In this document: piece by piece, positions 1-64,000 of the stretch
Position numbering within the stretch: position 1 is the first letter of the stretch
How the letters are laid out: each line of letters starts with the position of its first letter
Assembly: GCA_035624615.1 (NCBI GenBank)
Contig: DASPRE010000090.1
Span: 682 to 64,681 of the forward strand
Reading direction: 5' to 3'
Length of the DNA: 64,000 bases
From: Burkholderiales bacterium
Lineage (GTDB): Bacteria; Pseudomonadota; Gammaproteobacteria; Burkholderiales; JAHFRG01
Notes under the pieces: generated by a model
Databases searched by the model: none
Seen by the model: only the letters and a program-made list of their open reading frames with translations
Told to the model about the DNA's origin: nothing
Translations under genes and position numbers: made by a program

Positions 1-563
1 TCCGGAAAGCGACCGGCAAAGGGATCCTGTTTCTTCGCCCGGTCGTGCAGAACCGACATGGCGGCTTCGGTATTCGCAGCGGTTTCAAGGGAAGGGAAAA
101 ACAGTGATGCGCCGCTTTTCTGAAGTGCAATTAGGGTGGCGATTTGCTCATTCAATTGGCGAAGATCCTTGAGCGGAATATAAAGTGGGCCATATTTGCG
201 TATGAATCGCCGCTCGGCGCTCACATCGGTACGGACGCTGAGTATCAGGTCGGGTCGCGCAGCCGCGTACGCCCGGATTCGGTCACCCAACTGGGTCGCG
301 AACTCTAGCGGTGGGCCACTTTTCGCACCACGTATTACGATTCCCAGATGTTGAGAGCCTTCCATACGGTTGCGAAGTGTCTGGGCACCGCGTACCGCAG
401 GGGAATCGGCTGGTAAGAGTGCTTCGAGATCAGACCTTAGGTTCGCATACAGGTGTACCGTTGCACATCCGGCTGGGACCGTACTCGCGAAAGCCAATAG
501 GAGTACCGCGATGCGCAAGCGGCGGCTGGTCACGAGCTTTTGGAGCCACGCCAAAGCGTTCAC
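1..563 (-). CDS. MMPL/RND-superfamily lipid exporter, N-terminal part (runs off left edge; not in ORF track)
   Basis: Hand translation from GTG at 563, which overlaps the TGA of the upstream gene (GTGA), gives an open frame to base 1: MNALAWLQKLVTSRRLRIAVLLLAFASTVPAGCATVHLYANLRSDLEALLPADSPAVRGAQTLRNRMEGSQHLGIVIRG... An N-terminal TM helix followed by an xDLxxLLPxxSP motif is typical of MMPL proteins. Confidence 0.72.
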   Translation of the reverse strand, partial: MNALAWLQKLVTSRRLRIAVLLLAFASTVPAGCATVHLYANLRSDLEALLPADSPAVRGAQTLRNRMEGSQHLGIVIRGAKSGPPLEFATQLGDRIRAYAAARPDLILSVRTDVSAERRFIRKYGPLYIPLKDLRQLNEQIATLIALQKSGASLFFPSLETAANTEAAMSVLHDRAKKQDPFAGRFP

Positions 564-1981
564 GCGATGTAATCCATGAGTTGCATTGCGGCAACCGTCG
601 CCCGAACCGCGAGCCCGTGAAGCGGCTTGCACGGCAACCCGGGCAGATTCTCTCGGAACCACGCGAGTCCGCTGTCACCCGTGACGACGTCGTTGCGAGC
701 CAACAGGTTGGTAATCCAGCTGCCAGCGGCTACCCCGAGCGCAAGACCGTGCCCGCACCAGCCGACGGCGTGCAGAATATTTGGCGCGTCCGAGCATCTG
801 CCGATGGCCGGCAATCCATCCAGGACATAACCGATCGTGCCGCTCCACGCGTGCGAAATCCGCAGGTCTTCGCGAGCGAGGTCCGGAAAGGTTGCGAAGA
901 GTTTTTGCTGCAGATCTGTCAGGGTGTACGCCGGGATGCTTTCGATGTTGGCGCATTGGGCCGGGCAGGGACGTGGCTTGCCTCCACCGAAAATGAGGCG
1001 ATTATTGCTCGATAACCGAAAGTAATTGAATATTCGGCGCGCCTCCACAACGCCTTCCCGGCCGGCCCATCCAATGTTGGCGAACAAGGTGCGAGGGATC
1101 GGCTCAGTAGCGAGCACCTGTAATTGCAGCGGTATGATGCGGCGACAAAGCCGTCCCAAATTGCGCGCGTAACCGGCCGTGGCAAGGACAACCTGGTCGG
1201 CAATCACTTTCCCGCCGCTTGCCAAGGCCAGGCACATTCTGCCGAAGCCTGCACATCGCGTTAATGCGGAGACGGGGCTGCCTTCAAAAATGCGGGCATT
1301 ACGATCCGTTGCCGCCCTGGCGAGTCCTGCGACCAGCTTACCGGGGTGCAACATCCCGGCAGTGGACAGCCGAAGCGCCGCTGGCCCGCTACTTGCATTG
1401 CCCGGTGTAGGAGGCAACCGTATACATTTCGCCAATTGGTTGTCATTAAGCAACTCGACGCAGAATCCGCGGGCGTTGAGCCAGTCTGCCTGAGCTGATA
1501 GGCGACGACGCCCGGCCGCAGAACGCGCCCAATGAATCTGACCTGTGAAAGTCAGCTCGCAATCGATATGTTCGGTTGCGACAAGGTCGCCCACCATTTT
1601 CACGGCGCGCAGAGTTTCTCGATAGAGTGCCGCCGCACCGACATCGCCCAGCCGTCTGATCAATGCGAGCAGGTCTGGGCCCACTCCGGGTCCCAACATA
1701 CCCGTGTTGCGACCCGAGGCGCCAGAACCTACATACCCGGCCTCCAGCACGACGACCTGAAGCGACGGATAACGTAACAGCAAGTGATATGCGGTCGACA
1801 GCCCGGTGACACCGCCGCCTACAATGGCCACATCGGCACGAATAGTCTCCTTGGGGCAAGTCTCGTACCGTACGCGAGAATTCTCACCCCAAACGGGAGA
1901 TTCGATCATGGCGATCTCCGGGCGAAATCTGGATTTTGAAAATTCCCCGCCGCGACATCGTCCCCTTGTGTCTTCGACCAT
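560..1981 (-). CDS. FAD-dependent oxidoreductase, DAO/PuuB (gamma-glutamylputrescine oxidase)-like
   Basis: DVAIVGGGVTGLSTAYHL Rossmann motif, GASGRNTG, HPGKL, and C-terminal GWCGHGLALG. An alternative ATG start lies at 1909. Confidence 0.85.
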   Translation of the reverse strand: MVEDTRGRCRGGEFSKSRFRPEIAMIESPVWGENSRVRYETCPKETIRADVAIVGGGVTGLSTAYHLLLRYPSLQVVVLEAGYVGSGASGRNTGMLGPGVGPDLLALIRRLGDVGAAALYRETLRAVKMVGDLVATEHIDCELTFTGQIHWARSAAGRRRLSAQADWLNARGFCVELLNDNQLAKCIRLPPTPGNASSGPAALRLSTAGMLHPGKLVAGLARAATDRNARIFEGSPVSALTRCAGFGRMCLALASGGKVIADQVVLATAGYARNLGRLCRRIIPLQLQVLATEPIPRTLFANIGWAGREGVVEARRIFNYFRLSSNNRLIFGGGKPRPCPAQCANIESIPAYTLTDLQQKLFATFPDLAREDLRISHAWSGTIGYVLDGLPAIGRCSDAPNILHAVGWCGHGLALGVAAGSWITNLLARNDVVTGDSGLAWFRENLPGLPCKPLHGLAVRATVAAMQLMDYIA

Positions 1982-1997
1982 GAACGGGTTTCTAAAC

Positions 1998-2933
1998 TCA
2001 TCGCACCTTTACCCGCAGTGATCGCTGGAGCAATGTCAACCGCGCAGGTAGGCGTCCAACAATTTCGCCGTCAAGCTCCAGCAGCACACGGGAAGGACTT
2101 GTGGCCGTTACCTTGCTGGCGCGAAAAAGCTGGGTGCCTGCTTCGTGAATATGGGCCCCGTTATAGATAAATCGGCGCTTGCTGATAAAGTCCAACAAAC
2201 CGAAACCCGACCACAGTGTCACGTCGAATCTTGCATCATCGACCAGGGCATGCGGAGCGACATACATGCCGCCACCGAAATACTGCCCATTGCAAACCGC
2301 GCATGTAGTAACTGAATACTCGTGCGGTGATTCGTCGTCCAAAGTTATTGTGATGATTTGATCCTGGTAGAAGAGCAGGCTCTGTACTGTCGCCAGAGTA
2401 AAAGCCAACGAGCCGCTGAAGCGCTTGAGCGTCGGACTGAGGATGCGGGCGATTTGTCCGCTACAGCCAAACGAGGCAACGTTGAGAAAGACTCTTTCCA
2501 CGGTCTTTCCATCGTGATCGGTGAAAACGGCGTGGCCTACGTCAATGGGCCTGCTCTCGCTACCACCTAATCGTGCACACGCGTCCTCAAGACTAGTTGC
2601 GCCGAGGGTCCTGGCAAAATCGGATCCTGTGCCCTGTGGGACAACGCCTAGCATCGCGGCTGGGGCTACTGCGCGACCCTCCTGAAAGAAGCCGCACAAG
2701 ACCTCGTTTAAGGTTCCGTCCCCGCCCACCGCCACAATCATGTCAAAACTGTCTCGAAGCGCGCGAGCGCTTAGGCTCGTCGCGTGCAATGGTCCGGCGG
2801 TAAAGGCGTGCTCGAAAGCGCCAACCGCGTCTCGAATTAAAACAGCGATTTGCTCCCAACGCCGGCCGGTGGCGCCGGCAGCAGAAGCCGGGTTGACGAT
2901 GACCATTGTGCGCAGTTTGTCTTTGGCGGTCAT
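1998..2933 (-). CDS. Diacylglycerol/sphingosine kinase family protein (YegS-like; VlmJ-like by context)
   Basis: IVNPASAAG, VAVGGDGTLNEV, PQGTGSDFAR, GQYFGGG and LDGE are DAGK-family motifs. Confidence 0.9.
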   Translation of the reverse strand: MTAKDKLRTMVIVNPASAAGATGRRWEQIAVLIRDAVGAFEHAFTAGPLHATSLSARALRDSFDMIVAVGGDGTLNEVLCGFFQEGRAVAPAAMLGVVPQGTGSDFARTLGATSLEDACARLGGSESRPIDVGHAVFTDHDGKTVERVFLNVASFGCSGQIARILSPTLKRFSGSLAFTLATVQSLLFYQDQIITITLDDESPHEYSVTTCAVCNGQYFGGGMYVAPHALVDDARFDVTLWSGFGLLDFISKRRFIYNGAHIHEAGTQLFRASKVTATSPSRVLLELDGEIVGRLPARLTLLQRSLRVKVR

Positions 2934-2939
2934 CGCGAC

Positions 2940-4019
2940 TTACAAGGACCGAGTCAGCAGGAGAAGATCAAAGACAGCGCGCACCGATAAAGGTCTAGCG
3001 GCGAGAAATTCGCGCTCGATTATGTCCGGTGCCCACTTGAGCTTATATTGCGCCTGGCTCTCCGCCGGATAGATAGCGCCGCCATACCGGTAGAGGAGGG
3101 GCACTAGCCAAGCCGCCATGCGGTTCGCACCCGCAAACTCAGGACCTCCCACGACAAAGGGAGTGAAGCCAAAATGCAAATACGGCACTCCCTCGGCCAT
3201 CATGACCTCGATAGCCCGTGCATTGCATAATTCCAGGGCTCCCGGCGGGGCTAAGGGAAGCCGCCGACTCAAATCGTGCAGGTAACCGGGCGCCCGCCCC
3301 CATGAAGGAACGTAGGTAATGAAGGCCACGCATCGGTCGGTCGGATCAATGGCTGCAAAAATCCGCCGACGCACGTCCTCTGGCGAGCCAATCTCGCCAA
3401 TCATGAAATCAAGCTCTCTCTTGCTCTTGGCCCTGAGCCACGCCTGACTGACTGAATGCAGCTCGGCAAACGTCATTTCGTTTCGAGGCCAATCGACGCC
3501 AAACTCAACAACCCTCAGGCCGGATGCCCGGGCACGACTAATCTTGTTGCGCAGCTGCATTTTTTTTGTGCCGCGGAGCGTGAAGTTTTTCAGTGAAAGG
3601 CCGAAGGTAGTGCCGATCTGGTTGATCGAGAATCCGCGATCGCGAAACAGCTGGACCTGCTCGGTACGTAATTGAACGACAAGCACGCGCCGCCGACGCT
3701 TGGATGCGAAGGCAAGCAGGCGGTCAAGCAAAATGCCCCGCTGCGCTTGGGGTGCCTGGACACCACCCAGGGCAATCACATGTCGCCCCTGTTCCCTGAA
3801 GGAAATGAATCCGCTGATTCCCGGTACTGTGAAACGCTGATTCCTCGAAGAAAGCATAAGAAAGCCGGAAGGATGATCAATCAATGCCTCCACAGATTCT
3901 TCGCGTCGCGGCAATTTCATATCACTGGTTGCGGACCGAACATCTGAGCCTTCAGTGTCTTCCATAAGGGTCGTAACCCTGCGGCGAAAATTCAAATTCA
4001 TCGGTGAATTAGTTGCCAT
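2940..4019 (-). CDS. Stand-alone DUF2156 / MprF C-terminal-like aminoacyl-tRNA-dependent transferase (VlmA-like)
   Basis: No TM flippase domain. Motifs FTLRGTKKMQLRNKISRA, ELDFMIGE, GYLHDLSRR, LHFGFTPF and YPAESQAQYKLKWAP match the DUF2156/VlmA family as I recall it. Confidence 0.8.
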   Translation of the reverse strand: MATNSPMNLNFRRRVTTLMEDTEGSDVRSATSDMKLPRREESVEALIDHPSGFLMLSSRNQRFTVPGISGFISFREQGRHVIALGGVQAPQAQRGILLDRLLAFASKRRRRVLVVQLRTEQVQLFRDRGFSINQIGTTFGLSLKNFTLRGTKKMQLRNKISRARASGLRVVEFGVDWPRNEMTFAELHSVSQAWLRAKSKRELDFMIGEIGSPEDVRRRIFAAIDPTDRCVAFITYVPSWGRAPGYLHDLSRRLPLAPPGALELCNARAIEVMMAEGVPYLHFGFTPFVVGGPEFAGANRMAAWLVPLLYRYGGAIYPAESQAQYKLKWAPDIIEREFLAARPLSVRAVFDLLLLTRSL

Positions 4020-5083
4020 TACCGCTGAACTGCACCGACATTAAGCGCTTGGGCCAAAGCAGGGCTTCGACGCACGCGCCAGATTCTGGCATCAACTAGG
4101 TAGTGGTGGAACGCGACCCCCCAGCACAGCCCAAGCACCACGTTTCGGGCCGTTTCACTTGTCAGGGCGACCACGGTGGGGACTCGCAGGCCATACCAGA
4201 CGAGGCCAAGCAACAATCCGCCCGCAAGGTAGGGCACGAGACCCCCCAACGGGCGGCGGCCGCAGCCTGCCTCGTATTGCCAAACTATCCGATGGTATTG
4301 GAGGTTGTGGAAAATGGTGAGCGTGGCGAGGATCGTGAGCAAATGAGAGAGGAGAGCGAAGACCAGCATGTGAAATACGATCACGATGGCCAGCAGCAAA
4401 TGTTTTGGTCCTGGACGAAACGGCTCGTATCGGCCAGAGACGGCGAGTATTACGGCCGCTCCCATTAACAAGCAAAACGCCACATCCAGGATGAATGTTA
4501 GTTGGGGCAGCAGGGCGCTAGGAACGAGTTGCGGCAGCCCGCTGTGGAGATATGGCTCGCCAAGGGAAAAGCGTATAAACGGGTAAAGGCAGCCGGCCCA
4601 AAGCATGAAAGAATCGAGCGACTGACCACGCTGATCGTTCTCGCCGGCCCGCCTTCGGTAGAGCGCGAGAAATCCATAATGCTGCCGCACCAGATGCCAG
4701 TAGGCCCATAGGTAGGCAGCAAGGAGAAAATAGCTGAATAGTGTTCCCTGCAGCCGAAGCGCCGCATCGGTGAGTGCGAAAACGGGACCTATGGCAAGTA
4801 TCAGCCACCACCGGGGTTTTGGAATTCCGGCTCGTGAATTCGTGTCCGGTGCGAGATAGCTGCGCGCGTAAGTGGCCCAAACGTGCGTACCGTCGAACAG
4901 CACCCCCCATAAAAAAACCACAAGGATGACGGGATCGCTCGGGGAAAGATGCGCGCTATCCGGATATGGAGTGGCAACGAAAAAGACGAGCAGAAAAAGC
5001 CCGGCAATGACCGAGCCCTGAAACCAAAGCAAGTCATCGCGCCGCGAAATTATCCATGGGAGCGAAGGGTGATTGCTAACCAT
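4019..5083 (-). CDS. Multi-pass membrane protein with several His motifs, function unknown
   Basis: About 8 hydrophobic segments; DGTHVWATY, YWHLVRQHYG, FHNLQYH, FHHYLVD. Start re-called at ATG 5083, which overlaps the stop of the upstream gene. Confidence 0.7.
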   Translation of the reverse strand: MVSNHPSLPWIISRRDDLLWFQGSVIAGLFLLVFFVATPYPDSAHLSPSDPVILVVFLWGVLFDGTHVWATYARSYLAPDTNSRAGIPKPRWWLILAIGPVFALTDAALRLQGTLFSYFLLAAYLWAYWHLVRQHYGFLALYRRRAGENDQRGQSLDSFMLWAGCLYPFIRFSLGEPYLHSGLPQLVPSALLPQLTFILDVAFCLLMGAAVILAVSGRYEPFRPGPKHLLLAIVIVFHMLVFALLSHLLTILATLTIFHNLQYHRIVWQYEAGCGRRPLGGLVPYLAGGLLLGLVWYGLRVPTVVALTSETARNVVLGLCWGVAFHHYLVDARIWRVRRSPALAQALNVGAVQR

Positions 5084-6293
5084 ATTGAGGCTCCGGACTT
5101 GTTGCGAAAGAGGACCAGATCCGATCTTGAATGAAGGACCCCATAGGTGAGCCAGCGAACGCAAAGGCGCAGCGATGCAGAACGTCGCCGACCCGGCCGC
5201 CGAGGGCAAATAGCAGGCTCATCCAGTGCGAATTGCGGATAATCGCGGCATTGTAGCGGCGCCGCTCCCGTTCGTAGGCGGCAAAGCACGCGTCGATCTC
5301 GGCGGCCGCGGCGTTGCACTCGAGGGCAGTGCCCAGATGGCGGGCGAGCGCTGCGGCGTCCTCTATCGCCATCGTCATTCCCTGAGCCATCACTGGATTG
5401 ATGACATGGATGGCGTCGCCGAGCAACACGGCCCCGTGCGCCGAATAACTCGGCGCATGTGTGCGCCACAGCTTATACAAGTAAGCCCCCTCGGCAACCG
5501 GCCGGCGGCCCGCTAGCAACCGGGAGCGTCCCTCGATGTGCGAGTATTTCTTTTCTATTGAACCGGAACGAAACAAGTGTTCATGCTCCGAACGAATTAT
5601 CGCCGCGAGGCCGAGACGGTTGACGCCCGGAACGACCAGCACGCCGCCGTCGGGATGCAATTCAGTGCGCAGTACATCGGGCATGCCGACCGGGCGGTCG
5701 ATGTCCACAATGAATAAACTGTGGTTATAGGGAGCACGGCGGACCTCAATCCCTAGTCCTGCTCGGACGACAGACTTCGCGCCATCAGCGCCAATTACTA
5801 CGCGGCAGCTCAGTTGCTGCTCATTTCCATCGCTCCCTTTGATCAAGACACCCCGCACACGGTCGCCTTCCTTGATCAGAGACAACAGGCGTGTGCCATA
5901 TCGGACCTCAACACGCCCCGTTGCTACCGCCGACTCAACAAAAGAGCACTCGATTTTGGGATGTGGCAGCACGAGATATGGATCGGTGGCCTCAGGCAAA
6001 GCGAGTGGAACGTCCAACAATAGGCCATCGCGGTAATGGAAAAATTGCATCGTGTTTATCGGGCGCGCCCCCGCTGCGTAGCATCGGTCCAATGCGCCCC
6101 ATCGCTTGAGCAATGCAGTCACCGGGGGAAGCAGGCTTTCACCGCGGTTGATGTTGCCTGCCGCTAGGTGCCTTTCGATAAGCAGCACGCGAATTGCGCG
6201 GTTGTGGACAAGAGCCAACGCGCAGGCCGTGCCGCCGACACCGGCACCGACAATGATGACATCGTAATCGAATGGCTGAGGTGCGCTGCTCAT
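5076..6293 (-). CDS. Single-component FAD-dependent monooxygenase (group A, UbiH/squalene-epoxidase-like)
   Basis: IIVGAGVGG, VIGADGAKSVVR (DG motif) and LLGDAIHVINPVMAQGM (GD motif). Confidence 0.88.
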   Translation of the reverse strand: MSSAPQPFDYDVIIVGAGVGGTACALALVHNRAIRVLLIERHLAAGNINRGESLLPPVTALLKRWGALDRCYAAGARPINTMQFFHYRDGLLLDVPLALPEATDPYLVLPHPKIECSFVESAVATGRVEVRYGTRLLSLIKEGDRVRGVLIKGSDGNEQQLSCRVVIGADGAKSVVRAGLGIEVRRAPYNHSLFIVDIDRPVGMPDVLRTELHPDGGVLVVPGVNRLGLAAIIRSEHEHLFRSGSIEKKYSHIEGRSRLLAGRRPVAEGAYLYKLWRTHAPSYSAHGAVLLGDAIHVINPVMAQGMTMAIEDAAALARHLGTALECNAAAAEIDACFAAYERERRRYNAAIIRNSHWMSLLFALGGRVGDVLHRCAFAFAGSPMGSFIQDRIWSSFATSPEPQYG

Positions 6294-6303
6294 TAGTCGC
6301 CTC

Positions 6304-6717
6304 CTAATGCCCCGGTTGGCTGCCAGGCTCGAAGGGCAGTGCCCAGGGTTTCGAAAAGTTGCCCAGCAAACCGCGATCTCCGGACAGGTGGATCGGCACT
6401 GCTACCATCGCCCAGTCCGGGCCTCCGGCGGCGAGTGCCCAGAGTGCGACCGCGGCACCCACGACAACATAGTTATGGGTCAGGTTGTAGAGCACGTAAT
6501 AGATGCGTGGAATTTGTTTGCCGCCGGAACTGCGAAACGCCAGTGCTCCTGGCAGATAGCCAACCAAATCGATAAGCGCAAAGGCGGCGATAAACCGGCC
6601 CCAGGAGATCTCATCAAAGTGCGCAACCACCAGAGCGGTGAAAATTACGACTATGGCAACGTGTTCGGCTCGCATCCACCAGGAAGTGCCTTGCTTCGGA
6701 ACGAAGGTTGTGCTCAT
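6304..6717 (-). CDS. Small 4-TM membrane protein, DUF4260-like; resembles the VlmO membrane hydrazine synthase
   Basis: IDLVGYLPGA, YYVLYNLTH, PIHLSGDRGLLGNFSKP and FEP. Candidate metal ligands are D50, H81, H110 and D114. Confidence 0.7.
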   Translation of the reverse strand: MSTTFVPKQGTSWWMRAEHVAIVVIFTALVVAHFDEISWGRFIAAFALIDLVGYLPGALAFRSSGGKQIPRIYYVLYNLTHNYVVVGAAVALWALAAGGPDWAMVAVPIHLSGDRGLLGNFSKPWALPFEPGSQPGH

Positions 6718-6726
6718 TGCTGTTCC

Positions 6727-9207
6727 TCAGGCTGCGCCCATGACAGTGGTCAGATCTTGGTCGGGCGAGTATTCGCGCACAGCCCGTGGTAAAGCGAGAT
6801 GGAAACCGTGGCGATCGGCGAGCGCGAGCATGTGATCCACTTCTGCCAAGGACACGTTGTAGCCAACACCAAAATTACGAGTCTCACCCGACAGGGCTAA
6901 AAGAATTGTTTCCGCCAAACAGGCCAGCGTGACGCCGGGCGGCAAGTTATTGAGATTTCCGACTCCAAACTCGGTATTGGGATCCGGCAACGCGACCTGA
7001 CCGCCATCAAAAACAAAAAGATCATGTCGGGCGCGAATTGCGGCAGACGTGTCGGGCGGCTTGGCCACGTCGCAGATGATCGTGCCTGGCGCGAGCGATG
7101 CGGCTTCAAGCGCCGGGCGAGCCGCGGCTGTAGCAGTCAAAATGATTTGGCAGTCTTTAAGTACCGAAATGTCGTTAGCAATTTCGACCGCCGGCAGTCG
7201 AGTTCTTAGCTCATCGGCCAGGGTCTGCAGCGCTTTTACTGGCCGGCTCGGGTTGCCAACCAGAATCAGGCGCCGGAGTCGCTCGCGCGCAAGCAAGCGC
7301 GCACAAAGGCTGCCAACCGACCCGCGGGCGCCAACCACGGCTACGCAAGCCTGGCTGAGGCGCAAATGCCGCGCATCCGCCGCGGCCAGGATTGCTTTTA
7401 CCGCCATTCCCGCGGTAAGCGCATTGCCGGTGGTAATTGCAGGTCCCCGTCCGCATGCTGAAAGGCCGCGTCGGCTATAGGGGGCGGTATGCCCGCCGAG
7501 GCCGACAATGCGTGCCCCTAGGCTTGCCGCCAGATCAACCGCCCTATTTATATCCTGGGCGGTCTCGCGTATTCCGCGCAACGCCATTTCCTCTGGCAGG
7601 ATTGGAAGCGCTAAGATGAGTCCGTCAACGCTCTCGCCAGTAGCCGAATGGATGGTAGGGGCACGCATTACGACTCCGGGAGCCAATGCGCTGGTATAGG
7701 CGCACACGCGCCGCAGAACCGCATCATTGAACCCGTGAAGCGACGGGTTGGTTACCTCAAGATCCTCAGGGCGTGTGTAGTGACCCAGCCACGCGTACTT
7801 TGGCTTCGGAGCATCTTTGGGTAACCGTGTAGGTAATAGCGGGGCAGGGCCCGGATACGCGGTGTGGACTGCGAGGGGAAAGCCGTCGAACGCGCCGATT
7901 GCCCGCAGGATGGTACCGGTCGTGTCTTGCTGCAGCGCCTGGAAAACTCCATCGATCGCTTCGAGTGCCATCTCCAATTCGTGCTGCGAGATGATGAGAG
8001 GAGGTGTTATCCGAATAACATCGGAATTCCCGAGCGTTGGAAGGACCAGGACAGATCCTAATTGCGCTACCGTCGCCGCCACTGCATAGCTGTATAAACC
8101 CTGATTCGCGAGAAACGACAGGAATGTGCCCTGATGTTCTGGAGGGGAGCGCAACTCGATTGCGCTCATCAGCCCGCGACCACGCACGGCAGCTATAATC
8201 TGCGGATAACGTGTGGCCATCTGATTCAGGCGCTGCAACAGAATCCCGCCCCGCCGACTCACGTCTGCGCAAAACCCGTCGCTCGTCAGTATTTCCAGTA
8301 CCTTCAAACCGACTCGGCAGGCAACGTTATTGTTGGCAAACGTGGAGGAGTGTAGAAGCGAAAACTGCTCGTCCCAGAACTCCAGCGAGCTGAAACAGGC
8401 GCTGAGCGGGAATAAGCCCCCACCAAGCGCCTTTCCAAGCAACAGCACGTCTGGCTCGATCCCATCGTGTTCACAGGCGAAAAGTCGTCCAGTCCTGCCT
8501 AGCCCAGTTTGAATTTCGTCCAGGACCAGCGCTACGCCGTGCTGTGAACACAAACTGCGGACTCGCTTAAGATAACCAGGTGGTGGAAGATGAACCCCGC
8601 GCTCCCCCTGGATGGGCTCAAGAAAAAAGGCGGCAATTTTATTCCCGTCGCGGCTTAATCGGTCCTCCAATGCATCCGTGTCACCGAACTCAATAAACTC
8701 AACACCGGCCGGCGATGGGCCAAATGGTTCTGCGTATTGCCGCTGTCCGGTAAGCGCGAGGGCTCCCATGGTCTTGCCATGAAAGGACCCGGTCGCAGCC
8801 AGAATGATGGATCGGCCTGCACGTCTTCGGACCAGCTTGATCGCCGCCTCAACGGCTTCCGCACCCGAAGTTGTAATTATTCCGCGGGACAGATTTCCCG
8901 GGGCCAGTTCGGTTAGCGCATGGGCGAGTGCTTCAGCGTGACGGGCTCGATAAGGCTGAATCATGGCCGGTTCGCCACTGTCCAGCGCGGCACGCGCCGT
9001 CTCTATTATTTGGGACGCATTGTGTCCAAAAGCCAGCGCCCCGTATTGAGCATAGCAGTCCAGGAAATGTCTGCCGTCCGCATCGATGAGCCAGACCCCA
9101 TCGGCATGCTCCCACATACGGTCCATTCGTAGCAGCGCGAGCAGCCGGCGAAGTGTCGGATTGAGTCGACTGAGGTTTGTAGCCTCACTTTGCGCTCGAT
9201 CAAGCAT
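6727..9207 (-). CDS. Fusion of a class III PLP aminotransferase and an acyl-ACP (thioester) reductase-like domain
   Basis: N-half: SGAEAVEAA, FHGKT, EPIQGERG, DEIQTGLGRTG, GKALGGG (PLP Lys). C-half: LGARIVGLGG, TTGNALTA, VAVVGARGSVG, CDVAKPPD, TLACLAETILLAL, matching the cyanobacterial AAR pattern including the catalytic Cys. RBS GAGG upstream. Confidence 0.85.
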   Translation of the reverse strand: MLDRAQSEATNLSRLNPTLRRLLALLRMDRMWEHADGVWLIDADGRHFLDCYAQYGALAFGHNASQIIETARAALDSGEPAMIQPYRARHAEALAHALTELAPGNLSRGIITTSGAEAVEAAIKLVRRRAGRSIILAATGSFHGKTMGALALTGQRQYAEPFGPSPAGVEFIEFGDTDALEDRLSRDGNKIAAFFLEPIQGERGVHLPPPGYLKRVRSLCSQHGVALVLDEIQTGLGRTGRLFACEHDGIEPDVLLLGKALGGGLFPLSACFSSLEFWDEQFSLLHSSTFANNNVACRVGLKVLEILTSDGFCADVSRRGGILLQRLNQMATRYPQIIAAVRGRGLMSAIELRSPPEHQGTFLSFLANQGLYSYAVAATVAQLGSVLVLPTLGNSDVIRITPPLIISQHELEMALEAIDGVFQALQQDTTGTILRAIGAFDGFPLAVHTAYPGPAPLLPTRLPKDAPKPKYAWLGHYTRPEDLEVTNPSLHGFNDAVLRRVCAYTSALAPGVVMRAPTIHSATGESVDGLILALPILPEEMALRGIRETAQDINRAVDLAASLGARIVGLGGHTAPYSRRGLSACGRGPAITTGNALTAGMAVKAILAAADARHLRLSQACVAVVGARGSVGSLCARLLARERLRRLILVGNPSRPVKALQTLADELRTRLPAVEIANDISVLKDCQIILTATAAARPALEAASLAPGTIICDVAKPPDTSAAIRARHDLFVFDGGQVALPDPNTEFGVGNLNNLPPGVTLACLAETILLALSGETRNFGVGYNVSLAEVDHMLALADRHGFHLALPRAVREYSPDQDLTTVMGAA

Positions 9208-9527
9208 GATAGCTCGCCTCGTTAACCTCTCCCCGGTAAATGCGGTCGATTGCGACAGAGGAGATTTTGTCCAGCAATGTGTAGGCGCGGATGCGGTAGC
9301 CGACGAATATGGTTAATGCCCGCCAGCAAGGCGAAAACGCGTGTGTGAAAGATGGAGATTTCAGAACCGAACTGAGCCGTTGCCAAAAACCACGAGCAAC
9401 TGAATGGCGTTTGAAAAAAATGAAAATACATGCGCCTCCTAATATTGTGGCCTTTGCCGCCACCAGCGATTGCGCTGGGTTTGGCCGTTACTCTGTCACA
9501 TGGCGCATTACGGATGGGTAACGATTC

Positions 9528-9584
9528 GGTTACAGATTGCTTACTTACTTGCGTACCACCACGACTTGTAAGCGATCTGTAACC
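9528..9584. promoter_or_regulatory. 17-bp inverted repeat in the divergent promoter region of the cluster
   Basis: GGTTACAGATTGCTTAC (9528-9544) and GTAAGCGATCTGTAACC (9568-9584) are 16/17 complementary, with a 23-nt spacer. Confidence 0.6.
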
Positions 9585-9668
9585 AATATGTTAGCGATTG
9601 GTATGTCGCGGTTTGGTACCGTGGGCGTCGCGAATAGAACATCCCGATGGACTAAATGCAAAATCAAG

Positions 9669-11006
9669 ATGGCTGTTAGCGCAAGCCGAATTCAGAACGC
9701 GGTCGAGTTACTGGAATATGTAGCCGTCAGTGCCGGCATGATGTTCGGGGCTTCTTGTTTTCTGGTCCTTGGATTTATCGCCGAGGCCAATTCCGTCCGC
9801 AACATAGCCCTGGCGATCACCATTGCGGCAACCTTATGTATATCTACGGCTCTTGCCGTTGGCGAAATGGCCAGCCGCTTTCCATCGGCACCCGGAATTC
9901 GCACCTACATTAAATGTGCGTTTGGGGATGAGATCAGCCTCTTTTTTACCTACCTGTCGCTGTTAGTCGCCATTCTTTTCGCGGGAATTGAGATCAAGGT
10001 GTTTTGGGACGCAGTGTTGCCGGGAACTTCCCCGCATGCACGCGCCGTAGCTACATTCGCTATGATTGGCGTTCTGGGCTACCTGAACGTAACAGGACGC
10101 GAACTGCCGCGCCTTATTCAGGTGCTGATTTGCTCAGCGCTTGTGGCCGGGACTACTGCCGTATCGTGGGTTGCCATGACCCGAATAGACGTGGCGCTTG
10201 CCTACGCGCCAACCGGCCCGCAGGCATCATTCATATCCGCCATCGGCATTGCCTTCTTTGTTTTTATCGGTTTCGAATGGGTGACGCCAGCTGCCAAGTC
10301 GCCCGAGGCGTCGCGACGACTCATACCAATAAGCATGATTATTGCAATTGCGACACTTGCGATTACGTACCTGTTGTTTGCGGTGGCTCTGAATTTGGCC
10401 TTGCCGAGCGCCGATTTGCTGCAATCCAAAATACCTCACGTGTCGCTCGGCGGGCGGCTGTTCCCCGATCATGGAGCGCTGATAATGCAATGCCTGTCCG
10501 TTCTGGCATTGGTAACCATACTAAATGCGGGAGTCATTGGCGCGTCCCGTCTGCTTTATTTCCTGGGCCGGGACCGATCATTCTTTAGGTGGCTAAACGA
10601 GCGCTTGTCGATCCTCAATTCTAAAGGCGTTTCTTCCGCGAGCGTTGTGCTGCTGTGCGGTCTGTGCCTGCTTTCCTCACTATTGGAGATTTATCTGGAC
10701 TCTACCCAAAACATCGCTGAGCTGTGCGCCGGCCTCTACTGCTTGGTCTACTGCGCGTTCGTTGCATCACATATTCGGCTGCGCAAACAACCCGTAGATA
10801 GGGTTTTATTTCGCAGCCCTTTGCCCATCGGCCTTTATTATGTACTAGCCGCCATCTTGTTAATGCTTGGCATTGCAACGTTTCTTGGTTCAGTAGACCA
10901 CATTTCAACTAGGCTCCCGTTGCTCACGCTGATTGTCTTTCTGTCCGGTGCCGCTGCTTTTTACGTGGCCAAGTCAAGGCGTCTAGCAACATACCGAAAG
11001 ACGTGA
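9669..11006 (+). CDS. APC-superfamily amino acid/polyamine permease
   Basis: About 12 TMs; GMMFG, GEMASRFPSAPG, FFVFIGFEW, GASRLLYFLGRD. Start re-called at ATG 9669 (the ORF track extends to 9537). Confidence 0.85.
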   Translation: MAVSASRIQNAVELLEYVAVSAGMMFGASCFLVLGFIAEANSVRNIALAITIAATLCISTALAVGEMASRFPSAPGIRTYIKCAFGDEISLFFTYLSLLVAILFAGIEIKVFWDAVLPGTSPHARAVATFAMIGVLGYLNVTGRELPRLIQVLICSALVAGTTAVSWVAMTRIDVALAYAPTGPQASFISAIGIAFFVFIGFEWVTPAAKSPEASRRLIPISMIIAIATLAITYLLFAVALNLALPSADLLQSKIPHVSLGGRLFPDHGALIMQCLSVLALVTILNAGVIGASRLLYFLGRDRSFFRWLNERLSILNSKGVSSASVVLLCGLCLLSSLLEIYLDSTQNIAELCAGLYCLVYCAFVASHIRLRKQPVDRVLFRSPLPIGLYYVLAAILLMLGIATFLGSVDHISTRLPLLTLIVFLSGAAAFYVAKSRRLATYRKT

Positions 11007-11018
11007 AAAAACATTGCC

Positions 11019-11387
11019 ATGTCCGCAAAATCATCAGCGCTGGCTTTGCTAGAAACACTTGAAAAATTTCGCTCGAAAGTAAACGGCGATTCTCGTTTGA
11101 CGAATATTTTGCGAGGTTGGGAGCCAGTAATTATGCTCGAGGCGCTGAACACGCAGTGGAAGCGATATCTTCCCGTTCACGAATGTCACATTACCGAGAT
11201 CACATCGGACTTCAAGGATGCTTCGCATGTTGTCCGATTGCGATCCTCGGAGGAAACATTGATTGCGATTTTTGAAGGTAGATACAATCCAGTGGAGGCA
11301 TTTTTGAACGGCGAATTAGAATTATTTGCGACCGACAAGGACCAGCTTAAGCTAGACGCCATCAGCCTGCTGCTGTGGGGCATATAA
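11019..11387 (+). CDS. SCP2 sterol/lipid-carrier domain protein
   Basis: 122 aa; the C-terminal VRLRSSEETLIAIFEGRYNPVEAFLNGELEL pattern is typical of SCP2 domains. Confidence 0.7.
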   Translation: MSAKSSALALLETLEKFRSKVNGDSRLTNILRGWEPVIMLEALNTQWKRYLPVHECHITEITSDFKDASHVVRLRSSEETLIAIFEGRYNPVEAFLNGELELFATDKDQLKLDAISLLLWGI

Positions 11388-11421
11388 ATCGTACCATTTA
11401 TCATTGAATCGGGAACCCATA

Positions 11422-12369
11422 ATGAACTCCAGCAATTTAAACCGGCCGGCAGGCGCCGAGGCCCAGCCCAATCGAGCGACACCGACATATAGCGTTCAAA
11501 ATTGGGGCAACGGCAGGTGGGATATTCAGCAGTGGCTCGAACGAACCGCATGGCGAACGTTAAAGGACACAGAATATGGGCGTCCCAGGATCGAGAAGGG
11601 CATCTTGCCCGAGCTATTCAGCGATGGGCTGCTGCGACAGGTTTGTTTGATCGATATCGCCACGTTTATTGAAGCAGAGCGGACATCATTTGAGGCAGTG
11701 GCCGGCCTGCTGCGCTGTGCTCCGGATGAGAACAGTAAAGTTTATCTCGGTACCCAGGTAATGGACGAGTGCCGGCATTTTGAGGTGTTTTGCCGGCGCA
11801 TGGCTGATTTTGGCATTTCTCCCGAAGAGCGCAACAAGCTTGTTAAACGTTTTGCGACTCCCGCGATCAGGAAATTCTACGACTTGGTACTCGAGCAGGT
11901 GGATAAACGAGACTTTATTGCAGGCTGCTTGGCGCAGAACATAGTGATGGAAGGCATGTCCTATCCGGTTTATCGATATGAGATCAAATACTGGTCAAGG
12001 ATCGACTCGTCTTTAAGTCAGATCATTCGTGGTGCTTTTGCCGATGAAGTACACCATGTTTCTTATGGAGAAGCGATCATCAAGCATCACATAAAGGGAC
12101 TTGATCCATCCAAGAAATCGAAGCTACAGGCTCTAATAAGCGAATTTTCCGGATTGATGACGGAGGCGTTTGAGCAGGTAATCAGTCACTATATTGGCTT
12201 GTACCAGGAATGTGCGAACGAGCATATGTCACTGATGGCCAATATCGAAATTTTTCCGGGAAGGCTTATATCTTCGGTTTCGGAAGAAGATCAGGTCCGC
12301 CTGCTTCTTGGAGAGATAAGGCGTGAACATGCTCAACGTGCAGCTCGAATCGGGCTTTCCGCAAGTTGA
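11422..12369 (+). CDS. Ferritin-like non-heme diiron enzyme, VlmB-like
   Basis: Two E...ExxH repeats: FIEAE / TQVMDECRH and VMEG / ADEVHH. ATG at 11422 with an upstream GGGAA (the track starts at TTG 11404). Confidence 0.8.
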   Translation: MNSSNLNRPAGAEAQPNRATPTYSVQNWGNGRWDIQQWLERTAWRTLKDTEYGRPRIEKGILPELFSDGLLRQVCLIDIATFIEAERTSFEAVAGLLRCAPDENSKVYLGTQVMDECRHFEVFCRRMADFGISPEERNKLVKRFATPAIRKFYDLVLEQVDKRDFIAGCLAQNIVMEGMSYPVYRYEIKYWSRIDSSLSQIIRGAFADEVHHVSYGEAIIKHHIKGLDPSKKSKLQALISEFSGLMTEAFEQVISHYIGLYQECANEHMSLMANIEIFPGRLISSVSEEDQVRLLLGEIRREHAQRAARIGLSAS

Positions 12370-12510
12370 TCCGGGAAGGTTTCTCGTCTGGCCCTCGGCG
12401 CATGGACTCGGCGAGCAATATTGCGGGTCACAAGGTGCCTCGTCACATAGATTCGTAATTACTTTGGGCTGGCCGACTGCCGGGCAAACACGTTTTCAGT
12501 AATGGCATCC

Positions 12511-13941
12511 TCAGGAAGTTGCCCGACGTCCTTGGGCAACCGATGCAGAAGTGGCAGCGCACGCAGCGCGATCGGTTTCATCGGTAAGTGCACGCAATCG
12601 GTCGCTGATTTGCACCGGATACGGCGAACTTCGGTCTAGCGTTCTCAACGCGGCCGGCAGTCGTTGCAACGCGGTCTCGCAATAAGTTCGCGCCGCAGTG
12701 AGAGATGGTGTAGGTGCAATACGCTTTCCGGCGCGCATTACCGGCATAATCAACGGTACGCCCTCGCATTGGTCGCCTTCAACGGTTACCACGTCACCGC
12801 TCGCATGCCCAGCCCCGTCGAAGCGCCGAAATACCTGCTTTCGCCCGGGCCACGTAGCCTTACCCTCCGAGCGTTTCCTGCGTGCGCGTCCTGCGTACTC
12901 TTGCAATTTGTACGCGCAGTCTAGAGCCGGCGCATCCTCGGAAGTTACCAGGCTGGTGCCAACGCCAAATCCATCAATAGGCGCTCCCTCTGAAAGGATG
13001 CGGTGGATGAGTTGCTCGTCGAGACCACCACTCGCGAAGATGCCGATCGCGTGCAGGTTAGCGTCATCAAGGATTCGTCGCACGCGCCGCGCATGTTCGA
13101 CAAGGTTACCGCTATCGATTCGTACTGCACGGATATTGATACCGTCGTGTTGCAGCTTGCGGGCCAATTCAACAACCTTCGCAGCCCCGGCTTCAGTATC
13201 ATAGGTGTCGATCAGCAGCACGGCGTTTTCGGGATAAGCGCGGGCGAAGCGTTCGAACGCGAACAACTCGTCGTCATGCGCCTCGATGAACGAGTGCGCC
13301 ATGGTGCCGTAAAGCGGAATGCCAAAGCGCTTTCCGGCGAGCGCGGTAGCAGTTCCACCGTACCCGGCGAGATAACTCGCGCGAGCAGCGAGCAGGCCAG
13401 CCTCGGCGCCGTGGGCGCGACGCAGCCCGAAGTCCACCAGCAGTTTTCCCGGCGCCGCCAGCACCGCTCGCGCAGCTTTTGAGGCAACCACGGTTTCGAG
13501 TTGCAGCAGCGCCACGATTCGTGTCTCCACTAGTTGTGCCTGCGGGAGCGCCGAGGTCACGCGCAAGATGGGCTCGTCCGGAAAGAAAGGTGTGCCTTCA
13601 GGCATGGCATCTACGTCGCCAGTGAAACGTAATTTCGCCAGCCAATCTAGAAATTTGGGACGGAAGCGGTACTTTGTCTCGAGCCAAACTAGTTCATCCT
13701 GGGTAAAGTGAAGGTCTTCCAGGAATTCGAGCACCTGCTCCAGGCCCGCGGCAATGAGAAAATTTCGGTTTAGCGGCAGCTTGCGTACGAAGAACTCGAA
13801 CACGGCTGTATCTTGCATTCCATACTCGTGATACGCCGCGAGCATGGTCAATTGATAGAGGTCCGTCAACAGTGCACTGGCGCCAGGGTCCGGGGCCACG
13901 GAAACTTCCTGGACAGCGAAGGTTGAAGAGCCTGACTTCAT
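12511..13941 (-). CDS. pncB: Nicotinate phosphoribosyltransferase
   Basis: LLTDLYQLTM, DFGLRRAHG, GTMAHSF, LLIDTYDT, VRIDSG, FASGGLDE, FGVGT. Confidence 0.95.
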   Translation of the reverse strand: MKSGSSTFAVQEVSVAPDPGASALLTDLYQLTMLAAYHEYGMQDTAVFEFFVRKLPLNRNFLIAAGLEQVLEFLEDLHFTQDELVWLETKYRFRPKFLDWLAKLRFTGDVDAMPEGTPFFPDEPILRVTSALPQAQLVETRIVALLQLETVVASKAARAVLAAPGKLLVDFGLRRAHGAEAGLLAARASYLAGYGGTATALAGKRFGIPLYGTMAHSFIEAHDDELFAFERFARAYPENAVLLIDTYDTEAGAAKVVELARKLQHDGINIRAVRIDSGNLVEHARRVRRILDDANLHAIGIFASGGLDEQLIHRILSEGAPIDGFGVGTSLVTSEDAPALDCAYKLQEYAGRARRKRSEGKATWPGRKQVFRRFDGAGHASGDVVTVEGDQCEGVPLIMPVMRAGKRIAPTPSLTAARTYCETALQRLPAALRTLDRSSPYPVQISDRLRALTDETDRAACAATSASVAQGRRATS

Positions 13942-14552
13942 TTGTTGTCCCCACCCGCACTTGCCGCCACCGCACCTAGCCCGCGCATTTCCTCCTCAGC
14001 GCGAGCTCCGTCCCCGGGATGCACGTCGACGGCGCGAATGGCGTCACGCAGCAGGACTACCTGATATCCAAGCGCCAACGCATCTTTGACCGTATTGAGC
14101 ACGCAATAGTCGGTGGCGAGTCCTCCGACGAATATTCGGCTGACTTTGCGGCTGCGCAGGAATTGGTCGAGGTCGGTACCCGAGAAGCCGGAATAGGCAT
14201 CGCGATCGGGACCCGTGGCTTTCGATACTACGCGAACGTCAGTCGGCAATTGGAGCACCGGTGCGAATTCCGCGCCAGTGGAATTCGCAATGCAATGCGC
14301 TGGCCACGGACCGCCAGCGCGCTGGAACGAACAATGGTTGGGAGGATGCCAATCGCGCGTTGCGACCACCGGCAGCCCGAGATCGGCAAAGTACTTAATG
14401 AAACGATTTAACACCAGGATAATCTCGTCCCCTTTGGGCACCGCAAGCGGCCCGCCAGGCAGAAAATCATTCTGCACGTCAACGATGACCAATGCGTCCC
14501 CCGGGGTAGGGGCAGGCTCCGCGTTGTTATCCGCACGTGGGTCGGGCAGCAT
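13938..14552 (-). CDS. pncA: Nicotinamidase/pyrazinamidase (isochorismatase family)
   Basis: VDVQNDFLPGG, TRDWHP, WPAHC, YSGF, GLATDYCV. Start re-called at ATG 14552; ATGA overlap with pncB. Confidence 0.92.
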   Translation of the reverse strand: MLPDPRADNNAEPAPTPGDALVIVDVQNDFLPGGPLAVPKGDEIILVLNRFIKYFADLGLPVVATRDWHPPNHCSFQRAGGPWPAHCIANSTGAEFAPVLQLPTDVRVVSKATGPDRDAYSGFSGTDLDQFLRSRKVSRIFVGGLATDYCVLNTVKDALALGYQVVLLRDAIRAVDVHPGDGARAEEEMRGLGAVAASAGGDNK

Positions 14553-14654
14553 CGAATTGTCAGTCGGTCTGATATGGTGATGTTTGTATTCCCGTTTCGT
14601 CGGGAACGGGTGCCCCACTAATAAAAGGCATATGGTGTCAGAGTACAGCGCGAT

Positions 14655-14668
14655 TTGCGCGAGATCAA
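14655..14668 (-). promoter_or_regulatory. FNR-like box upstream of pncA-pncB
   Basis: TTGAT-CTCG-CGCAA on the minus strand, an 8/10 match to TTGAT-N4-ATCAA, about 100 bp upstream of the pncA ATG. Confidence 0.35.
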
Positions 14669-14799
14669 CCGCGATGCGAGTTGACAAAGACCCCGGCACA
14701 CAAACCCCAAGAGAATCTGGAAAATGCCGTAACTCCGCTCGGAATTCATGATAAAAAAATTCCATTTTGGGCCGGAACACAAAAATCTAAGGCTCTGAT

Positions 14800-14815
14800 T
14801 GTGAATTACTTCACA
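14800..14815. promoter_or_regulatory. CRP-family binding site
   Basis: Perfect TGTGA-ATTACT-TCACA (TGTGA-N6-TCACA) in the AT-rich divergent region between pncA and the kinase. Confidence 0.7.
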
Positions 14816-14958
14816 GTTTTTTCAAAAGACTCACTGCTAGATTAGCAAAGCGGGTTGTAGCAACGAAGCCCGTCTTAATGCGTACCCGGGTTTGAGATTC
14901 TTGCGGAACAAAGAGTCCGAACCGCATGGCGCAATAAAACTAGTTCGACGGGAAGCAA

Positions 14959-16260
14959 ATGACGGTTATTGCAGAAGGCCAAGCTAAGTCCTTGCTGGAG
15001 CGCATTGGCAAATACGAGATCAAAAAACTGCTCGGCAAAGGCACCTTGGGCACGGTATATCTTGGAGTTGATCCCTTTGCCAATTCCAAAGTTGCCATAA
15101 AACTCATTGATCCAAGCGTGTTCCAGGATCCGACGCAAGGAAAGGTGCTTCGTAAGCAGTTCTTGAATGAGGCTTCCCTTGCTGGGAAGCTTGTGCACCC
15201 TCACATTGTCTCAATCCTCGATGCGGAAATTGGGGCAGATCGCAATTACGTCGTTATGGAATACGTTCCGGGAGGGAGTCTAGCGAAATTTACCCGCGCG
15301 CAAAGTTTGCTTCCAGTCAGGGATGTAATCGAGATTGGTTTCAAATGTTGTGGCGCACTCGATTACGCATCACGCCAAGGAATCGTCCATCGGGACGTTA
15401 AACCGGCAAATATCATGGTTGTCAGCAGGACCGAAGTGAAGCTCAGCGATTTCGGCGCCGCCTACCTTCAAAAAGCGTTGTCGACGCAAATTCTGAATAT
15501 CGGTTCTCCCGCTTATATGTCTCCGGAGCAGATCAGTGCAAAGGCGCTGACACAACACAGTGATATGTTCTCGTTAGCGGTCGTCCTTTACGAACTCCTA
15601 ACTGGCTTTCAGCCCTTCATTGCACGGAGCATGTCGTCTCTTTTTCAAATGATCCTTCATCAAGAACCCTTGCCCCCGAGCGCGTTGCGGCCCTCGCTTG
15701 GTTCGGACTTGGATCGCGTATTATTGTTGGCGCTCAAGAAAAACCCGCAGGACCGTTATCCCGCTTGGGCTGATTTCGCACTTGAGTTGGCAAAGGTTGG
15801 ACAACTTAGCGTCTATGACCAAGAAATTCCGGACAGCGAGAAATTTCCAGCTTTGAGAGCGATGGAGGTCCTCAAGCAGCTTAGTGATCCGGAAATTTGG
15901 GAACTGGTTAACGCGGGCCGCTGGAGTCGGTTGCCCGCCCAGACCGAGATACTTCGCGAAAACGAGCCAGGCCAGAGCCTGTACTTTTTGACACAAGGTC
16001 AAGTCAAAGTAACCAAGCATGGACGCCTCCTGGGCACCCTTATCGGCGGCGAGTGCTTCGGCGAAATGAGTTACATTCGTGGGGGAGTGCTGCCACGCCA
16101 GGCCACCGTTGAGTCCTTGACCGAGGCGGTTGTGGTCGAGCTTAAAAGCGCAGATTTGGAACGTCTTAGCGATAGCTGCCAGCTACGCTTTGGGCGCGCG
16201 CTAATGCGCACCCTTGTGGATCGCCTGGCGCTCGCAAACGTGAGAATGTCCCAAGTATAG
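14959..16260 (+). CDS. Hanks-type Ser/Thr protein kinase with C-terminal cyclic-nucleotide-binding domain
   Basis: LGKGTLGTVYLG, VAIK, HRDVKPAN, SDFG, GSPAYMSPEQ. The C-terminal ILRENEPGQSLYFLTQGQVKV...GECFGEMSY...RQATV is a cNMP fold. Confidence 0.92.
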   Translation: MTVIAEGQAKSLLERIGKYEIKKLLGKGTLGTVYLGVDPFANSKVAIKLIDPSVFQDPTQGKVLRKQFLNEASLAGKLVHPHIVSILDAEIGADRNYVVMEYVPGGSLAKFTRAQSLLPVRDVIEIGFKCCGALDYASRQGIVHRDVKPANIMVVSRTEVKLSDFGAAYLQKALSTQILNIGSPAYMSPEQISAKALTQHSDMFSLAVVLYELLTGFQPFIARSMSSLFQMILHQEPLPPSALRPSLGSDLDRVLLLALKKNPQDRYPAWADFALELAKVGQLSVYDQEIPDSEKFPALRAMEVLKQLSDPEIWELVNAGRWSRLPAQTEILRENEPGQSLYFLTQGQVKVTKHGRLLGTLIGGECFGEMSYIRGGVLPRQATVESLTEAVVVELKSADLERLSDSCQLRFGRALMRTLVDRLALANVRMSQV

Positions 16261-16395
16261 CCATTTCAAAGCGGCCGTTAGGGAAGAAGCGGTGCAATAA
16301 CGAGCTTAACCCGGCGGCTAATTTCACGCGTTGTTCCCTCCAGGCTTGAATGGCAATTAGCCCGGACTTGCCGGTCCAAGGCTTGAAGCCAGATG

Positions 16396-16941
16396 TCAAC
16401 GACCTGACCTGTGCTCTTCATCTGATCCGCCGACGGCGGTGCGGTGCACATAGAACTTCGCCGAAGGCGCAGTAATCAGAGTATTGCCGGCGCCGTCCAA
16501 TACGGCTACTTGGAGCTCACGCATGACATTATCCTTGGCCGCGCTCTGCCATTCGGCCGAGGTAATATGGAACTTGAGTGAGTTGTGTAGCGTAGGTAAG
16601 GTTGTCCCGTCCAAAGTAACGCTTATCGCGTTGCCGCTCTGTAATGCGGGGGTGAGGCGCAGGCTGACCTGAAACTTGCCTGTATTGGTATGTACGGTGC
16701 TTTGGTTTTGTGGTGAAAGAATCGTGAACGCCGTGTAACCCGGAGTAGCCTGCTGCTGTTGTTCTCGTGTCGCAGCCGGCGTGTTAATTACGTTTGCTGG
16801 AGGAAGATCGATGGGCTGGGCGCCTGGGCTCGGTGTGTCGGAAAATACAGGTCCCTCTTTGTCCTTGGACTCATACACCGTTTGAGCGTCTGCGAAAACA
16901 GGAAAGAGAAAGACCAGTAGCGAGAAAGTCACAAGCCTCAT
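16396..16941 (-). CDS. Secreted DUF4124-domain protein with C-terminal Ig-like domain
   Basis: Signal peptide MRLVTFSLLVFLFPVFADA, then VYESKDKEGPVFSDTPSPGA. Confidence 0.7.
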   Translation of the reverse strand: MRLVTFSLLVFLFPVFADAQTVYESKDKEGPVFSDTPSPGAQPIDLPPANVINTPAATREQQQQATPGYTAFTILSPQNQSTVHTNTGKFQVSLRLTPALQSGNAISVTLDGTTLPTLHNSLKFHITSAEWQSAAKDNVMRELQVAVLDGAGNTLITAPSAKFYVHRTAVGGSDEEHRSGR

Positions 16942-17070
16942 CGTAATTTCCGAGTAAAGGATCAAGCGTTCAAAAATTATAGCTGAGGCCAGCTCTTCGA
17001 GCTACTAATTGGCCGTTTGAGCAACCAAATATAATCATATAATGACCTTGTATATAATCGCTTCGCTCGA

Positions 17071-18012
17071 ATGACCCAAGCCGAAACATCCTCGTCGGAA
17101 AACCAGCTCATCGCTGACAAGCTACGCGAAGCAGCAGAACTCCTTGGCGCTCAGGGCGCCAATCCTTTCCGAGTGAACGCCTATCGTAAGGCAGCCGATA
17201 CGATTTCGCATCTTTCTCGAAGCGTCCGCGAAATATTTAAAATCGAGGGAATTGAGGGTCTTGATGCACTTCCCAATATCGGCAGAGGCATCGCCTCGGC
17301 AGTAGCGGAAATTCTGATTACTGAGCGCTGGGCTCAATTGGAACGCCTGCGTGGGACAACCGACCCGGCAACTTTGTTTCAATCTGTTCCAGGTATGGGG
17401 CCGGGGCTGGCAAAACGAATTCACGATACCTTGCATATCGAGACCCTTGAAGAGCTGGAATCGGCCGCGCATGACGGAAGACTTGAAAGCGTTCCCGGCG
17501 TAGGTTTGAGACGCGCAGCTGCATGGCGCGCGATTCTCGATAAAATGCTTGGCCGTGTGAGAGCACGGCCGGCGCGCCTTATGAGCGAGAATGTACAAGA
17601 GCCTTCGGTTGAATTACTTTTGGACGTAGACCATGAATACCGTGAGAAAGGCGCTTCGGGGAACCTGCCTAAAATCGTGCCGAAACGATTTAACCCCAAA
17701 AACGAAGCTTGGCTGCCGGTTCTTCACACCAAGCGCGAAAAGTGGCACTTTACGGTGCTCTACTCGAACACGGCTTTGGCACACAAACTCGGAAGACTGC
17801 GCGATTGGGTTGTCCTTTATTTCTATGATAGCGACCACGTAGAACGCCAACGTACTGTTGTTACCGAGACGCGCGGATCATTGGTCGGCAGGAGGGTGGT
17901 CCGCGGACGTGAACAGGAATGCGAAAATTTTTACGCTCGTCCGGCGTCGGGCCACCATGGGCATCAGGTACATCAGCCGACACTAAAAAATATCCCAGCG
18001 CCAAAACCGTGA
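17071..18012 (+). CDS. PolX N-terminal/helix-hairpin-helix DNA-binding protein without a polymerase catalytic domain
   Basis: GANPFRVNAYRKAA, LPNIGRGIA, VPGMGPGLA and VPGVGLRR are HhH motifs. The distinct C-terminal domain contains PKRFNP...WHFTVLYSNT. Confidence 0.8.
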   Translation: MTQAETSSSENQLIADKLREAAELLGAQGANPFRVNAYRKAADTISHLSRSVREIFKIEGIEGLDALPNIGRGIASAVAEILITERWAQLERLRGTTDPATLFQSVPGMGPGLAKRIHDTLHIETLEELESAAHDGRLESVPGVGLRRAAAWRAILDKMLGRVRARPARLMSENVQEPSVELLLDVDHEYREKGASGNLPKIVPKRFNPKNEAWLPVLHTKREKWHFTVLYSNTALAHKLGRLRDWVVLYFYDSDHVERQRTVVTETRGSLVGRRVVRGREQECENFYARPASGHHGHQVHQPTLKNIPAPKP

Positions 18013-18103
18013 AAGGGCCCGCGAATAAGCGATTCGACTGCAGTCCGAGGGTCACCTTGGCCTCGCGCAGAATAGCCATTGCGACGCATTTTTGCCACTG
18101 CCT

Positions 18104-19204
18104 ATGAAGCTATTTCTATGTGGCGACGTTATGACGGGTCGGGGAATTGACCAGATTCTGCCGCATCCAAGCCAGCCGCATTTGTTCGAGCCATACGTAG
18201 GCTTGGCGACTGATTACGTCGAACTCGCCGAGCGGGCGAGCGGCACGTTAAAAATACCGGTCGATTTTGCTTACATCTGGGGCGATGCCCTGAGGGAGTT
18301 CGAGCGGGTTAACCCAGACGTGCGCATCATCAATCTAGAAACGGCTGTCACGACAAGCGAGGACGCCTGGCAGGGAAAGGGAATCCATTACCGCATGAAC
18401 CCCGCGAACATGGGCTGCCTTACCGCCGCTAAAATCGATTGCTGCGTGTTGGCCAACAATCATGTTCTGGATTGGGGATACAGTGGGCTTACCGAAACGC
18501 TTAATTTACTGCACCGAGCGGGGCTGCGCACTGCCGGAGCGGGCCGCAACCAGGAAAAAGCATCAGCACCGGCGCGCATTAAAGTGCCGGCCAAGGGCAG
18601 AGTGCTGGTATTCGCCGTCGCCATGGCGAGCAGCGGCGTGTCTCACGATTGGGCGGCAACCAAAGAGAATGCTGGGGTAAATTTTTTGGGAGATCTTTCC
18701 GAGCGTTCTGTGGACGCAATTGCGCGCCAGGTGTTGGGCGAAAAGCGGGCGGGAGACATCGCTGTGTTTTCTATTCACTGGGGCGCTAATTGGGGCTTCT
18801 ATATATCGGATGAGGAGCGCATGTTTGCGCACCGCCTCATCGACGATGCTGGAATAGATGTGGTGCACGGCCATTCCTCGCATCACGTGAAGGGCATCGA
18901 GGTCTACCGAGAAAAACCGATTATTTACGGCTGCGGAGATTTTCTAAATGACTATGAAGGTATTGGCGGGTATCAGAATTACAGGGGCGATCTGTCGCTG
19001 ATGTATTTCCCGGTTGTTGATGCCGCCACTGGCAAATTGCTTCAATTCAGCGCCACCCCGACCCAGATTCGCCGGTTGCGCGTCAATTACGCGCCCGCAG
19101 AGGGTGTGCGTTGGTTATTCGAGTGCCTAAACCGCGAATGTAGGAAGCTGGGTACGTGGGTGGAACAATCGGCGGATAATACTTTTCTATTGCGCTGGAA
19201 GTAA
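18104..19204 (+). CDS. CapA/poly-gamma-glutamate-synthesis family metallophosphoesterase
   Basis: LCGDVMTGRG, INLET, LANNHVLDWG, SIHWG, HGHSSHH, YGCGDF. Confidence 0.88.
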   Translation: MKLFLCGDVMTGRGIDQILPHPSQPHLFEPYVGLATDYVELAERASGTLKIPVDFAYIWGDALREFERVNPDVRIINLETAVTTSEDAWQGKGIHYRMNPANMGCLTAAKIDCCVLANNHVLDWGYSGLTETLNLLHRAGLRTAGAGRNQEKASAPARIKVPAKGRVLVFAVAMASSGVSHDWAATKENAGVNFLGDLSERSVDAIARQVLGEKRAGDIAVFSIHWGANWGFYISDEERMFAHRLIDDAGIDVVHGHSSHHVKGIEVYREKPIIYGCGDFLNDYEGIGGYQNYRGDLSLMYFPVVDAATGKLLQFSATPTQIRRLRVNYAPAEGVRWLFECLNRECRKLGTWVEQSADNTFLLRWK

Positions 19205-19228
19205 TGCGAGCATTTCTCTGAGGCAATT

Positions 19229-19963
19229 TCATGTCAGCATGCCCGCAAGATGTTGCGCATCCCGGGGAGCATGTCCGGCATCGGTGTTATCGAAATAGAT
19301 GTGGACGTCGCGTCCTTCAGCAGACCAGTGCCGGATACGCTGGGCCCAATCGGCGAGGTCGCGACCGGTATAGCTGGATACATAGGTGACGCGGTGTCCA
19401 TGCAGCCTAACGTAGACCAGATCCGTGGTCACGGCATCCCAAAACGGCCAATCTGCTGCGTCGGACTGGCATGCGGCAAGACGGTGTCGTTGGAGGCATT
19501 CGACAGTTCGCTCATCGAACCACGATTGGTGCCTGAACTCCAACGCATGCCGGGTCTCCTGCCAGCTGTCAAGCAGTCGCGCAAATCGCTCTAGCCGCGG
19601 CAAATCCCGCTCCAGACTGGCGGGCAGTTGCCAAAGCACTACTGCAAGATGCTTACCCAGGGGCGCGACGGTCTGCTTTTGCCGTAGAAATGCTGCGCGA
19701 GGAATGTGCAGCTTTAGGACGTGGGTTAAATAGCGGTGGCCTTTAATCGCGAACTTGAAATCGCGTGGCGTTGCTTTAGCCCAATTCGCAAAGGTGTTCC
19801 GCTTGAGCTGATGGTAGAAAGTGGCATTTACCTCAACTGCGCGGAAGAACTGAGCATAATGGCTGAGCCAGGCACTTCGCGGGACGCCCGCGTAAAAACT
19901 CTCTCTCCAGGCATCGTATGTCCAGCCACTTGTACCCACGTAAATTGCCCCTTGCTTTTTCAA
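19229..19963 (-). CDS. DUF72 (YecE-like) protein
   Basis: YVGTSGW, VEVNATFY, LWQLP, ALEFRHQSW, YVRLHG, IYFDN. Confidence 0.9.
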   Translation of the reverse strand: MKKQGAIYVGTSGWTYDAWRESFYAGVPRSAWLSHYAQFFRAVEVNATFYHQLKRNTFANWAKATPRDFKFAIKGHRYLTHVLKLHIPRAAFLRQKQTVAPLGKHLAVVLWQLPASLERDLPRLERFARLLDSWQETRHALEFRHQSWFDERTVECLQRHRLAACQSDAADWPFWDAVTTDLVYVRLHGHRVTYVSSYTGRDLADWAQRIRHWSAEGRDVHIYFDNTDAGHAPRDAQHLAGMLT

Positions 19964-20195
19964 ACGGATTTGTCCGGCACGATATTTATAAATAGTTTAG
20001 TGCACTTATGACAATGAAAGGCCGTTGTTAATTCGTGGTCACGCTCGGGCGCATGGAAATAGCCCCGAAGAAAAAACGATCTTGGACGGCATTTTGGGTA
20101 TGATTCCGCGGTTTCCTTGACCCGACCTGTTGTTTTTCGTTAAGTTGGCAATAAAGATTGGGTAGACAAACATTTTAATATCACCGCTGGATTCC

Positions 20196-20762
20196 ATGTC
20201 AAAGCAACTCACACACGTAATCGGATTCGATGACGCCCCCTTTGATCAGCGTGATCGCAGCGACGTGTTGGTAATCGGAGCAGTTTACTCGGGACTGCGA
20301 CTGAACGCTGTGCTCTCCGCCAAAGTTCGGCGGGACGGAATTAATTCCACCAGGGTCCTGACCGATATGGTGCGAAAATCGCGTTTTTGGTCCCAGACCC
20401 ATGCGATCCTGCTTCAAGGTATCGCGCTCGCGGGATTCAATGTTGTCGACCTAGATGCGCTTCACGCGGCATTGGCAATTCCGGTGATTCTGATTACCCG
20501 CCGTAAGCCGAACCTAGAGTCGATTCGACGCGCGCTGCTAAGCCATGTGCCGGGAGGAGAGCGCAAATGGCGGCTTATCGAGCACGCGGGTCCAATGGAA
20601 CGCGTAGCCGGGGTCTACGTCCAGCACCGCGGCTGTTCGATCGCTGAAATTGAAAGCATGCTGCGGCGTTTCGCCGTCAATAGCTCCATTCCGGAACCGT
20701 TGCGTACCGCGCACCTAATCGCCGGAGGTGTGGTGCTGGGTGAGAGCACCCATCGCGTGTAG
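20196..20762 (+). CDS. DUF99 family protein (endonuclease V-like fold)
   Basis: VIGFDDAPF, VRRDG, GIALAGFNVVD, IPEPLRTAHLIAGG. Confidence 0.8.
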   Translation: MSKQLTHVIGFDDAPFDQRDRSDVLVIGAVYSGLRLNAVLSAKVRRDGINSTRVLTDMVRKSRFWSQTHAILLQGIALAGFNVVDLDALHAALAIPVILITRRKPNLESIRRALLSHVPGGERKWRLIEHAGPMERVAGVYVQHRGCSIAEIESMLRRFAVNSSIPEPLRTAHLIAGGVVLGESTHRV

Positions 20763-20885
20763 GTTTGGCTCGGTACGTTGGCAATTTATGTTTGGGTGCC
20801 TGGAAACTAAGCCCGATTAATTTTGAAAGCGCCATGGTTGCACAAAAAATTTAAGTAATCTTGAACACTGCATGCTGGAGTCGGG

Positions 20886-21920
20886 ATGCTTGAGATTGAC
20901 GGATGCTACGGAGAGGGTGGCGGACAACTAGTACGAACGGCGGTCGCGCTTGCTGCCATTACCGGTATTCCGGTCACCATTTCAAATATCCGTGCCAAGC
21001 GCGCGAATCCAGGGCTTGCGGCGCAGCATCTGACGGCGGTAAACGCGGTTGCCGCACTATGTGGTGCCGATGTCAACGGACTTGCTTTGAAAACGCAGCG
21101 GCTGATATTTCGGCCAGGCCGGCTGCGCGGGGGAGATTTTCAATTTGACGTCGGCACTGCAGGCAGCGTCACGCTGGTACTGCAGGCGCTGTTGCCGGCG
21201 ATGATCCGCAGCGGGGAGCGCGCGTGCGTGCGCATCATTGGCGGCACTGATGTGCGAGCGGCGCCGCCCTTTGATTATTTTCAACGCGTGCTGCTGGTGT
21301 TGCTCCGCAAGATGGGGGCACGAGTCCAGGGAGAGGTGCTGCGCCGTGGGTATTATCCAAGAGGAGGCGGCGAGGTCTTGGTAGTCGTCGACCCAGGCCA
21401 ATTGCACGCGATGCAACTCGATCGTGCAGGAGAGCTAAGAAGATTGTCCGGCCATGCGCATATCGCGAATTTACCGGCGCATGTAGTCGCGCGCATGCAA
21501 AATGCCGCGATGGAACCATTGCGAAAGTTTGGCATTTCGGAGCCCGCCATCACGGCGCAGCTGCTAGGCAGGGACGACGCGTATGGCCAGGGTGGTGCAA
21601 TTGTTCTTTGGGCTGAAACCGAGTTTAGTGTGCTGGGCGCCGGGCGTGTGGCTCAGCGTGGTGTGCGCGCTGAACTCCTCGGCAAGGAAGCCGGAAAAGA
21701 CCTTGCCGCCGATCTCGATGCCGGCGTATCACTCGACATACATGCAAGCGATCAGCTTCTGGTCTATCTGGCACTTGCTGGCAGAGGGTCGCGTATTACC
21801 GCACGCACTCTAAGCAGTCATGCGCAAACCACGATTTGGTTAATCGAGCAATTTCTGCCAGTCCGTTTTGAAACGACTGAATGCGGCATGGTAGTCTCGA
21901 TCGAAACGCGAAGCAAATGA
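20886..21920 (+). CDS. rtcA: RNA 3'-terminal phosphate cyclase
   Basis: IDGCYGEGGGQLVRTA, GLAAQH, GTAGS, GGTDV, GYYPRGGG, DIHASDQL (catalytic His). Confidence 0.95.
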   Translation: MLEIDGCYGEGGGQLVRTAVALAAITGIPVTISNIRAKRANPGLAAQHLTAVNAVAALCGADVNGLALKTQRLIFRPGRLRGGDFQFDVGTAGSVTLVLQALLPAMIRSGERACVRIIGGTDVRAAPPFDYFQRVLLVLLRKMGARVQGEVLRRGYYPRGGGEVLVVVDPGQLHAMQLDRAGELRRLSGHAHIANLPAHVVARMQNAAMEPLRKFGISEPAITAQLLGRDDAYGQGGAIVLWAETEFSVLGAGRVAQRGVRAELLGKEAGKDLAADLDAGVSLDIHASDQLLVYLALAGRGSRITARTLSSHAQTTIWLIEQFLPVRFETTECGMVVSIETRSK

Positions 21921-22059
21921 TTCGCTGGTAGCGATAAATATACTTGAGCTGCGGGTATTATGGTATGGCAAAAGGATAAAAAATCTGCAAGGCAATGCAA
22001 TTTGCGATGATAATCGACTTTTTTGTTTCACTGCACCTAGGTAAACTGTAATAAGCAAA

Positions 22060-24507
22060 ATGAGCAATCTTAAACCATTGGTGGCGGAACTCCTTTACCG
22101 GCGCTGCGATCCCGCCAAGTTTACTTTCGAAACTACCGCGGAGCTTGACGACCTTAGCGAGGTTATCGGGCAAGTACGCGCCATCGATGCCGCACAGTTT
22201 GGTATTGGCATGCGTCGCGAAGGCTACAACCTTTATGTCATGGGACCGAGTGGCGGCGGCAAGCGCACCCTGATGCGACAACTGCTCAAGAAACGCATAG
22301 CGCCAGAGACTCAGCCCTTCGACTGGTGCTACGTCCACAATTTTTCTCAACCGCATAAACCGCGCGCCATCCGTCTGCCGGCAGGAATGGGGGCAAAATT
22401 TCGTACCCACATGCAGCAACTGCTCGACGATTTGCGCGCAATTATTCCCGGCGTGTTCGAGGGCGAGGAGTACCGTCGTAGGCTCAATAAGATCAACGAT
22501 GAATTCGCCAAGCAACAAAACAAGGCTTTTGAAGAAGTAGCGGATGTGGCCACCCAACGCGGCATTGTCCTGCTGCGCACCCCTAATGGCTTCTCATTTG
22601 CTCCGACTAAAAATGACGAGGTACTCAGTCCAGAAGACTTTTCCAAGTTATCGGATGAAGAGAAGGAACGCATCGAACGCGATACCCAAGCGCTGCAAGA
22701 AATGCTAGAAAAAGTAATCCATCAGGTGCCGCGCTGGCGGCGGGAGCACTCTGATCGCGTGCGCAAGCTCAATGAAGAGGCCGTTCTGTTCGCAGTTGGA
22801 CACCTTATTGACGCCTTAAGAACCGAGTACGCCGATATCACGGTGGTTCGAACATATTTGGATGAAGTACAGCAGAATATCGTTGAGAGCATAGATGATT
22901 TCCGTGAGCCCAGGGAAAGGTCTTTCGGCCAAGTATTGATGGGGCTTTCAGAGCGTGCCGACTTCAGTCGCTTTCTGGTCAACTTGCTGGTTGATCACAG
23001 CGCACAGCCCGGTTTGCCGGTCATTGACGAGGAACATCCGACCTACATGAATCTGATTGGACGGGTCGAGCACCTTTCCCAACTGGGAGCGCTGGTGACC
23101 AATTTTCTGTTGATAAAACCCGGTGCGCTGCATTTGGCTAATGGCGGCTATCTGCTGTTAAATGCATTGAAGCTGATAACACAGCCCTTTTCCTGGGAAG
23201 CGCTGAAGCGTGCATTGTCTACCCGCGAGATTCGTATCGAGTCACTTGGCCAAACGTATGGTTTGGTCAGTACCGTTTCGCTCGAGCCGGAACCGATTCC
23301 GCTGGACGTCAAGGTTGTTCTAATAGGCGACCGGTTGCTGTATTACTTGTTGGCCGAATATGACCCAGAGTTCGTGGAACTATTCAAAGTCGCGGCTGAC
23401 TTTGAGGACGAGGTGTCGCGCAACAACGAAAACGATCTTCTGTATGCTCGACTGATCGCCACAGTGGCGCGCAAGGAAGGATTGCCGCCGTTTGATCGCA
23501 GCGCTGTGGCACGCGCGATTGAGCACAGCGCCCGTCGAGCCGGGGATACCGAAAAGCTCTCGACTCACATGGAAAGCTTGGCCGATCTGGTGCGTGAGGC
23601 TGGCTACTGGGCGGGGCAGGGTGGCCAAAAGGTAGTTGCGCGTGAAAATGTGGATCGCGCAATCGAAGCACAAATTCACCGCGCTGACCGGCTGCGCGCT
23701 CGTTCCTACGAGGCCATCTTGCGTGGAATGTTGCTGATCGACACCTCGGGAGAGCGAGTAGGGCAGGTCAATGGTCTCTCCGTGTTGCAGCTCGGTCAGT
23801 TCACGTTCGGCCAGCCTTCGCGCATCACAGCTACTACCCGCTTGGGTAGTGGCGAGCTAGTTGATATCCAGCGGGAGGTCAAGCTGGGGGGTGCAATCCA
23901 TTCCAAGGGTGTGCTGATTCTTGCCTCCTTTCTTGCCTCGCGCTACGCAACGGAACTGCCACTTTCGCTGTCGGCCAGCCTTGTATTCGAACAGACCTAC
24001 GGGCCGGTGGAAGGCGACAGCGCGTCGGTGGCAGAGCTGTGCGCATTAATGTCCTCACTGTCCGGGCAGCCAATCCTACAGGCGTTCTCGGTGACTGGCT
24101 CAGTCGATCAGTTCGGGCGGGTTCAGGCCATTGGCGCGGTGAATGAAAAAATCGAGGGATTTTTCGATATCTGCAGCAAACGTGGTTTAAGCGGTGACCA
24201 GGGAGTTCTCATTCCGGCCGCTAACTTGGCACATTTAATGTTGCGACAGGATATAGTGGACGCTGCTGCAGCCGGACGCTTTCATATCTACGTGGTTGAA
24301 ACCGTGGACCAGGCCATCGAAATTCTTACCGGCTTGACCGCAGGCGAAGCTGACTCCCAAGGGCGTTTTCCGGAAAACAGCGTTAACCGCAAAGTCGCAG
24401 ACCGTTTGAAGCAATTAGCCGAACTCCGGCGCGCCTATGGTAGCAAGGAGGACTCCGGCGGCACCCGTTTACGCCCGCCCGAGGAAGGCGATGCAGAACA
24501 ATCCTAA
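22060..24507 (+). CDS. Lon-like ATP-dependent protease (AAA_32 + Lon_C)
   Basis: Walker-A-like GPSGGGK, IKPGALHLANGG, GQVNGL, and the Ser-Lys dyad in EGDSAS and GAVNEKIEGF. Confidence 0.9.
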   Translation: MSNLKPLVAELLYRRCDPAKFTFETTAELDDLSEVIGQVRAIDAAQFGIGMRREGYNLYVMGPSGGGKRTLMRQLLKKRIAPETQPFDWCYVHNFSQPHKPRAIRLPAGMGAKFRTHMQQLLDDLRAIIPGVFEGEEYRRRLNKINDEFAKQQNKAFEEVADVATQRGIVLLRTPNGFSFAPTKNDEVLSPEDFSKLSDEEKERIERDTQALQEMLEKVIHQVPRWRREHSDRVRKLNEEAVLFAVGHLIDALRTEYADITVVRTYLDEVQQNIVESIDDFREPRERSFGQVLMGLSERADFSRFLVNLLVDHSAQPGLPVIDEEHPTYMNLIGRVEHLSQLGALVTNFLLIKPGALHLANGGYLLLNALKLITQPFSWEALKRALSTREIRIESLGQTYGLVSTVSLEPEPIPLDVKVVLIGDRLLYYLLAEYDPEFVELFKVAADFEDEVSRNNENDLLYARLIATVARKEGLPPFDRSAVARAIEHSARRAGDTEKLSTHMESLADLVREAGYWAGQGGQKVVARENVDRAIEAQIHRADRLRARSYEAILRGMLLIDTSGERVGQVNGLSVLQLGQFTFGQPSRITATTRLGSGELVDIQREVKLGGAIHSKGVLILASFLASRYATELPLSLSASLVFEQTYGPVEGDSASVAELCALMSSLSGQPILQAFSVTGSVDQFGRVQAIGAVNEKIEGFFDICSKRGLSGDQGVLIPAANLAHLMLRQDIVDAAAAGRFHIYVVETVDQAIEILTGLTAGEADSQGRFPENSVNRKVADRLKQLAELRRAYGSKEDSGGTRLRPPEEGDAEQS

Positions 24508-25363
24508 AATGGGCAGGGTGCTGCTCGCAATGGATGTCTCGCCACGCAGCAGGACGGCACTGGAGACGGCCGCCGCTTTGGCTGCCCAATTGGGTGCCGA
24601 ATTAGCGGGACTGTTTGTCGAAGACGTCAATCTGCTGCGGATCGGTGGCCTGCCATTCACGCGCGAATTCGGGTTTTTCTCGGGCGGCGCGCGCAGCATC
24701 GACATCGTGGAAATGGAGGATGCCTTACGCCGGGAGGCAGAAGAGGCGGAGCGCCTACTTGCCGAGACGGCCAGCCGGCTGAAGTTGCGCTGGTCCTTTC
24801 ACATTGCACGCGGCCAAATTGCCGAGGAGCTGTTCGCCTTAGCCACCGAACTGGATCTCGTGGTGCTCGGCAGTCGAGCGCGAATGGGTATACGGTCGCT
24901 GGAATATTGGCCACTTGAGGCGTTGGCCGGTGAAATCCAGCGCTCTCCCGAAATTCGCTCAGTGGTAGCGATATACGATAGCTCGGCCAGCGCGCGACGC
25001 GCACTGGAATTGGCGCAGCAGCTGGCTTTGTCAAGCAGCCTCGAGCTAAGACTGCTGGTGCCCGCATCGACTAATGACCAGTTCTCCTCGCGTGCAAGCG
25101 AGGCGAGGGTTCTGTTGGCGGCCGCCGGAATCACCTCAGCTGTGTGCCGACGCATCCCTTTGGCCGGAATCAGAGAACTTGCTACGGAACTACGGCGCGA
25201 ACAACCCGGCGTGCTTCTCCTTGGCATCGATGGTCGTTTCCGAAGTGGTGAAGGTTTTGCGACCTTGCTCAACGAGCTCGACTGCCCGGTGGTTCTAGTT
25301 AGCGCTGAACAAAGAACCGCTCTAAAGGCCAAACGGACAAAGTCAAAAGGGAAGAGCAGCTAG
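24491..25363 (+). CDS. Universal stress protein (tandem USP-like)
   Basis: RVLLAMDVSPRSRTALETAA, GLFVED, DLVVLG. Start re-called at ATG 24491, overlapping the Lon stop. Confidence 0.75.
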   Translation: MQNNPKMGRVLLAMDVSPRSRTALETAAALAAQLGAELAGLFVEDVNLLRIGGLPFTREFGFFSGGARSIDIVEMEDALRREAEEAERLLAETASRLKLRWSFHIARGQIAEELFALATELDLVVLGSRARMGIRSLEYWPLEALAGEIQRSPEIRSVVAIYDSSASARRALELAQQLALSSSLELRLLVPASTNDQFSSRASEARVLLAAAGITSAVCRRIPLAGIRELATELRREQPGVLLLGIDGRFRSGEGFATLLNELDCPVVLVSAEQRTALKAKRTKSKGKSS

Positions 25364-25415
25364 GTTTTGGATGAAAAACATTCTCCAAGGTAATGTTTTT
25401 GTGCCATGAACATAG

Positions 25416-25443
25416 ATTTAACATAATATACATTATACGAAGT
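25416..25443 (-). other. dif: Chromosomal dif site (XerCD recombination site)
   Basis: The minus strand reads ACTTCGTATAA-TGTATA-TTATGTTAAAT. The XerD arm and central hexamer are identical to E. coli dif (GGTGCGCATAA TGTATA TTATGTTAAAT). Confidence 0.95.
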
Positions 25444-25513
25444 CGCGCATCTGCGACTTTATATCAACGAGAGCCTTTTTTAAAACCCGCCCAACCGCCT
25501 AGGCCTATTTCCG

Positions 25514-25780
25514 CTACCCGACACACACCTTATGAAAAAACAACCAATCTACGAGAACGACGCTAAAAACGATCAAAACGTTAGGCACCCCTAAGAGCAA
25601 CCATTTTGTCTCAATACCAAATAGACGCCGCCCGAACTCAAACATTCTGTTTTTCTCAAGCAGAAACTCTCGAAAAGTATCGCCCTGCTGCAAATCGCGC
25701 CGCATAAACAAAAATAACCCAGCCAGAAACAAAGCCCCCAAAACCAGAATAGAAAAAGCGACCCACGCAAGCTTATCCAT
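25514..25780 (-). CDS. Small hypothetical membrane protein (2 TM) next to dif
   Basis: MDKLAWVAFSILVLGALFLAGLFLFMRR...LLLGVPNVLIVFSVVLVDWLFF. Composition is atypical; an alternative TTG start lies at 25816. Confidence 0.5.
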   Translation of the reverse strand: MDKLAWVAFSILVLGALFLAGLFLFMRRDLQQGDTFREFLLEKNRMFEFGRRLFGIETKWLLLGVPNVLIVFSVVLVDWLFFHKVCVG

Positions 25781-25828
25781 CGCAACATACGCCCCACTTA
25801 GTGTAGCCACCTCCAATGCGTAGGCAGT

Positions 25829-25948
25829 CTACGTCCTACTCCACGCGACTTTTCTATTTTCCTCCCATAACTTTTGAGCATCCTGCACCCTTGAACGCTC
25901 TCGGTCCGCAACCCGCTCCCTAAACTCCAACCATTTATTCGTTCTCAT
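25829..25948 (-). CDS. 39-aa hypothetical peptide
   Basis: Hand translation MRTNKWLEFRERVADRERSRVQDAQKLWEENRKVAWSRT*; GGAG 5 nt upstream of the ATG. Confidence 0.35.
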   Translation of the reverse strand: MRTNKWLEFRERVADRERSRVQDAQKLWEENRKVAWSRT

Positions 25949-26064
25949 AAAAACTCCAGAACAAGTTTTCACAACCTACGGCATCAAGAACAAGTCAACC
26001 AACGAGGGGCAACCTCCGGTGCTATCAAGTGGAATCCCTACGACGTTCCTAGAATGCACTGCTT

Positions 26065-27171
26065 TTATGCTCGACTGTTCTGCACGTGCACACCGGTTTC
26101 TTTCTTTTGCGGTAACTGGCGGGCCTTCGCGAGCTCATGCATCCAATCCGTTATGGACGGCCACAAATTCTGATGCGCCGTTCTCCCAACTAGCATTCCT
26201 ACATGCTGGATCGCCACGCCCGTGTCGCCCCCATACCAAACTAGCTGATTTTTAGGACCGGACAGCGCCTGATAAAAAGGCAGGATCGCAGCAGGCGGTA
26301 CAACGAGGCAACGCCGGTCCGCCACAATTAGAACTGGCGCGGCTATGTCCTGTGGCGCCGCACGCAACCCGTTAAAAACAACTCTTCCCCGCATTAGGCT
26401 ATCCTCCTGGTACAAACGCTGCACGATATCGTCGACGAACTGGCGAGAAAGAGGCATTTCATCAAGCACCCAGCGTTCGACCCGCAGATGGGTGGACATC
26501 GCGGTCGAATCTGGCAGGCTTCGCAGCCAATCGGCCCACCGCTCGCTGCCGAAGGTTTCAGGCGACGCGGCAAAGCTCAGAAAGGCCAGCAATGACCCCG
26601 GGATATTCCCGGTACGATTTTTCAACCCCCCGCAACCCACAAACTCCGCAATAGCCGGACCCAGCGCGCCACAACTGCTTTCCAAGCTAAAATGAAGCGG
26701 CGAGGCAAGCAGCACAAGACCCCCTGGCCGTTGCGGATGCAATGCCGAATAAATTGCCGCCAGCGTACCGCCAAGCGAATGGCCCAATAGAAACGGGTGC
26801 TCCTGCTCAGTCTCGGCCTCGATCGCGTCGAGGCACTCGCCGATGATGCGCCCGGCATAATCTTCCAGCCCCAGGTTTTCGGGCGGCGCCAGCCACTGGA
26901 TAAGATAGACGCGATGGCCGCTTTCGATGCACCGCCGCACGACGCTGCAATTCGGAGCAAGATCCCAAATATAAGCGCGCTTAATCGGCGCCGGAATGAT
27001 CAGGATGACCGGCCCCACACGTGGATTGTCGCGATATTCCCTAAGGATAAAACCGGGCTCATTGAGCACCTCGCGCGTCGGTGTCTCCAAAGGACCGAAG
27101 CCGAGCGCATCGAGGATGTTACCCTGCCAGCGGTGCAGGTAATCCGTTTCCTCCCACATGGCCCACTTCAA
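26065..27171 (-). CDS. Class III PhaC-like alpha/beta hydrolase with Ser nucleophile
   Basis: LIIPAPIKRAYIWDL, RVYLIQW, lipase box LLGHSLGG, WVLDEMPL, C-terminal QHVGMLVG. Confidence 0.75.
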   Translation of the reverse strand: MKWAMWEETDYLHRWQGNILDALGFGPLETPTREVLNEPGFILREYRDNPRVGPVILIIPAPIKRAYIWDLAPNCSVVRRCIESGHRVYLIQWLAPPENLGLEDYAGRIIGECLDAIEAETEQEHPFLLGHSLGGTLAAIYSALHPQRPGGLVLLASPLHFSLESSCGALGPAIAEFVGCGGLKNRTGNIPGSLLAFLSFAASPETFGSERWADWLRSLPDSTAMSTHLRVERWVLDEMPLSRQFVDDIVQRLYQEDSLMRGRVVFNGLRAAPQDIAAPVLIVADRRCLVVPPAAILPFYQALSGPKNQLVWYGGDTGVAIQHVGMLVGRTAHQNLWPSITDWMHELAKARQLPQKKETGVHVQNSRA

Positions 27172-27355
27172 TTTATCACCCTAATTTCCTGATCCTGAAA
27201 CCTGAACCTTAGCGCTGGTAGGAGATGACGGCCGTCCTCTGCAATTAGTGCTGCTTTCTTCACTCCGGCAATTCGCTTTCGACTTCCCGCGGCCTTCTGT
27301 CTGCTCTTTGACTTGACTGAAAGAATTACTCAACGCGAATACGGATGGTTTTTAT

Positions 27356-28132
27356 TCAAATTATTTGCGTGCGAAGCTTAAACAGCTTGAAGAAATTTTG
27401 AGTGGTCGTCTGCCCTACTTCTTCCAATGGAATATTGCGCAGCCGCGCGATTTCCTCGGCCACGTGCCGCACGAAAGCCGGCTGGTTGGTTTTCCCGCGA
27501 TGTGGGACTGGCGCCAGATAGGGAGAATCGGTCTCGATCAGCATACGTTCAAGCGGCACTTTCACCGCGATTTCCCTAAGACTCGTGGCATTCTTAAAAG
27601 TCACGATTCCTGAAAACGAGATGTAAAAACCCAGAGCCATTGCGGCGTGAGCGGTTTCCCAGTTTCCTGTAAAGCAGTGCATGACGCCGCCGGTTTCACT
27701 TGCTCCTTCCTCAGCCAGGATCTTCAGGGTGTCGGCAGCGGCTTCCCGCATGTGGATGATGAGAGGCTTGCCACATTTCCTGGCGGCCTGTATATGGTTG
27801 CGGAAGCGCCTTTTCTGCCACGCCAAGTCCCCTTTCAGCCTATAGTAATCAAGCCCGGTTTCACCTATGGCGATGACTTTATCGTGCTTAGCACGCGTTA
27901 ACAATTCCTCAACCGCAACCTCCCCTTCCTCCTCATAATCCGGATGGACCCCAACCGAGGCGTAGATATTCGAGTGTTGTTCGGCTAATGCCCGGACTTG
28001 CGGAAACTCTGGGAAATTGACTCCTACGCATAATGCGTGACTCACCTCGTTCTCGCGCATTTTTGCCAAAACTTCGGTGACCTTGCCGGCGAATTCTGGA
28101 AAATTGATATGGCAGTGGGAATCGACAAACAT
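27356..28132 (-). CDS. tatD: TatD family deoxyribonuclease (YcfH-like)
   Basis: DSHCH, GVHP, IGETGLDY, IIHMR, VMHCF, IETDSPYL. Start re-called at ATG 28132. Confidence 0.95.
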   Translation of the reverse strand: MFVDSHCHINFPEFAGKVTEVLAKMRENEVSHALCVGVNFPEFPQVRALAEQHSNIYASVGVHPDYEEEGEVAVEELLTRAKHDKVIAIGETGLDYYRLKGDLAWQKRRFRNHIQAARKCGKPLIIHMREAAADTLKILAEEGASETGGVMHCFTGNWETAHAAMALGFYISFSGIVTFKNATSLREIAVKVPLERMLIETDSPYLAPVPHRGKTNQPAFVRHVAEEIARLRNIPLEEVGQTTTQNFFKLFKLRTQII

Positions 28133-28156
28133 GCTGAAGATCGGGCAAGACACGCA

Positions 28157-28528
28157 CTACATGGTATGTGTAGGCCGGCTAGAATGAAGATACCCGCCCA
28201 GCAGACTTTCTATTTTGCTTCGCGCCGCGGCGCCGCTTTCGTCGTTGTTGAATTGCACGCCTATGCCTTGCACTTTGTTGCCTTGTGCTCCCGCTGGCGT
28301 GATCCACGCTACGCGACCGGCCACTGGCAGCTTGTTGGGATCGCCCAATAGGTTCAAAAGCATGAATACCTCATCGCCAATGTGGTAGTTTTTATTGGTG
28401 GGGATAAAGATTCCTCCGCCTTTTAACGCAGGGATATACGCCGCATATAAAGCCGACTTCTCCCTGATATTCAAGGAAAGAACATCGGGTCGCGATTCTG
28501 CCGCCCGTATTTTTTGCGTATCACTCAT
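28157..28528 (-). CDS. pilZ: Type IV pilus PilZ protein
   Basis: LSLNIREKSALYAAY, GGIFIPT, WITPAGAQ, GIGVQF, SSRPTHTM; conserved position after holB. Confidence 0.95.
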   Translation of the reverse strand: MSDTQKIRAAESRPDVLSLNIREKSALYAAYIPALKGGGIFIPTNKNYHIGDEVFMLLNLLGDPNKLPVAGRVAWITPAGAQGNKVQGIGVQFNNDESGAAARSKIESLLGGYLHSSRPTHTM

Positions 28529-29561
28529 AGGTTAACTCCCCGGCATTAAGCACCCGTCTGCAATACGACACCGCCAATTGCTCAAGTACCAGCTGTGAAT
28601 TTAGTGGGTGCTGCAGCGCCCGCTGTGCCGCCAGGAGTTCACGATAATAATGCATCAAATGCAATGCATTTACCATGACGCACAGCCTTTGCAGGGCTTC
28701 CGCAAAATCCAAATGGTAACGGACTTTGCCGGTAAATTTGCAGTACGCTAGGTCGCAAATCCACTTTTGCAGCCAACTGACAATATCCGAAAGGGGATAT
28801 TGGCGGGCATTTTCCGCTAGCGACAGCGGATCGAGCTTGGGCGCGCTGATCAGTTGCAGAAATTCTTTGCGTTGTTTCTGGTTTTCTCGTTTGGCAACCT
28901 CCACAGCGGCAAGCGGGGCATAACCGGCTTGTGCCAAGGCGATATCTTGTTCGGCGATGCTTTGTTTTGCCAGCCAGCCGAGAGCCGCCTCCCGGCTCGG
29001 GACCGGCATTGCAACACTGCGGCAGCGGCTGACGATGGTCGGCAAAAGCCGCTGCGGCCTATGGGACACAAGAATAAACAAGCTATTGTCAGGAGGCTCT
29101 TCGAGGGTTTTCAGAACTGCATTTGCCGCATGTAAATTCATTGCCTCTGCCGGATGAATTACAATCACCTTGTAACCGCTTCGATGGCTAGTAAGATTGA
29201 TAAAGTCATCCAATTCGCGGATCTGTTCGATGCCAATTTGGTTGCCTTCTTTTTTTTCCGCGTTTCCGATCCTTTCGTCGGGATCCCGCGCTTGTTCCGG
29301 CGCATCATACGCCGCCGGCTGCAGCAAGCGAAAGTCGGGATGGTTGCCATTCAAGTACCACAAACAGCCTTGGCACTTGCCACACGCAGCTAGAGAAGAC
29401 AAACGGTCTTCACATAATAAGTACTGTGACAAAGCGCGCGCAAAATCAAGCTTGCCGGTCCCTTTCTGGCCTTTCAAGAGCAACGCATTAGGCTGGCCTT
29501 TACCTGTTGAGACAAGTCGTCTCCAGACAATTTCCTGCCAAGGATATATATTCATAAACAA
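28521..29561 (-). CDS. holB: DNA polymerase III subunit delta'
   Basis: YPWQ, Zn-finger [31 protein letters not shown]. Confidence 0.95.
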
Positions 29562-30184
29562 AATCCTGCGATTATCTGTTGAAGCTGTTTCTGAATATGC
29601 TCCTGGCTTTGCGCGGCGTCGATAACGCGAAATCGTTTTGGATAACGCGCGGCGCGCATCAGGTAGGCAGACCGCACGTTCTCAAAAAATATATCCTTTT
29701 CCCGCTCAAAACGGTCAAATCTGGCGTTCCCTGAAAGTCGTTGTTTGCATATTGCAACGGGCACGTCAAAAAGCAAAGTAAGATCGGGCTGCACACCTTG
29801 CTGTGCCCACTGTTCCAAAACTTCCAGTTTGTCGAGTGACACACCCCTGCCACCGCCCTGATAGGCAAAGCTCGCATCACTGAAACGGTCTGAAACTACC
29901 CACGCTCCGCGTATCAAAGCGGGAAGGATCACTTTATCGAGATGTTCGCGGCGCGCCGCAAACATAAGCAAGGCTTCCGTCTCAGGGTGCATGGCCTGCT
30001 TGAGCAGAACTTCTCTCAGCATTTCACCCAATGGTGTGCCGCCCGGCTCGCGCGTAACCACTACTTCTGGGTGGTGTGCACGCAGTGCCGTGGCAATCCA
30101 GGACGAGTGGGTGCTTTTGCCCGCGCCGTCCAAGCCTTCAAGTGTGATAAATTTACCCCTGATTTTTTGCTGTGGTAAGTTCAA
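29552..30184 (-). CDS. tmk: Thymidylate kinase
   Basis: [32 protein letters not shown]. Confidence 0.97.
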
Positions 30185-30187
30185 GCG

Positions 30188-31219
30188 TCAATTGCCATTA
30201 TGTCGATTGTGGCGGCCGCCTTTCTGATATTTTGTCACCGCGCGGTTGTGTTCCTCCAGCGACTTTGAAAATACGGTCGTACCGTCGCCCCTGGAAACAA
30301 AATACAAGGCCTTGGTTTCAGCGGGATGGAGAGTAGCTTGGATCGAAGCCATTCCGGGCAGAGCAATCGGCGTTGGCGGCAAACCTTCGCGAGTATAAGT
30401 GTTATATGTGTTATCGCCGGTCAAATCGCGTTTGCGCAAATTGCCGTCAAATTTCTCACCCATGCCATAAATCACTGTGGGGTCCGCCTGCAGCTTCATG
30501 CCTAGCTTCATGCGGTTTATCAACACCGCAGCAATCATGTTACGCTCGGTCGATTTGCCGGTTTCCTTCTCAACAATAGAAGCTATGATCAATGCTTGGT
30601 AAGGATCCGAAAATGGCAAATCCTTCGCGCGTGCTTCCCACGCCGCCGCGAGATTGGATTTCATGGTCTGGTAGGCACGCTTGAGTATCACGAAATCACT
30701 TACTCCGTCGTTAAAGAAATAGGTGTCCGGAAAAAACAGCCCTTCTGCCGAATTTTCAGTGGCGCCAATATCTTCCAAAATATCTTCCTCGCTCAAATTC
30801 GCACTGTCGTGCCTGATTCCCGGATTACCATTCAGTTCAGCGCGCAACTGATTGAACGTCCAGCCTTCGGTGAACGCTATTTCCCTCAGTGTTACGTCAC
30901 CCTTGGTAAGCCTGGTGAGCAATTGGTAAGCGCTCAAATTGTCTGTTAATTCGTAATTGCCCGCCTTTATTTCCCCTGACTTGCCCAACGCCCTTCCCAG
31001 GATAATAAAACTCCATGGGTGGTCTAGTACGCCGGTTTCGGTTAATTGCTTTGCGACGCTGCGCAAGCTGGAACCTTGCTTCAAGCTAAATTGCAACGGC
31101 GTGTGAGGTAATTGAAGTGGTGCATTGGCATAATAAATGAGCCACCCTGCTGCTGTGGCAAAAATCGCTAACCCAAGAAACAACAGAACCTTGATTGCGC
31201 GTTTAATCACAGGGTTCAT
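30188..31219 (-). CDS. mltG: Endolytic transglycosylase MltG
   Basis: EGLFFPDTY, ASIVEKETG, LQADPTVIYG, YNTY, GLPPTPIA. Confidence 0.96.
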   Translation of the reverse strand: MNPVIKRAIKVLLFLGLAIFATAAGWLIYYANAPLQLPHTPLQFSLKQGSSLRSVAKQLTETGVLDHPWSFIILGRALGKSGEIKAGNYELTDNLSAYQLLTRLTKGDVTLREIAFTEGWTFNQLRAELNGNPGIRHDSANLSEEDILEDIGATENSAEGLFFPDTYFFNDGVSDFVILKRAYQTMKSNLAAAWEARAKDLPFSDPYQALIIASIVEKETGKSTERNMIAAVLINRMKLGMKLQADPTVIYGMGEKFDGNLRKRDLTGDNTYNTYTREGLPPTPIALPGMASIQATLHPAETKALYFVSRGDGTTVFSKSLEEHNRAVTKYQKGGRHNRHNGN

Positions 31220-32015
31220 TCAGCCACTGTCGGACCGTCGGCGTGAATACGCCTTTTTCCCAAGAGTTTCGCTCAATTTCTCTAACCTGCCACACTCCGA
31301 TTACGCTGTTGGTAACAAATATTTCGTCTGCCTGCAATAACTGCGTCAATGAAATATGCCGCTCAGCGCAGGGAATGCCCGCAGCGGCTGCACGTTCCAG
31401 AACACGCTTGCGCTGTACTCCTGCGACACCGCAGCGTGTTAGATTCGGGGTCCAAAGCTCATTACCTTTGCGCATAAATAGGTTAGTCATGGTACCGCCG
31501 ATTACAAATTCTTCAATGTCGAGAAGCAACCCTTCGGCAATTGACGCATCATTCCACTCCCGTCTGGCGATTACGTTTTCGAGTCGATTAAGATGCTTAA
31601 TTCCGGCAAAACGCGGCTGCAAACTCAATTTTAAATCACATATGCGCAAACGCACTCCTTGTTCGTCGTAGCTTGAGGGATAGTCCGGAACCGCGCTCGC
31701 TATTACGATGCGCGTAGGTTGCATTTCGCCGGTCAGGCGATAGCCGCGCACACCCGGACCTCGAGTGACAATGATTTTCACCACACATTGGGGAGTTGCG
31801 GCCGAGACTTGGTTGAGCTCTTTACTTAGCACCGCATGGCTCGGACAGGACAGTCCGAGCGCCCGGCAATCGTCCTGAAGCTTTTGGTAATGACGTCGCC
31901 AGCAAAATGCTTTCCCCCCGCTTATACGCAAAGTGCGGAACACACCATCACCGTAGGCAAGTCCCCGGTCATGCACGTCAATCAAATCAGTTTGAAGACC
32001 GTTTACTAGCACCAT
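31203..32015 (-). CDS. pabC: Aminodeoxychorismate lyase
   Basis: DRGLAYGDGVFRT, VKIIVTRG, GIKHLNRLE, GVAGV, NSVIG. Confidence 0.93.
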   Translation of the reverse strand: MVLVNGLQTDLIDVHDRGLAYGDGVFRTLRISGGKAFCWRRHYQKLQDDCRALGLSCPSHAVLSKELNQVSAATPQCVVKIIVTRGPGVRGYRLTGEMQPTRIVIASAVPDYPSSYDEQGVRLRICDLKLSLQPRFAGIKHLNRLENVIARREWNDASIAEGLLLDIEEFVIGGTMTNLFMRKGNELWTPNLTRCGVAGVQRKRVLERAAAAGIPCAERHISLTQLLQADEIFVTNSVIGVWQVREIERNSWEKGVFTPTVRQWLNEPCD

Positions 32016-32096
32016 AGGATCGGCATTAAGCCAATGGCTCAGGAAACAATAAGGGAACGCTTGCAGTTTAACCGAAAGCCGCGAAATAAGGCGCCA

Positions 32097-33335
32097 CTAG
32101 ACTTTAACGAATATTAAAGTCCCGTTGGTACCACCGAAGCCGAAGGAATTTGACAACGCAACTTCGATTTTCATGTTACGTGCTGTATTGGGAACATAGT
32201 CCAGGTCACACTGCGGGTCCTGCTCAAATAAATTAATCGTGGGAGGGGCAATCTGGTGGCAAAGGCTTAACACCGTATAGACCGCCTCCACTCCTCCGGC
32301 GGCACCTAGGAGGTGACCGGTCATGGACTTCGTGGAACTGATAGCCAGTTTGCTCGAATGAGCGCCAAAACATTTCTTGACCGCTACGGTTTCGGCGATA
32401 TCGCCCAGCGGAGTGGAAGTGCCATGAGCGTTAATGTAGTCGACTTTATCAGCATTAATGTTTGCGTTCCGCAAAGCGTTGACCATGCATCGCGCCGCGC
32501 CGTCACCATCTTCACACGGCGCAGTTATGTGGTGAGCATCTGCACTCATACCAAAACCCGAGAGTTCGGCATAAATGCGAGCGCCACGCTTTTTGGCAAG
32601 CTCCATTTCTTCCAGCACGACTACTCCCGCGCCCTCTCCCAATACGAAACCATCCCGCCCAACATCCCATGGCCTGCTTGCGGTAACCGGGTCGTCATTG
32701 CGCGAGCTAAGGGCCTTAGCCGCCGAAAAACCGCCGATCGTTAATTCGGTCACGGTTGATTCGGCACCACCTGCAATCATGATGTCGGCATCGCCGTATT
32801 CAATCAGGCGCGCTGAGTCACCTATACAATGCGTGGCGGTAGTACATGCGGTGACTATGGCTAGATTGGGCCCCTTTAGTCCAAACAGTATGGAGAGGTT
32901 CCCCGATATCATGTTTATAATGGTGCCCGGAATGAAAAACGGTGAGATCTTGCGAGGCCCACCTTTCAACATTGCGCTGTGGCTATCCTCGATCAGCGGC
33001 AGTCCGCCGATGCCGGAGCCGATATTGACACCGATGCGCTCCGCATTATCTGGGGCAATCTCGATGCCGGAGTCTTTGATTGCCTCGATACCCGCAGCAA
33101 GTCCCAGATGAATGAATCTGTCCATCCGCCGGATTTCCTTGGCGGTGATATATTGGCCCGGGTCAAAACCCTTTACTTCTCCTGCAATCTGACAGTTGAG
33201 TGCTGACGGATCAAAGCGAGTAATCCGGGCGATCCCAGACTTCCCTGCAACGATGCTTTTCCAGTTATCTGCAACACCGATTCCGACCGGCGAAACAATG
33301 CCGAGGCCAGTAATGGCAACTCTTCGTCTGGACAA
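32097..33335 (-). CDS. fabF: 3-oxoacyl-ACP synthase II
   Basis: TACTT, SRPWD, NAHGTST, KSMTGH, NSFGFGG. Confidence 0.97.
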   Translation of the reverse strand: MSRRRVAITGLGIVSPVGIGVADNWKSIVAGKSGIARITRFDPSALNCQIAGEVKGFDPGQYITAKEIRRMDRFIHLGLAAGIEAIKDSGIEIAPDNAERIGVNIGSGIGGLPLIEDSHSAMLKGGPRKISPFFIPGTIINMISGNLSILFGLKGPNLAIVTACTTATHCIGDSARLIEYGDADIMIAGGAESTVTELTIGGFSAAKALSSRNDDPVTASRPWDVGRDGFVLGEGAGVVVLEEMELAKKRGARIYAELSGFGMSADAHHITAPCEDGDGAARCMVNALRNANINADKVDYINAHGTSTPLGDIAETVAVKKCFGAHSSKLAISSTKSMTGHLLGAAGGVEAVYTVLSLCHQIAPPTINLFEQDPQCDLDYVPNTARNMKIEVALSNSFGFGGTNGTLIFVKV

Positions 33336-33372
33336 ATTTGCTCCAGGTGCGAACGATTAAAGACAGGGAAGA

Positions 33373-33609
33373 TCAGTTAAGGTGGGTCTTGATGTATTCT
33401 ATGGCTTGCTGCACTGTGGTGATTTTCTCCGCCTCTTCGTCGGGGATTTCGCATTCAAATTCCTCCTCCAGCGCCATAACCAGCTCCACCGTATCCAGCG
33501 AATCTGCACCAAGATCGTCTACGAATGATGATTCGCTTTTGACTTCAGCTTCGTTAACACCCAGTTGTTCGGCAACAATTTTTTTGACGCGCTGCTCTAT
33601 ATTTTCCAT
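33373..33609 (-). CDS. acpP: Acyl carrier protein
   Basis: [20 protein letters not shown]. Confidence 0.98.
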
Positions 33610-33744
33610 CTAAATCCCCTTCAGTTTCTGTGGTGATCAGAACTTCAAATCTAACTACAGCTGAAAACTGGTATCGCATCCTTTTCAAGCTGTCGCATTC
33701 TACCAAATTTGTGCTAATTATAAAATTACAATTAAAGCCATCAG

Positions 33745-34488
33745 CTAATCCATGTACATGCCGCCGTTAACGTGAATGGTACAGCCGGTAATGTATCCCG
33801 CTTCGGGAGACGCCAGAAAAACGACCGCCGCAGCAACATCCTCGACCTTTCCCAACCTTCCCAAGGGCACATACTGGGTAAGCGCCTGCCGCTGCGCGTC
33901 GCTCAGAGAACGCGTCATATCAGTGTCAATAAATCCCGGTGCAACGCAGTTAACGGTGATATTGCGGCTTGCTACTTCGCGTGCCAGCGCCTTGCTAAAA
34001 CCCGAAACTCCGGCCTTGGCGGCAGCGTAATTGGTCTGCCCGGCATTGCCCATTACCCCCGAAACCGACGTGATATTGATTATCCGGCCATGGCGAGCTT
34101 TTACCATCCCATGCAATACCGCCCGGCTCAATCTAAATACCGATTTCAAATCGGTGGACATAATTTCGTCCCACTCTTCGTCTTTCATGCGCAGCAAAAG
34201 ATTATCCCGGGTAATCCCGGCATTGTTCACGAGGATTGAAACTGCACCAAAGTCCCCCTGGATTTCGGCCACCAGCTGCTGGATTTTATCGCCTTCATTC
34301 ACATCCAAAATGACTCCCCTACCCTGCACACGGTTTGCGGCAAAATTGGCCTTAATTGCTTCAACCCCGCGTCCGTTGGTGGCCGTGCCGATTACGGTCG
34401 CCCCCTGCTTGCCGAGTTCGATGGCGATTCCCTGACCGATCCCGCGGCTTGCCCCGGTCACCAATGCGATCTGCTTACCTAGCATCAT
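33745..34488 (-). CDS. fabG: 3-oxoacyl-ACP reductase
   Basis: TGASRGIG, NNAGITRD, NYAAAK, PGFIDTDM. Confidence 0.97.
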   Translation of the reverse strand: MMLGKQIALVTGASRGIGQGIAIELGKQGATVIGTATNGRGVEAIKANFAANRVQGRGVILDVNEGDKIQQLVAEIQGDFGAVSILVNNAGITRDNLLLRMKDEEWDEIMSTDLKSVFRLSRAVLHGMVKARHGRIINITSVSGVMGNAGQTNYAAAKAGVSGFSKALAREVASRNITVNCVAPGFIDTDMTRSLSDAQRQALTQYVPLGRLGKVEDVAAAVVFLASPEAGYITGCTIHVNGGMYMD

Positions 34489-34524
34489 ACGAAGATTAAC
34501 ACTTAAATCCTCAATAACAGCTCA

Positions 34525-35454
34525 CTATACTATTGCAGTTAAAGCCTGCTTCAGGCTGTCACTGTCGGCCAACGCGGTTATTTCCAGGTTGCCTGCTATA
34601 CGTTTATTCAAGCCAGCCAAGACCTTGCCTGGGCCACATTCGGCGATATACGTTACGCCCTGTTGTATTAGAACTCGAATGGTTTTGACCCAATCCACCG
34701 GATTATAAAGCTGCCGCGCCAACGCATCCTTGATCTCGTTCGGCTGAGCGTGGGTGCTGAGATCTGCATTATGTATTACCGGAATTCGTGGTGTCTTAAG
34801 TGGTAATGATTCCAAGCGTTGCCTGAGTTGGTTTGCCGCTTCACGCATCAGCGAACAATGGGAGGGCACGCTCATTGGAAGCAGTATCGCACGCTTCGCC
34901 CCTCTGCTTTTGGCCGTCTCCATGCCCCGCAGTACGGCTGGTTTGTGCCCTGCTATCACCACTTGACCCGGAGAGTTGAAATTAGCCGGCTCCAACACTT
35001 CGCCGCGCGCTGCCTCCAGGCATATTTCACGCACCTCTTGATCCTCCAGTCCTAGAATCGCGGCAATTCCGCCCGTGCCTTCAGCTACGGCTTGTTGCAT
35101 AATTTCGGCCCGAAAATGCACCAGCGGCAAGGCATCGGCAAAGCTTATCGCCCCACTCGCTACCAAGGCAGAGTATTCCCCCAAACTGTGACCCGCCAGC
35201 AATGCTGGCTCCACACCGCCTAGGCTTTCCCAAGCACGGTACACTGAAACACCCGCGGCTAACATCAATGGCTGGGTATTAACCGTCAAATTCTGCGCCG
35301 ATTCCGGACCGTTCTCGGCAAGCGCCCAATAATCCTGATTGAGAACGCTCGATGCCTCCTCAAAAGTTCTACGCACTACGGGTAAGTCCGCATAGCCGCG
35401 CATCATTCCCACAGATTGAGAACCTTGCCCTGGAAATACAAACGCAAACTTCAT
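34525..35454 (-). CDS. fabD: Malonyl-CoA:ACP transacylase
   Basis: FPGQGSQ, TQP, GHSLGEY, SVPSHC. Confidence 0.97.
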   Translation of the reverse strand: MKFAFVFPGQGSQSVGMMRGYADLPVVRRTFEEASSVLNQDYWALAENGPESAQNLTVNTQPLMLAAGVSVYRAWESLGGVEPALLAGHSLGEYSALVASGAISFADALPLVHFRAEIMQQAVAEGTGGIAAILGLEDQEVREICLEAARGEVLEPANFNSPGQVVIAGHKPAVLRGMETAKSRGAKRAILLPMSVPSHCSLMREAANQLRQRLESLPLKTPRIPVIHNADLSTHAQPNEIKDALARQLYNPVDWVKTIRVLIQQGVTYIAECGPGKVLAGLNKRIAGNLEITALADSDSLKQALTAIV

Positions 35455-35462
35455 GCTTGGTC

Positions 35463-36422
35463 CTACCAGCGCAACAACACGGAACCCCAGGTAAATCCGC
35501 CACCAACTCCCTCCATCAAAATCAGTTCGCCCGGCTTGATGCGTCCGTCCTTAACCGCGTCATCGAGCGCCAGCGGTATCGAAGCTGCAGATGTATTAGC
35601 GTGGCGGTCCACTGTAACGACTACCCGATCCATGCCTAAACCCAGCTTTTTCGCGGTTGCCTGGATGATTCGAATATTTGCCTGATGAGGAATCAGCCAG
35701 CTGACATCGCTTTTCTTGAGATTATTAGCGGTCAAGGCTTCATCCACCATTTCACTCATGACCTTGACAGCGAATTTGAACACCGTGTTGCCTTCCATTA
35801 CCACATGCGGATTGCCGGTAACTTTACCGCGGGCGATACTGCCTGGTACCGCCAGATGCTGGTGGTAGCTGCCGTCCGCATGCAAATGCGTGGAGATTAT
35901 TCCCGGCCGGTTACTTTGCGTGACGATTACTGCTCCGGCGCCGTCACCGAACAGGACACATGTGCCGCGATCAGACCAGTCGAGGATGCGCGAATACACC
36001 TCTGCGCCCACAACCAAGCAACAGCGGGATTTCTCCAGGCGGACAAACAAATCTGCTGTCGCCAGCGCGTACACAAAACCACTGCACACGGCCTGCACAT
36101 CGAATGCCGGGCAGTCTTTAATTCCTAGCTTGGCCTGCAGGATACACGCGGTACTGGGAAAAATCATGTCCGGAGTACTGGTAGCGACAATTATCAAATC
36201 GATGTCACTGGGCAAAATCTGTGCTGCTTGCATGGCTTTCTTGCTGGCTTGAAACGCAAGGTCGCTGGCTCTTTCATCATCAGCAGCGATGTGCCTTTGG
36301 CGGATACCGGTACGGGTGAAAATCCACTCATCCGAGGTATCCACAATGGCCTCAAGATCGTGATTGGTGAGTATCTTTTCCGGCAGGTAACTGCCGCAGC
36401 CTACAATTCGCGAGTACATCAA
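35463..36422 (-). CDS. fabH: 3-oxoacyl-ACP synthase III
   Basis: AVCSGF, FGDGAGA, PHQAN, NTSAAS, GGGFTWG. Confidence 0.97.
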
Positions 36423-37435
36423 GGGAGACCTTGATGAATCAGCGCCAGGCGCTCGCTAATGTGCCGCAGTACGCCGTTACGAACCTCTTCCGCAGCGCGT
36501 TCGATAGCGAATTCAAATGCAAAACTGTCGGCAGAACCATGACTTTTTACTACAATACCTCGCAATCCCAGCAGGCTGGCTCCATTGTAGCGGCGATGAT
36601 CAACTCGGCGTTTGAAGGCATTAATCACCGGTAGCGTGATCAATCCAGTCAGACTGGTGAATATATTGCGCTTGAATTCGCGTCGCAGGAACGTGGCCAG
36701 CATCTGCACCAGCCCTTCGGATGTTTTGATGGCGACGTTGCCGACGAAGCCGTCGCAAACCACGACGTCAGTCGTGCCTTTATAAATGTCGTCGCCCTCT
36801 ATGTTGCCGTAAAAATTGAGGCCGCTGTTGCGCAACAATTCTGCCGCCTGCTTCACTACCTCGCTGCCTTTGATATCTTCTTCGCCGATGTTGAGCAACC
36901 CTACGCTGGGTTTTGCGATATGTTCAACCGAGGCCATCAGTGTCGATCCCATTATGCCGAATTGCAGCAGTTGCTGCGGACTGCATTCGACATTTGCACC
37001 CAGATCAAGCATACAGGTACGACCCTGAAGCGTAGGAAGAATCGAAGCGATTGCCGGGCGTTCGATACCTGGCAGTGTTTTGAGTACGAATCGGGAGATT
37101 GCCATCAACGCACCGGTGTTTCCGGCGCTGACGCAGGCCTGAGCTTCGCCACACTTTACCAGATTCACCGCCACCCTTATTGAAGAATCTTTTTTGCCGC
37201 GCAGCGCGAGTGCCGGCGGTTCATCCATGGTTACTATTTCACTGGCGTGATGGATGCGCAGTCGCGGGCTGAGCTCAGCGTGGGCCGAACGTAGTTCAGG
37301 CTCAATTAGCTCGTGCAGGCCCACCAAGATAATGTGGGCATCAGGATATCGTCGCTGGAATCTTACTGCGGCGGGTACGGTGACGTGCGGGCCATGGTCG
37401 CCACCCATGCAGTCAATGGCTACCGTGATATCCAT
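36419..37435 (-). CDS. plsX: Phosphate acyltransferase PlsX
   Basis: [33 protein letters not shown]. Confidence 0.97.
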
Positions 37436-37474
37436 TACCGGTGCTGGCGGGGGTGCGCCAAGGAAAGAAGACGG

Positions 37475-37654
37475 CTATTCGCCCTTGCCGGGTATTACTT
37501 TTTTTCCGCGGTAATAGCCATTGGGGCTGATATGATGGCGCAAATGCACTTCGCCCGTGGTTGGCTCAACCGCAAGCGGCGGGTTTGCCAAAAAATCATG
37601 AGCGCGATGCATGCCGCGTTTAGACGGAGACTTTTTGTTCTGCTGAACTGCCAT
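37475..37654 (-). CDS. rpmF: 50S ribosomal protein L32 (Cys-free form; below the ORF-track cutoff)
   Basis: Hand translation [59 protein letters not shown]. Confidence 0.98.
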
Positions 37655-37670
37655 AATGTACTCCTCTCGA

Positions 37671-38171
37671 TTATCCTGTGGATCTTTTCAGCGCTGCGAG
37701 AGGTGCAAAAACCGATTGGGCGGTTCCACCGCCGGCATAGCTGATCACACTGCATGCTCCCGACTCGTGCCTGGGCGAAATCGGCAGTCTCAATATGATT
37801 TCTTCCTCAAGTAATGCAAAAACATCCATTTCCGTTTCGGCAGGAATACAATCTATCCCGTCGTTTTCTTCAGTAATCTCGGGGAATGCTTTTTCATTGT
37901 CGATCAGCAACAGACTCGAAACCAAGTCCAAATCATGCTCCAATCCTTCGAGGCAGCGTTGGCATTTCAGGTAAAGTTTGCCTGTGATTGCAAGGTGAAG
38001 CAGTGATTTTCCATCCGGATCTACCGTCCCGCTTAACTCATACTCGATTTCACCGTCGGTGGAGTACAAGTAGTCGTTTAACCGCTGCAGTTCCCCATTT
38101 TTTATTTTACCACGTAAAACTCCGGCACCTCGTGAAAATTCAAGGCTATTAATCACAAGCTGTTCAGGCAT
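37671..38171 (-). CDS. yceD: DUF177/YceD protein
   Basis: [17 protein letters not shown]-terminal FAPLAALK; conserved position upstream of rpmF. Confidence 0.92.
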
Positions 38172-38202
38172 AAGGGGCGCATGATATTATTTTTGTAATC
38201 TT

Positions 38203-38811
38203 GTGTCAAAAATATACGAGAGTAATTTGAGCATTCCGCAGCTGGTTCTGGCATCCACTTCCACGTACCGCCGCGAGTTGCTTGAGCGCCTGCACATCCC
38301 CTTTTCTGTCGTGGCGCCGAATGTGGATGAATCGCCTCTGCAAGGCGAATTGCCCGAGCAAACCGCTGTGCGCCTTGCGCAGGCCAAAGCTGCCAAAGCA
38401 GCTGGTCAGTGGGCGGATGCGCTTGTTATCGGCTGTGACCAGGTTGCTGCTCTGGATGGCGCCCAGCTTGGCAAACCTCGGACGCATGAAAATGCTTTTA
38501 GACAGCTGAAATTGATGCGCGGCAAGACCGCAGAGTTCTACACCGCTGTCTGCCTGCTCAACACAGGAACTGGCCACGCCCAAATCAAAGTTATTCCATA
38601 CCAAGTGCGTTTCCGAAATTTCAGCGATGAGCAGATTGCCAATTATTTGCGTAAAGAAGCGCCTTATGACTGTGCGGGAGGAGCCAAAATAGAGGGTTTG
38701 GGCGTCGCGCTAATCGAAGCCATGTATGGCGAGGACCCTTGGGCACTGATTGGACTGCCCCTCATCGCATTGGTCGAAATGTTGAAAAACGAAGGGGTGG
38801 AGGTAGTATAA
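38203..38811 (+). CDS. maf: Maf-family nucleotide pyrophosphatase (YceF-like)
   Basis: LVLASTSTYRRELL, VDE, IGCDQV, LGKP, CAGG, IGLPL. Confidence 0.93.
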   Translation: MSKIYESNLSIPQLVLASTSTYRRELLERLHIPFSVVAPNVDESPLQGELPEQTAVRLAQAKAAKAAGQWADALVIGCDQVAALDGAQLGKPRTHENAFRQLKLMRGKTAEFYTAVCLLNTGTGHAQIKVIPYQVRFRNFSDEQIANYLRKEAPYDCAGGAKIEGLGVALIEAMYGEDPWALIGLPLIALVEMLKNEGVEVV

Positions 38812-39519
38812 ATGCCCGGTATTCTGTATCTCATCCCTGCTCCTCTCGGCCAAAGCGACCTTTCCCAGGTTGTGCCGCAGGGCGTTCAACGCATTATCGA
38901 GTCCCTTGATTTTTTCGTCGTGGAAAACGCGAAAACCGCAAGACGGTATCTCGCCAAAATCTGCATTCGCCAGCCGTTGCAAAAGATCAAATTCGATATT
39001 CTCGACGAGCATACGCGACCCGAGGAGCTAATAGCATTAATCAATCCGTTGCTATCCGGGAAAAATATGGGCTTGATGTCCGATGCCGGCTGCCCCGCAG
39101 TGGCCGATCCCGGCGCCGATTTGATAAAGCTGGCCCACGCAAACCGCATTCGGGTAGTTCCTTTGGTCGGCCCTTCATCCATCCTGCTAGCGCTCATGGC
39201 CTCAGGGCTTAACGGGCAGCGGTTTGCTTTTCACGGCTATCTGCCAGTTAACATCGAAGAAAGAATGAAAAAACTTGTGGAACTTGAAAAGGCGTCGAAA
39301 GCATTTGATCAAACCGAAATTTTTATCGAAGCGCCTTACCGAAATGGCAAGCTATTGCGAAACCTACTCGATTGCTGCAGGAAAACCACTTTGTTGTGCC
39401 TCGCCACTGATATTTCGCTTGCCAGCGAGAGCATTTCGACCAAACGTATCGGTGAGTGGGAACGCTTGCCGCCGGAGATCAACCGCCGGCCCACGGTGTT
39501 CCTGCTTAATGCAGCTTAA
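38812..39519 (+). CDS. Tetrapyrrole-methylase family SAM-dependent methyltransferase (RsmI-like)
   Basis: LYLIPAPLG, SDAGCPAVADPG, VGPSSILLALMASG, FIEAPYRN. Confidence 0.9.
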   Translation: MPGILYLIPAPLGQSDLSQVVPQGVQRIIESLDFFVVENAKTARRYLAKICIRQPLQKIKFDILDEHTRPEELIALINPLLSGKNMGLMSDAGCPAVADPGADLIKLAHANRIRVVPLVGPSSILLALMASGLNGQRFAFHGYLPVNIEERMKKLVELEKASKAFDQTEIFIEAPYRNGKLLRNLLDCCRKTTLLCLATDISLASESISTKRIGEWERLPPEINRRPTVFLLNAA

Positions 39520-40463
39520 CGCAGACCCCAACGTGCGCTGCCAAGCAGCGCTTTGGCCATCGCCCCGCCGAAGTGCCGCGCAAAGCGCTCGACCACACTT
39601 TCATGGGGGGTATAATCCACCACGTCTTCGGCCTTAATCACTTCCCGGGCAACATAATCCACGTTGCCAAAGCCGTCGGCCAAGCCAAGTTCAATACTTT
39701 TCTGCCCCGTCCAGACAAGCCCGCTAAACAGATCTGGAGTCTCTTTTAGGCGTTTGCCCCTTCCCTGCCGCACCACTTGTATGAACTGCTGATGAATTTC
39801 GTTAAGCATTTTTTGCGCATAAGCTTTCTGCGTCGGATTCAACGGCGAGAACGGGTCGAGGAAACCCTTGTTTTCGCCTGCCGCGAGGAGACGCCGTTCG
39901 ATTCCCAGTTTATCCATCGCTCCAGTAAAACCAAAGCCATCTATCAGCACGCCAATCGAGCCGATGATGCTTGCCTTGTTAACAAATATTTTGTCGGCAG
40001 CTACCGCCACGTAATAGCCCCCGGAGGCACAGATGTCGTCCACTACTACATATAGGGGGATGTCCGGATATTTCGCTCGCAGTCTGCGCATCTCGTCGTT
40101 GATATTACCCGCCTGCACCGGGCTGCCGCCAGGGCTGTTGATGCGCAGAATAACTCCTTGCGTATTCTTGTCCTTAAATGCTTGCTGTAAGCCGGATGTA
40201 ATGTTGTCGGCGCTGCTATCGGTGTCGGGCGCTATGATGCCCTCAAGATCAACGAGCGCAGTGTGTTTGCCCGCCAGCGGCACTTCCTTTTTTCCTATCC
40301 AGCCAATTGTGAGAAAAAACAAACCGAATAACCAGATAAACAACAGCAGCTTGAAAAAAATACTCCAATGACGCGCCCTGCGCTGTTCCTCCAGTGTCGA
40401 AAACGCGAGCTTTTCTATAACCTGACGTTCCCAGTTGCTATCCGGGAGGTTGTTTTCTGGCAT
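39516..40463 (-). CDS. S49 family peptidase (SppA-like)
   Basis: RINSPGGS, CASGGYY, GSIGV, FSGLVWTG. Confidence 0.93.
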   Translation of the reverse strand: MPENNLPDSNWERQVIEKLAFSTLEEQRRARHWSIFFKLLLFIWLFGLFFLTIGWIGKKEVPLAGKHTALVDLEGIIAPDTDSSADNITSGLQQAFKDKNTQGVILRINSPGGSPVQAGNINDEMRRLRAKYPDIPLYVVVDDICASGGYYVAVAADKIFVNKASIIGSIGVLIDGFGFTGAMDKLGIERRLLAAGENKGFLDPFSPLNPTQKAYAQKMLNEIHQQFIQVVRQGRGKRLKETPDLFSGLVWTGQKSIELGLADGFGNVDYVAREVIKAEDVVDYTPHESVVERFARHFGGAMAKALLGSARWGLR

Positions 40464-40466
40464 GCC

Positions 40467-40814
40467 TCAACCCTTTGATGATCTGTAAATCCACCAGTCC
40501 TTCTCGTGCACAATTTGCTGGGCCGTTATTCCGGCCTGAAGCTGCCGATTCCGTAATTCAATTTTTAGTATAACCCGGAAATGTCCCGTATTTCACCTCT
40601 GTTTTAGTCCAGTTGCCGGCTCACATACCAGGGAACCCTGCTCGTAAATGCGCCGGCATTTCCGTTAATCCCACTTCGCTCATCTAGGTCACGGATCTGC
40701 ACCGGCCGCTGACAAATCGATGTTCGCGCGCGCAGCCTGCACCGGAGCCACAAAACGATTTGACCAGTCAGTTTGCGTCCTGCTCCAATCGAGTCCCAAA
40801 AACTCAAAACGCAT
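40467..40814 (-). pseudogene. Eroded remnants of the HAD-IA hydrolase and Rieske (2Fe-2S) genes normally found between rluC and the S49 peptidase
   Basis: From ATG 40814: MRFEFLGLDWSRTQTDWSNRFVAPVQAARANIDL*, which aligns with the HAD start RFDLIVFDWDGTLMDS...IVxSIQAA. Downstream fragments GSLVCEPATGL and IVHEKDWWIY weakly resemble the Rieske C-terminus. Confidence 0.55.
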
Positions 40815-40836
40815 TGCTACAAGAGTATTGCGATTG

Positions 40837-41793
40837 CTATTCTGGCCTTTCAAATCTTCCTTCCACTTTACTGATGAACTGTTGCAAATCGATCGGCAGT
40901 GGAGCTTCCAACCGCAAAACTTTGCCGCTTGTCGGATGTTTGACCACCAACTTGATGGCATGCAGGAACATGCGCTTGAGGCCGCGCACTTCCAAAGCGC
41001 GATTCAATGCAAAATCGCCATACTTTGGGTCGCCTAAAACGGGAAATCCAAGATGCGCGAGATGCGTACGAATCTGATGGGTACGTCCCGTTTTAAGCTC
41101 CGCTTCGAGCAAGCTGAACTCCGGCCAGTTTTTGCACAGAAAAAAGAGAGTGTGGGCAGGTTGGCCGCCTGTTTTCACGGTAACTCTACGCTCACCGGCC
41201 GCTGTCACATATTTATGCAAGGGCAGTTCGACGCTCTGCTTTTGATTAATCCACCGACCCTTAACCATCGCGAGATAGCGTTTTTCAACCTCTCCTTCAC
41301 GCAGTTTTTGGTGGAGTGCAGTAAGCGCACCCCTCTTTTTCGCGAGTAGCAGCACGCCAGAGGTTTCACGGTCCAATCGATGTACCAACTCCAAAAAATT
41401 AGGCTTTGGTTCGCGCATGCGCAGGAGTTCAACGATACCGCTGCTGACCCCGCTTCCGCCGTGCACCGCCACACCACTGGGTTTGTTGATGGCGAGCAGC
41501 ACATCATCTTCGAACAAAACGTCCAGTATCAGGCTCGATCGCGAATGCTTAGGGTTAGGGGGGCGTTTAGCGGTGCGAACCGGAGGAATGCGCAGGTTGT
41601 CGCCGCGCTTTAAACGGTAATTAGGCTCAACGCGCTTGCTATTAACCCGGACTTCGCCGCTGCGCAGAACCCGGTAAATGTGGCTTTTAGGAACTCCTTT
41701 TAGAACCTTCGACAAGTAATTGTCTATGCGCTGATTTACGCCGCCCTCGCCGATGCGTCTTTGGGAAACCGAAGCTTTGCTTAAATCCTTCAT
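40837..41793 (-). CDS. rluC: 23S rRNA pseudouridine synthase RluC
   Basis: N-terminal S4 domain (QRIDNYL...GEVRVN), KPSGVAVHGG, HRLDRETSG, GRTHQIR. Confidence 0.96.
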   Translation of the reverse strand: MKDLSKASVSQRRIGEGGVNQRIDNYLSKVLKGVPKSHIYRVLRSGEVRVNSKRVEPNYRLKRGDNLRIPPVRTAKRPPNPKHSRSSLILDVLFEDDVLLAINKPSGVAVHGGSGVSSGIVELLRMREPKPNFLELVHRLDRETSGVLLLAKKRGALTALHQKLREGEVEKRYLAMVKGRWINQKQSVELPLHKYVTAAGERRVTVKTGGQPAHTLFFLCKNWPEFSLLEAELKTGRTHQIRTHLAHLGFPVLGDPKYGDFALNRALEVRGLKRMFLHAIKLVVKHPTSGKVLRLEAPLPIDLQQFISKVEGRFERPE

Positions 41794-42144
41794 TTTGCTT
41801 ATACTAAAGTCTCATGGTTTTCCCGGGCTGGCGCAAAAGGCGTTTTTCGGCCCCATGTTCTAGCATTAAGTGCTTGAACATATTAGATAAACATGATAGC
41901 TGGTTATCTCCGCTCACCAGATTAAAGTAGCGAGAGCAAACGAGATACGCGCTCTAAGCAGATTTTCAAGTCCTGACCTTAAATTTAGATAAACAGGATT
42001 TTACTGACAAACCCGTTGAGTGAATGGTCCGTACGTTTCATTTGATCGATAATTATGACGTGCACATGACAAGTACTCGATACATAACGGTATTATAACC
42101 GCGTAGGGTTTGCCCTGCCCGTGCAGAGCGCGGGAGAGCATAAA

Positions 42145-44559
42145 ATGAAACGCATGTTGTTTAACGCGACGCATTCCGAGGAGTTGCGCGTCGCGATAGT
42201 CGATGGTCAAAAGCTCATTGACCTCGATATTGAATCTGCAGGCAAAGAGCAACGCAAAAGCAATATTTACAAGGGTGCCATCACCCGCATCGAACCCAGC
42301 CTAGAAGCCGCCTTTGTCGATTACGGCGGTGAAAGGCACGGCTTCCTGCCCTTCAAGGAGGTCGCCCGCTCCTACTTTCAGCCAGGAGAAAATGTCGAAC
42401 CCGCGCGTGCGCGGATTCAGGATGTGCTGCGCGAAGGACAGGAACTGATTATCCAGGTAGACAAGGATGAACGCGGCACTAAAGGCGCGGCGCTCACTAC
42501 CTTTATCAGCCTTGCCGGACGCTATCTGGTGCTGATGCCCAATAATCCGCGGGGCGGAGGAGTATCCCGACGTGTTGAAGGCGAGGAGCGAAATGAACTG
42601 CGCGACATAATGGCGCAGCTCAACGTGCCCCAGGGCATGAGCATCATAGGCCGTACCGCAGGAATTGGCAGAAGCCTCGAGGAATTGCAGTGGGATTTGA
42701 ATTACCTATTGCAATTATGGGAAGCCATAGAAAACGCCGCCAAGAAAGAAAAGGCGCCTTCTCTGATTTATCTTGAAAGCAGCCTCGTCGTGCGTGCCAT
42801 TCGCGATTACTTCCACCCCGAGATCGGGGAGATTCTGATCGATACGGAGGCCATCTTCGATCAGGCAAGGCAGTTCATGAGTCACGTGATGCCAGGCAAT
42901 GTCAACCGCATTAAGCTTTATAAAGACGATGTGCCGCTGTTCTCACGCTTTCAGATCGAACACCAGATAGAAACAGCGTTTGCCCGCCAAGTTCTCCTGC
43001 CCTCCGGCGGTGCCATCGTGATAGACCACACCGAAGCACTAGTATCGATAGATGTAAACTCGGCGCGTGCAACACGCGGAGCAGATATCGAACAAACAGC
43101 GCTGCACACCAATATCGAGGCGGCGGATGAAATTGCCCGCCAGCTTCGCCTGCGAGACTTGGGAGGTCTTATTGTAATCGATTTCATTGACATGGAAATC
43201 CAGCGCAATCAGCGTGAAGTCGAAAACCGCTTGCGTGAAGCGCTTCGCTTTGACCGCGCGCGCGTCCAGATGGGCAAAATTTCGCGTTTTGGTTTAATGG
43301 AACTCTCGCGCCAACGTCTGCAGCCGTCATTGGGTGAAACCAGCCACATGCCCTGCCCCCGTTGCCACGGTACCGGCCACATCCGCGGTACGGAATCAAC
43401 AGCGCTGCACATCCTGAGAATTCTTCAGGAGGAAGCCATGAAAGAAAATAGTGCAGCAATTTATGCCCAGGTGCCAGTCGATGTAGCGACTTTCCTTCTC
43501 AATGAAAAGCGATCTGAGATCCATACCATTGAATCGCGGTTTCGGGTCAATGTGGTGTTGATCCCGAACATTCATCTGGAAACACCACACTATGACATAT
43601 CCCGCGTGCGCCACGATGAAGCGGCACAGGCCGAATCCGGAGCAAGCTACAAAATGGTGCAAGTACCTGTTGCGGAAGCAGAACCCGCTATTGCTGGACA
43701 GGAAGCCAAGCCGCCTCGCCAACAAGCCGTGGTGCAAGGTATTACCCTTGGTCAACCTGCCCCGGTCATGCGACCAGCCAAACGCACGCTTATCACAAAA
43801 ATTCTCGGGTGGTTTAAGCCCGAGAAAAAGGAAAAAGAAGTTGAACGACCTAAAGTGCCTCAACCCATGCGCGGCCGGGGGCGTGAACGCTTCGAAAGAC
43901 GCCCAACGCAAAGAGATCGCGCGGAAAGCAAATTTGCATCGAGGGGAATCCAGCCAGAACGGCAGCGCATGCATGAGCGTGGGGAAACCCAGCCGCGACA
44001 AAAACAGCGGCAACAACGACCCGAGTCCAGGCCAGAACCTAGCGTGGCCAAAGCCGAAAGACCCGGTTCGCCCCAAGACCTGGGCGAGCATAGAGGCAGG
44101 CGCGGCAGGCGGGGGGGTAGGCGCGACCGCGGCGAGCGCAAAGAAGGGCACGCTATGCCGGTAACGCAGGTACCCAAACCGGTGGTAACCTCGCCGCCAA
44201 CATCAGTGTCCCAACCTGAATATTCGCAAACTGAGAATCCGCCCGTTCAGCAAACCGACGAAATCACCGCCGCGACTGACGTACGGCTAGCCGTTGAAAT
44301 TCCCTCGTCTGCGCCGAGTCATGGAGTACAGGAAAATGTGGCGATCAGGCAAACTTCAACACCGGCGAAAGTTCTCGCCGAGCTTTCTCGAGCGGGTGAA
44401 TCGAGTGACCTGGTGCAAATCGAAACCAGCCCTGAGAAAACTCTCATGAGGGCAGATGAGTCGCAGGACTCTGAGTCGCCACTAAGGCCGCCGCGAATTA
44501 GACCAGCCCAGATCACCGGCCAGGATGAGCAACTGGAACAGATAGAGACTCGCAAGTAG
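42145..44559 (+). CDS. rne: Ribonuclease E
   Basis: MKRMLFNATHSEELRVAIVDG, RHGFLP, IDVNSA, IDFIDM, CPRCHG; Arg-rich disordered C-terminal half. Confidence 0.98.
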   Translation: MKRMLFNATHSEELRVAIVDGQKLIDLDIESAGKEQRKSNIYKGAITRIEPSLEAAFVDYGGERHGFLPFKEVARSYFQPGENVEPARARIQDVLREGQELIIQVDKDERGTKGAALTTFISLAGRYLVLMPNNPRGGGVSRRVEGEERNELRDIMAQLNVPQGMSIIGRTAGIGRSLEELQWDLNYLLQLWEAIENAAKKEKAPSLIYLESSLVVRAIRDYFHPEIGEILIDTEAIFDQARQFMSHVMPGNVNRIKLYKDDVPLFSRFQIEHQIETAFARQVLLPSGGAIVIDHTEALVSIDVNSARATRGADIEQTALHTNIEAADEIARQLRLRDLGGLIVIDFIDMEIQRNQREVENRLREALRFDRARVQMGKISRFGLMELSRQRLQPSLGETSHMPCPRCHGTGHIRGTESTALHILRILQEEAMKENSAAIYAQVPVDVATFLLNEKRSEIHTIESRFRVNVVLIPNIHLETPHYDISRVRHDEAAQAESGASYKMVQVPVAEAEPAIAGQEAKPPRQQAVVQGITLGQPAPVMRPAKRTLITKILGWFKPEKKEKEVERPKVPQPMRGRGRERFERRPTQRDRAESKFASRGIQPERQRMHERGETQPRQKQRQQRPESRPEPSVAKAERPGSPQDLGEHRGRRGRRGGRRDRGERKEGHAMPVTQVPKPVVTSPPTSVSQPEYSQTENPPVQQTDEITAATDVRLAVEIPSSAPSHGVQENVAIRQTSTPAKVLAELSRAGESSDLVQIETSPEKTLMRADESQDSESPLRPPRIRPAQITGQDEQLEQIETRK

Positions 44560-44583
44560 GGTCACAACTGCTTTGGACGGAGC

Positions 44584-45192
44584 GTGGATATATCTTTCGT
44601 TTCGGCTACCATTCTGTTGCTGCTAGTTCTTGACCCGTTCGGCAATATCCCGGTGTTCACCGCAGCACTGGCCAATACGGAAAGCTCGCGCAGGTTCAGT
44701 ATAGTTCTGCGCGAATGCGGAATTGCATATGTGGCGCTGCTTTTCTTCATGTTCTTCGGTGTATGGTTCATGCGCCTTCTGCAACTCACCGATGCCTCAC
44801 TTGGCATTGCCGGTGGCGTAATCTTGTTCCTGATTGCATTACGCATGATATTCCGGCACCCGGAAGGAATTTTTGGAAATGGCATCGGAGGCGAACCTTT
44901 TATCGTACCGCTAGCCGTTCCATCAATCGCCGGGCCTTCCGCTCTAGCCACGGTACTGCTGCTGGTTTCAAAGCAACCTTCGCACGTTATTGAGTGGGTC
45001 GGGGCGCTCACTCTGGCAATAGTTATTTCTGCGTCGGTCCTGGTATTGGGCGAGCGCATCAGCAAGCTGGTCGGAGAGCGCGGAATAATGGCGTTTCAGC
45101 GCTTGATGGGCTTAATACTTACCGCAATCGCAATACAGATGCTCTTGCACGGCGTAGAAACATTCGTGCACCATCTACAAAAATCGCTTTGA
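44584..45192 (+). CDS. MarC family membrane protein
   Basis: LDPFGNIPVF, GIAGGVILFLIA, VPLAVPSIAGP, RLMGLILTAIA. Confidence 0.92.
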   Translation: MDISFVSATILLLLVLDPFGNIPVFTAALANTESSRRFSIVLRECGIAYVALLFFMFFGVWFMRLLQLTDASLGIAGGVILFLIALRMIFRHPEGIFGNGIGGEPFIVPLAVPSIAGPSALATVLLLVSKQPSHVIEWVGALTLAIVISASVLVLGERISKLVGERGIMAFQRLMGLILTAIAIQMLLHGVETFVHHLQKSL

Positions 45193-45660
45193 TCACACCA
45201 TCCGTTGGATGTGCTCGAGCAGGCCTGCAGCTGCGTTCTCCACCAAATCCAGTACCAATTCAAAGCCCGCGTTTCCGCCATGATAGGGATCAGATATTTC
45301 GAGGCCAGGATAATTCGCGCTGTACTGCATGAACAATCCTAGCTTATGTGCGTACCGGGGTGGGCAAAGCTTTTTCAGGACCGCCAGATTCCCTTCGTCC
45401 ATCGCTAGAACGTAATCGAATTTTTCGAAATCGTCCCGGCTTATTTGCCGGGCGCGTAAACCATTCATTTCGTAACCTCTACTCGCCGCAGCGCGACGAG
45501 CGCGATCATCGGGCTCTTGCCCGATGTTGTAGTCGTGGGTGCCCGCTGAAGCCACGGTTAGCTTATCATCCAGCCCCGCGTGCTTGGCAAAGTGTCTAAC
45601 TACCGCTTCCGCCATCGGTGAACGGCAGATATTGCCCGTGCAAATAAAAAGGACTCTCAT
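45193..45660 (-). CDS. Low-molecular-weight protein-tyrosine phosphatase
   Basis: P-loop CTGNICRS and DPY. Confidence 0.95.
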   Translation of the reverse strand: MRVLFICTGNICRSPMAEAVVRHFAKHAGLDDKLTVASAGTHDYNIGQEPDDRARRAAASRGYEMNGLRARQISRDDFEKFDYVLAMDEGNLAVLKKLCPPRYAHKLGLFMQYSANYPGLEISDPYHGGNAGFELVLDLVENAAAGLLEHIQRMV

Positions 45661-46215
45661 TTAACCACCTTGAGTCGCCTGTCCCGCGAAGTTCCGCGAT
45701 AGGTTGGCTCCTATATCGGCATTGTTCTGTGGCGCGATTTGGTTGATCAGGCTCGATTCACGTTGATAAAATCCTTCGGTGTGGAAGCTGTCCGGTAGCT
45801 TCAGCAACTCGTAATCAAGATGATGACAAAATTCGTGCATCAATGTCCTCAAGAAAGTTCGAAACGCCACAATCTTCCTGCGCCGCGCGGTCCGCATCCA
45901 CACTTCGATTTGCGCCCCATTGCGGCCTTCGGCAACGGTGTAGAGTCCATGCAGTTCGCCCCATTGTCCCTGAGGCCGCGCAGCGTGAACCTTAACACGC
46001 ACCGCAGCGACATTCAGCGCTGCAGTCAAACGATCTAGTAATTGTTCGCAAACTGATTCCACTTCCTTGGTCTGCTCGCGGTTAAGGCTAATTCTAAGAA
46101 CCTCAAGCAATGAATCAAAATTTGTTTCAGGCAATTTAATTGTGCCAATCCTGTCGCTCGCGCGATAAACCCGCTGTTGCGCAGGATTAAGGCGATTGTA
46201 GTATGCAAAAAACAC
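45661..46215 (-). CDS. Hypothetical zincin-like metalloprotein (HExxH)
   Basis: LMHEFCHHLD followed by SFHTEGFY. GTG start; its TAA directly abuts the phosphatase ATG. Confidence 0.7.
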   Translation of the reverse strand: MFFAYYNRLNPAQQRVYRASDRIGTIKLPETNFDSLLEVLRISLNREQTKEVESVCEQLLDRLTAALNVAAVRVKVHAARPQGQWGELHGLYTVAEGRNGAQIEVWMRTARRRKIVAFRTFLRTLMHEFCHHLDYELLKLPDSFHTEGFYQRESSLINQIAPQNNADIGANLSRNFAGQATQGG

Positions 46216-46450
46216 AAACGTATAGATGCGAATTAAATATATCTGCTATATATCATCGACACTTTGTTGGCTAAATTTCACTATTAATTCGTCTCTGGCT
46301 TCATTTTATCACCGCCGGACTTCCCGGGTGCTCACGCGTTGACCACAGTAACAAAACGATGTATTTTAGCCGCACCGCCTTGCTGCCCCCAAACGAAAAA
46401 CATGGTACTTCGATTACCATGATCCCGCATCGGAGGAATGAAGCCACTTC

Positions 46451-47752
46451 ATGAGAACAGTGCTGGTATTCGTTGGTCTGTATTTCGCGCTCACTTCGAT
46501 AGCCGAAGCGCTCCCGGAAGCGCCCGCCGGATTTGACGACAAGAGCAATGGCACTGTGAACGACGAGACTCACCAGGCTGACCAGGAGCGGTTTGACGAA
46601 TTTGAGTCGGTACAAGACGGCCTAGGTCCCCTCTACAATGCGCAGTCCTGTCGCGAATGTCACCAGGATCCAAAGTCAGGTGGTGCAAGTCAGGTTACGG
46701 AGTTGCGCGCGGGCCATCTTGGGCCAGACAACCGTTTCCAAAACCCAAGGATACCAATAGCTCGTGGAAAGGAAATCATCACTGGCCGTTCGTTGGTGAA
46801 TGACCGCGCTATCTGTCCCAACGAAAGTTTTCCGAATACAGAAATCCACGAACGGGTGCCGCAATCGGAAACTATCCGTACAACCCGGATTTCACTTAAC
46901 CTGCTGGGGGATGGATTTGTCGAGGCGGTCGCCGACGAGACGCTGATTGAATTATCCCGCAAGCAGTGTCGAAGCACCAGCGGAAAAATCTGCGGTCAAG
47001 TGCTTCGGGTACCTATCGTGGAAGCTCCTGGACACACAGGCGTGGGGCGTTTCGGTTGGAAAAACCAGCATGCTAGCCTGTTGTCATTTTCTGGTGATGC
47101 CTACCTGAACGAGATGGGGATCACAAGCAGGTTATTCCCAGATGAAGTTACCAACCTGTGCAATACGGTGGCCGAACCAAATAGCATTGCGGGGGCTGAC
47201 GGTATGGACGATGTGGATCATTTTGCCCGTTTCATTCGTGCCACGAAGGCTCCATCGCGTGACACGGTACTGGCACAGTCGCCGAAAACGAAAAGAGGAT
47301 CGGTGCTATTCGACAAAGTGGGCTGCGCTGCCTGTCACGTGCGAACTCTGCGAGCCGCCCCGGCGGGAACAAAAATCAACGGCGGAACTTATATCATTTC
47401 TGATGCCTTGGGGGGAAAAACCTTTCACCCGTTCTCGGATTTTCTGTTGCACGACGTTGGAACGGGCGATGGGATAGTTATGGCAATGGAGGAACACTAC
47501 GGCCGCAATGCATACAAAATTGCCTGGAAAAACTTTTCACCTGGACACTTGCAGGCAACGAGAAACAAATTGCGGACGGCTCCCTTATGGGGGTTGCGGC
47601 TGCGAACTCGGTTAATGCATGATGGCGCGTCGACCACGTTCGCCGACGCGATCCGCCGGCATCGCGGAGAAGCAGGCACGGTGTCCAGTAATTTCCAGCA
47701 GCTATCTCCGGCGGATCGCGAAGCGCTGTTTGATTTCTTGAGATCTCTGTAA
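46451..47752 (+). CDS. Secreted di-heme oxidoreductase (DHOR) family protein
   Basis: Signal peptide; two CxxCH motifs (CRECH, CAACH); GRFGWK, HPFSDFLLHD, RTAPLWG, MHDG. Confidence 0.85.
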   Translation: MRTVLVFVGLYFALTSIAEALPEAPAGFDDKSNGTVNDETHQADQERFDEFESVQDGLGPLYNAQSCRECHQDPKSGGASQVTELRAGHLGPDNRFQNPRIPIARGKEIITGRSLVNDRAICPNESFPNTEIHERVPQSETIRTTRISLNLLGDGFVEAVADETLIELSRKQCRSTSGKICGQVLRVPIVEAPGHTGVGRFGWKNQHASLLSFSGDAYLNEMGITSRLFPDEVTNLCNTVAEPNSIAGADGMDDVDHFARFIRATKAPSRDTVLAQSPKTKRGSVLFDKVGCAACHVRTLRAAPAGTKINGGTYIISDALGGKTFHPFSDFLLHDVGTGDGIVMAMEEHYGRNAYKIAWKNFSPGHLQATRNKLRTAPLWGLRLRTRLMHDGASTTFADAIRRHRGEAGTVSSNFQQLSPADREALFDFLRSL

Positions 47753-47831
47753 AGCGCATGAAGTGCCGGCGACTAGACAAAGCTCCGCAAAAGATGGGAC
47801 CCTGTCTTATCTCCCCTCTTCTTCAGTATTT

Positions 47832-48869
47832 CTACTTCGACGCTAATTCTTCGGGAACTATTGATATCGTCACGATATTGTTTCGGCGCAATACCCTGAG
47901 CTCTGAATTTTTGCCTATTCGCTCCTCACTCAGCAGTTTGTGCAAATCATCGATTCCCGAAGTAGTATTGCCGTCATAGCCGAGGATCACGTCTCCGTCT
48001 TGAACCCCGGATTTTTGCGCCGGGCTTCCCGGCTCAACTGCTACCACCCGAACCCCGTTCTCTGAAGAAAGGCCATGGAACCGCACCACCCGCCGCGGGA
48101 GTGCGACGTTTTGTCCAATCACACCGACCGAGCCGCGCTTTACTTTGCCATGTTTAAGTAATTGGCTCACCACTACTTTGGCTGTGTTGACCGCGATCGC
48201 AAAACAGATACCTTGTGCCGGCAATATGATTGCCGTGTTAATGCCTATGACTTCGCCTCTTGAATTCACCAGCGGTCCGCCTGAATTGCCGGGGTTGAGC
48301 GCAGCGTCGGTCTGGATCACGTCGTGAATGAGGCGGCCCGATTGTGCGCGCAGCGAACGGCCCAACGCGCTCACTACACCAGCGGTGACGCTACACTGAA
48401 AACCAAGCGGGTTGCCGATGGCGATGGCAAGCTGCCCCACTCGTATTGATCGGGATTCGCCCAAATGTGCGGGTAAGAGATTTGGCGCTGATATCCTAAT
48501 CACCGCCAAATCCGTGTACGGATCGTCTCCGATCAAATCAGCCTGGAAGCGGCGCCCGTCGGTGAGAGTGACTTCCATTTCCCTTGCGCGCGTGGCCACG
48601 TGGCTGTTGGTCAGAATAAAACCATCATGTGTAAAAATGAACCCCGAGCCACTGCCCTGTACTCCTTCCCGCGCGGCATTTCTACCGGCTCCTGCAGCGT
48701 TTTTCTTGACGTCGATTTTTACTACCGATGGACCCACTTTATCCACGGCATCAACCACCGCTTGAGAATAGGCATCAAACAGTTCACCATCTTCTGGCGA
48801 AAACTCATCAGTGTGATTGCCTTCCGCTTGAGAGCCTTCGTTCAACATTATCTGCAAGATGTCATACAT
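47832..48869 (-). CDS. HtrA/Deg-type serine protease with one PDZ domain and no obvious signal peptide
   Basis: Triad motifs LTNSHV, DLAVI and GNSGGP; C-terminal PDZ (GSPAQKSG...GDVI). Confidence 0.92.
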   Translation of the reverse strand: MYDILQIMLNEGSQAEGNHTDEFSPEDGELFDAYSQAVVDAVDKVGPSVVKIDVKKNAAGAGRNAAREGVQGSGSGFIFTHDGFILTNSHVATRAREMEVTLTDGRRFQADLIGDDPYTDLAVIRISAPNLLPAHLGESRSIRVGQLAIAIGNPLGFQCSVTAGVVSALGRSLRAQSGRLIHDVIQTDAALNPGNSGGPLVNSRGEVIGINTAIILPAQGICFAIAVNTAKVVVSQLLKHGKVKRGSVGVIGQNVALPRRVVRFHGLSSENGVRVVAVEPGSPAQKSGVQDGDVILGYDGNTTSGIDDLHKLLSEERIGKNSELRVLRRNNIVTISIVPEELASK

Positions 48870-49122
48870 AGGTTTTTCCTAACAGCGCCAATCAGCGCTG
48901 TCCCGGGTCGGTTAATTTTGTTTAAATTGGGGGCAAAGCTGGAAAATCAACCCTGAGATGAGAAGCTCCCGAGTAGTGCTTTGCCATTGATGCTGCGAAA
49001 ACTCAACAAGATTTGGTTCACATCGTGGCGCGCATACCGACTTCGAGCCGAAATCCGTAATATGGCCCATTGTCAGGCTTACCGATCCTTACCGCGAGTT
49101 GCAAACTCATGACTACTATTAC

Positions 49123-52100
49123 TTACAGCTTGTCCAGCGGAGCCCCCTCGCTTGCGGTGCCGCTCGCCGGAGAATCCGGCCTGACTTGATCCGGCATGGT
49201 AATTTCCTTTCCGCGGCCCTCTACAATCCTGCGTATGACCACATAGAACACCGGCGTCAAAAATATACCGAAAAACGTCACTCCCAACATTCCGCTGAAT
49301 ACTGCGGTGCCCAGCGCTTGGCGCATTTCAGCGCCGGCTCCTACTGAAAACACCAGCGGCAGAACACCGAAGATGAAAGCAAACGAGGTCATCAGGATAG
49401 GGCGCAGGCGCAGCTTGCACGCTTCAATCGCGGCGTCGAACCTGTTCAGCCCCCGGTCCTGGTGTTGCTTGGCAAATTCGACAATCAAGATTGCGTTCTT
49501 GCATGCGAGCCCCACCAATACCACGAAGCCGATTTGGGTAAAGATATTATTATCGAGCCCCCGCAGCCATACGCCGGTGATGGCAGACAATAAACACATT
49601 GGCACAATAAGAATAATGGCGAACGGCAGCGACCAGCTTTCATACAGCGCCGAGAGCGCCAGAAATACGAACAACACGGACAACGGAAAGATAACGATGG
49701 CGCTGTTGCCCGCGAGAATCTGCTGGAAGATCAGTTCGGTCCATTCAGTTCCCAGTTCCCTTGGCAATTCCTTCTTCGCAAGGTTATCCATGATTTCGAT
49801 GGCCTGCCCAGAGCTTAAGCTGGGAGCGATGGTGCCGTTGAGTTCCGCTGCGGGAAACAGATTATAGCGCGTCACCCGGTCCGCTCCTGTAATCTCCTTG
49901 ATAGTCATCAGTGTGCCCAGCGGCACCATGTCGCCTTTGACATTGCGCGTTTTAAGCAAGCGGATGTCGTCAGCCCTCAAGCGGAACGGCGCATCAGCCT
50001 GCACCCTGACTTGATAGGTGCGGCCGAAGAGATTGAAGTCATTGACGTAGAGCGAGCCCAGATAGATCTGCAGCGTGCTAAAGACATCGCTCAAAGGCAC
50101 CTGCATAGATTTGGCCTTGACACGGTCGACGTCTAAATATAGTTGGGGAGTATTGGCGCGGAAACTGGTGAACACGCCTTGCAGACCGGGTTGATGGTTG
50201 GCTGCATCCGCAAGTTTTTGCGCGCCCGCCTGCAATGCTTGCAGGCCCACGCCGCCCCGGTCCTGAATTTGCATCTTGAAGCCACCCAGGGTGCTCACGC
50301 CGCGCACCGGCGGCGGCAAAAACACGCCAATGAACGCGTCCTGGATTACGCTTAATTTTTTGCGCAGCACGGCCGCGATCCTTTCGCCGGAAAGATTGGG
50401 ATCGTGTTCACGCTCGACGAACGGCTTGAGCGGCACAAAGATAGTTCCGGTATTGGAGGTGTTGGCAAAACTCACGACGCTGAAACCCGCAAATTGGACC
50501 GTGTTAAGCACACCGGGAGTATCGCGTATTATTGACGACACCCGTTGTACTACAGCGTCGGTGCGCGCAAGCGAAGCCGCTTCGGGAAGTTGAATGTAGG
50601 TGATGAGGTAGCCCTGATCTTGGGACGGAATAAAGCCGGTGGGAACCCTGGTAAAACCCAGCCAAGTGGCGCCAAGCAGTCCCGCATAAATAACTAACAT
50701 AACGGCGCTTATCCGGATAACGCGAGCGACCACGCGAGTGTATCCGTTTCTGCTGTGTTCGAACGCCCAATTGAACGAGCGAAAAAACCAGCCGAGAATG
50801 CGGTCCAGAATGCGCGTAAACCAATCCTTCTTTGCGTCATGCGGTTGCAACAGCAGCGCGCACAAGGCCGGGCTCAGCGTGAGCGAATTGAAAGCGGAAA
50901 TGACAGTGGACACCGCGATGGTCAATGCGAACTGGCGGTAGAACTGGCCGTTCAGCCCGGTGATAAAAGCGGTAGGGACAAACACTGCGGAAAGCACCAC
51001 CGCGACCGCAATCACCGGCCCCGCTACCTCGTCTATCGCCTTGAATGTTGCGTCCCTAGGCTTAAATCCGAGCGCGATATTGCGCTCCACGTTCTCCACT
51101 ACCACGATGGCATCATCCACCACGATGCCGATCGCGAGCACGAGGCCGAACAGAGACAAATTATTGAGCGAAAACCCGAACGCCGCCATTGCGGCGAAGG
51201 TGCCGATTAGGGAGACCGGCACCGCAAGCAAAGGGATTATGGAAGCGCGCCAGGTCTGCAGAAACACAACCACCACCAGCACCACCAGAAGGATGGCGCC
51301 GATCAGAGTCTCGATAACCGCTCGAATGGATTCCTCAACGAAAAGCGTGGTGTCGTACACAACGCGGTAATCGAGGCCCTTGGGAAAGCGCTCTTTGAGT
51401 TTTTCCATGGCGGCGCGAACCGCCTTGGAAGTCTCCAGCGCATTGGTGCCAGGCAGCTGCAATATCACTAGCGCGGCAGCGGGTTTGCCACCAAGGTAAC
51501 TGTTCACGGAATAGTCGCGCGCGGCAAGCTCAATACGTGCAATGTCGCGCAAATATGTGACCTCGCCGTCACTGCCAGACTTGATAATGATGTTGCCGAA
51601 TTGCTCTTCGGTCCACAGCCGACCCAAAGTATTGACCGTGAGTTGAAGGTCGCGAGCATTCGGCGCCGGCGGCTGGTTGATGACGCCTGCCGCCACTTGC
51701 ACGTTTTGTTCCCGAATCGCATCGGCGACATCGTTGGCGGTAAGGTTACGTTGCGCAACTTTGCCGGGATCAAGCCATATGCGCATTGAATAGTCGCGCG
51801 CGCCGAACACCAGCACGTCCCCCACACCGGTGACGCGCGCCAGGACATCCTTAATCTGCAAATAGGCATAGTTCCCCACATAGAGCTGGTCGTAGGTGTT
51901 GTCCGGCGAGAGCAGATGTACCACCATTGTGAGATCCGGCGAGCGCTTCTTGGTGGTGATGCCATTCTGCCGCGCTTCCGCCGGGAGCCTCGGCTCCGCG
52001 ATCGCTACCCGGTTTTGCACCAGCACCTGCGCCTGGTTGAGATCGCTACCAAGATTGAACGTGAGAGTAAGGTTCATCTGGCCGTCGCTGGTGGACTGCG

Positions 52101-52344
52101 ATGACATGTAGAGCATGTTTTCGACCCCATTTACTTCCTGCTCGATCGGGGTCGCCACCGTTTGGGCCACTGTCAAAGCGTTGGCGCCGGGATAGCTCGC
52201 GTTGACCACGATCGTGGGCGGCGCAACATTGGGGAGTTGCGCCACGGGCAGCTTGAACAACGCGATGGTGCCGACAAGCACGAAAAAAATTGAAAGCACC
52301 GCGGCGAAAATCGGCCGGTCAATGAAAAAATGCGCGAACTTCAC
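49123..52344 (-). CDS. HAE1-family RND efflux permease (MexF/OqxB-like)
   Basis: FFIDRPIFA, GIVVDDAIVVVEN, CKNAILIVEFA, RLRPILMTS. Confidence 0.96.
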   Translation of the reverse strand: MKFAHFFIDRPIFAAVLSIFFVLVGTIALFKLPVAQLPNVAPPTIVVNASYPGANALTVAQTVATPIEQEVNGVENMLYMSSQSTSDGQMNLTLTFNLGSDLNQAQVLVQNRVAIAEPRLPAEARQNGITTKKRSPDLTMVVHLLSPDNTYDQLYVGNYAYLQIKDVLARVTGVGDVLVFGARDYSMRIWLDPGKVAQRNLTANDVADAIREQNVQVAAGVINQPPAPNARDLQLTVNTLGRLWTEEQFGNIIIKSGSDGEVTYLRDIARIELAARDYSVNSYLGGKPAAALVILQLPGTNALETSKAVRAAMEKLKERFPKGLDYRVVYDTTLFVEESIRAVIETLIGAILLVVLVVVVFLQTWRASIIPLLAVPVSLIGTFAAMAAFGFSLNNLSLFGLVLAIGIVVDDAIVVVENVERNIALGFKPRDATFKAIDEVAGPVIAVAVVLSAVFVPTAFITGLNGQFYRQFALTIAVSTVISAFNSLTLSPALCALLLQPHDAKKDWFTRILDRILGWFFRSFNWAFEHSRNGYTRVVARVIRISAVMLVIYAGLLGATWLGFTRVPTGFIPSQDQGYLITYIQLPEAASLARTDAVVQRVSSIIRDTPGVLNTVQFAGFSVVSFANTSNTGTIFVPLKPFVEREHDPNLSGERIAAVLRKKLSVIQDAFIGVFLPPPVRGVSTLGGFKMQIQDRGGVGLQALQAGAQKLADAANHQPGLQGVFTSFRANTPQLYLDVDRVKAKSMQVPLSDVFSTLQIYLGSLYVNDFNLFGRTYQVRVQADAPFRLRADDIRLLKTRNVKGDMVPLGTLMTIKEITGADRVTRYNLFPAAELNGTIAPSLSSGQAIEIMDNLAKKELPRELGTEWTELIFQQILAGNSAIVIFPLSVLFVFLALSALYESWSLPFAIILIVPMCLLSAITGVWLRGLDNNIFTQIGFVVLVGLACKNAILIVEFAKQHQDRGLNRFDAAIEACKLRLRPILMTSFAFIFGVLPLVFSVGAGAEMRQALGTAVFSGMLGVTFFGIFLTPVFYVVIRRIVEGRGKEITMPDQVRPDSPASGTASEGAPLDKL

Positions 52345-53633
52345 TGACGGGCTCCTGCTTCCTGATTCTTAGGCGTTGTCTTCTCTATATCGTCCTGTCT
52401 CTTGCGCGGCGATTTTTCACCACCGAGCGCAGCGGAGTTCGCATCAGGCCCCTTTGCTAAGCTCGCCATCGAGACCTTCTCTGGGTTCACTTTGATCCCT
52501 GGGAGCACGCGCTGTAAGCCATTCACAATCACCCAGTCGCCAGGCTTCAATCCTTCCTGGATGACGCGCAAGCCTTCAATAAAGGCTCCTGGTTTCACCG
52601 CGCGATATTCCACCATGTTGTCGCTATTCACGACCAGAACGAATTTTTTCTCCTGGTCCGCGCCGATCGCCACGTCTGAAACCAGCAACGCAGGATAAGT
52701 CCCGCTTCCATGCACGCGCACGCGCACAAAAAAGCCGGGGCTCAACAGGTCGCCGTCGTTAGAAAAAACGCCGCGCACCCTGACCGTGCCGGTGGTCGGA
52801 TCGAGACGCGGTTCCACAAAATCAGTGAACCCCTTATGCGGAAAATTCGTCTCGTCCGCCAGCTCTAGCTCCATCGGAATTGGGCCGTAGCGGGCGGTCG
52901 CACGCAATCCTTCGCGCGCAAGCCGCCGGTACTTCAATACCGATTGCTCGTCGGCATCAACGTAAACGTAAATAGGATCAACGGAGACGATGGTGGTAAG
53001 CAGCGTCGCTTCACCAGAGTTGCCGCCATTTACGAGGTTGCCCAGGGTCTTAAGCGTTCTGCTGCTGCGCCCGTCAATAGGCGCGCGCACCTGGGTGAAC
53101 TCCACGTTGAGCTTCGCCTCTTGCAGCGCCGCTTCCGCCGAACGCAGCGCCGCCTCCAGCTGGCTCACACTTTTGTTGCGATTATCGTATTCCGCCGCCG
53201 ATATGAAGTGCGATTTGAAAAGCCCTTCGGCCCGCGCCAAGTCGTTCTTTGCAAGTTCGAGCTGGGCTCGACTGCGGTCGACCTCAGCGGCGGCGCGATC
53301 ACGCTCTGCAACGAACGGGCGCGGGTCTATGACGTACAGCAGGTCGCCCTTCTTCACCTTCGCGCCGTCCTTGAAATTCACCTGGGAAATGTAGCCGCTC
53401 ACCCGGGCCCGCACTTCTACCGTTTGCACCGCCTCCAGCCTTCCGGTGTACTCGTCCCATTCCACAACATCTTTTGCTATCGGCTGCGCTACTGTGACAA
53501 TTGGCGCGGGCGGTACCGGATTTGTCGGCTTCGCGTTGCTGCCGCTGTCGCACCCCGCTAGGATTGCGACAAACCATGCGGCAAGAGTTGCGTGGAACAC
53601 TGCCCCTGTGTTCGCCTCCGTAAAATTAATCAT
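52341..53633 (-). CDS. RND membrane fusion protein (MexE-like lipoprotein)
   Basis: Lipobox ILAGC, VEVRARVSG, VRAPIDG, VNGLQR; GTGA overlap with the permease. Confidence 0.94.
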   Translation of the reverse strand: MINFTEANTGAVFHATLAAWFVAILAGCDSGSNAKPTNPVPPAPIVTVAQPIAKDVVEWDEYTGRLEAVQTVEVRARVSGYISQVNFKDGAKVKKGDLLYVIDPRPFVAERDRAAAEVDRSRAQLELAKNDLARAEGLFKSHFISAAEYDNRNKSVSQLEAALRSAEAALQEAKLNVEFTQVRAPIDGRSSRTLKTLGNLVNGGNSGEATLLTTIVSVDPIYVYVDADEQSVLKYRRLAREGLRATARYGPIPMELELADETNFPHKGFTDFVEPRLDPTTGTVRVRGVFSNDGDLLSPGFFVRVRVHGSGTYPALLVSDVAIGADQEKKFVLVVNSDNMVEYRAVKPGAFIEGLRVIQEGLKPGDWVIVNGLQRVLPGIKVNPEKVSMASLAKGPDANSAALGGEKSPRKRQDDIEKTTPKNQEAGARQ

Positions 53634-53745
53634 CTCTCTTCCCTCTAAGCAACGGGTAAGCCCCTCATCAAATGCGTTACAAAAGATACTTTTTTCCGCA
53701 AATTATAATTCAGTACAAGCATTCCGCCCCTTCCAGGCACGGCGA

Positions 53746-55773
53746 TCAAGTATGCTCCACCACCCCAAATAGTCTTTGTTTTAGTTCCTTCAGCTGATCG
53801 CGAAGCTCGGCGGCACGCTCGAACTCCAAATTCTTAGCGCAGGCAAGCATCTCTTTTTCCAGCTTCTTCACTCCTCTGGTGAGGTCCTTTTCGCTCATCG
53901 CCTGATAAACCGCTTCGCTCTGCGCCGCCTTCAGTTGCTGCTGCGCCAGCCGTGGATCATAAATGCCATCTATCATATCCTTGATGCGTTTGCTCACGCC
54001 TTTCGGTGTAATCCCACGTTCGAGGTTGTACCGTATCTGCTTTTTACGCCGCCGTTCGGTTTCATCAATAGCGCGGCGCATCGAGCCGGTGATGGTATCC
54101 GCGTAGAGTATGGCAGTGCCATTAATGTGTCTGGCTGCGCGTCCTATGGTTTGGATCAGTGAGCGTTCGGAGCGCAGGAATCCTTCTTTGTCCGCATCCA
54201 GTATCGCAACCAGAGAGACTTCCGGAATATCCAACCCTTCGCGCAACAAATTTATACCGACCAGCACATCGAATTCCCCCAGCCGCAGATCGCGGATGAT
54301 CTCCACCCTTTCCACGGTTTCGATATCCGAATGCAGGTAGCGCACTTTGACTCCGTGATCCGCAAAATAATCAGTAAGATCTTCCGCCATGCGTTTGGTG
54401 AGGGTGGTGACCAAAACACGCTCCTGTAAAGCCGCACGGGCATTTACCTCGGAAAGCAAGTCGTCCACCTGGGTCGCAGCGGGACGCACTTCTACGCGCG
54501 GATCAACGAGCCCGGTCGGGCGCACCAATTGCTCAACCACTTGACCCGAGTGTTCTTGCTCATACTCAGCCGGAGTGGCGGATACGAATACGGTCTGGCG
54601 CACGATGCCTTCAAATTCGTCAAAACGCAACGGCCGGTTATCCAGGGCCGAGGGTAACCGGAAACCGTATTCCACCAGTATTTCCTTGCGCGAACGGTCG
54701 CCTCGATACATGCCGCCAAGTTGCGGGATGGTGACATGGCTCTCGTCTACGAACATCAAGGCATTTGGCGGCAGATAATCAATCAGCGTGGGTGGCGGCT
54801 CTCCTTCTTTCCGCCCTGACAGGTGGCGCGAGTAGTTTTCAATACCTTTGCAGAACCCCAGCTCGTTCAACATTTCCAGGTCGAAACGGGTTCGCTGCTC
54901 GATGCGCTGCGCTTCCAGCAGTTTGTTGTGTTTCTGGAAATATTCAATGCGTTCGCGCAATTCCGCCTTGATGGCTTCGATGGCGCGCAACGTGGTGTCA
55001 CGCGGTGTAACGTAATGGCTGGAAGGATAGATGGTGTAACGCCCCACCCGCTGCAGGATATGGCCGGTCAGCGGGTCGAACACCGATAGGCTCTCTACCT
55101 CGTCGTCAAACAACGTCATGCGCACCGCGGTTTCGGAGTTTTCTGCGGGAAATATGTCCAACACGTCTCCATGCACGCGGAATGTGCCGCGCTTGAATTC
55201 CAGCTCATTTCGCTCATACTGCATTTCGGCGAGGCGTTTGATTGCGTCGCGCTGCGAAACTTTTTCTTTTTCGCGCAGGTGCAGGATCATTCCATGGTAA
55301 TCCACCGGGTCGCCGATACCATAAATCGCCGAAACCGTGGCGACGATTACGCTGTCATCGCGCTCCAGCAACGACTTGGTGGCGGAGAGCCGCATTTGCT
55401 CGATGTGCTCGTTGATACTGGAATCTTTCTCGATATACAGATCGCGTGAGGGCACGTAGGCTTCCGGCTGATAGTAATCATAGTAGGAAACGAAATATTC
55501 GACCGCATTCTCAGGAAAGAACTCGCGAAATTCGGCATAAAGCTGTGCTGCGAGTGTCTTGTTTGGCGCCAGCACAAGCGCAGGGCGGCCGAGCGTAGCT
55601 ATCACATGCGCCATGGTGTAGGTTTTTCCCGAGCCGGTGACACCAAGCAGTGTTTGGTAAGCGAGCCCGTCCCCTATGCCTGATACCAGTTGTGCAATCG
55701 CCTCAGGCTGATCCCCCGAGGGCTCAAACGGCTCATGCAGCTTGTACGGGCTATTGGGGAAAGTGACAATCAC
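53746..55773 (-). CDS. uvrB: Excinuclease ABC subunit B
   Basis: [42 protein letters not shown]-terminal UVR domain. Confidence 0.98.
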
Positions 55774-55811
55774 GGGTAAAATAGCGCCGGTTATGTACTC
55801 AATTGTAAAGC

Positions 55812-55843
55812 TGGGGTAGAGGACCGCTACGACCTCTACCCCA
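55812..55843. repeat. 11-bp perfect inverted repeat between divergent uvrB and aminotransferase genes
   Basis: TGGGGTAGAGG-ACCGCTACGA-CCTCTACCCCA. Confidence 0.7.
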
Positions 55844-55951
55844 AGTTATGTCCAGCTTCATTTTGAATAGCGAAGCCGCTTAAAGTTTCAAACGTTTAAT
55901 ATTACCATGCCGCAAATTTCGGCACTGCAACCAGCGATGAGGAAACCACAA

Positions 55952-57142
55952 TTGGAACTTTCGACACGGGTTCAGTTAATCAAGCCCTCCCCCACTCTTG
56001 CGGTAACGGCTCGCGCTGCAAAGCTCAAAGCCGAAGGCAAGGACATCATCGGCCTGGGTGCCGGCGAGCCCGACTTTGATACTCCGCAGCACATCAAGGA
56101 AGCGGCGATCGCCGCCATTAACAAGGGATTTACCAAGTACACGCCGGTGGGTGGAACGCCCGGCCTAAAAAACGCCGTAATCGCTAAGTTCAAGCGCGAA
56201 AATGGTCTGGACTATACCGCCGCGCAAATTCTGGTTTCCTGCGGTGGCAAGCAGAGCTTCTTTAACTTGGTGCTGGCTCACATCAATCCAGGCGACGAGG
56301 TCATTATTCCAGCGCCTTACTGGGTTTCGTATCCCGACATTGTGCTGATCGCTGAAGGCAAGCCGGTCATCATCGAAGCGGGCATCGAGCAGGCTTTCAA
56401 AATCTCGGCGAAGCAATTGCAAGCGGCAATTACCCCGAAAACCCGCATGCTGGTCATTAACAGCCCGAGCAATCCTACGGGTGCAGTTTACCAACCGGAG
56501 GAACTGAGAGCGCTGGGTGAAGTGCTGCGCAAACATCCGCAGGTGTTGATCGCCACCGACGACATTTACGAACATATCCTGCTTAGCGACGGCAAGTTCG
56601 TGAACATTTTGAATGCCTGTCCGGACCTTTACCCGCGTACCATGGTATTGAACGGCGTATCGAAGGCATATTCGATGACCGGCTGGCGCATCGGCTATGC
56701 CGGCGGACCGGAGGCCATCATCACCGCCATGGAAAACGTGCAATCGCAGAGCACCTCCAACCCAACATCGATTTCACAAGTAGCCGCTGAAACGGCTTTA
56801 AATGGCGACCAGTCCTGCATCAAGCCAATGGTCAAAGCGTTCCGCGAGCGGCATGCGTTTGTGGTGGAAAAGCTGAATAGCATGTCCGGAGTGCGATGCC
56901 TGCCGAGCGGAGGAGCTTTTTACGCGTTCCCCGACATGCGCAAGGCGATAGCCAAGTTGCACTCCAAGGGTCTGATCAAAAGCGGCAGCGATCTCGTTTT
57001 CTGCGAATACCTGCTTGAAAAAGGAGTTGCTGTTGTGCCGGGTTCGGCGTTCGGCGCGGAAGGCTATATCCGGCTCTCCTTTGCCACATCCTTGGAAAAC
57101 CTGAAAAAGGCGCTGGAGCGTATCCAACAGGCGTTAATTTAA
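55952..57142 (+). CDS. Class I PLP aspartate aminotransferase
   Basis: PSPTLA, GAGEPDF, NSPSNPTG, DDIY, NGVSKAYSMTGWRIG. Start re-called at TTG 55952 behind GAGGA. Confidence 0.93.
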   Translation: MELSTRVQLIKPSPTLAVTARAAKLKAEGKDIIGLGAGEPDFDTPQHIKEAAIAAINKGFTKYTPVGGTPGLKNAVIAKFKRENGLDYTAAQILVSCGGKQSFFNLVLAHINPGDEVIIPAPYWVSYPDIVLIAEGKPVIIEAGIEQAFKISAKQLQAAITPKTRMLVINSPSNPTGAVYQPEELRALGEVLRKHPQVLIATDDIYEHILLSDGKFVNILNACPDLYPRTMVLNGVSKAYSMTGWRIGYAGGPEAIITAMENVQSQSTSNPTSISQVAAETALNGDQSCIKPMVKAFRERHAFVVEKLNSMSGVRCLPSGGAFYAFPDMRKAIAKLHSKGLIKSGSDLVFCEYLLEKGVAVVPGSAFGAEGYIRLSFATSLENLKKALERIQQALI

Positions 57143-57390
57143 ACCGGCCGGGTTGCATTCCAATATGGCTTGTCGCCTTCTTTTTGGCAAATAATTTTTC
57201 AGTCATTTCTCCAGCTTCGAACCGCATCGAGGTTCCCGATACACTGCTCCACCACGGCGACCGGAATGCCCGGGATATCAGCGATCACTTAAACCATTTC
57301 ATTTGCCTGCAGCTTGTTTTGCATACCGATTCGGTTGACCGTGGCCCTCCCAAAAAGTTAACATGAATTGTTTTACAAACGTAAACAAAT

Positions 57391-57466
57391 TCCCCGATAG
57401 CTCAGTTGGTAGAGCGACGGACTGTTAATCCGCAGGTCGTAGGTTCGAGCCCTACTCGGGGAGCCA
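57391..57466 (+). tRNA. tRNA-Asn (GTT)
   Basis: TCCCCGATAGCTCAGTTGGTAGAGCGACGGACTGTTAATCCGCAGGTCGTAGGTTCGAGCCCTACTCGGGGAGCCA: 76 nt, D-loop, GTT anticodon, GTTCG T-loop, encoded CCA. Confidence 0.98.
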
Positions 57467-57578
57467 TCTTGAAGCAAAAGCAGGCGCTTTATCTATTAAG
57501 AGTCATCCATTTCGATCCGCAGCACCACGTGGGCGCGTGCAACTCTACTCCCCATTAGCTCGACCCTAAGAGCCCTGC

Positions 57579-58301
57579 GTGGATTTCCTCTTCATTCTTG
57601 CAGTCGGGCTCGTCGCCGGCACGCTCAGTGGCATCGTTGGCTTCGGTTCCACGATCATGCTCATGCCGGTGCTGGTCATTGATTTTGGTCCACGGCAAGC
57701 AGTCCCGATCATGGCCATTGCGGCCATCATGGTCAACTTCTCGCGTATCGTCGCGTGGTGGCGTGAAGTTGATTGGCGCGCCTGTGCAGCCTATTCGATC
57801 ACCGGCATTCCCGGCGCTGCGCTGGGGGCGGGAACGCTGCTCGTATTACCGCCGCGAATTATCGAAGCCACACTCGGCATTTTTTTCATCGCAATGATTC
57901 CAGCGCGGCGCTGGCTGGCCTCGCACAAGCTAAACATCGGAGTATGGCATCTTGCCGTCGTGGGTTTGGTGATTGGCTACATAACGGGAATTGTGGCTAC
58001 GACCGGTCCGATCTCGGTCCCGATTTTCCTGACTTATGGTCTGGTCAAAGGCGCGTTTCTCGCTACGGAAGCTGCTAGTTCTCTTGCCGTTTACGTGAGC
58101 AAAGCGGTCGTATTCCGCACGTTTGGCGCCTTGCCGACGGACATTATCGTCAAAGGCCTTATCACCGGCTCGACGTTGATGGCAGGCACATTCGTTGCCA
58201 AGCGATTTGTGCTTAAGCTTGAGCCTCAACAATTCCGTTTGCTAATGGAAGGATTGATGCTCGTTTCAGGCGCGACTATGCTGTGGGCCGCGGCGAGTTG
58301 A
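57579..58301 (+). CDS. TauE/SafE (TSUP) family membrane transporter
   Basis: About 8 TMs; GTLSGIVGFG, TTGPISVP. Confidence 0.85.
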   Translation: MDFLFILAVGLVAGTLSGIVGFGSTIMLMPVLVIDFGPRQAVPIMAIAAIMVNFSRIVAWWREVDWRACAAYSITGIPGAALGAGTLLVLPPRIIEATLGIFFIAMIPARRWLASHKLNIGVWHLAVVGLVIGYITGIVATTGPISVPIFLTYGLVKGAFLATEAASSLAVYVSKAVVFRTFGALPTDIIVKGLITGSTLMAGTFVAKRFVLKLEPQQFRLLMEGLMLVSGATMLWAAAS

Positions 58302-58316
58302 ACGACAAGCTATCTC

Positions 58317-58346
58317 AAAAAATAAACCGTCGGTAGCCACCCGACG
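58317..58346 (-). terminator. Probable intrinsic terminator for the minus-strand lipoprotein gene
   Basis: CGTCGG-TAGCCAC-CCGACG stem preceded on the plus strand by AAAAAATAAA, giving a U-tract on the minus strand. Confidence 0.4.
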
Positions 58347-58381
58347 TGGCCGCCCCAACGAGCGGACTGCACGCAGGTCAC

Positions 58382-58954
58382 TCAATTCAGATCGTCATCT
58401 TTCCAGTATTTGGTCCCTTGCACTGTCGCCTGAAGGGCCAGCCCGCTTTGGGTTAACTGGTAAATGGTGATATCACTAATTACGACTTGCCCCCCTCCTC
58501 CATAGCCCTGCTGGCTGGATTTGGCCGCCGCCTCGGCTTCAGCCCCGAATTCCCAGCCCTTGTTGACGAACTGCTCCATGACCGACCGTTTATTAAAAAT
58601 GAATACCGCGCGGAAATCCGTAAGTCCCAGTCCGAGGCCGACACCAAGCTCTCCCATTTTCATGAACGTATTCTTGCCCGTTCGATTATCTTTCGCGACC
58701 CCATACCCGCTGCCACCGCTGACAAAAAAGAGGTAAACGTTCCAGTTGCTGAAAACCGCGTAGCCGGGCGCAGATGCAATTTCCGTTCTTGCCTGCGGGT
58801 GCTCTTTATATAGTTCCGACAGAACTTTCTCTCTCATGTCGAGAATAGCCTGCCGTTTTGTTACCGGAGTGTTGCCACCGGTGGTGGAACAACTGTTCAA
58901 CAGCAAGCTTATTGCCACCAAGCATAAGCTGATTTTCATTCGTTGCATATTCAT
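58382..58954 (-). CDS. SYLF/Ysc84-like lipid-binding lipoprotein
   Basis: Lipobox LLNSC; APGYAVF, GGSGYG, GLGLGL, GLALQATVQGTKYW. Confidence 0.8.
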   Translation of the reverse strand: MNMQRMKISLCLVAISLLLNSCSTTGGNTPVTKRQAILDMREKVLSELYKEHPQARTEIASAPGYAVFSNWNVYLFFVSGGSGYGVAKDNRTGKNTFMKMGELGVGLGLGLTDFRAVFIFNKRSVMEQFVNKGWEFGAEAEAAAKSSQQGYGGGGQVVISDITIYQLTQSGLALQATVQGTKYWKDDDLN

Positions 58955-59494
58955 CCTCCAGGTTGCCTAGTTATATCCGAAGTAGCTGGCTATTACCACC
59001 GCGACAATCAGGGACTCTGCAGGCAAGAACCCGCAAACTCTTACCACTCACCTGCGCCCCAGGTTCAGTTTCACGTTGAGGCTATCGAATCTTCCTGAAG
59101 TAGTCAATGCGCTATGTCCCATTCCGAGCTGCGCCAAGAGCTGCCAAATGCCTCTAAATAGTGCTGCGCGATGAAACGACACGAATAACAGGAGGTGAAA
59201 TTTTCAAGGGTCTGTGCGAATTCCACGCCATGGTGATCCGCATTTAGCCCCCGCACGTTCAATCCGCAGGGACCTATCATATTCCAAATTTAAGCGTGCT
59301 GAGGACATTGCCGGAGCCCGTGACAAATTTCACATTCTTCTTTCCTCTGACGCCGTTTATCCTCACAGAATAGCCTTTTATCAGATTGAGCTTGTGCCTT
59401 CGTTTGACGGTTGCGATAATTCAGACGTGAAAAAAAGAAAGCGTTAATTGTGCCCATTTTGGACAGTCATTGAATTCGGAGAAGGGGAAGGAAA

Positions 59495-62400
59495 ATGAAA
59501 TCTCAAGACTCAGGTTGGCAATCAGCAAAGATTGCTGCGCTCGTGTTACTGGGTTGCCTCGCCGCATTTTCGGCGAGCGCTGGGGCAGCCAGTTTGAACC
59601 TGGATAACGTACCGCTGTACATCAACTCAAACGTCCAGCCCATCGTGATGCTGGACATTACCAAGGACCACGCGCTGTATAAAAAGGCATACAACGACTA
59701 CACCGATCTTGACGCCAATGGCGTGGTTGATTCGTACGAGACCACGTACTGGCACCAGAACGACTATTACGGTTATTTCGATCCCGTCAAGTGCTATGAC
59801 TATGACACCGTGAATAACGTATTTTTTCCGGTCGCCATTTCCCCAGGGAGCAACAAGTACTGCAATACGATTACTTCCAGTGGCCATGGCACCTGGAGCG
59901 GTAACTTTTTGAACTGGGCCACCATGACGCGCATGGACCTGGTGCGCAAGCTCCTTTACGGTGGCAAACGCTCAACTGATTTGTCTACGGCACCCTATAC
60001 AACAATCCTCGAGCGGGCTCTTTTACCACCGGACGGGCATTCTTTCAGCAAGTTTTACGCCGGTTCCGACATCGCTTGGCTTACTCCTTATAACCCAACG
60101 ATCACTCCGAATAGTGGATCGATAAAGGGTTCAGCAGCACCAACCGGCTCCAGCCCTCCTTATTCATACGGCAGTACGGTGTCTTTCAAGGTGGGCAGTA
60201 GCGCGACACTCCTCACGTCGGGTACCAACAATTTCCAGAATCGTTTCGTATATTATTTCCGCCAGTCACAGATATCAGTATGCAGAGGCGACCAGGTCAA
60301 GGTCGCAATAGACGCCACCCATTACATGGTGGGCGTGGTCTGGGACACAGACCAGGGCGATTGCAGTACCGCCTCGACCTCAGGCAATGGTGGATTTACG
60401 CTTGCAGTTGATCATCCGACAGGCCTGGTCGGGGCCGCCTCGAGCTCGTCTGCGTCTGCCTGGACCGTCACCGATCTCACAAATACTGGGATCTCTCTCT
60501 GCAATGTAACGCTTTCGAGTGGTGGAACTTTTTCCGAGACCGATAACGATCCACCATCGCTTCGAGTGGCAAAAGGAAATTTCGCATTATGGGCCCACAA
60601 CGACTGGAAGTTGTGCCATTGGAATCCCGGAGCCGGCCCCAACCAGCTTGGCGTTCTTTCCGGCGGCGGTAATGGCAATTTCGCAAGCGTGACTCTGGGT
60701 AACAACCCTCTTGCTAGCGCTCTGACCCAGACGAGCAACTCGGGCAGCAGCGGGCCACCAAATACCTTTGTCCCCGCCAGCCTGGCGTGGGCGTCTGCTA
60801 CCAGCCCGCTCAAGTCAGTTCAAGGACTGGCGATACCGGGGTCTGCGAATTACGAATTTACCATGCGGGTCAAGGCCTGTGTGTCCAATGCGCTCATCGG
60901 AACTGAACAATGCAAATTATACGGAAACGGAACCAGCTTGAAGCCCACCGGGCTGATGCAGGTCTATGGAGACCCCGGAGTCGATTCGATGTATTTCGGC
61001 CTGTTCACCGGAAGCTATGCGAAAAACAAGTCGGGTGGGGTGCTGCGCAAGAACGCCGGCACTTTTACCAATGAGGTTGACGCGAACACCGGCGTGTTTC
61101 TCCGCCCTGCTTCGGGCAGCATTGTAGATAACCTCGACCGGTTCCGGTTGTACGGTTATTCTTGGTACGGCAATATTAATAACCCTGGTGACCCTACTGA
61201 CACTACAGGAAACTATGCTGACAACGGCACCACTACTGAAAGCTGCCCTACTATCAACCCCGATACTGGCACGGGCCCGCCGGGATCATACGCAAACCGT
61301 GCGGATTTCTCTGAAGGCCGTTGCACCTCCTGGGGCAATCCGATTTCGGAAATGTATCTCGAGTCGCTGCGCTACCTGGCACATAAAAGCCCGGACCCCC
61401 GATTTACCTATAGCGGCACCACCCCGGACAGCATCCTGGGACTCTCGCAACCGAGCTGGAACGATCCACTGACCAGCAATACCTACTGCGCGCCGCTGAA
61501 TGCCGTGGTGATCAATGGTGCGACGCAATCCTTTGACAGCGATCAACTGGACAAAATAACCGACCTCAATACTGCGCAAACCGCCGCGCAGTGGACCAAT
61601 TTAATTGGCGACAGCCAGCATGAGAATATCAATGGCGGAAAGTGGATAGTCGGCAATAGTGATACCCTCAGCAACAATATCTGTTCGTCAAAGACGGTGA
61701 ACCTCTTTGGCAATGTTTCGGGAATCTGTCCCGAGCAGCCCCGCTATCAGGGTTCTTACAATATAGCGGGTGTCGCCTATGCGGCTCATACGAACAAAAT
61801 ACGCACTGATTTGGCAGTGCCTTCAACCGACACCAATTCGCTCAAAGTCACGACCTCAACTTTTTCGCTTTCGCCCAATGTTCCAGCGATCACCATTCCC
61901 GTGGGCGCGAAGAAGGTTACGATCATGCCCGCAGGAATGTTTGAAGACAAGATCGTCACTTTCGGCCCTGGCGAAATTGTGGACTTTAAAATGATCAAAG
62001 TCGGATCGAACGCGACCGGCCCCTTCGGCACATACCTTGTTCAATGGGACGAGAATGGAGCAGGAGCAGACTACGAGCTGGACATATCTGGAATTATCAG
62101 CTACCAGGTCAATAACGCCACAAGTCAGATCACGGTCTCAACAAAAGTGGCGGGCAGAGGTGGAAACGGCTGCGACGGGTTTGGTTATGTGATCACCGGA
62201 ACAACCGAAGATGGTGCCCATTTCTATTCCGGGATACAAGATAGTAATTCTGCTAACTGGTCCATAAACGGCGGCAACGGTTGCCGTAATGCCGCGACAG
62301 CCACGACCACGAACCCTGGCTTCTATTATCAGTACACCTCGCCCAGCGGGACAGTCACTACCGAATGTAAAGCATGCATTATCGACAGTAACCCTCAGGT

Positions 62401-64000
62401 TCCATCGATGAGCCATACTTTTAACGTGGTAGGTGGCGGCGGAACGCTGCAAGATCCGCTCTGGTATGTGGCGAAATACGGCGGTTTTCACGACCTCAAT
62501 GGCAACGGTATTCCGGACCAGACGGCTGAATGGGACAGCGTGATTAACAACACCGGCTTGGATGGCAGCGACGGACTCCCGGACAATTACTTCCCGGTGA
62601 CCAATCCCAACCGGCTGCAAATAGCGCTCGACCGGGCTTTTACACAGATACTGGGTGTGTCATCATCGACTTCAGTTGCGACCAACTCGACCTCGCTTAA
62701 CACCGGAACGCGGATTTTCCAGGCGCGTTTCAACAGCGCAGACTGGAGCGGGCAGTTGTTATCCTACCCAATTGACTTGAACGGGAACATTTCATCCGCC
62801 AAGGACTGGGATTCAGGCCAGCAAATCAACGGGCAAACCCCGGCCAGCCGCGTGATCTTGAGCTATAACCCGACTTCAGGCGTTGCGCATAATAATTCGG
62901 GCATTCCCTTTGAGTGGGCCAATGTGGGCGCGATCCCAACACTTGCCGCCTACCTCAACCAGAACGCTGGTGGGGTAGTGGACGCGTTGGGCAGCTCGCG
63001 GCTCGCTTATCTAAGGGGCGATGCAAGCCTCGAAGGGACTTCTGCCAATAAATTCAGAAGGCGTCCGGCAAGCAAGTTGGGGGATATCATCAATTCCAAT
63101 CCGCAATACGTGGGCGCGCCCAGCAGCAGCAATTACGCCAATTATGCCGATCCGACCTATGGCACCTTTGCCAGCAACTACGCCCTCCGCACCCCGGTGG
63201 TGTACATGGGCGCCAATGATGGCTTGCTGCATGGATTTAATGCCCTCCAGAGCACGGCCTCCGGTGGCGGCAAGGAAGTGCTGGGTTATGTCCCAAGCCG
63301 CATCTATTCTGACTTGCCCAAGTACATGTCCCAGAACTATGTGCACCGCTATTATGTGGATGGCACCGCCAATGTCCAAGACGTCTGTACGGCAAATACC
63401 GCCTTACCCGCTGGCACCAATTTCTGCCCGGCAGCATCCAACTGGAAGAGCGTGCTGGTGGGCGATTTACGGGCGGGTGGCCAAGGTGTCTTTGCCTTGG
63501 ATGTAACCGATCCCAGCCAGTTTACTGAAGCCAACGCGAATAAGCTTGCGCTGTGGGAATTCACCGATTCCGATGATGCCGATCTGGGCTTTGTCTACGA
63601 CCAGCCGCAGATAGGGAAGATGGCCAACGGCAAGTGGGCGGTCGTGTTTGGTAACGGCTACGACAACACGTATTCTTGCACAATCCGGCCCTGTCCCAAC
63701 ATGGGGGGCGCTGAAGGACCGCTGGATAACCACGCGAGCGCGACCGGGCATGGCGTGCTGTATATCCTGTTTATCCAGGATGGCGCCACCAGCAGTTCCT
63801 GGGTCGCCGGCACTAATTTCATCAAGCTTGATACCAAGGTCGGAACATCAGGCAGCCCCAACGGACTAGCGCAACCGGTGTTGGTAGATACCAACGGCGA
63901 TGGTGTCGTGGACTACATCTATGTTGGAGATCTCCAGGGGAATATGTGGAAATTCGATGTCACGAATTCGAATCCCACCAACTGGGCTTCGGCATTTAAC
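59495..64000 (+). CDS. pilY1: Type IV pilus tip adhesin PilY1/PilC, more than 1500 aa, runs off right edge (not in ORF track)
   Basis: Hand translation MKSQDSGWQSAKIAALVLLGCLAAFSASAGA (signal peptide)...GNFLNWATMTRMDLVRKLLYGG...KPTGLMQ...LWYVAKYGGF...YLRGD...YMGANDGLLHGFN...DTNGDGVVDYIYVGDLQGNMWKFD. I checked the frame at several points rather than along its whole length. Confidence 0.9.
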   Translation, partial: MKSQDSGWQSAKIAALVLLGCLAAFSASAGAASLNLDNVPLYINSNVQPIVMLDITKDHALYKKAYNDYTDLDANGVVDSYETTYWHQNDYYGYFDPVKCYDYDTVNNVFFPVAISPGSNKYCNTITSSGHGTWSGNFLNWATMTRMDLVRKLLYGGKRSTDLSTAPYTTILERALLPPDGHSFSKFYAGSDIAWLTPYNPTITPNSGSIKGSAAPTGSSPPYSYGSTVSFKVGSSATLLTSGTNNFQNRFVYYFRQSQISVCRGDQVKVAIDATHYMVGVVWDTDQGDCSTASTSGNGGFTLAVDHPTGLVGAASSSSASAWTVTDLTNTGISLCNVTLSSGGTFSETDNDPPSLRVAKGNFALWAHNDWKLCHWNPGAGPNQLGVLSGGGNGNFASVTLGNNPLASALTQTSNSGSSGPPNTFVPASLAWASATSPLKSVQGLAIPGSANYEFTMRVKACVSNALIGTEQCKLYGNGTSLKPTGLMQVYGDPGVDSMYFGLFTGSYAKNKSGGVLRKNAGTFTNEVDANTGVFLRPASGSIVDNLDRFRLYGYSWYGNINNPGDPTDTTGNYADNGTTTESCPTINPDTGTGPPGSYANRADFSEGRCTSWGNPISEMYLESLRYLAHKSPDPRFTYSGTTPDSILGLSQPSWNDPLTSNTYCAPLNAVVINGATQSFDSDQLDKITDLNTAQTAAQWTNLIGDSQHENINGGKWIVGNSDTLSNNICSSKTVNLFGNVSGICPEQPRYQGSYNIAGVAYAAHTNKIRTDLAVPSTDTNSLKVTTSTFSLSPNVPAITIPVGAKKVTIMPAGMFEDKIVTFGPGEIVDFKMIKVGSNATGPFGTYLVQWDENGAGADYELDISGIISYQVNNATSQITVSTKVAGRGGNGCDGFGYVITGTTEDGAHFYSGIQDSNSANWSINGGNGCRNAATATTTNPGFYYQYTSPSGTVTTECKACIIDSNPQVPSMSHTFNVVGGGGTLQDPLWYVAKYGGFHDLNGNGIPDQTAEWDSVINNTGLDGSDGLPDNYFPVTNPNRLQIALDRAFTQILGVSSSTSVATNSTSLNTGTRIFQARFNSADWSGQLLSYPIDLNGNISSAKDWDSGQQINGQTPASRVILSYNPTSGVAHNNSGIPFEWANVGAIPTLAAYLNQNAGGVVDALGSSRLAYLRGDASLEGTSANKFRRRPASKLGDIINSNPQYVGAPSSSNYANYADPTYGTFASNYALRTPVVYMGANDGLLHGFNALQSTASGGGKEVLGYVPSRIYSDLPKYMSQNYVHRYYVDGTANVQDVCTANTALPAGTNFCPAASNWKSVLVGDLRAGGQGVFALDVTDPSQFTEANANKLALWEFTDSDDADLGFVYDQPQIGKMANGKWAVVFGNGYDNTYSCTIRPCPNMGGAEGPLDNHASATGHGVLYILFIQDGATSSSWVAGTNFIKLDTKVGTSGSPNGLAQPVLVDTNGDGVVDYIYVGDLQGNMWKFDVTNSNPTNWASAFN

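What the first reader, a model, noticed from the sequence alone, without database searches (positions are those of the whole stretch)
2940..4019. Stand-alone DUF2156 protein: tRNA-dependent aminoacyl transfer inside a biosynthetic operon
It lacks the MprF flippase domain and sits among tailoring enzymes, like VlmA. No dedicated aminoacyl-tRNA synthetase paralog (VlmL equivalent) is present in the window. The pathway may therefore borrow housekeeping aminoacyl-tRNA, or the synthetase may lie off the left edge. Which amino acid it transfers is unknown.
Basis: partly seen in the sequence, partly recalled or inferred. Interest (0 to 1): 0.65.

Follow-up and report, generated by a model that had tools for sequence, protein, structure and literature searches.

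The report
VlmA-type tRNA-dependent transferase gene
This free-standing relative of the lipid-lysylating enzyme MprF most likely uses a charged tRNA to build a nitrogen-nitrogen (hydrazine/azoxy) fatty compound. That chemistry is described so far only in Streptomyces relatives, and here it sits in a modified operon of an uncultured Burkholderiales bacterium.

Summary
The ORF at 2940-4019 (-) is real. It is one LPG_synthase_C/DUF2156 domain (Pfam E 1.8e-47) with no flippase, translationally coupled to both neighbours and under purifying selection.

In trees the protein falls in a well-supported clade of stand-alone DUF2156 proteins whose genes lie next to VlmO-type hydrazine synthase genes, including Streptomyces clusters with the VlmA/H/O/R/B/L gene set. 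Every MprF is outside, and forcing the query's clade together with MprF is rejected (AU p 1e-10). The operon also carries VlmO-like, VlmB-like and VlmJ-like genes. Natural VlmO::DUF2156 fusion proteins exist in the same clade.

No synthetase paralogue is linked to the cluster. The genome shows one SerRS. The true left flank, read from homologous contigs, is MMPL-pgsA-uvrC. None of 24 non-actinobacterial loci has a SerRS nearby, against 14 actinobacterial loci that do.

The amino acid donor remains unknown. Serine is the best guess, resting only on the adjacent VlmJ-like kinase.

What is new is the variant. It forms a distinct clade in at least six mostly uncultured Gram-negative phyla, uses a different hydroxylase candidate, adds an unknown His-rich membrane protein, and has no VlmK lyase.

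The parts
2940..4019 (-). Stand-alone DUF2156/LPG_synthase_C protein, 359 aa (possibly 326 aa from M34 at 3920): VlmA-type aminoacyl-tRNA-dependent transferase
   Evidence: Pfam PF09924 E 1.8e-47. Tandem-GNAT model, pLDDT 89. Lies in the VlmO-linked clade, outside MprF. D249, R252, K326 and K328 are invariant in 52 relatives.
4019..5083 (-). His/Asp-rich polytopic membrane protein (354 aa from the conserved Met) of unknown function, translationally coupled to the DUF2156 gene
   Evidence: No Pfam or NCBIfam hit. Invariant D64, H67, H130, H135, H259, H264, H327 and D331 in 13 homologues. Model pLDDT 87.6 with no PDB fold match, best E 0.16. Found in 17 non-actinobacterial loci and no actinobacterial one.
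5076..6293 (-). FAD_binding_3 (UbiH/PHBH-type) single-component flavin monooxygenase: candidate amine N-hydroxylase replacing VlmH/VlmR
   Evidence: Pfam PF01494 E 1.1e-38. Homologues in most non-actinobacterial loci, which have no VlmR and have VlmH in only two. The role is inferred.
6304..6717 (-). 137-aa membrane protein: VlmO-type hydrazine (N-N bond) synthase candidate
   Evidence: D50, H81, H110 and D114 are invariant in 6 homologues. VlmO's essential residues are D51, H82, H110 and D114 (PMC11705231). Five of 6 homologues hit PF14079 DUF4260, best E 1.5e-5. 42-53% identical relatives lie in Streptomyces, Kitasatospora and Salinispora azoxy-type clusters.
6727..9207 (-). Class-III aminotransferase fused to an NAD(P)-binding reductase-like domain (826 aa): probable alkylamine-forming enzyme
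   Evidence: Pfam Aminotran_3 E 1.8e-93 plus a Shikimate_DH-like Rossmann domain. NCBIfam PigE model E 1.4e-160, below its cut-off. Conserved at the head of the operon in all related loci.
1998..2933 (-). YegS/DAGK-family kinase (311 aa), VlmJ-like, starting 6 nt after the DUF2156 stop
   Evidence: Pfam DAGK_cat plus YegS_C. TIGR00147 scores above its cut-off. A Streptomyces VlmJ-like kinase that sits beside a VlmK-like gene matches it at 48 bits. Homologues are in 16 of 24 non-actinobacterial loci.
560..1981 (-). DAO-family FAD oxidoreductase (473 aa)
   Evidence: Pfam PF01266 E 1.1e-62. Conserved in most non-actinobacterial loci. In 11 actinobacterial loci it occurs where no VlmB-like diiron gene is found.
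1..662 (-). N-terminal part of an MMPL/RND-type transporter, cut by the contig end
   Evidence: The full gene (about 815-848 aa, Pfam MMPL) is seen in the second copy and in ENA contigs of the same locus.
9537..11006 (+). Amino acid permease, first gene of the divergent arm
   Evidence: Pfam AA_permease_2 E 2.6e-25. A permease also lies between the VlmB-like and SerRS genes in Streptomyces lavendulae.
11019..11387 (+). Small SCP2-like protein (122 aa)
   Evidence: Weak Pfam SCP2 hit, E 0.007. Conserved in the second copy and in the ENA contigs.
11404..12369 (+). Ferritin-like diiron oxygenase, VlmB-like
   Evidence: Weak Pfam Ribonuc_red_sm and AurF hits. phmmer finds a homologue next to the VlmO-like gene in 64 loci, including the AurF-like gene of the S. 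lavendulae cluster.

Best explanation
The gene encodes a VlmA-type aminoacyl-tRNA-dependent transferase.

Proposed pathway; only the homologies are shown, every chemical step is inferred:
1. The aminotransferase-reductase fusion turns a fatty acyl thioester into an alkylamine.
2. The FAD_binding_3 monooxygenase N-hydroxylates the amine.
3. The DUF2156 protein takes an amino acid from an ordinary cellular aminoacyl-tRNA and esterifies it to the hydroxylamine oxygen. The donor is most likely Ser-tRNA, with about even odds.
4. The 137-aa VlmO-like membrane enzyme rearranges this labile ester into a hydrazine, forming the N-N bond.
5. The VlmB-like diiron enzyme, and/or the DAO-type flavoprotein, oxidises the hydrazine towards an azo or azoxy group.
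6. The VlmJ-like kinase phosphorylates the serine-derived hydroxyl.
7. The amphiphilic product leaves through the MMPL transporter.

No dedicated synthetase is needed; the pathway draws on the translational aa-tRNA pool, as proposed for azodyrecin.
For: Domain and fold. There is a single LPG_synthase_C domain and a tandem-GNAT model. The basic helix 151-165 carries invariant R157 and near-invariant K159 and R162. It aligns with the helix region that a review describes as the tRNA acceptor-stem binder of aaPGS (PMC6103681).

Phylogeny.
- All 72 DUF2156 genes found within 10 kb of a VlmO-like gene score 173-483 bits against the query. PDB MprF domains score 30-52 bits and the best MprF-length representative 89 bits.
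- A 90-row clade (SH-aLRT 99) holds the query and every VlmO-linked protein, and excludes every MprF.
- The careful tree puts MprF on its own side with support 100/91, and the query in a non-actinobacterial clade with support 100/100.
- The AU test rejects joining the query's clade with MprF, p 9.7e-11.

Context.
- The same gene set recurs in 20 or more loci from Myxococcota, Planctomycetota, Methylomirabilota, Binatota, Acidobacteriota and Pseudomonadota.
- The actinobacterial sister loci have the published azoxy core. S. lavendulae carries VlmA | VlmH, VlmO, VlmR, VlmB, permease, SerRS. S. beigongshangae carries VlmA | VlmJ, VlmK, aldehyde dehydrogenase, VlmH, aminotransferase, VlmO (definition in PMC9379638).

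Rosetta stone. Single proteins fuse a VlmO-like N-terminus to DUF2156. These are P0126 (50% identical to the query), P0128, P0131, P0133, and ORFs in a Pirellulales and an Acidimicrobiia genome.

VlmO link. D50, H81, H110 and D114 are conserved, matching VlmO's essential D51, H82, H110 and D114.

Selection and coupling. dN/dS is 0.16 and the stop and start codons overlap.

No linked aaRS. Precedent: the azodyrecin cluster has none (PMC9379638).

Accessory character. The gene is present in 1 of 9 same-genus genomes and in none of 51 same-order genomes. In the one same-genus genome that has it, it sits at a different site.
Against: - No biochemical step has been tested for any member of the non-actinobacterial clade, and no product is known.
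- No characterised VlmA, AzdA or Ady7 sequence could be placed in the tree. The 'VlmA-type' label rests on gene context in Streptomyces loci, not on the named proteins.
- The expected hydroxylase pair VlmH/VlmR is absent, and an N-hydroxylase role for a PHBH-type flavoprotein is a guess.
- There is a VlmJ-like kinase but no VlmK lyase anywhere near. The genome's only MmgE/PrpD gene is on another contig.
- Two conserved genes, the His-rich membrane protein and the DAO oxidase, have no assigned step.
- No residue pattern separates serine-linked from other actinobacterial relatives, so donor specificity could not be read from sequence.
- One related operon ends in an LPG_synthase_TM gene, which keeps a lipid-flipping reading alive.
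Confidence: 0.75

Rival explanations
1. It is a split MprF. The soluble synthase aminoacylates phosphatidylglycerol or another membrane lipid (Lys/Ala-PG type), and the MMPL or an LPG_synthase_TM protein moves the product. The neighbouring redox genes would be unrelated to its substrate.
For: Same domain and fold as the aaPGS synthase domains, with the conserved D-x-x-R and K-x-K motifs. The genome has no fused MprF. One related operon carries an LPG_synthase_TM gene, and others an MMPL gene.
Against: Trees and the AU test put it outside all MprF-type proteins. It fails the MprF and LysX equivalog cut-offs by a wide margin. It is found with VlmO-like genes throughout its clade and is physically fused to one in several proteins. 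It occurs sporadically in the genus, unlike a core envelope function. The LPG_synthase_TM gene is in only 1 of the loci held.
Confidence: 0.07
2. It is tRNA-dependent, but it acylates the alkylamine nitrogen, or another nucleophile, to make an N-aminoacyl fatty amine (a lipo-amino acid). N-N bond formation would not be the outcome in this clade.
For: AzdA was proposed to put alanine on the non-hydroxylated fatty amine when the reductase AzdR is missing (bioRxiv 10.1101/2023.10.13.562208). This operon lacks VlmH/VlmR, and the assigned hydroxylase is only a guess.
Against: VlmO-like and VlmB-like genes are conserved next to it across phyla, with the VlmO metal ligands intact. The VlmO::DUF2156 fusions are hard to explain if the VlmO substrate is never made.
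Confidence: 0.12
3. It is an inactive or decaying remnant, or an assembly chimera, with no function in this organism.
For: The locus exists in two 85%-identical versions in the MAG. ENA contigs show a mosaic whose switch point lies inside this gene.
Against: The frame is intact and dN/dS is 0.16. All family-invariant residues are present and the fold prediction is confident. The longest identical run between the two versions is 47 nt, too short to cause a k=141 assembly switch.
Confidence: 0.02

Closest known systems
VlmA of the valanimycin pathway (Streptomyces viridifaciens / Kitasatospora setae) and its actinobacterial homologues as defined by VlmA/VlmH/VlmO/VlmB linkage (PMC9379638)
   Same: Stand-alone DUF2156 tandem-GNAT protein. 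It falls in the same clade as the VlmO/VlmB-linked actinobacterial proteins at 34-43% identity. It is linked to VlmO-, VlmB- and VlmJ-like genes.
   Different: It sits in a separate, strongly supported non-actinobacterial subclade. There is no VlmL seryl-tRNA synthetase, no VlmH/VlmR and no VlmK. The amine comes from a fatty acyl reductase-transaminase fusion rather than from valine decarboxylation. A His-rich membrane protein and a DAO oxidase are added. The characterised VlmA sequence itself was not available for comparison.
AzdA / Ady7 of the azodyrecin pathway (Streptomyces)
   Same: Fatty-amine substrate logic (reductase plus class-III transaminase). There is no cluster-encoded aaRS, so the housekeeping aa-tRNA pool would be used (PMC9379638).
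   Different: Azodyrecin uses Ala-tRNA and has no kinase. This operon has a VlmJ-like kinase, which argues for a hydroxy amino acid. The hydroxylase type and the phylum also differ.
MprF / aaPGS synthase domain (for example P. aeruginosa A-PGS 4V34, B. licheniformis L-PGS 4V36, R. tropici LpiA 6LV0)
   Same: Same Pfam family and fold, TM 0.70-0.80. The DLxR and KxK motifs align to D765, R768 and K840 of A-PGS. That these A-PGS residues matter for catalysis is my recollection of Hebecker et al.; it was not confirmed in the papers I could read.
   Different: Identity is only 18-24% and there is no transmembrane flippase. It is phylogenetically excluded from MprF, and its gene context is redox and N-N chemistry rather than envelope genes.
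FemX and other tRNA-dependent GNAT peptidyl transferases (PacB, DhpH-C, Orf11/Sbb17)
   Same: Tandem-GNAT aa-tRNA transferases used in secondary metabolism. Foldseek finds Sbb17 and FemX at TM about 0.5.
   Different: They belong to a different Pfam family and form amide bonds on amines. There is no sequence-level similarity.

Membership tests
VlmA-type tRNA-dependent transferases (stand-alone DUF2156 of N-N bond clusters) | Single LPG_synthase_C/DUF2156 tandem-GNAT domain without the MprF membrane domain | tested here: met
   Pfam PF09924 is the only hit, at 1.8e-47. Model pLDDT 89, tandem GNAT. Both copies in the genome are stand-alone.
VlmA-type tRNA-dependent transferases (stand-alone DUF2156 of N-N bond clusters) | Groups phylogenetically with DUF2156 proteins encoded beside VlmO/VlmB genes, apart from MprF | tested here: met
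   90-row clade with SH-aLRT 99. MRCA of VlmO-linked rows has support 96/75, and MprF separates at 100/91. AU p 9.7e-11 against union with MprF. Caveat: the characterised VlmA, AzdA and Ady7 sequences were not in the tree.
VlmA-type tRNA-dependent transferases (stand-alone DUF2156 of N-N bond clusters) | Encoded with a VlmO-type membrane hydrazine synthase and a VlmB-type diiron oxygenase | tested here: met
   The 137-aa protein has the D/H/H/D set and DUF4260 affinity. The diiron gene is homologous to the AurF-like gene of Streptomyces clusters. The same linkage recurs across loci.
VlmA-type tRNA-dependent transferases (stand-alone DUF2156 of N-N bond clusters) | Paired with the two-component N-hydroxylase VlmH/VlmR (the criterion used for genome mining in PMC9379638) | tested here: not met
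   There is no VlmH- or VlmR-like gene in the window. VlmR is absent from all 24 non-actinobacterial loci and VlmH is in only 2. A FAD_binding_3 monooxygenase takes the place.
VlmA-type tRNA-dependent transferases (stand-alone DUF2156 of N-N bond clusters) | Transfers an aminoacyl group from aa-tRNA to the oxygen of an N-alkylhydroxylamine | not testable with these tools
   This needs an enzyme assay. Only the conserved motifs and the basic helix are seen.
MprF / aminoacyl-phosphatidylglycerol synthases | Synthase domain fused to, or operating with, an N-terminal LPG_synthase_TM flippase | tested here: not met
   There is no TM domain in the ORF and no fused form in the genome. NCBIfam MprF scores 82 bits against a cut-off of 600, and LysX 51 against 742.
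MprF / aminoacyl-phosphatidylglycerol synthases | Clusters with Lys-/Ala-PG synthases in a family tree | tested here: not met
   All MprF-length representatives and PDB MprF domains fall outside its clade. The AU test rejects the union.
MprF / aminoacyl-phosphatidylglycerol synthases | Acceptor is phosphatidylglycerol | not testable with these tools
   This needs a lipid analysis or an enzyme assay.
FemXAB-family peptidyl transferases | FemAB Pfam domain; peptidoglycan precursor as acceptor | tested here: not met
   No FemAB hit. There is only distant fold similarity, TM about 0.5 and 12-13% identity.

The most novel reading that the evidence does not exclude
The DUF2156 protein and its seven or eight conserved partners make a so-far unseen class of amphiphile. 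It would be a long-chain alkyl hydrazine or azoxy amino-acid conjugate whose serine-derived hydroxyl stays phosphorylated, because a kinase is present but no lyase. Such a molecule would be a phospholipid-like, N-N-bonded membrane or exported lipid.

It would be produced by uncultured Myxococcota, Planctomycetota, Methylomirabilota, Binatota, Acidobacteriota and Proteobacteria. The transferase would work at the membrane in a complex with the VlmO-type enzyme; in some lineages the two are fused into one protein.
Probability: 0.3. Interest if true: 0.8.

Novelty: new variant of a known kind. Interest (0 to 1): 0.6.

Why it matters
tRNA-dependent N-N bond pathways of the VlmA/VlmO/VlmB type have been surveyed only in Streptomyces and other actinobacteria (PMC9379638; bioRxiv 10.1101/2023.10.13.562208). 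I found no paper in the searchable library that describes them elsewhere.

This gene belongs to a coherent sister clade spread over at least six mostly uncultured Gram-negative phyla, with different feeder and tailoring enzymes. That widens the known range of enzymatic hydrazine/azoxy chemistry. It also offers natural VlmO::VlmA fusions as tools for studying how the unstable O-aminoacyl-hydroxylamine is handed over.

A compact related cluster in culturable Photorhabdus would make the chemistry testable at the bench.

Finally, the locus is a clean example of secondary metabolism drawing on the translational aa-tRNA pool without a dedicated synthetase.

Tried and rejected
1. Reading the donor amino acid from sequence. 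I compared 24 actinobacterial relatives linked to SerRS, VlmJ or VlmK with 21 that have none of these. No column was conserved in the first set and different in the second, so no call can be made from sequence.

2. Placing characterised VlmA, AzdA or Ady7 in the tree. I used context-defined Streptomyces loci instead.

3. Checking the literature for A-PGS catalytic residues D765 and K840. They were not found in the two open papers I read, so that mapping is marked as recollection.

4. Assigning the His-rich membrane neighbour. There is no Pfam or NCBIfam hit even at E 10 and no PDB fold match.

5. Searching for an AlaRS paralogue. The assembly lacks AlaRS altogether, which shows incompleteness rather than biology.

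7. The 'split MprF' reading and the 'gene remnant or assembly chimera' reading were considered and rejected; see the rival explanations.
Full report
**1. The observation**

The ORF listing gives a 359-aa ATG-started ORF at 2940-4019 on the minus strand. Its only Pfam match is PF09924 LPG_synthase_C (DUF2156): E 1.8e-47, covering 288 of 298 profile positions.

NCBIfam's full-length MprF and LysX models match only the same region. They score far below their cut-offs, 82 against 600 and 51 against 742 bits. The protein is therefore the synthase domain alone.

The start ATG overlaps the TAA of the upstream gene by one base, and the next gene starts 6 nt after its stop.

Residues 1-37 are not conserved and are predicted disordered. 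Most homologues have 329-333 residues, and the public record of this contig calls a 326-aa product. The start may therefore be M34 (window 3920).

The AlphaFold2 model (pLDDT 89, pTM 0.84) is a tandem-GNAT fold. The best PDB matches are the MprF synthase domains (TM 0.70-0.80, 18-24% identity), followed by the tRNA-dependent peptide synthases Sbb17/Sba18 and FemX.

**2. The surroundings**

The gene sits in a tight minus-strand operon, in this order:
- class-III aminotransferase fused to a reductase-like domain (6727-9207)
- a 137-aa membrane protein (6304-6717)
- a FAD_binding_3 monooxygenase (5076-6293)
- a His-rich membrane protein (4019-5083)
- the DUF2156 gene
- a YegS/DAGK-family kinase (1998-2933)
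- a DAO-family flavoprotein (560-1981)
- an MMPL transporter, cut by the contig end

A divergent arm encodes a permease, an SCP2-like protein and a ferritin-like diiron protein (9537-12369).

The same gene set, with some reshuffling, is found on unrelated metagenome contigs and in about 20 species-representative genomes. These come from Myxococcota, Planctomycetota, Methylomirabilota, Binatota, Acidobacteriota and Pseudomonadota.

**3. Link to the azoxy pathways**

*The VlmO-like protein.* The 137-aa protein keeps D50, H81, H110 and D114 invariant across six homologues. A review reports D51, H82, H110 and D114 as the essential, probably iron-binding, residues of VlmO, the membrane hydrazine synthase of valanimycin biosynthesis (PMC11705231). 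Five of the six homologues hit PF14079 DUF4260, the family to which the azodyrecin VlmO homologue Ady6 was weakly assigned (PMC9379638).

*Related loci.* A scan of 185,579 species genomes with this small protein returned 80 loci. About three quarters are from Streptomyces, Kitasatospora, Salinispora, Actinomadura and relatives. A DUF2156 gene lies within 10 kb in 72 of them.

*Two Streptomyces loci read in detail.* Both have the published core.
- S. lavendulae: DUF2156 | acyl-CoA-dehydrogenase-like VlmH, VlmO-like, flavin reductase VlmR, AurF-like diiron VlmB, permease, seryl-tRNA synthetase.
- S. beigongshangae: DUF2156 | DAGK/YegS_C kinase (VlmJ), MmgE/PrpD (VlmK), aldehyde dehydrogenase, VlmH, class-III aminotransferase, VlmO-like.

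**4.

*Similarity.* A HMMER search of 1.84 billion representatives gave a graded series of stand-alone relatives. The first MprF-length protein appears only at 89 bits. Actinobacterial VlmO-linked proteins score 173-257 bits against the query and are 34-43% identical.

*Quick tree, 113 rows.* A clade with SH-aLRT 99 (branch length 0.46) holds the query, all 53 actinobacterial and all 19 other VlmO-linked proteins, and 16 unlabelled representatives. Every MprF-length protein and both PDB MprF domains are outside. The query lies in a 21-row non-actinobacterial subclade with support 99.

*Careful tree, 61 rows.* MprF sits on its own side at 100/91. The smallest clade holding all VlmO-linked rows has support 96/75. 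The query's subclade has 100/100.

*AU test.* Forcing the query's subclade together with MprF costs 170 log-likelihood units, AU p 9.7e-11.

*Conserved residues.* Family-wide invariant residues include D249, L250, R252, K326, K328 and W329. These align with D765, R768 and K840 of P. aeruginosa A-PGS. That those A-PGS residues are catalytically important is my recollection and could not be confirmed in the papers I could open.

*tRNA-binding helix.* Helix 151-165 is rich in conserved basic residues: R157 invariant, K159 and R162 at 90% or more. It lies in the aligned position of the basic helix that is described as binding the tRNA acceptor stem in aaPGS and FemX (PMC6103681).

**5. Fusions**

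Several proteins in the query's part of the tree carry a VlmO-like N-terminus and a DUF2156 C-terminus in one chain:
- P0126 (489 aa, 50% identical to the query over the DUF2156 part)
- P0128, P0131 and P0133
- single uninterrupted ORFs in a Pirellulales and an Acidimicrobiia genome

This is independent evidence that the two activities act on consecutive steps. It fits a hand-over of the unstable O-aminoacyl-hydroxylamine at the membrane.

**6. The synthetase question**

The window holds no aaRS among about 40 ORFs scanned and only a tRNA-Asn gene.

Only 681 nt of contig lie to the left of the window. The same locus can be read further in a second version on contig C87 and in three ENA contigs. 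To the left of the MMPL gene come a small ORF, pgsA, uvrC, a uracil-DNA glycosylase and efp. No synthetase lies off the left edge.

A genome-wide search with the class-II core domain finds one each of ThrRS, SerRS (cut by a contig end), ProRS and HisRS.

A SerRS gene lies within 10 kb of the VlmO-like gene in 14 actinobacterial loci and in none of the 24 non-actinobacterial ones.

The azodyrecin cluster is a published precedent for using the cellular aa-tRNA pool.

One limit applies. The assembly is 95.7% complete and lacks even AlaRS, so an unlinked paralogue cannot be strictly excluded.

**7. Which amino acid**

This is not resolved. A search for specificity-determining columns found none.

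The only pointer is the kinase gene directly downstream, which is present in 16 of 24 non-actinobacterial loci. In valanimycin biosynthesis VlmJ phosphorylates the serine-derived hydroxyl before VlmK eliminates phosphate. That favours Ser, or possibly Thr.

No VlmK-like gene exists in any non-actinobacterial locus. The genome's single MmgE/PrpD gene is a strong match on another contig, presumably housekeeping PrpD. The phosphate may therefore stay on the product, or be removed by an unrecognised enzyme.

**8. Differences from the known pathways**

- VlmH/VlmR are replaced by a PHBH-type flavoprotein. VlmR is absent from all non-actinobacterial loci and VlmH is present in two.
- A 354-aa membrane protein with eight invariant His/Asp residues is specific to this clade. 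It has no family assignment and no PDB fold match.
- A DAO-type flavoprotein accompanies the diiron enzyme here. In 11 actinobacterial loci the same flavoprotein occurs where no VlmB-like gene is found, which suggests it is an alternative hydrazine oxidase.
- Export genes vary: MMPL here, and an LPG_synthase_TM gene in one locus.

**9. Genomic status**

The host is an uncultured Burkholderiales bacterium. This rests on the names carried by proteins in the same 90% cluster as its EF-P.

The cluster is accessory. It is present in 1 of 9 other genomes of the genus and in none of 51 genomes of the order. In that one relative it sits at a different site, which is empty in this genome at C72:50501/50521.

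The MAG holds two versions of the whole 14.5-kb segment, about 85% identical in DNA. dN/dS is 0.12-0.26 for all ten genes.

Three ENA assemblies show one locus between pncA-pncB and pgsA-uvrC. That locus is 99.8-100% C25-type up to about window 3840 and 99-100% C87-type beyond about 3750, so the switch lies inside the DUF2156 gene. The longest identical run between the two versions is 47 nt, which argues against a k=141 assembly artefact.

**10. Verdict**

The gene is best described as a VlmA-type aminoacyl-tRNA-dependent transferase in a new, non-actinobacterial variant of the aliphatic hydrazine/azoxy pathway, working without a dedicated synthetase. The homologies and linkages are shown. Every chemical step, the donor amino acid and the product are inferred.

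Earlier notes of this scan on the same operon, on its second copy and on another genome reached the same reading. I treat them as agreement, not as evidence.

Noticed in passing
window 1-14517, and G000 contig C87:65860-81032 (L005): The whole cluster plus pncB exists in two versions in this MAG, about 85% identical in DNA. Each version ends at a contig end. dN/dS is 0.12-0.26 for all ten genes. They could be tandem paralogues or alleles of co-assembled strains.
   Followed up: partly
window about 3750-3840 (inside the DUF2156 gene); L091-L093: Three ENA contigs carry one copy of the locus that is a mosaic. It is identical to the window's version from pncA to the 5' part of the DUF2156 gene, and identical to the C87 version from there to uvrC. 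This looks like a recombination breakpoint inside the gene.
   Followed up: yes
G002:C41 (L089-L090) compared with G000 C72:50501/50521: In the one same-genus genome that has the cluster, it is inserted at a different chromosomal site. That site is empty in this genome, with a 20-bp junction, so the roughly 15-17 kb cassette moves as a unit.
   Followed up: partly
window 4019-5083 (-): A conserved polytopic membrane protein with invariant D64, H67, H130, H135, H259, H264, H327 and D331. It has no family hit and no PDB fold match despite a confident model. It occurs only in the non-actinobacterial clusters.
   Followed up: partly
P0126, P0128, P0131, P0133; L024:9968-11383; L056:9968-11452: Natural single-chain fusions of a VlmO-like membrane domain to a DUF2156 transferase domain.
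   Followed up: yes
L051, L056, L058, L066, L068, L070, L072, L076, L077, L082, L087: All eleven actinobacterial VlmO-linked loci that carry a homologue of the window's DAO-type flavoprotein lack a detectable VlmB-like diiron gene. The flavoprotein may be an alternative hydrazine oxidase. The window has both.
   Followed up: no
L094:4936-11038 (Photorhabdus, GCA_042879415.1): Culturable Photorhabdus species carry a compact related cluster: VlmO-like 127 aa, VlmB-like 298 aa, VlmH-like 348 aa, aminotransferase-reductase fusion 855 aa, DUF2156 345 aa. It lies directly upstream of a BREX defence system.
   Followed up: partly
L007:14226-15287: One related operon ends in a stand-alone LPG_synthase_TM gene (the MprF flippase-type membrane domain) instead of an MMPL gene. 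This hints that the product is lipid-like and is translocated.
   Followed up: partly
whole genome G000: No AlaRS (PF01411) is detectable in the assembly, and SerRS is cut by a contig end (C122:1-861). Absence calls in this MAG need caution.
   Followed up: no
window 9537-12369 and L049:11076-13527: An amino-acid permease is encoded next to the VlmB-like diiron gene both here and in the Streptomyces lavendulae cluster. This association may be conserved, for example for uptake of the amino acid or amine precursor.
   Followed up: no

What the first reader, a model, noticed from the sequence alone, without database searches (positions are those of the whole stretch)
6304..6717. 137-aa membrane protein with a Asp/His/His/Asp set: candidate membrane hydrazine synthase
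Four TM helices carry D50 (IDLVGY), H81 (YNLTH), H110 and D114 (IHLSGDR), a plausible intramembrane metal site. The motif string matches my recollection of VlmO, which rearranges O-aminoacyl-hydroxylamine into an N-N bond. Pipelines would label this gene hypothetical.
Basis: partly seen in the sequence, partly recalled or inferred. Interest (0 to 1): 0.78.

Follow-up and report, generated by a model that had tools for sequence, protein, structure and literature searches.

The report
VlmO-type membrane hydrazine synthase gene
This small membrane protein is a true relative of VlmO, the enzyme that forges the nitrogen-nitrogen bond of Streptomyces azoxy antibiotics. Here it sits in a fatty-amine version of that pathway in an uncultured Burkholderiales bacterium, so it is a new member of a recently defined enzyme family rather than a new kind of enzyme.

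Summary
The ORF is real. It lies at 6304-6717 on the minus strand, encodes 137 aa, and carries D50, H81, H110 and D114 exactly as described. Pfam and NCBIfam give no hit. BLASTP to the two VlmO-like proteins in the "valanimycin-like" clusters of Kitasatospora setae gives 47% identity (E 5e-36) and 52% identity (E 1e-43). Those proteins carry D51/H82/H110/D114, the residues published as essential for VlmO, and they align with the window's four. In 242 homologs the four residues are invariant, or changed in a single sequence.

The gene is one of seven tightly packed, same-strand genes. The others encode:
- a transaminase-thioester reductase fusion (fatty acyl to fatty amine);
- a PqsL-like flavin monooxygenase (probable N-hydroxylase);
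- a VlmA-like tRNA-dependent aminoacyl transferase;
- a VlmJ-like kinase;
- a DAO-type oxidase;
- an unknown His-rich membrane protein.

A VlmB-like diiron oxygenase is encoded on the divergent arm. Most of this cassette recurs in MAGs of at least six phyla. Natural VlmO-VlmA fusions exist.

This is a new member, in a distinct non-actinobacterial clade, of the VlmO family. The activity, the metal, the product and the 3D convergence of the four residues remain untested.

The parts
6304..6717 (-). VlmO-family small integral membrane protein (137 aa), the candidate hydrazine (N-N bond) synthase. Putative metal ligands are D50, H81, H110 and D114.
6727..9207 (-). Fusion of an N-terminal class-III PLP transaminase and a C-terminal acyl-thioester reductase (826 aa). 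It has the TamH/PigE design and is predicted to turn a fatty acyl thioester into a fatty amine.
   Evidence: Aminotran_3 at E 1.8e-93 and a PigE model hit. The C-terminal part matches PigE structure 4PPM (E 2e-33) and cyanobacterial acyl-ACP reductase 6JZQ (E 4e-16). TamH has the same domain order (PMC9594044).
5076..6293 (-). Single-component group-A FAD monooxygenase (405 aa), the probable amine N-hydroxylase. It stands in place of the two-component VlmH/VlmR.
   Evidence: FAD_binding_3 at E 1e-38. The best solved relative is PqsL (2X3N/6SW1/6SW2, E 2e-21), which N-hydroxylates 2-aminobenzoylacetate (PMC7248105). The role proposed here is inferred.
4019..5083 (-). Conserved polytopic membrane protein (354 aa from the ATG at 5083) with invariant His and no known family. 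It may be a membrane metalloenzyme such as a desaturase or hydroxylase of the alkyl chain. Function unknown.
   Evidence: H109, H172, H177, H301 and H369 are invariant and H306 is in 16 of 17 homologs (ORF numbering). There is no Pfam hit even at E 10 and no PDB sequence hit. The AF2 model has pLDDT 86.8 and no PDB fold match. The gene co-occurs in 17 of 25 non-actinobacterial loci.
2940..4019 (-). VlmA-like stand-alone LPG_synthase_C (DUF2156) protein (359 aa). It is predicted to be an aminoacyl-tRNA-dependent transferase that makes the O-aminoacyl-alkylhydroxylamine substrate of the VlmO-like protein.
   Evidence: PF09924 at E 1.8e-47. It is 37-40% identical to the Kitasatospora VlmA-like genes. 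Natural VlmO-VlmA fusions exist.
1998..2933 (-). DAGK/YegS-type kinase (311 aa), VlmJ-like. No VlmK (MmgE/PrpD) partner lies in the cluster.
   Evidence: DAGK_cat and YegS_C. It is 28% identical to the kinase of a Kitasatospora azoxy-type cluster. The only MmgE/PrpD gene in the genome is on another contig.
560..1981 (-). DAO-family FAD oxidoreductase (473 aa). It is conserved both in this cassette and in actinobacterial azoxy-type clusters. Its role is unknown; oxidation of a C-N or N-N bond is possible.
   Evidence: PF01266 at E 1e-62. Present in 21 of 28 loci and in Kitasatospora brasiliensis locus L029.
11404..12369 (+). VlmB-like ferritin-like diiron oxygenase (321 aa) on the divergent arm. 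It is predicted to oxidise hydrazine to azo and then azoxy.
   Evidence: Weak Ribonuc_red_sm and AurF hits. It is 26% identical over 290 aa (E 1.4e-18) to the AurF-like gene next to K. setae vlmO. Homologs at 23-35% identity lie directly upstream of the VlmO-like gene in most loci.
9537..11006 (+). Amino acid permease-family transporter on the divergent arm. The true start is probably the ATG near 9669.
   Evidence: AA_permease_2 at E 2.6e-25. Both K. setae valanimycin-like clusters also encode one. A permease-VlmO fusion protein exists (P0262).
11019..11387 (+). Small SCP2-like protein (122 aa), a possible lipid carrier. Among the loci examined it is found only in this genome's two cluster copies.
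   Evidence: A weak SCP2 hit at E 0.007, below the cut-off. No homolog in loci L001-L028.

Best explanation
ORF 6304-6717 (minus strand) encodes a VlmO-family integral membrane metalloenzyme. By analogy with VlmO, it takes an unstable O-(aminoacyl)-N-alkylhydroxylamine and rearranges it within the molecule. The alpha-amino nitrogen attacks the hydroxylamine nitrogen, the N-O bond breaks, and an N-alkylhydrazino acid with a new N-N bond results. D50, H81, H110 and D114 would hold the catalytic metal, which is reported as probably iron for VlmO.

Inferred pathway in this operon:
1. The transaminase-reductase fusion converts a fatty acyl thioester through the aldehyde to a long-chain amine.
2. 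The PqsL-like FAD monooxygenase N-hydroxylates the amine.
3. The VlmA-like enzyme esterifies the hydroxylamine oxygen with an amino acid from the housekeeping aminoacyl-tRNA pool. No dedicated synthetase is present.
4. The VlmO-like protein forms the hydrazine.
5. The VlmB-like diiron oxygenase oxidises it to azo and then azoxy.
6. The kinase, the DAO oxidase and the His-rich membrane protein tailor the product.

Shown here: homology, conserved catalytic residues, membrane character, conserved gene partnership and gene fusions. Inferred: every chemical step, the metal, the amino acid used and the final product.
For: Homology:
- 47% identity (E 5e-36) and 52% identity (E 1e-43) to the VlmO-like proteins of the two K. 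setae valanimycin-like clusters (genome identified).
- 44-45% identity to Streptomyces homologs.

Catalytic residues:
- The published essential residues D51/H82/H110/D114 (PMC11705231) are present in the K. setae and Streptomyces proteins.
- They align with D50/H81/H110/D114, which are invariant in 241-242 of 242 sequences.
- Conserved partners one helical turn away (D50/Y54, Y77/H81, H110/D114) point to one conserved face per helix.

Membrane protein. Family members give the same weak DUF4260 signal that was reported for Ady6 (PMC9379638).

Context:
- VlmA-, VlmB- and VlmJ-like genes, an amine-forming fusion and an N-hydroxylase-like monooxygenase sit in one operon pair.
- The cassette is conserved in 25 non-actinobacterial loci from several phyla.
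- VlmO(N)-VlmA(C) fusions appear in at least five protein clusters and as uninterrupted frames on Mb-scale Planctomycetota contigs. This ties the two consecutive steps together.

Selection: dN/dS is 0.25 between the genome's two copies.
Against: - There is no biochemical or metabolite evidence for this protein or for any member of its non-actinobacterial clade, which is separated from the actinobacterial proteins with support 100.
- Convergence of the four residues in 3D could not be measured, because no coordinates are returned. No solved structure resembles the model.
- The N-hydroxylase is of a different class from VlmH/VlmR, so hydroxylamine formation is inferred only.
- The VlmB-like protein is only 26% identical to the K. 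setae one.
- VlmK is absent, so the end product cannot be a simple valanimycin analogue.
Confidence: 0.8

Rival explanations
1. The protein belongs to the VlmO/DUF4260 fold family but is not a catalyst here. It would serve as a membrane anchor or scaffold that brings the VlmA-like transferase to a lipid-soluble substrate, with the N-N bond forming spontaneously or on another enzyme, such as the His-rich membrane protein or the diiron protein.
For: VlmO-VlmA fusions are equally what a membrane anchor would give. Before 2024 AzdO was discussed as a possible recruiter (bioRxiv 10.1101/2023.10.13.562208). A second conserved membrane protein with invariant histidines is present.
Against: A pure anchor would not keep D/H/H/D, Y54, Y77 and R115 invariant across 242 sequences from many phyla. 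VlmO microsomes are reported to catalyse the reaction, and the four residues are reported as essential (PMC11705231 and PMC13755311). Actinobacterial clusters lack the His-rich protein yet make azoxy compounds.
Confidence: 0.08
2. The cassette makes an aminoacylated lipid with no N-N bond, for example an O- or N-aminoacyl fatty amine or alcohol, for envelope remodelling in the manner of MprF. The small membrane protein would be the translocation or handling partner of the MprF-like synthase domain.
For: An LPG_synthase_C domain, a DAGK-type lipid kinase and an adjacent MMPL transporter are present. The VlmO-VlmA fusion mimics the membrane-domain-plus-synthase layout of MprF. In the azodyrecin pathway, N-alanyl fatty amines appear as shunt products.
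Against: There is no similarity to the MprF membrane domain; no Pfam hit at E 10. A protein of 137 aa with about three TM helices is far smaller than a flippase domain. The cassette always carries a VlmB-like diiron oxygenase and usually a flavin monooxygenase, and plain aminoacylation needs neither. The MMPL gene is not conserved in other loci. Homology to VlmO is strong.
Confidence: 0.07
3. The gene is a decaying or silent remnant of a horizontally acquired cluster in this MAG, or a binning artefact, and has no present function.
For: The distribution is patchy: 1 of 9 other genomes in the genus and 0 of 51 genomes of other families in the order carry it. Two diverged copies of the cluster sit at contig ends.
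Against: All genes of both copies are intact, and dN/dS is 0.25. The contig continues into 50 kb of housekeeping genes such as tmk and holB. The identical gene occurs in several independent assemblies. Bin contamination is 0.34%.
Confidence: 0.05

Closest known systems
VlmO of the valanimycin pathway (Streptomyces viridifaciens Q84F35; Kitasatospora setae E4N6B1)
   Same: A small integral membrane protein, 47-52% identical to the window protein. The D/H/H/D set sits at equivalent positions. It is encoded with VlmA-type and VlmB-type genes. Its reported activity is O-seryl-isobutylhydroxylamine to hydrazine.
   Different: The window protein is shorter (137 versus 158-184 aa as translated here) because it lacks the C-terminal tail. 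It falls in a separate, non-actinobacterial clade. Its predicted substrate carries a long fatty alkyl group rather than isobutyl. The cluster has no VlmD, VlmH/R, VlmK or VlmL.
AzdO/Ady6 (azodyrecin), ElaO (elaiomycin) and KaO (KA57-A) of Streptomyces
   Same: VlmO homologs that act on fatty-amine-derived hydroxylamines. The azodyrecin cluster likewise builds the amine from a fatty acid with a reductase and a transaminase, uses the cellular aminoacyl-tRNA pool, and contains a desaturase.
   Different: Those clusters use two-component VlmH/VlmR-type N-hydroxylases and separate reductase and transaminase genes. Here there is a single PqsL-like monooxygenase, a fused transaminase-reductase, and an unclassified His-rich membrane protein in place of a recognisable fatty acid desaturase.
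Cupin-type zinc-dependent hydrazine synthetases (for example the cupin domains of ForJ and PyrN)
   Same: The same chemistry: rearrangement of an O-aminoacyl hydroxylamine ester into a hydrazine. The ForJ cupin domain is reported to accept the VlmO substrate.
   Different: They are soluble cupin folds fused to or paired with MetRS-like enzymes. The review reports no homology to VlmO, and Pfam detects no cupin domain in P0001.
Pfam DUF4260 (PF14079)
   Same: Family members P0119 and P0080 give weak, sub-threshold hits (E 0.002 and 0.045). The same weak relationship was reported for Ady6.
   Different: P0001 itself gives no hit, and the scores are below the gathering threshold. DUF4260 has no assigned function.

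Membership tests
VlmO family (membrane hydrazine synthases of aliphatic azoxy pathways) | Significant full-length sequence similarity to VlmO or VlmO-like proteins encoded in valanimycin-type clusters. | tested here: met
   BLASTP gives 47% identity (E 5e-36) and 52% identity (E 1e-43) to the two K. setae proteins.
VlmO family (membrane hydrazine synthases of aliphatic azoxy pathways) | The four residues reported as essential (D51, H82, H110 and D114 in VlmO numbering). | tested here: met
   D50, H81, H110 and D114 align with them. They are invariant in 241-242 of 242 family sequences.
VlmO family (membrane hydrazine synthases of aliphatic azoxy pathways) | A small integral membrane protein with about 3-4 helices. 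| tested here: met
   Three strong hydrophobic segments plus a short fourth helix. AzdO is described as having three TM helices.
VlmO family (membrane hydrazine synthases of aliphatic azoxy pathways) | Encoded together with a VlmA-type tRNA-dependent aminoacyl transferase and a VlmB-type diiron oxygenase. | tested here: met
   The VlmA-like gene is at 2940-4019 and the VlmB-like gene at 11404-12369. The partnership is conserved across loci. VlmO-VlmA fusions exist.
VlmO family (membrane hydrazine synthases of aliphatic azoxy pathways) | The four residues line one cavity in the 3D model, forming a metal site. | not testable with these tools
   The AF2 model is confident (pLDDT 82.4), but no coordinates are returned. 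Only the i/i+4 pattern of invariant residues supports a shared face.
VlmO family (membrane hydrazine synthases of aliphatic azoxy pathways) | Catalysis of the rearrangement from O-aminoacyl-hydroxylamine to hydrazine, and metal (iron) dependence. | not testable with these tools
   This needs microsome or proteoliposome assays and metal analysis.
Valanimycin-type gene cluster in the strict sense | Presence of VlmD (valine decarboxylase), VlmH/VlmR (two-component N-hydroxylase), VlmL (dedicated SerRS) and VlmK (MmgE/PrpD). | tested here: not met
   None of these is in the cluster. The genome's single MmgE/PrpD gene and single SerRS gene lie on other contigs. The cluster is therefore valanimycin-like in its N-N core only.
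MprF-type lipid aminoacylation system | A large N-terminal flippase/TM domain (LPG_synthase_TM) joined to LPG_synthase_C. | tested here: not met
   The VlmA-like protein has only the C-terminal domain. P0001 has no similarity to the MprF membrane domain.

The most novel reading that the evidence does not exclude
The conserved cassette comprises the transaminase-reductase fusion, the diiron oxygenase, VlmO, VlmA, the flavin monooxygenase, the His-rich membrane protein and the DAO oxidase, with or without the kinase. It may define an unseen class of long-chain N-N-bonded (hydrazine, azo or azoxy) amino-acid lipids. The producers would be uncultured non-actinobacterial soil and groundwater bacteria: Burkholderiales, Myxococcota, Planctomycetota, Methylomirabilota, Acidobacteriota and Binatota. 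In this reading, N-N bond formation happens at the membrane on a VlmA-VlmO two-step machine that is physically fused in Planctomycetota, and the His-rich membrane protein is a new type of membrane metalloenzyme.
Probability: 0.45. Interest if true: 0.75.

Novelty: new member of a known kind. Interest (0 to 1): 0.52.

Why it matters
VlmO is, so far, the only described membrane-bound N-N bond-forming enzyme, and the papers found here describe it and its homologs only in actinomycetes. Firm homologs with the full catalytic residue set now turn up in a conserved fatty-amine cassette across at least six phyla. This widens where hydrazine and azoxy chemistry should be looked for. It also provides short (137 aa) and naturally VlmA-fused variants that may suit structural work. 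Finally, it flags cryptic clusters that annotation pipelines call 'hypothetical' and that have no known products. The family is rare: only 146 clusters at 50% identity among 1.84 billion representative proteins.

Tried and rejected
- Pfam and NCBIfam on P0001 gave nothing usable, even at E 10.
- Neither word-indexed homolog search returned a protein named VlmO; the names were only 'hypothetical', 'integral membrane protein' or 'DUF4260'.
- Foldseek of the model against the PDB gave no significant match. The review states that no VlmO structure has been solved.
- Distances between the four residues could not be measured, because model coordinates are not exposed.
One script failed because a locus file was stored under another name.
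- The idea that the MMPL gene belongs to the cassette was rejected. It is a genuine MMPL, but it has no homolog within 10 kb in any of the 28 related loci.
- The idea that the two cluster copies reflect a mixed bin was considered unlikely. Contamination is 0.34%, and the other 50 kb of the contig has no second copy. It is not excluded.
- The His-rich membrane protein could not be assigned to any family or fold.

Full report
**Observation.** The window has an ATG-to-TAA ORF of 137 codons at 6304-6717 on the minus strand. A GAGGA ribosome-binding site precedes the ATG. The gene starts 9 nt after the upstream gene's stop and ends 10 nt before the next start. Hydropathy gives three strong hydrophobic segments and a weak fourth. 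An AlphaFold2 model built on 25 homologs is confident (pLDDT 82.4, pTM 0.74). It shows long helices 9-32, 39-63 and 71-97 (kinked at H81) and short helices 102-111 and 116-122. 'Four TM helices' is therefore better put as three TM helices plus a short helix carrying H110. Pfam and NCBIfam give no hit.

**Is it a real, constrained gene?** Yes, on four counts:
- A word-indexed search found 221 homologs, all unnamed or 'hypothetical'.
- In a 25-sequence alignment the four residues are invariant. In 242 sequences, including actinobacterial ones, the counts are D50 242/242, H81 242/242, H110 241/242 and D114 242/242. Y54, Y77, R115, G53 and P56 are also invariant.
- dN/dS is 0.25 against a paralog in the same genome.
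- The identical protein is called in six contigs; the four shown come from four separate metagenome assemblies.

**Is it VlmO-like?** A review of N-N bond enzymes describes VlmO as a membrane-bound enzyme that makes the hydrazine intermediate of valanimycin. It reports D51, H82, H110 and D114 as essential by mutagenesis and names KaO, ElaO, AzdO and Ady6 as homologs (PMC11705231; see also PMC13755311). No hit in my searches bore the name VlmO, so I made the link by sequence and context.
- A genome-collection scan with the family alignment found Streptomyces and Actinophytocola homologs at 44-48% identity. The Streptomyces protein P0121 has D51/H82/H110/D114.
- Searching the genus Kitasatospora gave 26 genomes with matches. 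One of them, G043, has a contig of 8,783,278 bp. That is the published size of the K. setae NBRC 14216 chromosome, and the genome paper lists two clusters 'similar to valanimycin biosynthetic genes' (PMC2993542).
- G043 has two VlmO-like genes. One lies beside VlmA-like, VlmH-like (acyl-CoA dehydrogenase fold), AurF-like diiron, PLP-decarboxylase, permease and SerRS genes. The other lies beside SerRS, permease, KS, ACP, diiron, aminotransferase and VlmH-like genes.
- P0001 aligns to them at 47% identity (E 5e-36) and 52% identity (E 1e-43). Both carry D51/H82/H110/D114, in register with the window's four residues.
- Family members give the same weak DUF4260 signal that was reported for Ady6.
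- On a tree, the window protein's relatives form one side of a branch (support 100) against the actinobacterial proteins. This is a distinct, non-actinobacterial clade of the family.
- The family is small: 146 clusters at 50% identity among 1.84 billion representative proteins at E <= 1e-3.

**Context.** On the minus strand, tightly packed or overlapping, lie seven genes:
- An 826-aa protein with an N-terminal class-III transaminase. Its C-terminal domain is related to PigE (4PPM, E 2e-33) and to cyanobacterial acyl-ACP reductase (6JZQ, E 4e-16). This is the domain order of TamH, which turns fatty acyl thioesters into fatty amines (PMC9594044).
- The VlmO-like gene.
- A group-A FAD monooxygenase. 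Its best solved relative is PqsL (E 2e-21), an amine N-hydroxylase (PMC7248105).
- A 354-aa His-rich membrane protein of no known family.
- A VlmA-like LPG_synthase_C protein (E 1.8e-47).
- A DAGK/YegS-type kinase, like VlmJ.
- A DAO-family oxidase.

The divergent arm encodes an amino acid permease, a small SCP2-like protein and a ferritin-like diiron protein. The diiron protein is 26% identical (E 1.4e-18) to the AurF-like gene next to K. setae vlmO. The cluster has no VlmK-type (MmgE/PrpD) gene and no second SerRS; the genome's single copies lie elsewhere. As proposed for azodyrecin, the aminoacyl-tRNA would therefore come from the cellular pool.

**Conservation and fusions.** tblastn of the window's proteins against 28 related loci shows most of the cassette together in MAGs labelled Myxococcota, Methylomirabilota/Rokubacteria, Planctomycetota, Acidobacteriota, Binataceae, and Beta- and Gammaproteobacteria. 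The shared parts are the transaminase-reductase, the diiron protein, VlmO, VlmA, the monooxygenase, the His-rich membrane protein and the DAO oxidase, often with a kinase. In most of these loci vlmA follows vlmO directly. Among the family's representatives, at least five are VlmO(N)-LPG_synthase_C(C) fusions and one is a permease-VlmO fusion. On two Mb-scale Planctomycetota contigs the two parts are one uninterrupted frame. Fusion of the enzymes for two consecutive steps, the first of which makes an unstable ester, is strong support for functional coupling.

**Most likely mechanism.**
1. Fatty acyl thioester is converted to aldehyde and then amine by the fusion enzyme.
2. The PqsL-like enzyme N-hydroxylates the amine.
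3. The VlmA-like enzyme adds an O-aminoacyl group from aminoacyl-tRNA.
4. The VlmO-like protein, with a metal held by D50/H81/H110/D114, rearranges the ester within the molecule into an N-alkylhydrazino acid.
5. The VlmB-like diiron enzyme oxidises it to azo and azoxy.
6. The kinase, the DAO oxidase and the His-rich membrane protein tailor the product.

The homology, residues, topology and gene linkage are shown. All the chemistry is inferred from the characterised actinobacterial enzymes. I put family membership at about 0.93 and the hydrazine-synthase role at about 0.8.

**Rivals.**
- A non-catalytic anchor for VlmA. This is disfavoured by the invariant polar residues and the published VlmO activity.
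- An MprF-like aminoacyl-lipid system without an N-N bond. This is disfavoured by the obligatory diiron and flavin oxygenases, the lack of similarity to the MprF membrane domain, and the non-conservation of the MMPL neighbour.
- A silent remnant. This is disfavoured by intact genes and purifying selection.

**Limits.** No PDB structure resembles the model. The product is unknown.

**Novelty.** The protein is a new member of the VlmO family. The papers available here describe VlmO homologs and the mining for them only in actinobacteria. The wide non-actinobacterial cassette, its different N-hydroxylase, the fused amine-forming enzyme and the unclassified His-rich membrane protein make the cluster a variant worth experimental follow-up.

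Earlier AI notes of this scan reached a similar reading of the cluster. I treated them as leads and re-derived each point.

Noticed in passing
window 1-13836 (contig C25:7-14517) versus genome contig C87:65860-81032: The MAG holds a second, collinear copy of the whole cluster, from the MMPL gene through the NAPRT gene. It is about 84% identical in DNA and 79-90% in protein. It sits at the end of contig C87, while this copy sits at the start of C25. The rest of C25 has no second copy, and bin contamination is 0.34%. This could be a real (perhaps tandem) duplication or two co-binned populations.
   Followed up: partly
window 4019-5083 (-): A 354-aa polytopic membrane protein with H109, H172, H177, H301 and H369 invariant and H306 in 16 of 17 homologs (motifs WHLVRQHYGF, FHNLQYHRIVW, AFHHY). 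It has no Pfam hit even at E 10 and no PDB sequence or fold match, despite a confident AF2 model (pLDDT 86.8, pTM 0.83). It occurs in 17 of 25 non-actinobacterial cassettes and in no actinobacterial one. It is a candidate new membrane metalloenzyme family.
   Followed up: partly
loci L008:10001-10987 and L013:10001-11146; proteins P0241, P0247, P0266, P0273, P0276, P0262: Natural fusions of the VlmO-like domain to the VlmA-like LPG_synthase_C domain; in L008 and L013 (Planctomycetota) the two parts share one frame with no stop. P0262 is an amino-acid-permease-VlmO fusion. P0244 joins a VlmO-like N-terminus to an AEP-TOTE primase fragment and is probably a chimeric call.
   Followed up: partly
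window 5076-6293 (-): The cluster's flavin monooxygenase is closest, among solved structures, to PqsL, the N-hydroxylase of the Pseudomonas alkylquinolone N-oxide pathway. Group-A enzymes of this type may therefore supply hydroxylamines in this cassette, in place of VlmH/VlmR.
   Followed up: partly
window 8001-12000: G+C falls from about 0.57-0.60 over the minus-strand operon (1-8000) to 0.52-0.55 over the divergent permease/SCP2/diiron arm. In most related loci the diiron gene lies directly upstream of vlmO instead, so the cluster looks rearranged here.
   Followed up: no
locus L007 (CAMBFS010000067.1): A contig carrying this cassette (VlmO-like protein 51% identical) is deposited under the label 'MAG: Klebsiella pneumoniae'. 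Given the cassette's other hosts, the label is probably a binning or naming error.
   Followed up: no
window 3-662 (-): The N-terminal 220 aa of an MMPL-family transporter runs off the window start. The full-length paralog on C87 (815 aa) hits Pfam MMPL at E 4e-25. No homolog lies within 10 kb of the cassette in 28 other loci, so it is a lineage-specific neighbour.
   Followed up: yes
genus-level comparison (G170-G178): Only one of nine other genomes in the genus, and none of 51 genomes from other families of the order, carries a VlmO-like gene. The window's cassette proteins are most similar (58-66%) to those of Methylomirabilota/Rokubacteria MAGs rather than to other Betaproteobacteria (about 46-52%). 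This suggests horizontal acquisition.
   Followed up: partly

What the first reader, a model, noticed from the sequence alone, without database searches (positions are those of the whole stretch)
6727..9207. Aminotransferase-acyl-ACP reductase fusion: a one-protein route from fatty acyl thioester to alkylamine
The N-terminal class III transaminase has an intact PLP Lys. It is joined through a Pro-rich linker to a domain carrying cyanobacterial AAR hallmarks (TTGNxxTA, VAVVGAxGxxG, ACLAE catalytic Cys). A comparable transaminase/thioester-reductase architecture is proposed for TamH in tambjamine biosynthesis. Here it is the first gene of the operon, so it probably supplies the amine that is N-hydroxylated. 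It could also be a useful fatty-amine biocatalyst.
Basis: partly seen in the sequence, partly recalled or inferred. Interest (0 to 1): 0.8.

Follow-up and report, generated by a model that had tools for sequence, protein, structure and literature searches.

The report
TamH-type reductase-transaminase feeding azoxy-like operon
This gene really encodes one protein that joins an aldehyde-making thioester reductase to an amine-making transaminase, a design already proven in the pigment enzymes TamH and PigE; what is less ordinary is that here it heads a conserved operon resembling the Streptomyces pathways that build nitrogen-nitrogen (azoxy) bonds.

Summary
ORF 6727-9207 (minus strand, 826 aa) has three parts:
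- an N-terminal class-III aminotransferase with PLP Lys K259;
- a Pro-rich linker;
- a C-terminal acyl-ACP-reductase (AAR)-like domain with TTGN, GARGSVG and Cys C763.

All of these residues are invariant in 18 homologs. The protein aligns colinearly with the characterised PtTamH (29% identity, E 3e-62). Its reductase domain matches the PigE N-domain (2e-33) and cyanobacterial AAR (4e-16).

The architecture is therefore a known kind. TamH, PigE and the PP_2782/Thermincola fusions have already been proposed or used as fatty-amine biocatalysts.

The operon and its divergent arm encode:
- a VlmA-like tRNA-dependent transferase;
- a VlmO-like membrane protein carrying the D/H/H/D set;
- a VlmB homolog (its only PDB hit);
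- a VlmJ-like kinase;
- a flavin monooxygenase whose closest solved relative is the N-hydroxylase PqsL.

This gene set recurs in 6-7 of 10 sampled relatives from several phyla. Streptomyces azoxy-type clusters share the VlmO/A/B core but use a stand-alone transaminase plus an aldehyde-dehydrogenase-family enzyme.

Substrate, chain length, the N-hydroxylation step and the product are inferred, not shown. Verdict: a new member of a known enzyme kind in an unstudied pathway context.

The parts
6727..9207 (-). Whole ORF (826 aa): transaminase-thioester reductase (TA-TR) fusion and first gene of the operon.
7951..9117 (-). Class-III (fold type I) PLP aminotransferase domain, residues 31-419.
   Evidence: Pfam Aminotran_3, E 1.8e-93. 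Foldseek top hits are the PigE TA domain 4ppm (38% identity) and YgjG.
8431..8433 (-). Codon of K259, the Schiff-base lysine in LLLGKALGGG.
   Evidence: Invariant in 18 homologs. Aligned to 'LAKSLGGG' of PtTamH. Codon checked.
7792..7899 (-). Inter-domain linker, residues 437-472, with 8 Pro in 36 residues.
   Evidence: Block-mean pLDDT drops to 58-59 over residues 441-460 in the AF2 model.
6781..7797 (-). AAR/PigE-N-like thioester reductase domain, residues about 471-809.
   Evidence: PigE N-domain 6e-46 and TIGR04058 1e-21. PDB 4ppm 2e-33 and AAR 6jzq 4e-16.
7312..7332 (-). GARGSVG (626-632), the nucleotide-binding GxxGxxG of the reductase Rossmann fold.
   Evidence: Invariant glycines. Aligned to GATGDIG of AAR and GAAGNIG of TamH.
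6919..6921 (-). Codon of C763 (ACLAE), the predicted acyl-accepting catalytic cysteine.
   Evidence: Aligned to AAR C294 and PigE C296 (PMC8341465) and to TamH 'YACCGE'. Invariant.
6304..6717 (-). 137-aa membrane protein, a VlmO-like candidate hydrazine synthase.
   Evidence: D50/H81/H110/D114 are invariant and match the essential VlmO residues D51/H82/H110/D114 (PMC11705231). Its profile hits 62 of 301 Streptomyces genomes at 1e-35 to 1e-50, next to VlmA-like and VlmB-like genes.
5076..6293 (-). Group-A flavin monooxygenase and candidate amine N-hydroxylase.
   Evidence: Pfam FAD_binding_3. Best solved relative is PqsL 2x3n/6sw1, E 2.3e-21. PqsL is the 2-aminobenzoylacetate N-hydroxylase (PMC6165268).
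4019..5083 (-). 354-aa His-rich polytopic membrane protein of unknown function; a core member of the cluster.
   Evidence: No Pfam match. 384 homologs, none with a functional name: every name given by a source is 'hypothetical protein'. Confident model (pLDDT 86.6) without any PDB fold match.
2940..4019 (-). VlmA-like aminoacyl-tRNA-dependent transferase (stand-alone LPG_synthase_C / DUF2156).
   Evidence: Pfam 1.8e-47. Scores 210-250 bits to the VlmA-like genes of Streptomyces azoxy-type loci, against about 50 bits to MprF/LpiA structures.
1998..2933 (-). VlmJ-like lipid/diacylglycerol-type kinase.
   Evidence: DAGK_cat + YegS_C. This is the same family pair that PMC9379638 gives for VlmJ.
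560..1981 (-). DAO-family FAD oxidoreductase; a core member of the cluster.
   Evidence: Pfam DAO 1.1e-62. Present in all four aligned clusters and in 2 of 12 Streptomyces loci.
3..662 (-). N-terminus of an MMPL/RND-type exporter, cut by the window edge.
   Evidence: Open-ended ORF. An 815-aa MMPL gene sits at this position in L081 and L114.
9208..9536 (.). Divergent intergenic region between the fusion gene and the permease arm.
9537..11006 (+). Amino-acid/amine permease on the divergent arm.
   Evidence: Pfam AA_permease_2. Conserved beside the fusion gene in L083, L087 and L112.
11019..11387 (+). 122-aa SCP2-like protein, a possible lipid carrier.
   Evidence: Weak SCP2 match, E 0.007. Homologs lie directly after the fusion gene in L083, L087 and L112.
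11404..12369 (+). VlmB-like ferritin-fold diiron oxidase.
   Evidence: The only PDB hit is 6d9f/8wvr 'Putative VlmB homolog', E 7.5e-22 over nearly full length. Homologs sit next to the VlmO-like gene in Streptomyces.

Best explanation
P0001 is a TamH-type bifunctional enzyme.

Proposed reaction (inferred from homology to AAR, PigE and TamH):
1. The C-terminal AAR-like domain takes a fatty acyl group from a phosphopantetheine thioester onto Cys763. The carrier is most likely housekeeping acyl-ACP.
2. The domain reduces the acyl-enzyme with NAD(P)H to the fatty aldehyde.
3. The aldehyde passes to the N-terminal class-III transaminase. PLP on Lys259 and an amino-acid donor such as L-Glu or L-Ala convert it to a primary alkylamine.

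Proposed fate of the amine (inferred from gene context):
1. The amine is N-oxygenated; the candidate is the PqsL-like flavoprotein.
2. The VlmA-like transferase O-aminoacylates it using an aminoacyl-tRNA.
3. The VlmO-like membrane enzyme rearranges the ester to a hydrazine.
4. The VlmB-like diiron enzyme oxidises the hydrazine towards an azo or azoxy group.
5. The kinase, the DAO flavoprotein and the His-rich membrane protein tailor the product, and the MMPL pump exports it.

Shown here: the domain architecture, the catalytic residues, the homologies and the conserved gene neighbourhood. Not shown: any activity, the carrier, the chain length or the product.
For: Domains and residues:
- (details in the observation check).
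- One colinear BLASTP alignment with the characterised PtTamH covers residues 142-804 against 207-922, at 29% identity and E 3e-62. The Lys and Cys are aligned (the sequence was read from the SI of PMC9594044).
- The AF2 model has pLDDT 81 and pTM 0.80, and its TA domain is closest to PigE and YgjG.

Context in the window:
- The operon is tight, and the fusion is its first gene.
- The VlmO-like D/H/H/D set is present (PMC11705231).
- A VlmB homolog is the only PDB hit of the diiron protein.
- The VlmA-like gene scores far higher against Streptomyces cluster genes than against MprF.
- The monooxygenase is PqsL-like.

Conservation:
- The same gene set was found around 6-7 of 10 sampled relatives of 53-89% identity.
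- Orthology was confirmed by phmmer.

Comparison with Streptomyces:
- In azoxy-type loci the VlmO/VlmA/VlmB core sits next to a stand-alone class-III transaminase.
- In 7 of 12 loci there is also an aldehyde-dehydrogenase-family gene.
- This is the pair proposed to make the fatty amine of azodyrecins (PMC9379638; bioRxiv 10.1101/2023.10.13.562208).
- The same two chemical steps are therefore expected at this point of the pathway.

Hints of a lipid substrate:
- an SCP2-like neighbour, an MMPL exporter and a lipid-type kinase;
- FA_hydroxylase or CDP-alcohol transferase genes in sister clusters.
Against: - There is no biochemical evidence.
- Curated equivalog cut-offs are not reached: TIGR04058 scores 78 bits against 450, and the PigE model 536 against 850.
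- Identity to TamH is only 29%.
- The cluster has no dedicated ANL-ACP partner like TamA. The only ACP seen in the window is the housekeeping acpP, about 24 kb away.
- The operon has no VlmH/VlmR-type N-hydroxylase. One sister cluster (L083) lacks the PqsL-like gene.
- Three of 10 relatives are solitary genes in unrelated neighbourhoods.
- The TA domain is not orthologous to the Streptomyces azoxy-cluster transaminases (tree).
Confidence: 0.65

Rival explanations
1. The fusion makes a fatty amine, but no N-N bond is formed. The VlmA-like transferase would acylate the amine nitrogen directly, giving an N-aminoacyl alkylamide. This cationic or zwitterionic envelope lipid would then be phosphorylated and exported.
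For: - AzdA can form such amides when N-hydroxylation is blocked (bioRxiv 10.1101/2023.10.13.562208).
- The neighbourhood looks lipid-like: kinase, MMPL, SCP2-like protein, and CDP-alcohol transferases in sister clusters.
- There is no VlmH/VlmR homolog.
Against: - VlmO-like and VlmB-like genes with intact metal ligands are core members of every cluster examined.
- A PqsL-like N-hydroxylase candidate is present.
Confidence: 0.15
2. The enzyme has a PigE-like role. It would reduce and transaminate a functionalised (keto or branched) acyl thioester, and the resulting amino-carbonyl product would cyclise to a pyrroline- or piperideine-type alkaloid, as in prodigiosin or koreenceine pathways.
For: The best NCBIfam hit is PigE, and the best PDB hits for both domains are PigE. 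PP_2782-type fusions sit in FAS/PKS alkaloid clusters (PMC10829540).
Against: - The Pfam/NCBIfam domain calls for the operon and the divergent arm show no thiamine-dependent (PigD-like), ketosynthase/PKS or carrier-protein gene; PigB-type oxidases were not searched for specifically.
- The domain order is reversed relative to PigE.
- The PigE model score is below its cut-off.
Confidence: 0.07
3. The enzyme works in the catabolic or reverse direction. It would deaminate an imported alkylamine to the aldehyde, and the C-domain would oxidise the aldehyde to an acyl thioester. The permease and the DAO oxidase would form part of an amine-utilisation locus.
For: The amino-acid/amine permease and the DAO amine-oxidase-like gene are conserved neighbours. 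Both half-reactions are chemically reversible (general knowledge).
Against: - The conserved VlmA/VlmO/VlmB-like biosynthetic core and the MMPL exporter argue for biosynthesis.
- All characterised relatives (AAR, PigE, TamH) act reductively (PMC9594044, PMC8341465).
Confidence: 0.05
4. The C-terminal domain is not an acyl-thioester reductase. It would be an amino-acid dehydrogenase or a GluTR-like enzyme acting on an amino acid or an aminoacyl-tRNA. The protein would then belong to ornithine/putrescine-type amino-acid metabolism, as automatic annotation suggests.
For: - JGI names relatives 'aminotransferase/predicted amino acid dehydrogenase'.
- There are weak GluTR Rossmann matches, about 1e-7.
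- The TA domain resembles putrescine and acetylornithine aminotransferases.
Against: - AAR and the PigE N-domain match over the full domain length, including the catalytic Cys, at far better E-values than GluTR, which matches only the Rossmann part.
- The context is not amino-acid metabolism.
Confidence: 0.05

Closest known systems
PtTamH (tambjamine YP1 pathway, Pseudoalteromonas tunicata; PMC9594044)
   Same: - Same domain order: an N-terminal class-III transaminase, a linker of about 30-50 aa, and a C-terminal AAR-like thioester reductase.
- One colinear alignment covers both domains, with the PLP Lys, the GxxGxxG motif and the catalytic Cys aligned.
- PtTamH has been shown to convert C12 acyl-ACP to C12 amine with NADH and L-Glu.
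   Different: - Identity is only 29%.
- TamH is 941 aa and carries two insertions (in the TA domain and in the Rossmann domain) that this protein lacks.
- TamH works with a dedicated ANL-ACP partner (TamA) in a bipyrrole pigment cluster. Here there is no such partner, and the neighbours are VlmA/VlmO/VlmB-like.
PigE (prodigiosin MAP branch, Serratia; PDB 4ppm; PMC8341465)
   Same: - Both domains are homologous: the TA domain is 38% identical by Foldseek and the reductase domain matches at 2e-33.
- The catalytic Cys is conserved.
- The logic is the same: thioester to aldehyde to amine.
   Different: - The domain order is reversed (reductase first).
- The substrate is a keto-acyl thioester that cyclises.
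- The NCBIfam PigE model is not reached (536 bits against 850).
PP_2782 (P. putida KT2440) and the Thermaerobacter/Thermincola 'natural transaminase fusions' (PMC10829540)
   Same: They are TA-AAR fusions with the same domain order. Their transaminase activity on aliphatic aldehydes with L-Glu, L-Gln or L-Ala has been measured, and they were proposed as fatty-acid-to-amine biocatalysts.
   Different: - They lie in FAS/PKS or prodiginine-like clusters.
- Reductase activity was not shown for them.
- They were not compared directly here, because no sequence was held. The Bacillota fusions in L001, L002 and L022 are only 33-36% identical to this protein.
Cyanobacterial acyl-ACP reductase (SeAAR, PDB 6jzq/6jzy; TIGR04058)
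   Same: The C-domain aligns over the whole AAR length, including TTGN, GxxGxxG and the acyl-accepting Cys294.
   Different: - AAR is a stand-alone enzyme that hands its aldehyde to the diiron deformylating oxygenase.
- Here the domain is fused to a transaminase.
- The score (78 bits) is far below the equivalog cut-off (450).
Ady2/Ady4 and AzdP/AzdQ of the azodyrecin clusters (PMC9379638; bioRxiv 10.1101/2023.10.13.562208)
   Same: They have the same proposed pathway role: recruiting a fatty acyl group and converting it through the aldehyde to the alkylamine that enters VlmH/VlmA/VlmO/VlmB-type N-N chemistry.
   Different: - They are two separate proteins.
- The conserved candidate beside the transaminase in the Streptomyces loci sampled here is of the aldehyde-dehydrogenase family, not AAR-like. 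The papers call Ady2 a putative dehydrogenase and AzdP a putative alcohol-forming fatty acyl reductase.
- No Streptomyces ORF matched residues 440-826.
- The transaminases form a separate clade.

Membership tests
TamH-type TA-TR fusion (class-III transaminase + AAR-like thioester reductase) | N-terminal fold-type-I class-III aminotransferase domain with a Schiff-base lysine | tested here: met
   Aminotran_3, E 1.8e-93. K259 is invariant and aligned to the TamH lysine motif.
TamH-type TA-TR fusion (class-III transaminase + AAR-like thioester reductase) | C-terminal AAR-like domain with GxxGxxG and a catalytic Cys | tested here: met
   GARGSVG lies at 626-632, and C763 aligns with AAR C294, PigE C296 and the TamH 'ACCGE' motif.
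TamH-type TA-TR fusion (class-III transaminase + AAR-like thioester reductase) | Colinear homology to PtTamH across both domains | tested here: met
   A single HSP covers 142-804 against 207-922, at 29% identity and E 3e-62. The TamH sequence was machine-read from a PDF supplement, so a few residues may be wrong.
TamH-type TA-TR fusion (class-III transaminase + AAR-like thioester reductase) | Conversion of acyl-ACP to a primary amine with NAD(P)H and an amino donor | not testable with these tools
   This needs an enzyme assay.
TamH-type TA-TR fusion (class-III transaminase + AAR-like thioester reductase) | Dedicated acyl-activating ANL-ACP partner (TamA) in the cluster; a feature of the tam system rather than of the fold | tested here: not met
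   Neither the operon nor the divergent arm has an AMP-binding or carrier-protein gene. The only ACP motif in the window is the housekeeping acpP near 33513.
Cyanobacterial long-chain acyl-ACP reductase (TIGR04058 equivalog) | Score above the curated equivalog cut-off | tested here: not met
   77.6 bits against a cut-off of 449.7. The domain is a homolog, not an equivalog.
PigE (NF053554 equivalog) | Score above the cut-off and reductase-then-transaminase domain order | tested here: not met
   536 bits against 850. The two matched stretches are in swapped order.
vlm/ady/azd-type aliphatic azoxy gene cluster (context of the fusion) | VlmA-type stand-alone LPG_synthase_C aminoacyl-tRNA transferase | tested here: met
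   Pfam 1.8e-47. E-values of 1e-63 to 1e-75 to the genes next to VlmO-like genes in Streptomyces.
vlm/ady/azd-type aliphatic azoxy gene cluster (context of the fusion) | VlmO-type small membrane protein with the essential Asp/His/His/Asp set | tested here: met
   D50/H81/H110/D114 are invariant, against VlmO D51/H82/H110/D114 (PMC11705231). The Streptomyces homologs are strong and lie in VlmA/VlmB/VlmJ/VlmK-type neighbourhoods. VlmO itself was not aligned, because no sequence was held.
vlm/ady/azd-type aliphatic azoxy gene cluster (context of the fusion) | VlmB-type diiron oxidase | tested here: met
   The only PDB hit is 6d9f/8wvr 'Putative VlmB homolog', E 7.5e-22.
vlm/ady/azd-type aliphatic azoxy gene cluster (context of the fusion) | VlmH/VlmR two-component flavin N-hydroxylase | tested here: not met
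   The operon and its arm have no acyl-CoA-dehydrogenase-like or flavin-reductase gene. A single-component PqsL-like monooxygenase is present instead.
vlm/ady/azd-type aliphatic azoxy gene cluster (context of the fusion) | VlmJ kinase together with a VlmK (MmgE/PrpD) eliminating enzyme | tested here: inconclusive
   A VlmJ-like kinase is present. No MmgE/PrpD gene is present in the operon, whereas the Streptomyces locus L103 has both.
vlm/ady/azd-type aliphatic azoxy gene cluster (context of the fusion) | Product containing an N-N (hydrazine, azo or azoxy) bond | not testable with these tools
   This needs metabolite analysis.

The most novel reading that the evidence does not exclude
The close subfamily of this TamH-type fusion is the entry enzyme of a widespread, unstudied pathway. 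The pathway would occur in Gram-negative and uncultured soil lineages, including Burkholderiales, Acidobacteriota, Methylomirabilota, Gemmataceae and delta-proteobacterial MAGs.

It would build an N-N-bonded (hydrazine or azoxy) conjugate of a fatty alkylamine and an amino acid. A lipid-type kinase or CDP-alcohol transferases would then add a phosphate or head group, and an MMPL pump would export the product. The product would be a new class of envelope lipid rather than a Streptomyces-style antibiotic.

The DAO flavoprotein and the fold-orphan His-rich membrane protein would carry out chemistry that has no counterpart in the valanimycin pathway.
Probability: 0.2. Interest if true: 0.85.

Novelty: new member of a known kind. 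Interest (0 to 1): 0.42.

Why it matters
As an enzyme this adds little. One-protein routes from thioester to amine are already characterised (TamH, PigE) and have been marketed as biocatalysts.

The value is as a marker. This subfamily has hundreds of members at more than 50% identity, and it flags a conserved VlmA/VlmO/VlmB-like gene set outside the actinobacteria. Neither the reviews read here (up to November 2026) nor the literature searches mention such a set.

Two things would follow if the pathway does make N-N bonds on a fatty amine:
- the known range of azoxy/hydrazine biochemistry would extend to Gram-negative and uncultured phyla;
- a self-contained amine-supply module would become available that draws on housekeeping acyl-ACP and needs no dedicated loading enzyme.

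Tried and rejected
Apart from six distant full-length fusions (L001-L004, L006, L022), it returned only aminotransferase-domain matches, and none of the six has Vlm-like neighbours. Named genomes for close relatives were therefore not obtained.
2. A Foldseek search with the whole model was swamped by transaminase hits. The structural match of the reductase domain to AAR was not shown separately and rests on sequence.
3. Pfam DUF4260, reported for Ady6, did not hit the 137-aa protein even at E 10. The VlmO link was made through the conserved residues and the Streptomyces neighbourhoods instead.
4. The His-rich membrane protein has no Pfam match, no named homolog and no PDB fold match. Its role is unresolved.
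5. My first idea was a plain amino-lipid pathway. I demoted it after the VlmO and VlmB evidence.
6. I tested whether the TA domain descends from the Streptomyces azoxy-cluster transaminases. The tree rejects this: the two form separate clades with full support.
As a result the following could not be examined:
   - phyletic distribution in the order;
   - the rest of this genome (VlmH/VlmR, VlmK, SerRS paralog, second copy);
   - expression.


Full report
**Observation**

The window has one uninterrupted 826-codon ORF on the minus strand at 6727-9207.

- Pfam places Aminotran_3 on residues 31-419 (E 1.8e-93). A Rossmann match (Shikimate_DH, Semialdhyde_dh) covers 615-734.
- NCBIfam's best whole-protein hit is the PigE model. 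It matches in two stretches, but in swapped order and below the curated cut-off (536 against 850 bits).
- The last 386 residues, searched alone, match the PigE N-terminal reductase part (6e-46) and TIGR04058, the cyanobacterial long-chain acyl-ACP reductase, over its full length (1e-21; 78 bits against a cut-off of 450).
- In the PDB the same piece hits PigE 4ppm (2e-33) and AAR 6jzq/6jzu (4e-16). The Cys of 'ACLAE' lies on the acyl-accepting Cys of AAR ('ACFAE', C294) and PigE ('GCMAE') (PMC8341465).
The linker 437-472 has 8 Pro in 36 residues.
- In 18 full-length homologs of 49-85% identity, K259, D230/E231/Q233, the TTG, the Rossmann glycines and C763 are invariant.
- An AlphaFold2 model built on that alignment is confident (pLDDT 81, pTM 0.80), with the block-mean pLDDT dropping to 58-59 over residues 441-460 of the linker. 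Its best structural matches are the transaminase domains of PigE (38% identity) and YgjG.

**What it is**

The architecture is that of PtTamH.

- In the tambjamine pathway PtTamH was shown to take a C12 acyl group from the ACP of TamA. It reduces the group with NADH through an AAR-like C-terminal domain (putative catalytic C887) and transaminates the aldehyde with L-Glu (putative catalytic K340) (PMC9594044).
- I read the recombinant PtTamH sequence from that paper's supplement (it is machine-read, so a few residues may be wrong) and compared it with P0001.
- One colinear alignment covers both domains: 142-804 against 207-922, 29% identity, E 3e-62. The PLP lysine, the GxxGxxG motif and the Cys are aligned.
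- TamH has two insertions that this protein lacks.
- PigE carries the same two domains in reverse order and was shown to reduce and transaminate a thioester (PMC8341465).
- PP_2782 of P. putida and three thermophile homologs are further TA-AAR fusions with measured transaminase activity. They were explicitly proposed for converting fatty acids to amines (PMC10829540).

The enzyme design and the biocatalyst idea are therefore already in the literature.

**The family**

A search of the metagenome protein collection gave at least 759 relatives. The top 120 are of similar length (720-858 aa) and 51-100% identical, and nearly all match over about 94-100% of the query. Sources annotate them only as 'aminotransferase class III' or 'aminotransferase/predicted amino acid dehydrogenase'. 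Named sources include Burkholderiales, Acidobacteria and Deltaproteobacteria MAGs.

**Context in the window**

The fusion is the first gene of a tightly packed minus-strand operon, with gaps of 9, 10, -8, -1, 6 and 16 bp. After it come:

- a 137-aa membrane protein;
- a group-A flavin monooxygenase;
- a 354-aa His-rich membrane protein without any Pfam match;
- a stand-alone LPG_synthase_C (DUF2156) protein;
- a DAGK/YegS-type kinase;
- a DAO-family flavoprotein;
- the start of an MMPL exporter, cut by the window edge.

The divergent arm encodes a permease, a weakly SCP2-like protein and a ferritin-like diiron protein.

A first-stage note on the same stretch suggested a valanimycin-like system. 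I tested that idea in four ways.

1. The diiron protein's only PDB hit is 6d9f/8wvr, 'Putative VlmB homolog' (7.5e-22, nearly full length).
2. The 137-aa protein and four orthologs have invariant D50, H81, H110 and D114. The essential residues reported for the hydrazine-forming membrane enzyme VlmO are D51, H82, H110 and D114 (PMC11705231).
3. A profile of these five proteins hit 62 of 301 Streptomyces genomes at 1e-35 to 1e-50. In twelve 20-kb stretches fetched around such hits, the neighbours were:
   - VlmA-like genes (1e-63 to 1e-75 to the window protein);
   - VlmB-like diiron genes;
   - a class-III transaminase;
   - a DAGK-type kinase in six loci;
   - an MmgE/PrpD (VlmK-type) gene, a ketosynthase and a SARP regulator in the one locus examined in detail.
   
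   These are the gene sets described for valanimycin, KA57-A, elaiomycin and azodyrecin clusters (PMC9379638).
4. The flavin monooxygenase's closest solved relative is PqsL (2x3n/6sw1, 2.3e-21). PqsL N-hydroxylates a primary amine (PMC6165268).

The context therefore fits a pathway that needs an alkylamine, N-oxygenates it, couples it to an aminoacyl-tRNA and forms an N-N bond.

**Conservation of the context**

I fetched the surroundings of eleven relatives, which make ten distinct sampled relatives.

- The same gene set surrounds the fusion in L081/L082 (Burkholderiales MAG, 85% identity), L114/L115 (89%, also syntenic in the flanks), L083, L087, L088, L111 and L112. L113 has it partially before the contig ends.
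- phmmer shows a core present in all four clusters compared: the fusion, the VlmO-like gene, the His-rich membrane protein, the VlmA-like gene, DAO and the VlmB-like gene.
- The PqsL-like gene is in 3 of 4 clusters, the kinase in 2 of 4, and the SCP2-like gene plus permease in 3 of 4.
- Some clusters add CDP-alcohol phosphatidyltransferase, CTP_transf_1, P450 or radical-SAM genes.
- Three relatives are solitary genes in planctomycete-like neighbourhoods. In the tree they nest inside the family.
- The distant fusions from Bacillota and others (33-36% identity) have no Vlm-like neighbours.

**How the amine module compares with Streptomyces**

- In the Streptomyces loci the window protein matches only through residues of about 20-430. 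Nothing there matches the reductase domain.
- Families conserved in those loci include an aldehyde-dehydrogenase-family protein (7 of 12 loci) and ketosynthases.
- This fits the published proposal that Ady2/AzdP plus the transaminase Ady4/AzdQ make the fatty amine.
- A maximum-likelihood tree of transaminase domains puts the P0001 family (100/100 support) and the Streptomyces azoxy-cluster transaminases (100/100) in separate clades. The Streptomyces clade groups with ArgD-type enzymes.
- The two cluster types therefore share the VlmO/A/B core but recruited their amine-forming steps independently. That both kinds of cluster keep an aldehyde-forming and a transaminating function at this point is the best contextual evidence for the role of the fusion.

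**Mechanism, and what is inferred**

- Inferred from homology: acyl transfer onto C763, hydride transfer from NAD(P)H, channelling of the aldehyde and PLP-dependent amination.
- Inferred from context: the fatty nature of the substrate (SCP2-like protein, MMPL, lipid-type kinase, FA_hydroxylase in sister clusters) and the fate of the amine.
- Open points:
  - the cofactor preference;
  - the chain length;
  - the amino donor;
  - the true N-oxygenase, since there is no VlmH/VlmR and L083 lacks the PqsL-like gene;
  - the roles of DAO and the His-rich membrane protein.
- The His-rich membrane protein gave a confident model (pLDDT 86.6) with no PDB fold match. Its 384 homologs carry no functional name; every name given by a source is 'hypothetical protein'.

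**Known or new**

The enzyme is a new member of a known kind. Reviews up to November 2026 list VlmO/VlmB homologs only from Streptomyces and Kitasatospora. A literature search for azoxy or fatty-amine work in Burkholderiales, or with DUF2156, found nothing relevant. The non-actinobacterial cluster therefore appears unstudied, but that is a finding about the cluster rather than about this gene.

Earlier follow-up notes from this scan on related stretches reached the same reading. I treated them as leads and re-derived the evidence here.

**Limits**

The rest of this genome, the phyletic distribution and expression could not be examined.

Noticed in passing
window 4019-5083 (-): This 354-aa polytopic membrane protein has invariant His clusters (WHLVRQHYGF, FHNLQYHRIVW, AFHHY). 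It is a core member of every cluster examined and is 57-88% identical across phyla. It has no Pfam family, no functionally named homolog and no PDB fold match despite a confident model. The ORF listing extends it to a TTG at 5209, but the homologs support the ATG at 5083.
   Followed up: partly
window 5076-6293 (-): The closest solved relative of this group-A flavin monooxygenase is PqsL, which N-hydroxylates a primary amine using free reduced flavin. It may replace the VlmH/VlmR pair. It is absent from the sister cluster L083.
   Followed up: partly
window 12370-12510, compared with L081:6008-6571 and L114:6216-6773: The closest relatives (85-89% identity, syntenic flanks) carry a 185-187-aa FA_hydroxylase (PF04116) gene between the VlmB-like gene and the NAPRTase gene. 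This window has only about 140 bp there, so the gene is missing in this strain.
   Followed up: no
L083:18917-21279 and L087:6022-9874: Sister clusters add CDP-alcohol phosphatidyltransferase, CTP_transf_1 (CdsA-like), P450, a soluble desaturase-like gene or a B12 radical-SAM gene. This hints that the product receives a phospholipid-style head group in some lineages.
   Followed up: no
window 560-1981 (-): The DAO-family flavoprotein is a core cluster member and also occurs in 2 of 12 Streptomyces VlmO loci (L104, L107). From memory, a DAO-type enzyme cleaves the carrier C-N bond in the Spb hydrazine pathway. An analogous release step here would make the fatty amine a recyclable carrier. This was not tested.
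   Followed up: no
L084, L085, L086: Three family members of 53-56% identity are solitary genes among PSCyt/PSD1/DUF1501-type neighbours, which look planctomycete-like. They nest inside the cluster-associated clade, so the rest of the pathway may lie elsewhere in those genomes or may have been lost.
   Followed up: partly
L099-L110 (Streptomyces genomes G294, G062 and others): About one in five sampled Streptomyces genomes (62 of 301) carries a VlmO-like gene at E below 1e-35. This exceeds the 5.7% of actinobacteria reported to have VlmA/VlmH pairs.
   Followed up: no
window 3-662 (-): The MMPL exporter gene that ends the operon is cut by the window edge, and the contig extends only 681 bp further. 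The cluster is therefore incomplete in this assembly.
   Followed up: no
window about 33513 (-): A canonical acpP (…[12 protein letters not shown]…) lies about 24 kb from the fusion gene. It is the only carrier protein seen in the window.
   Followed up: no
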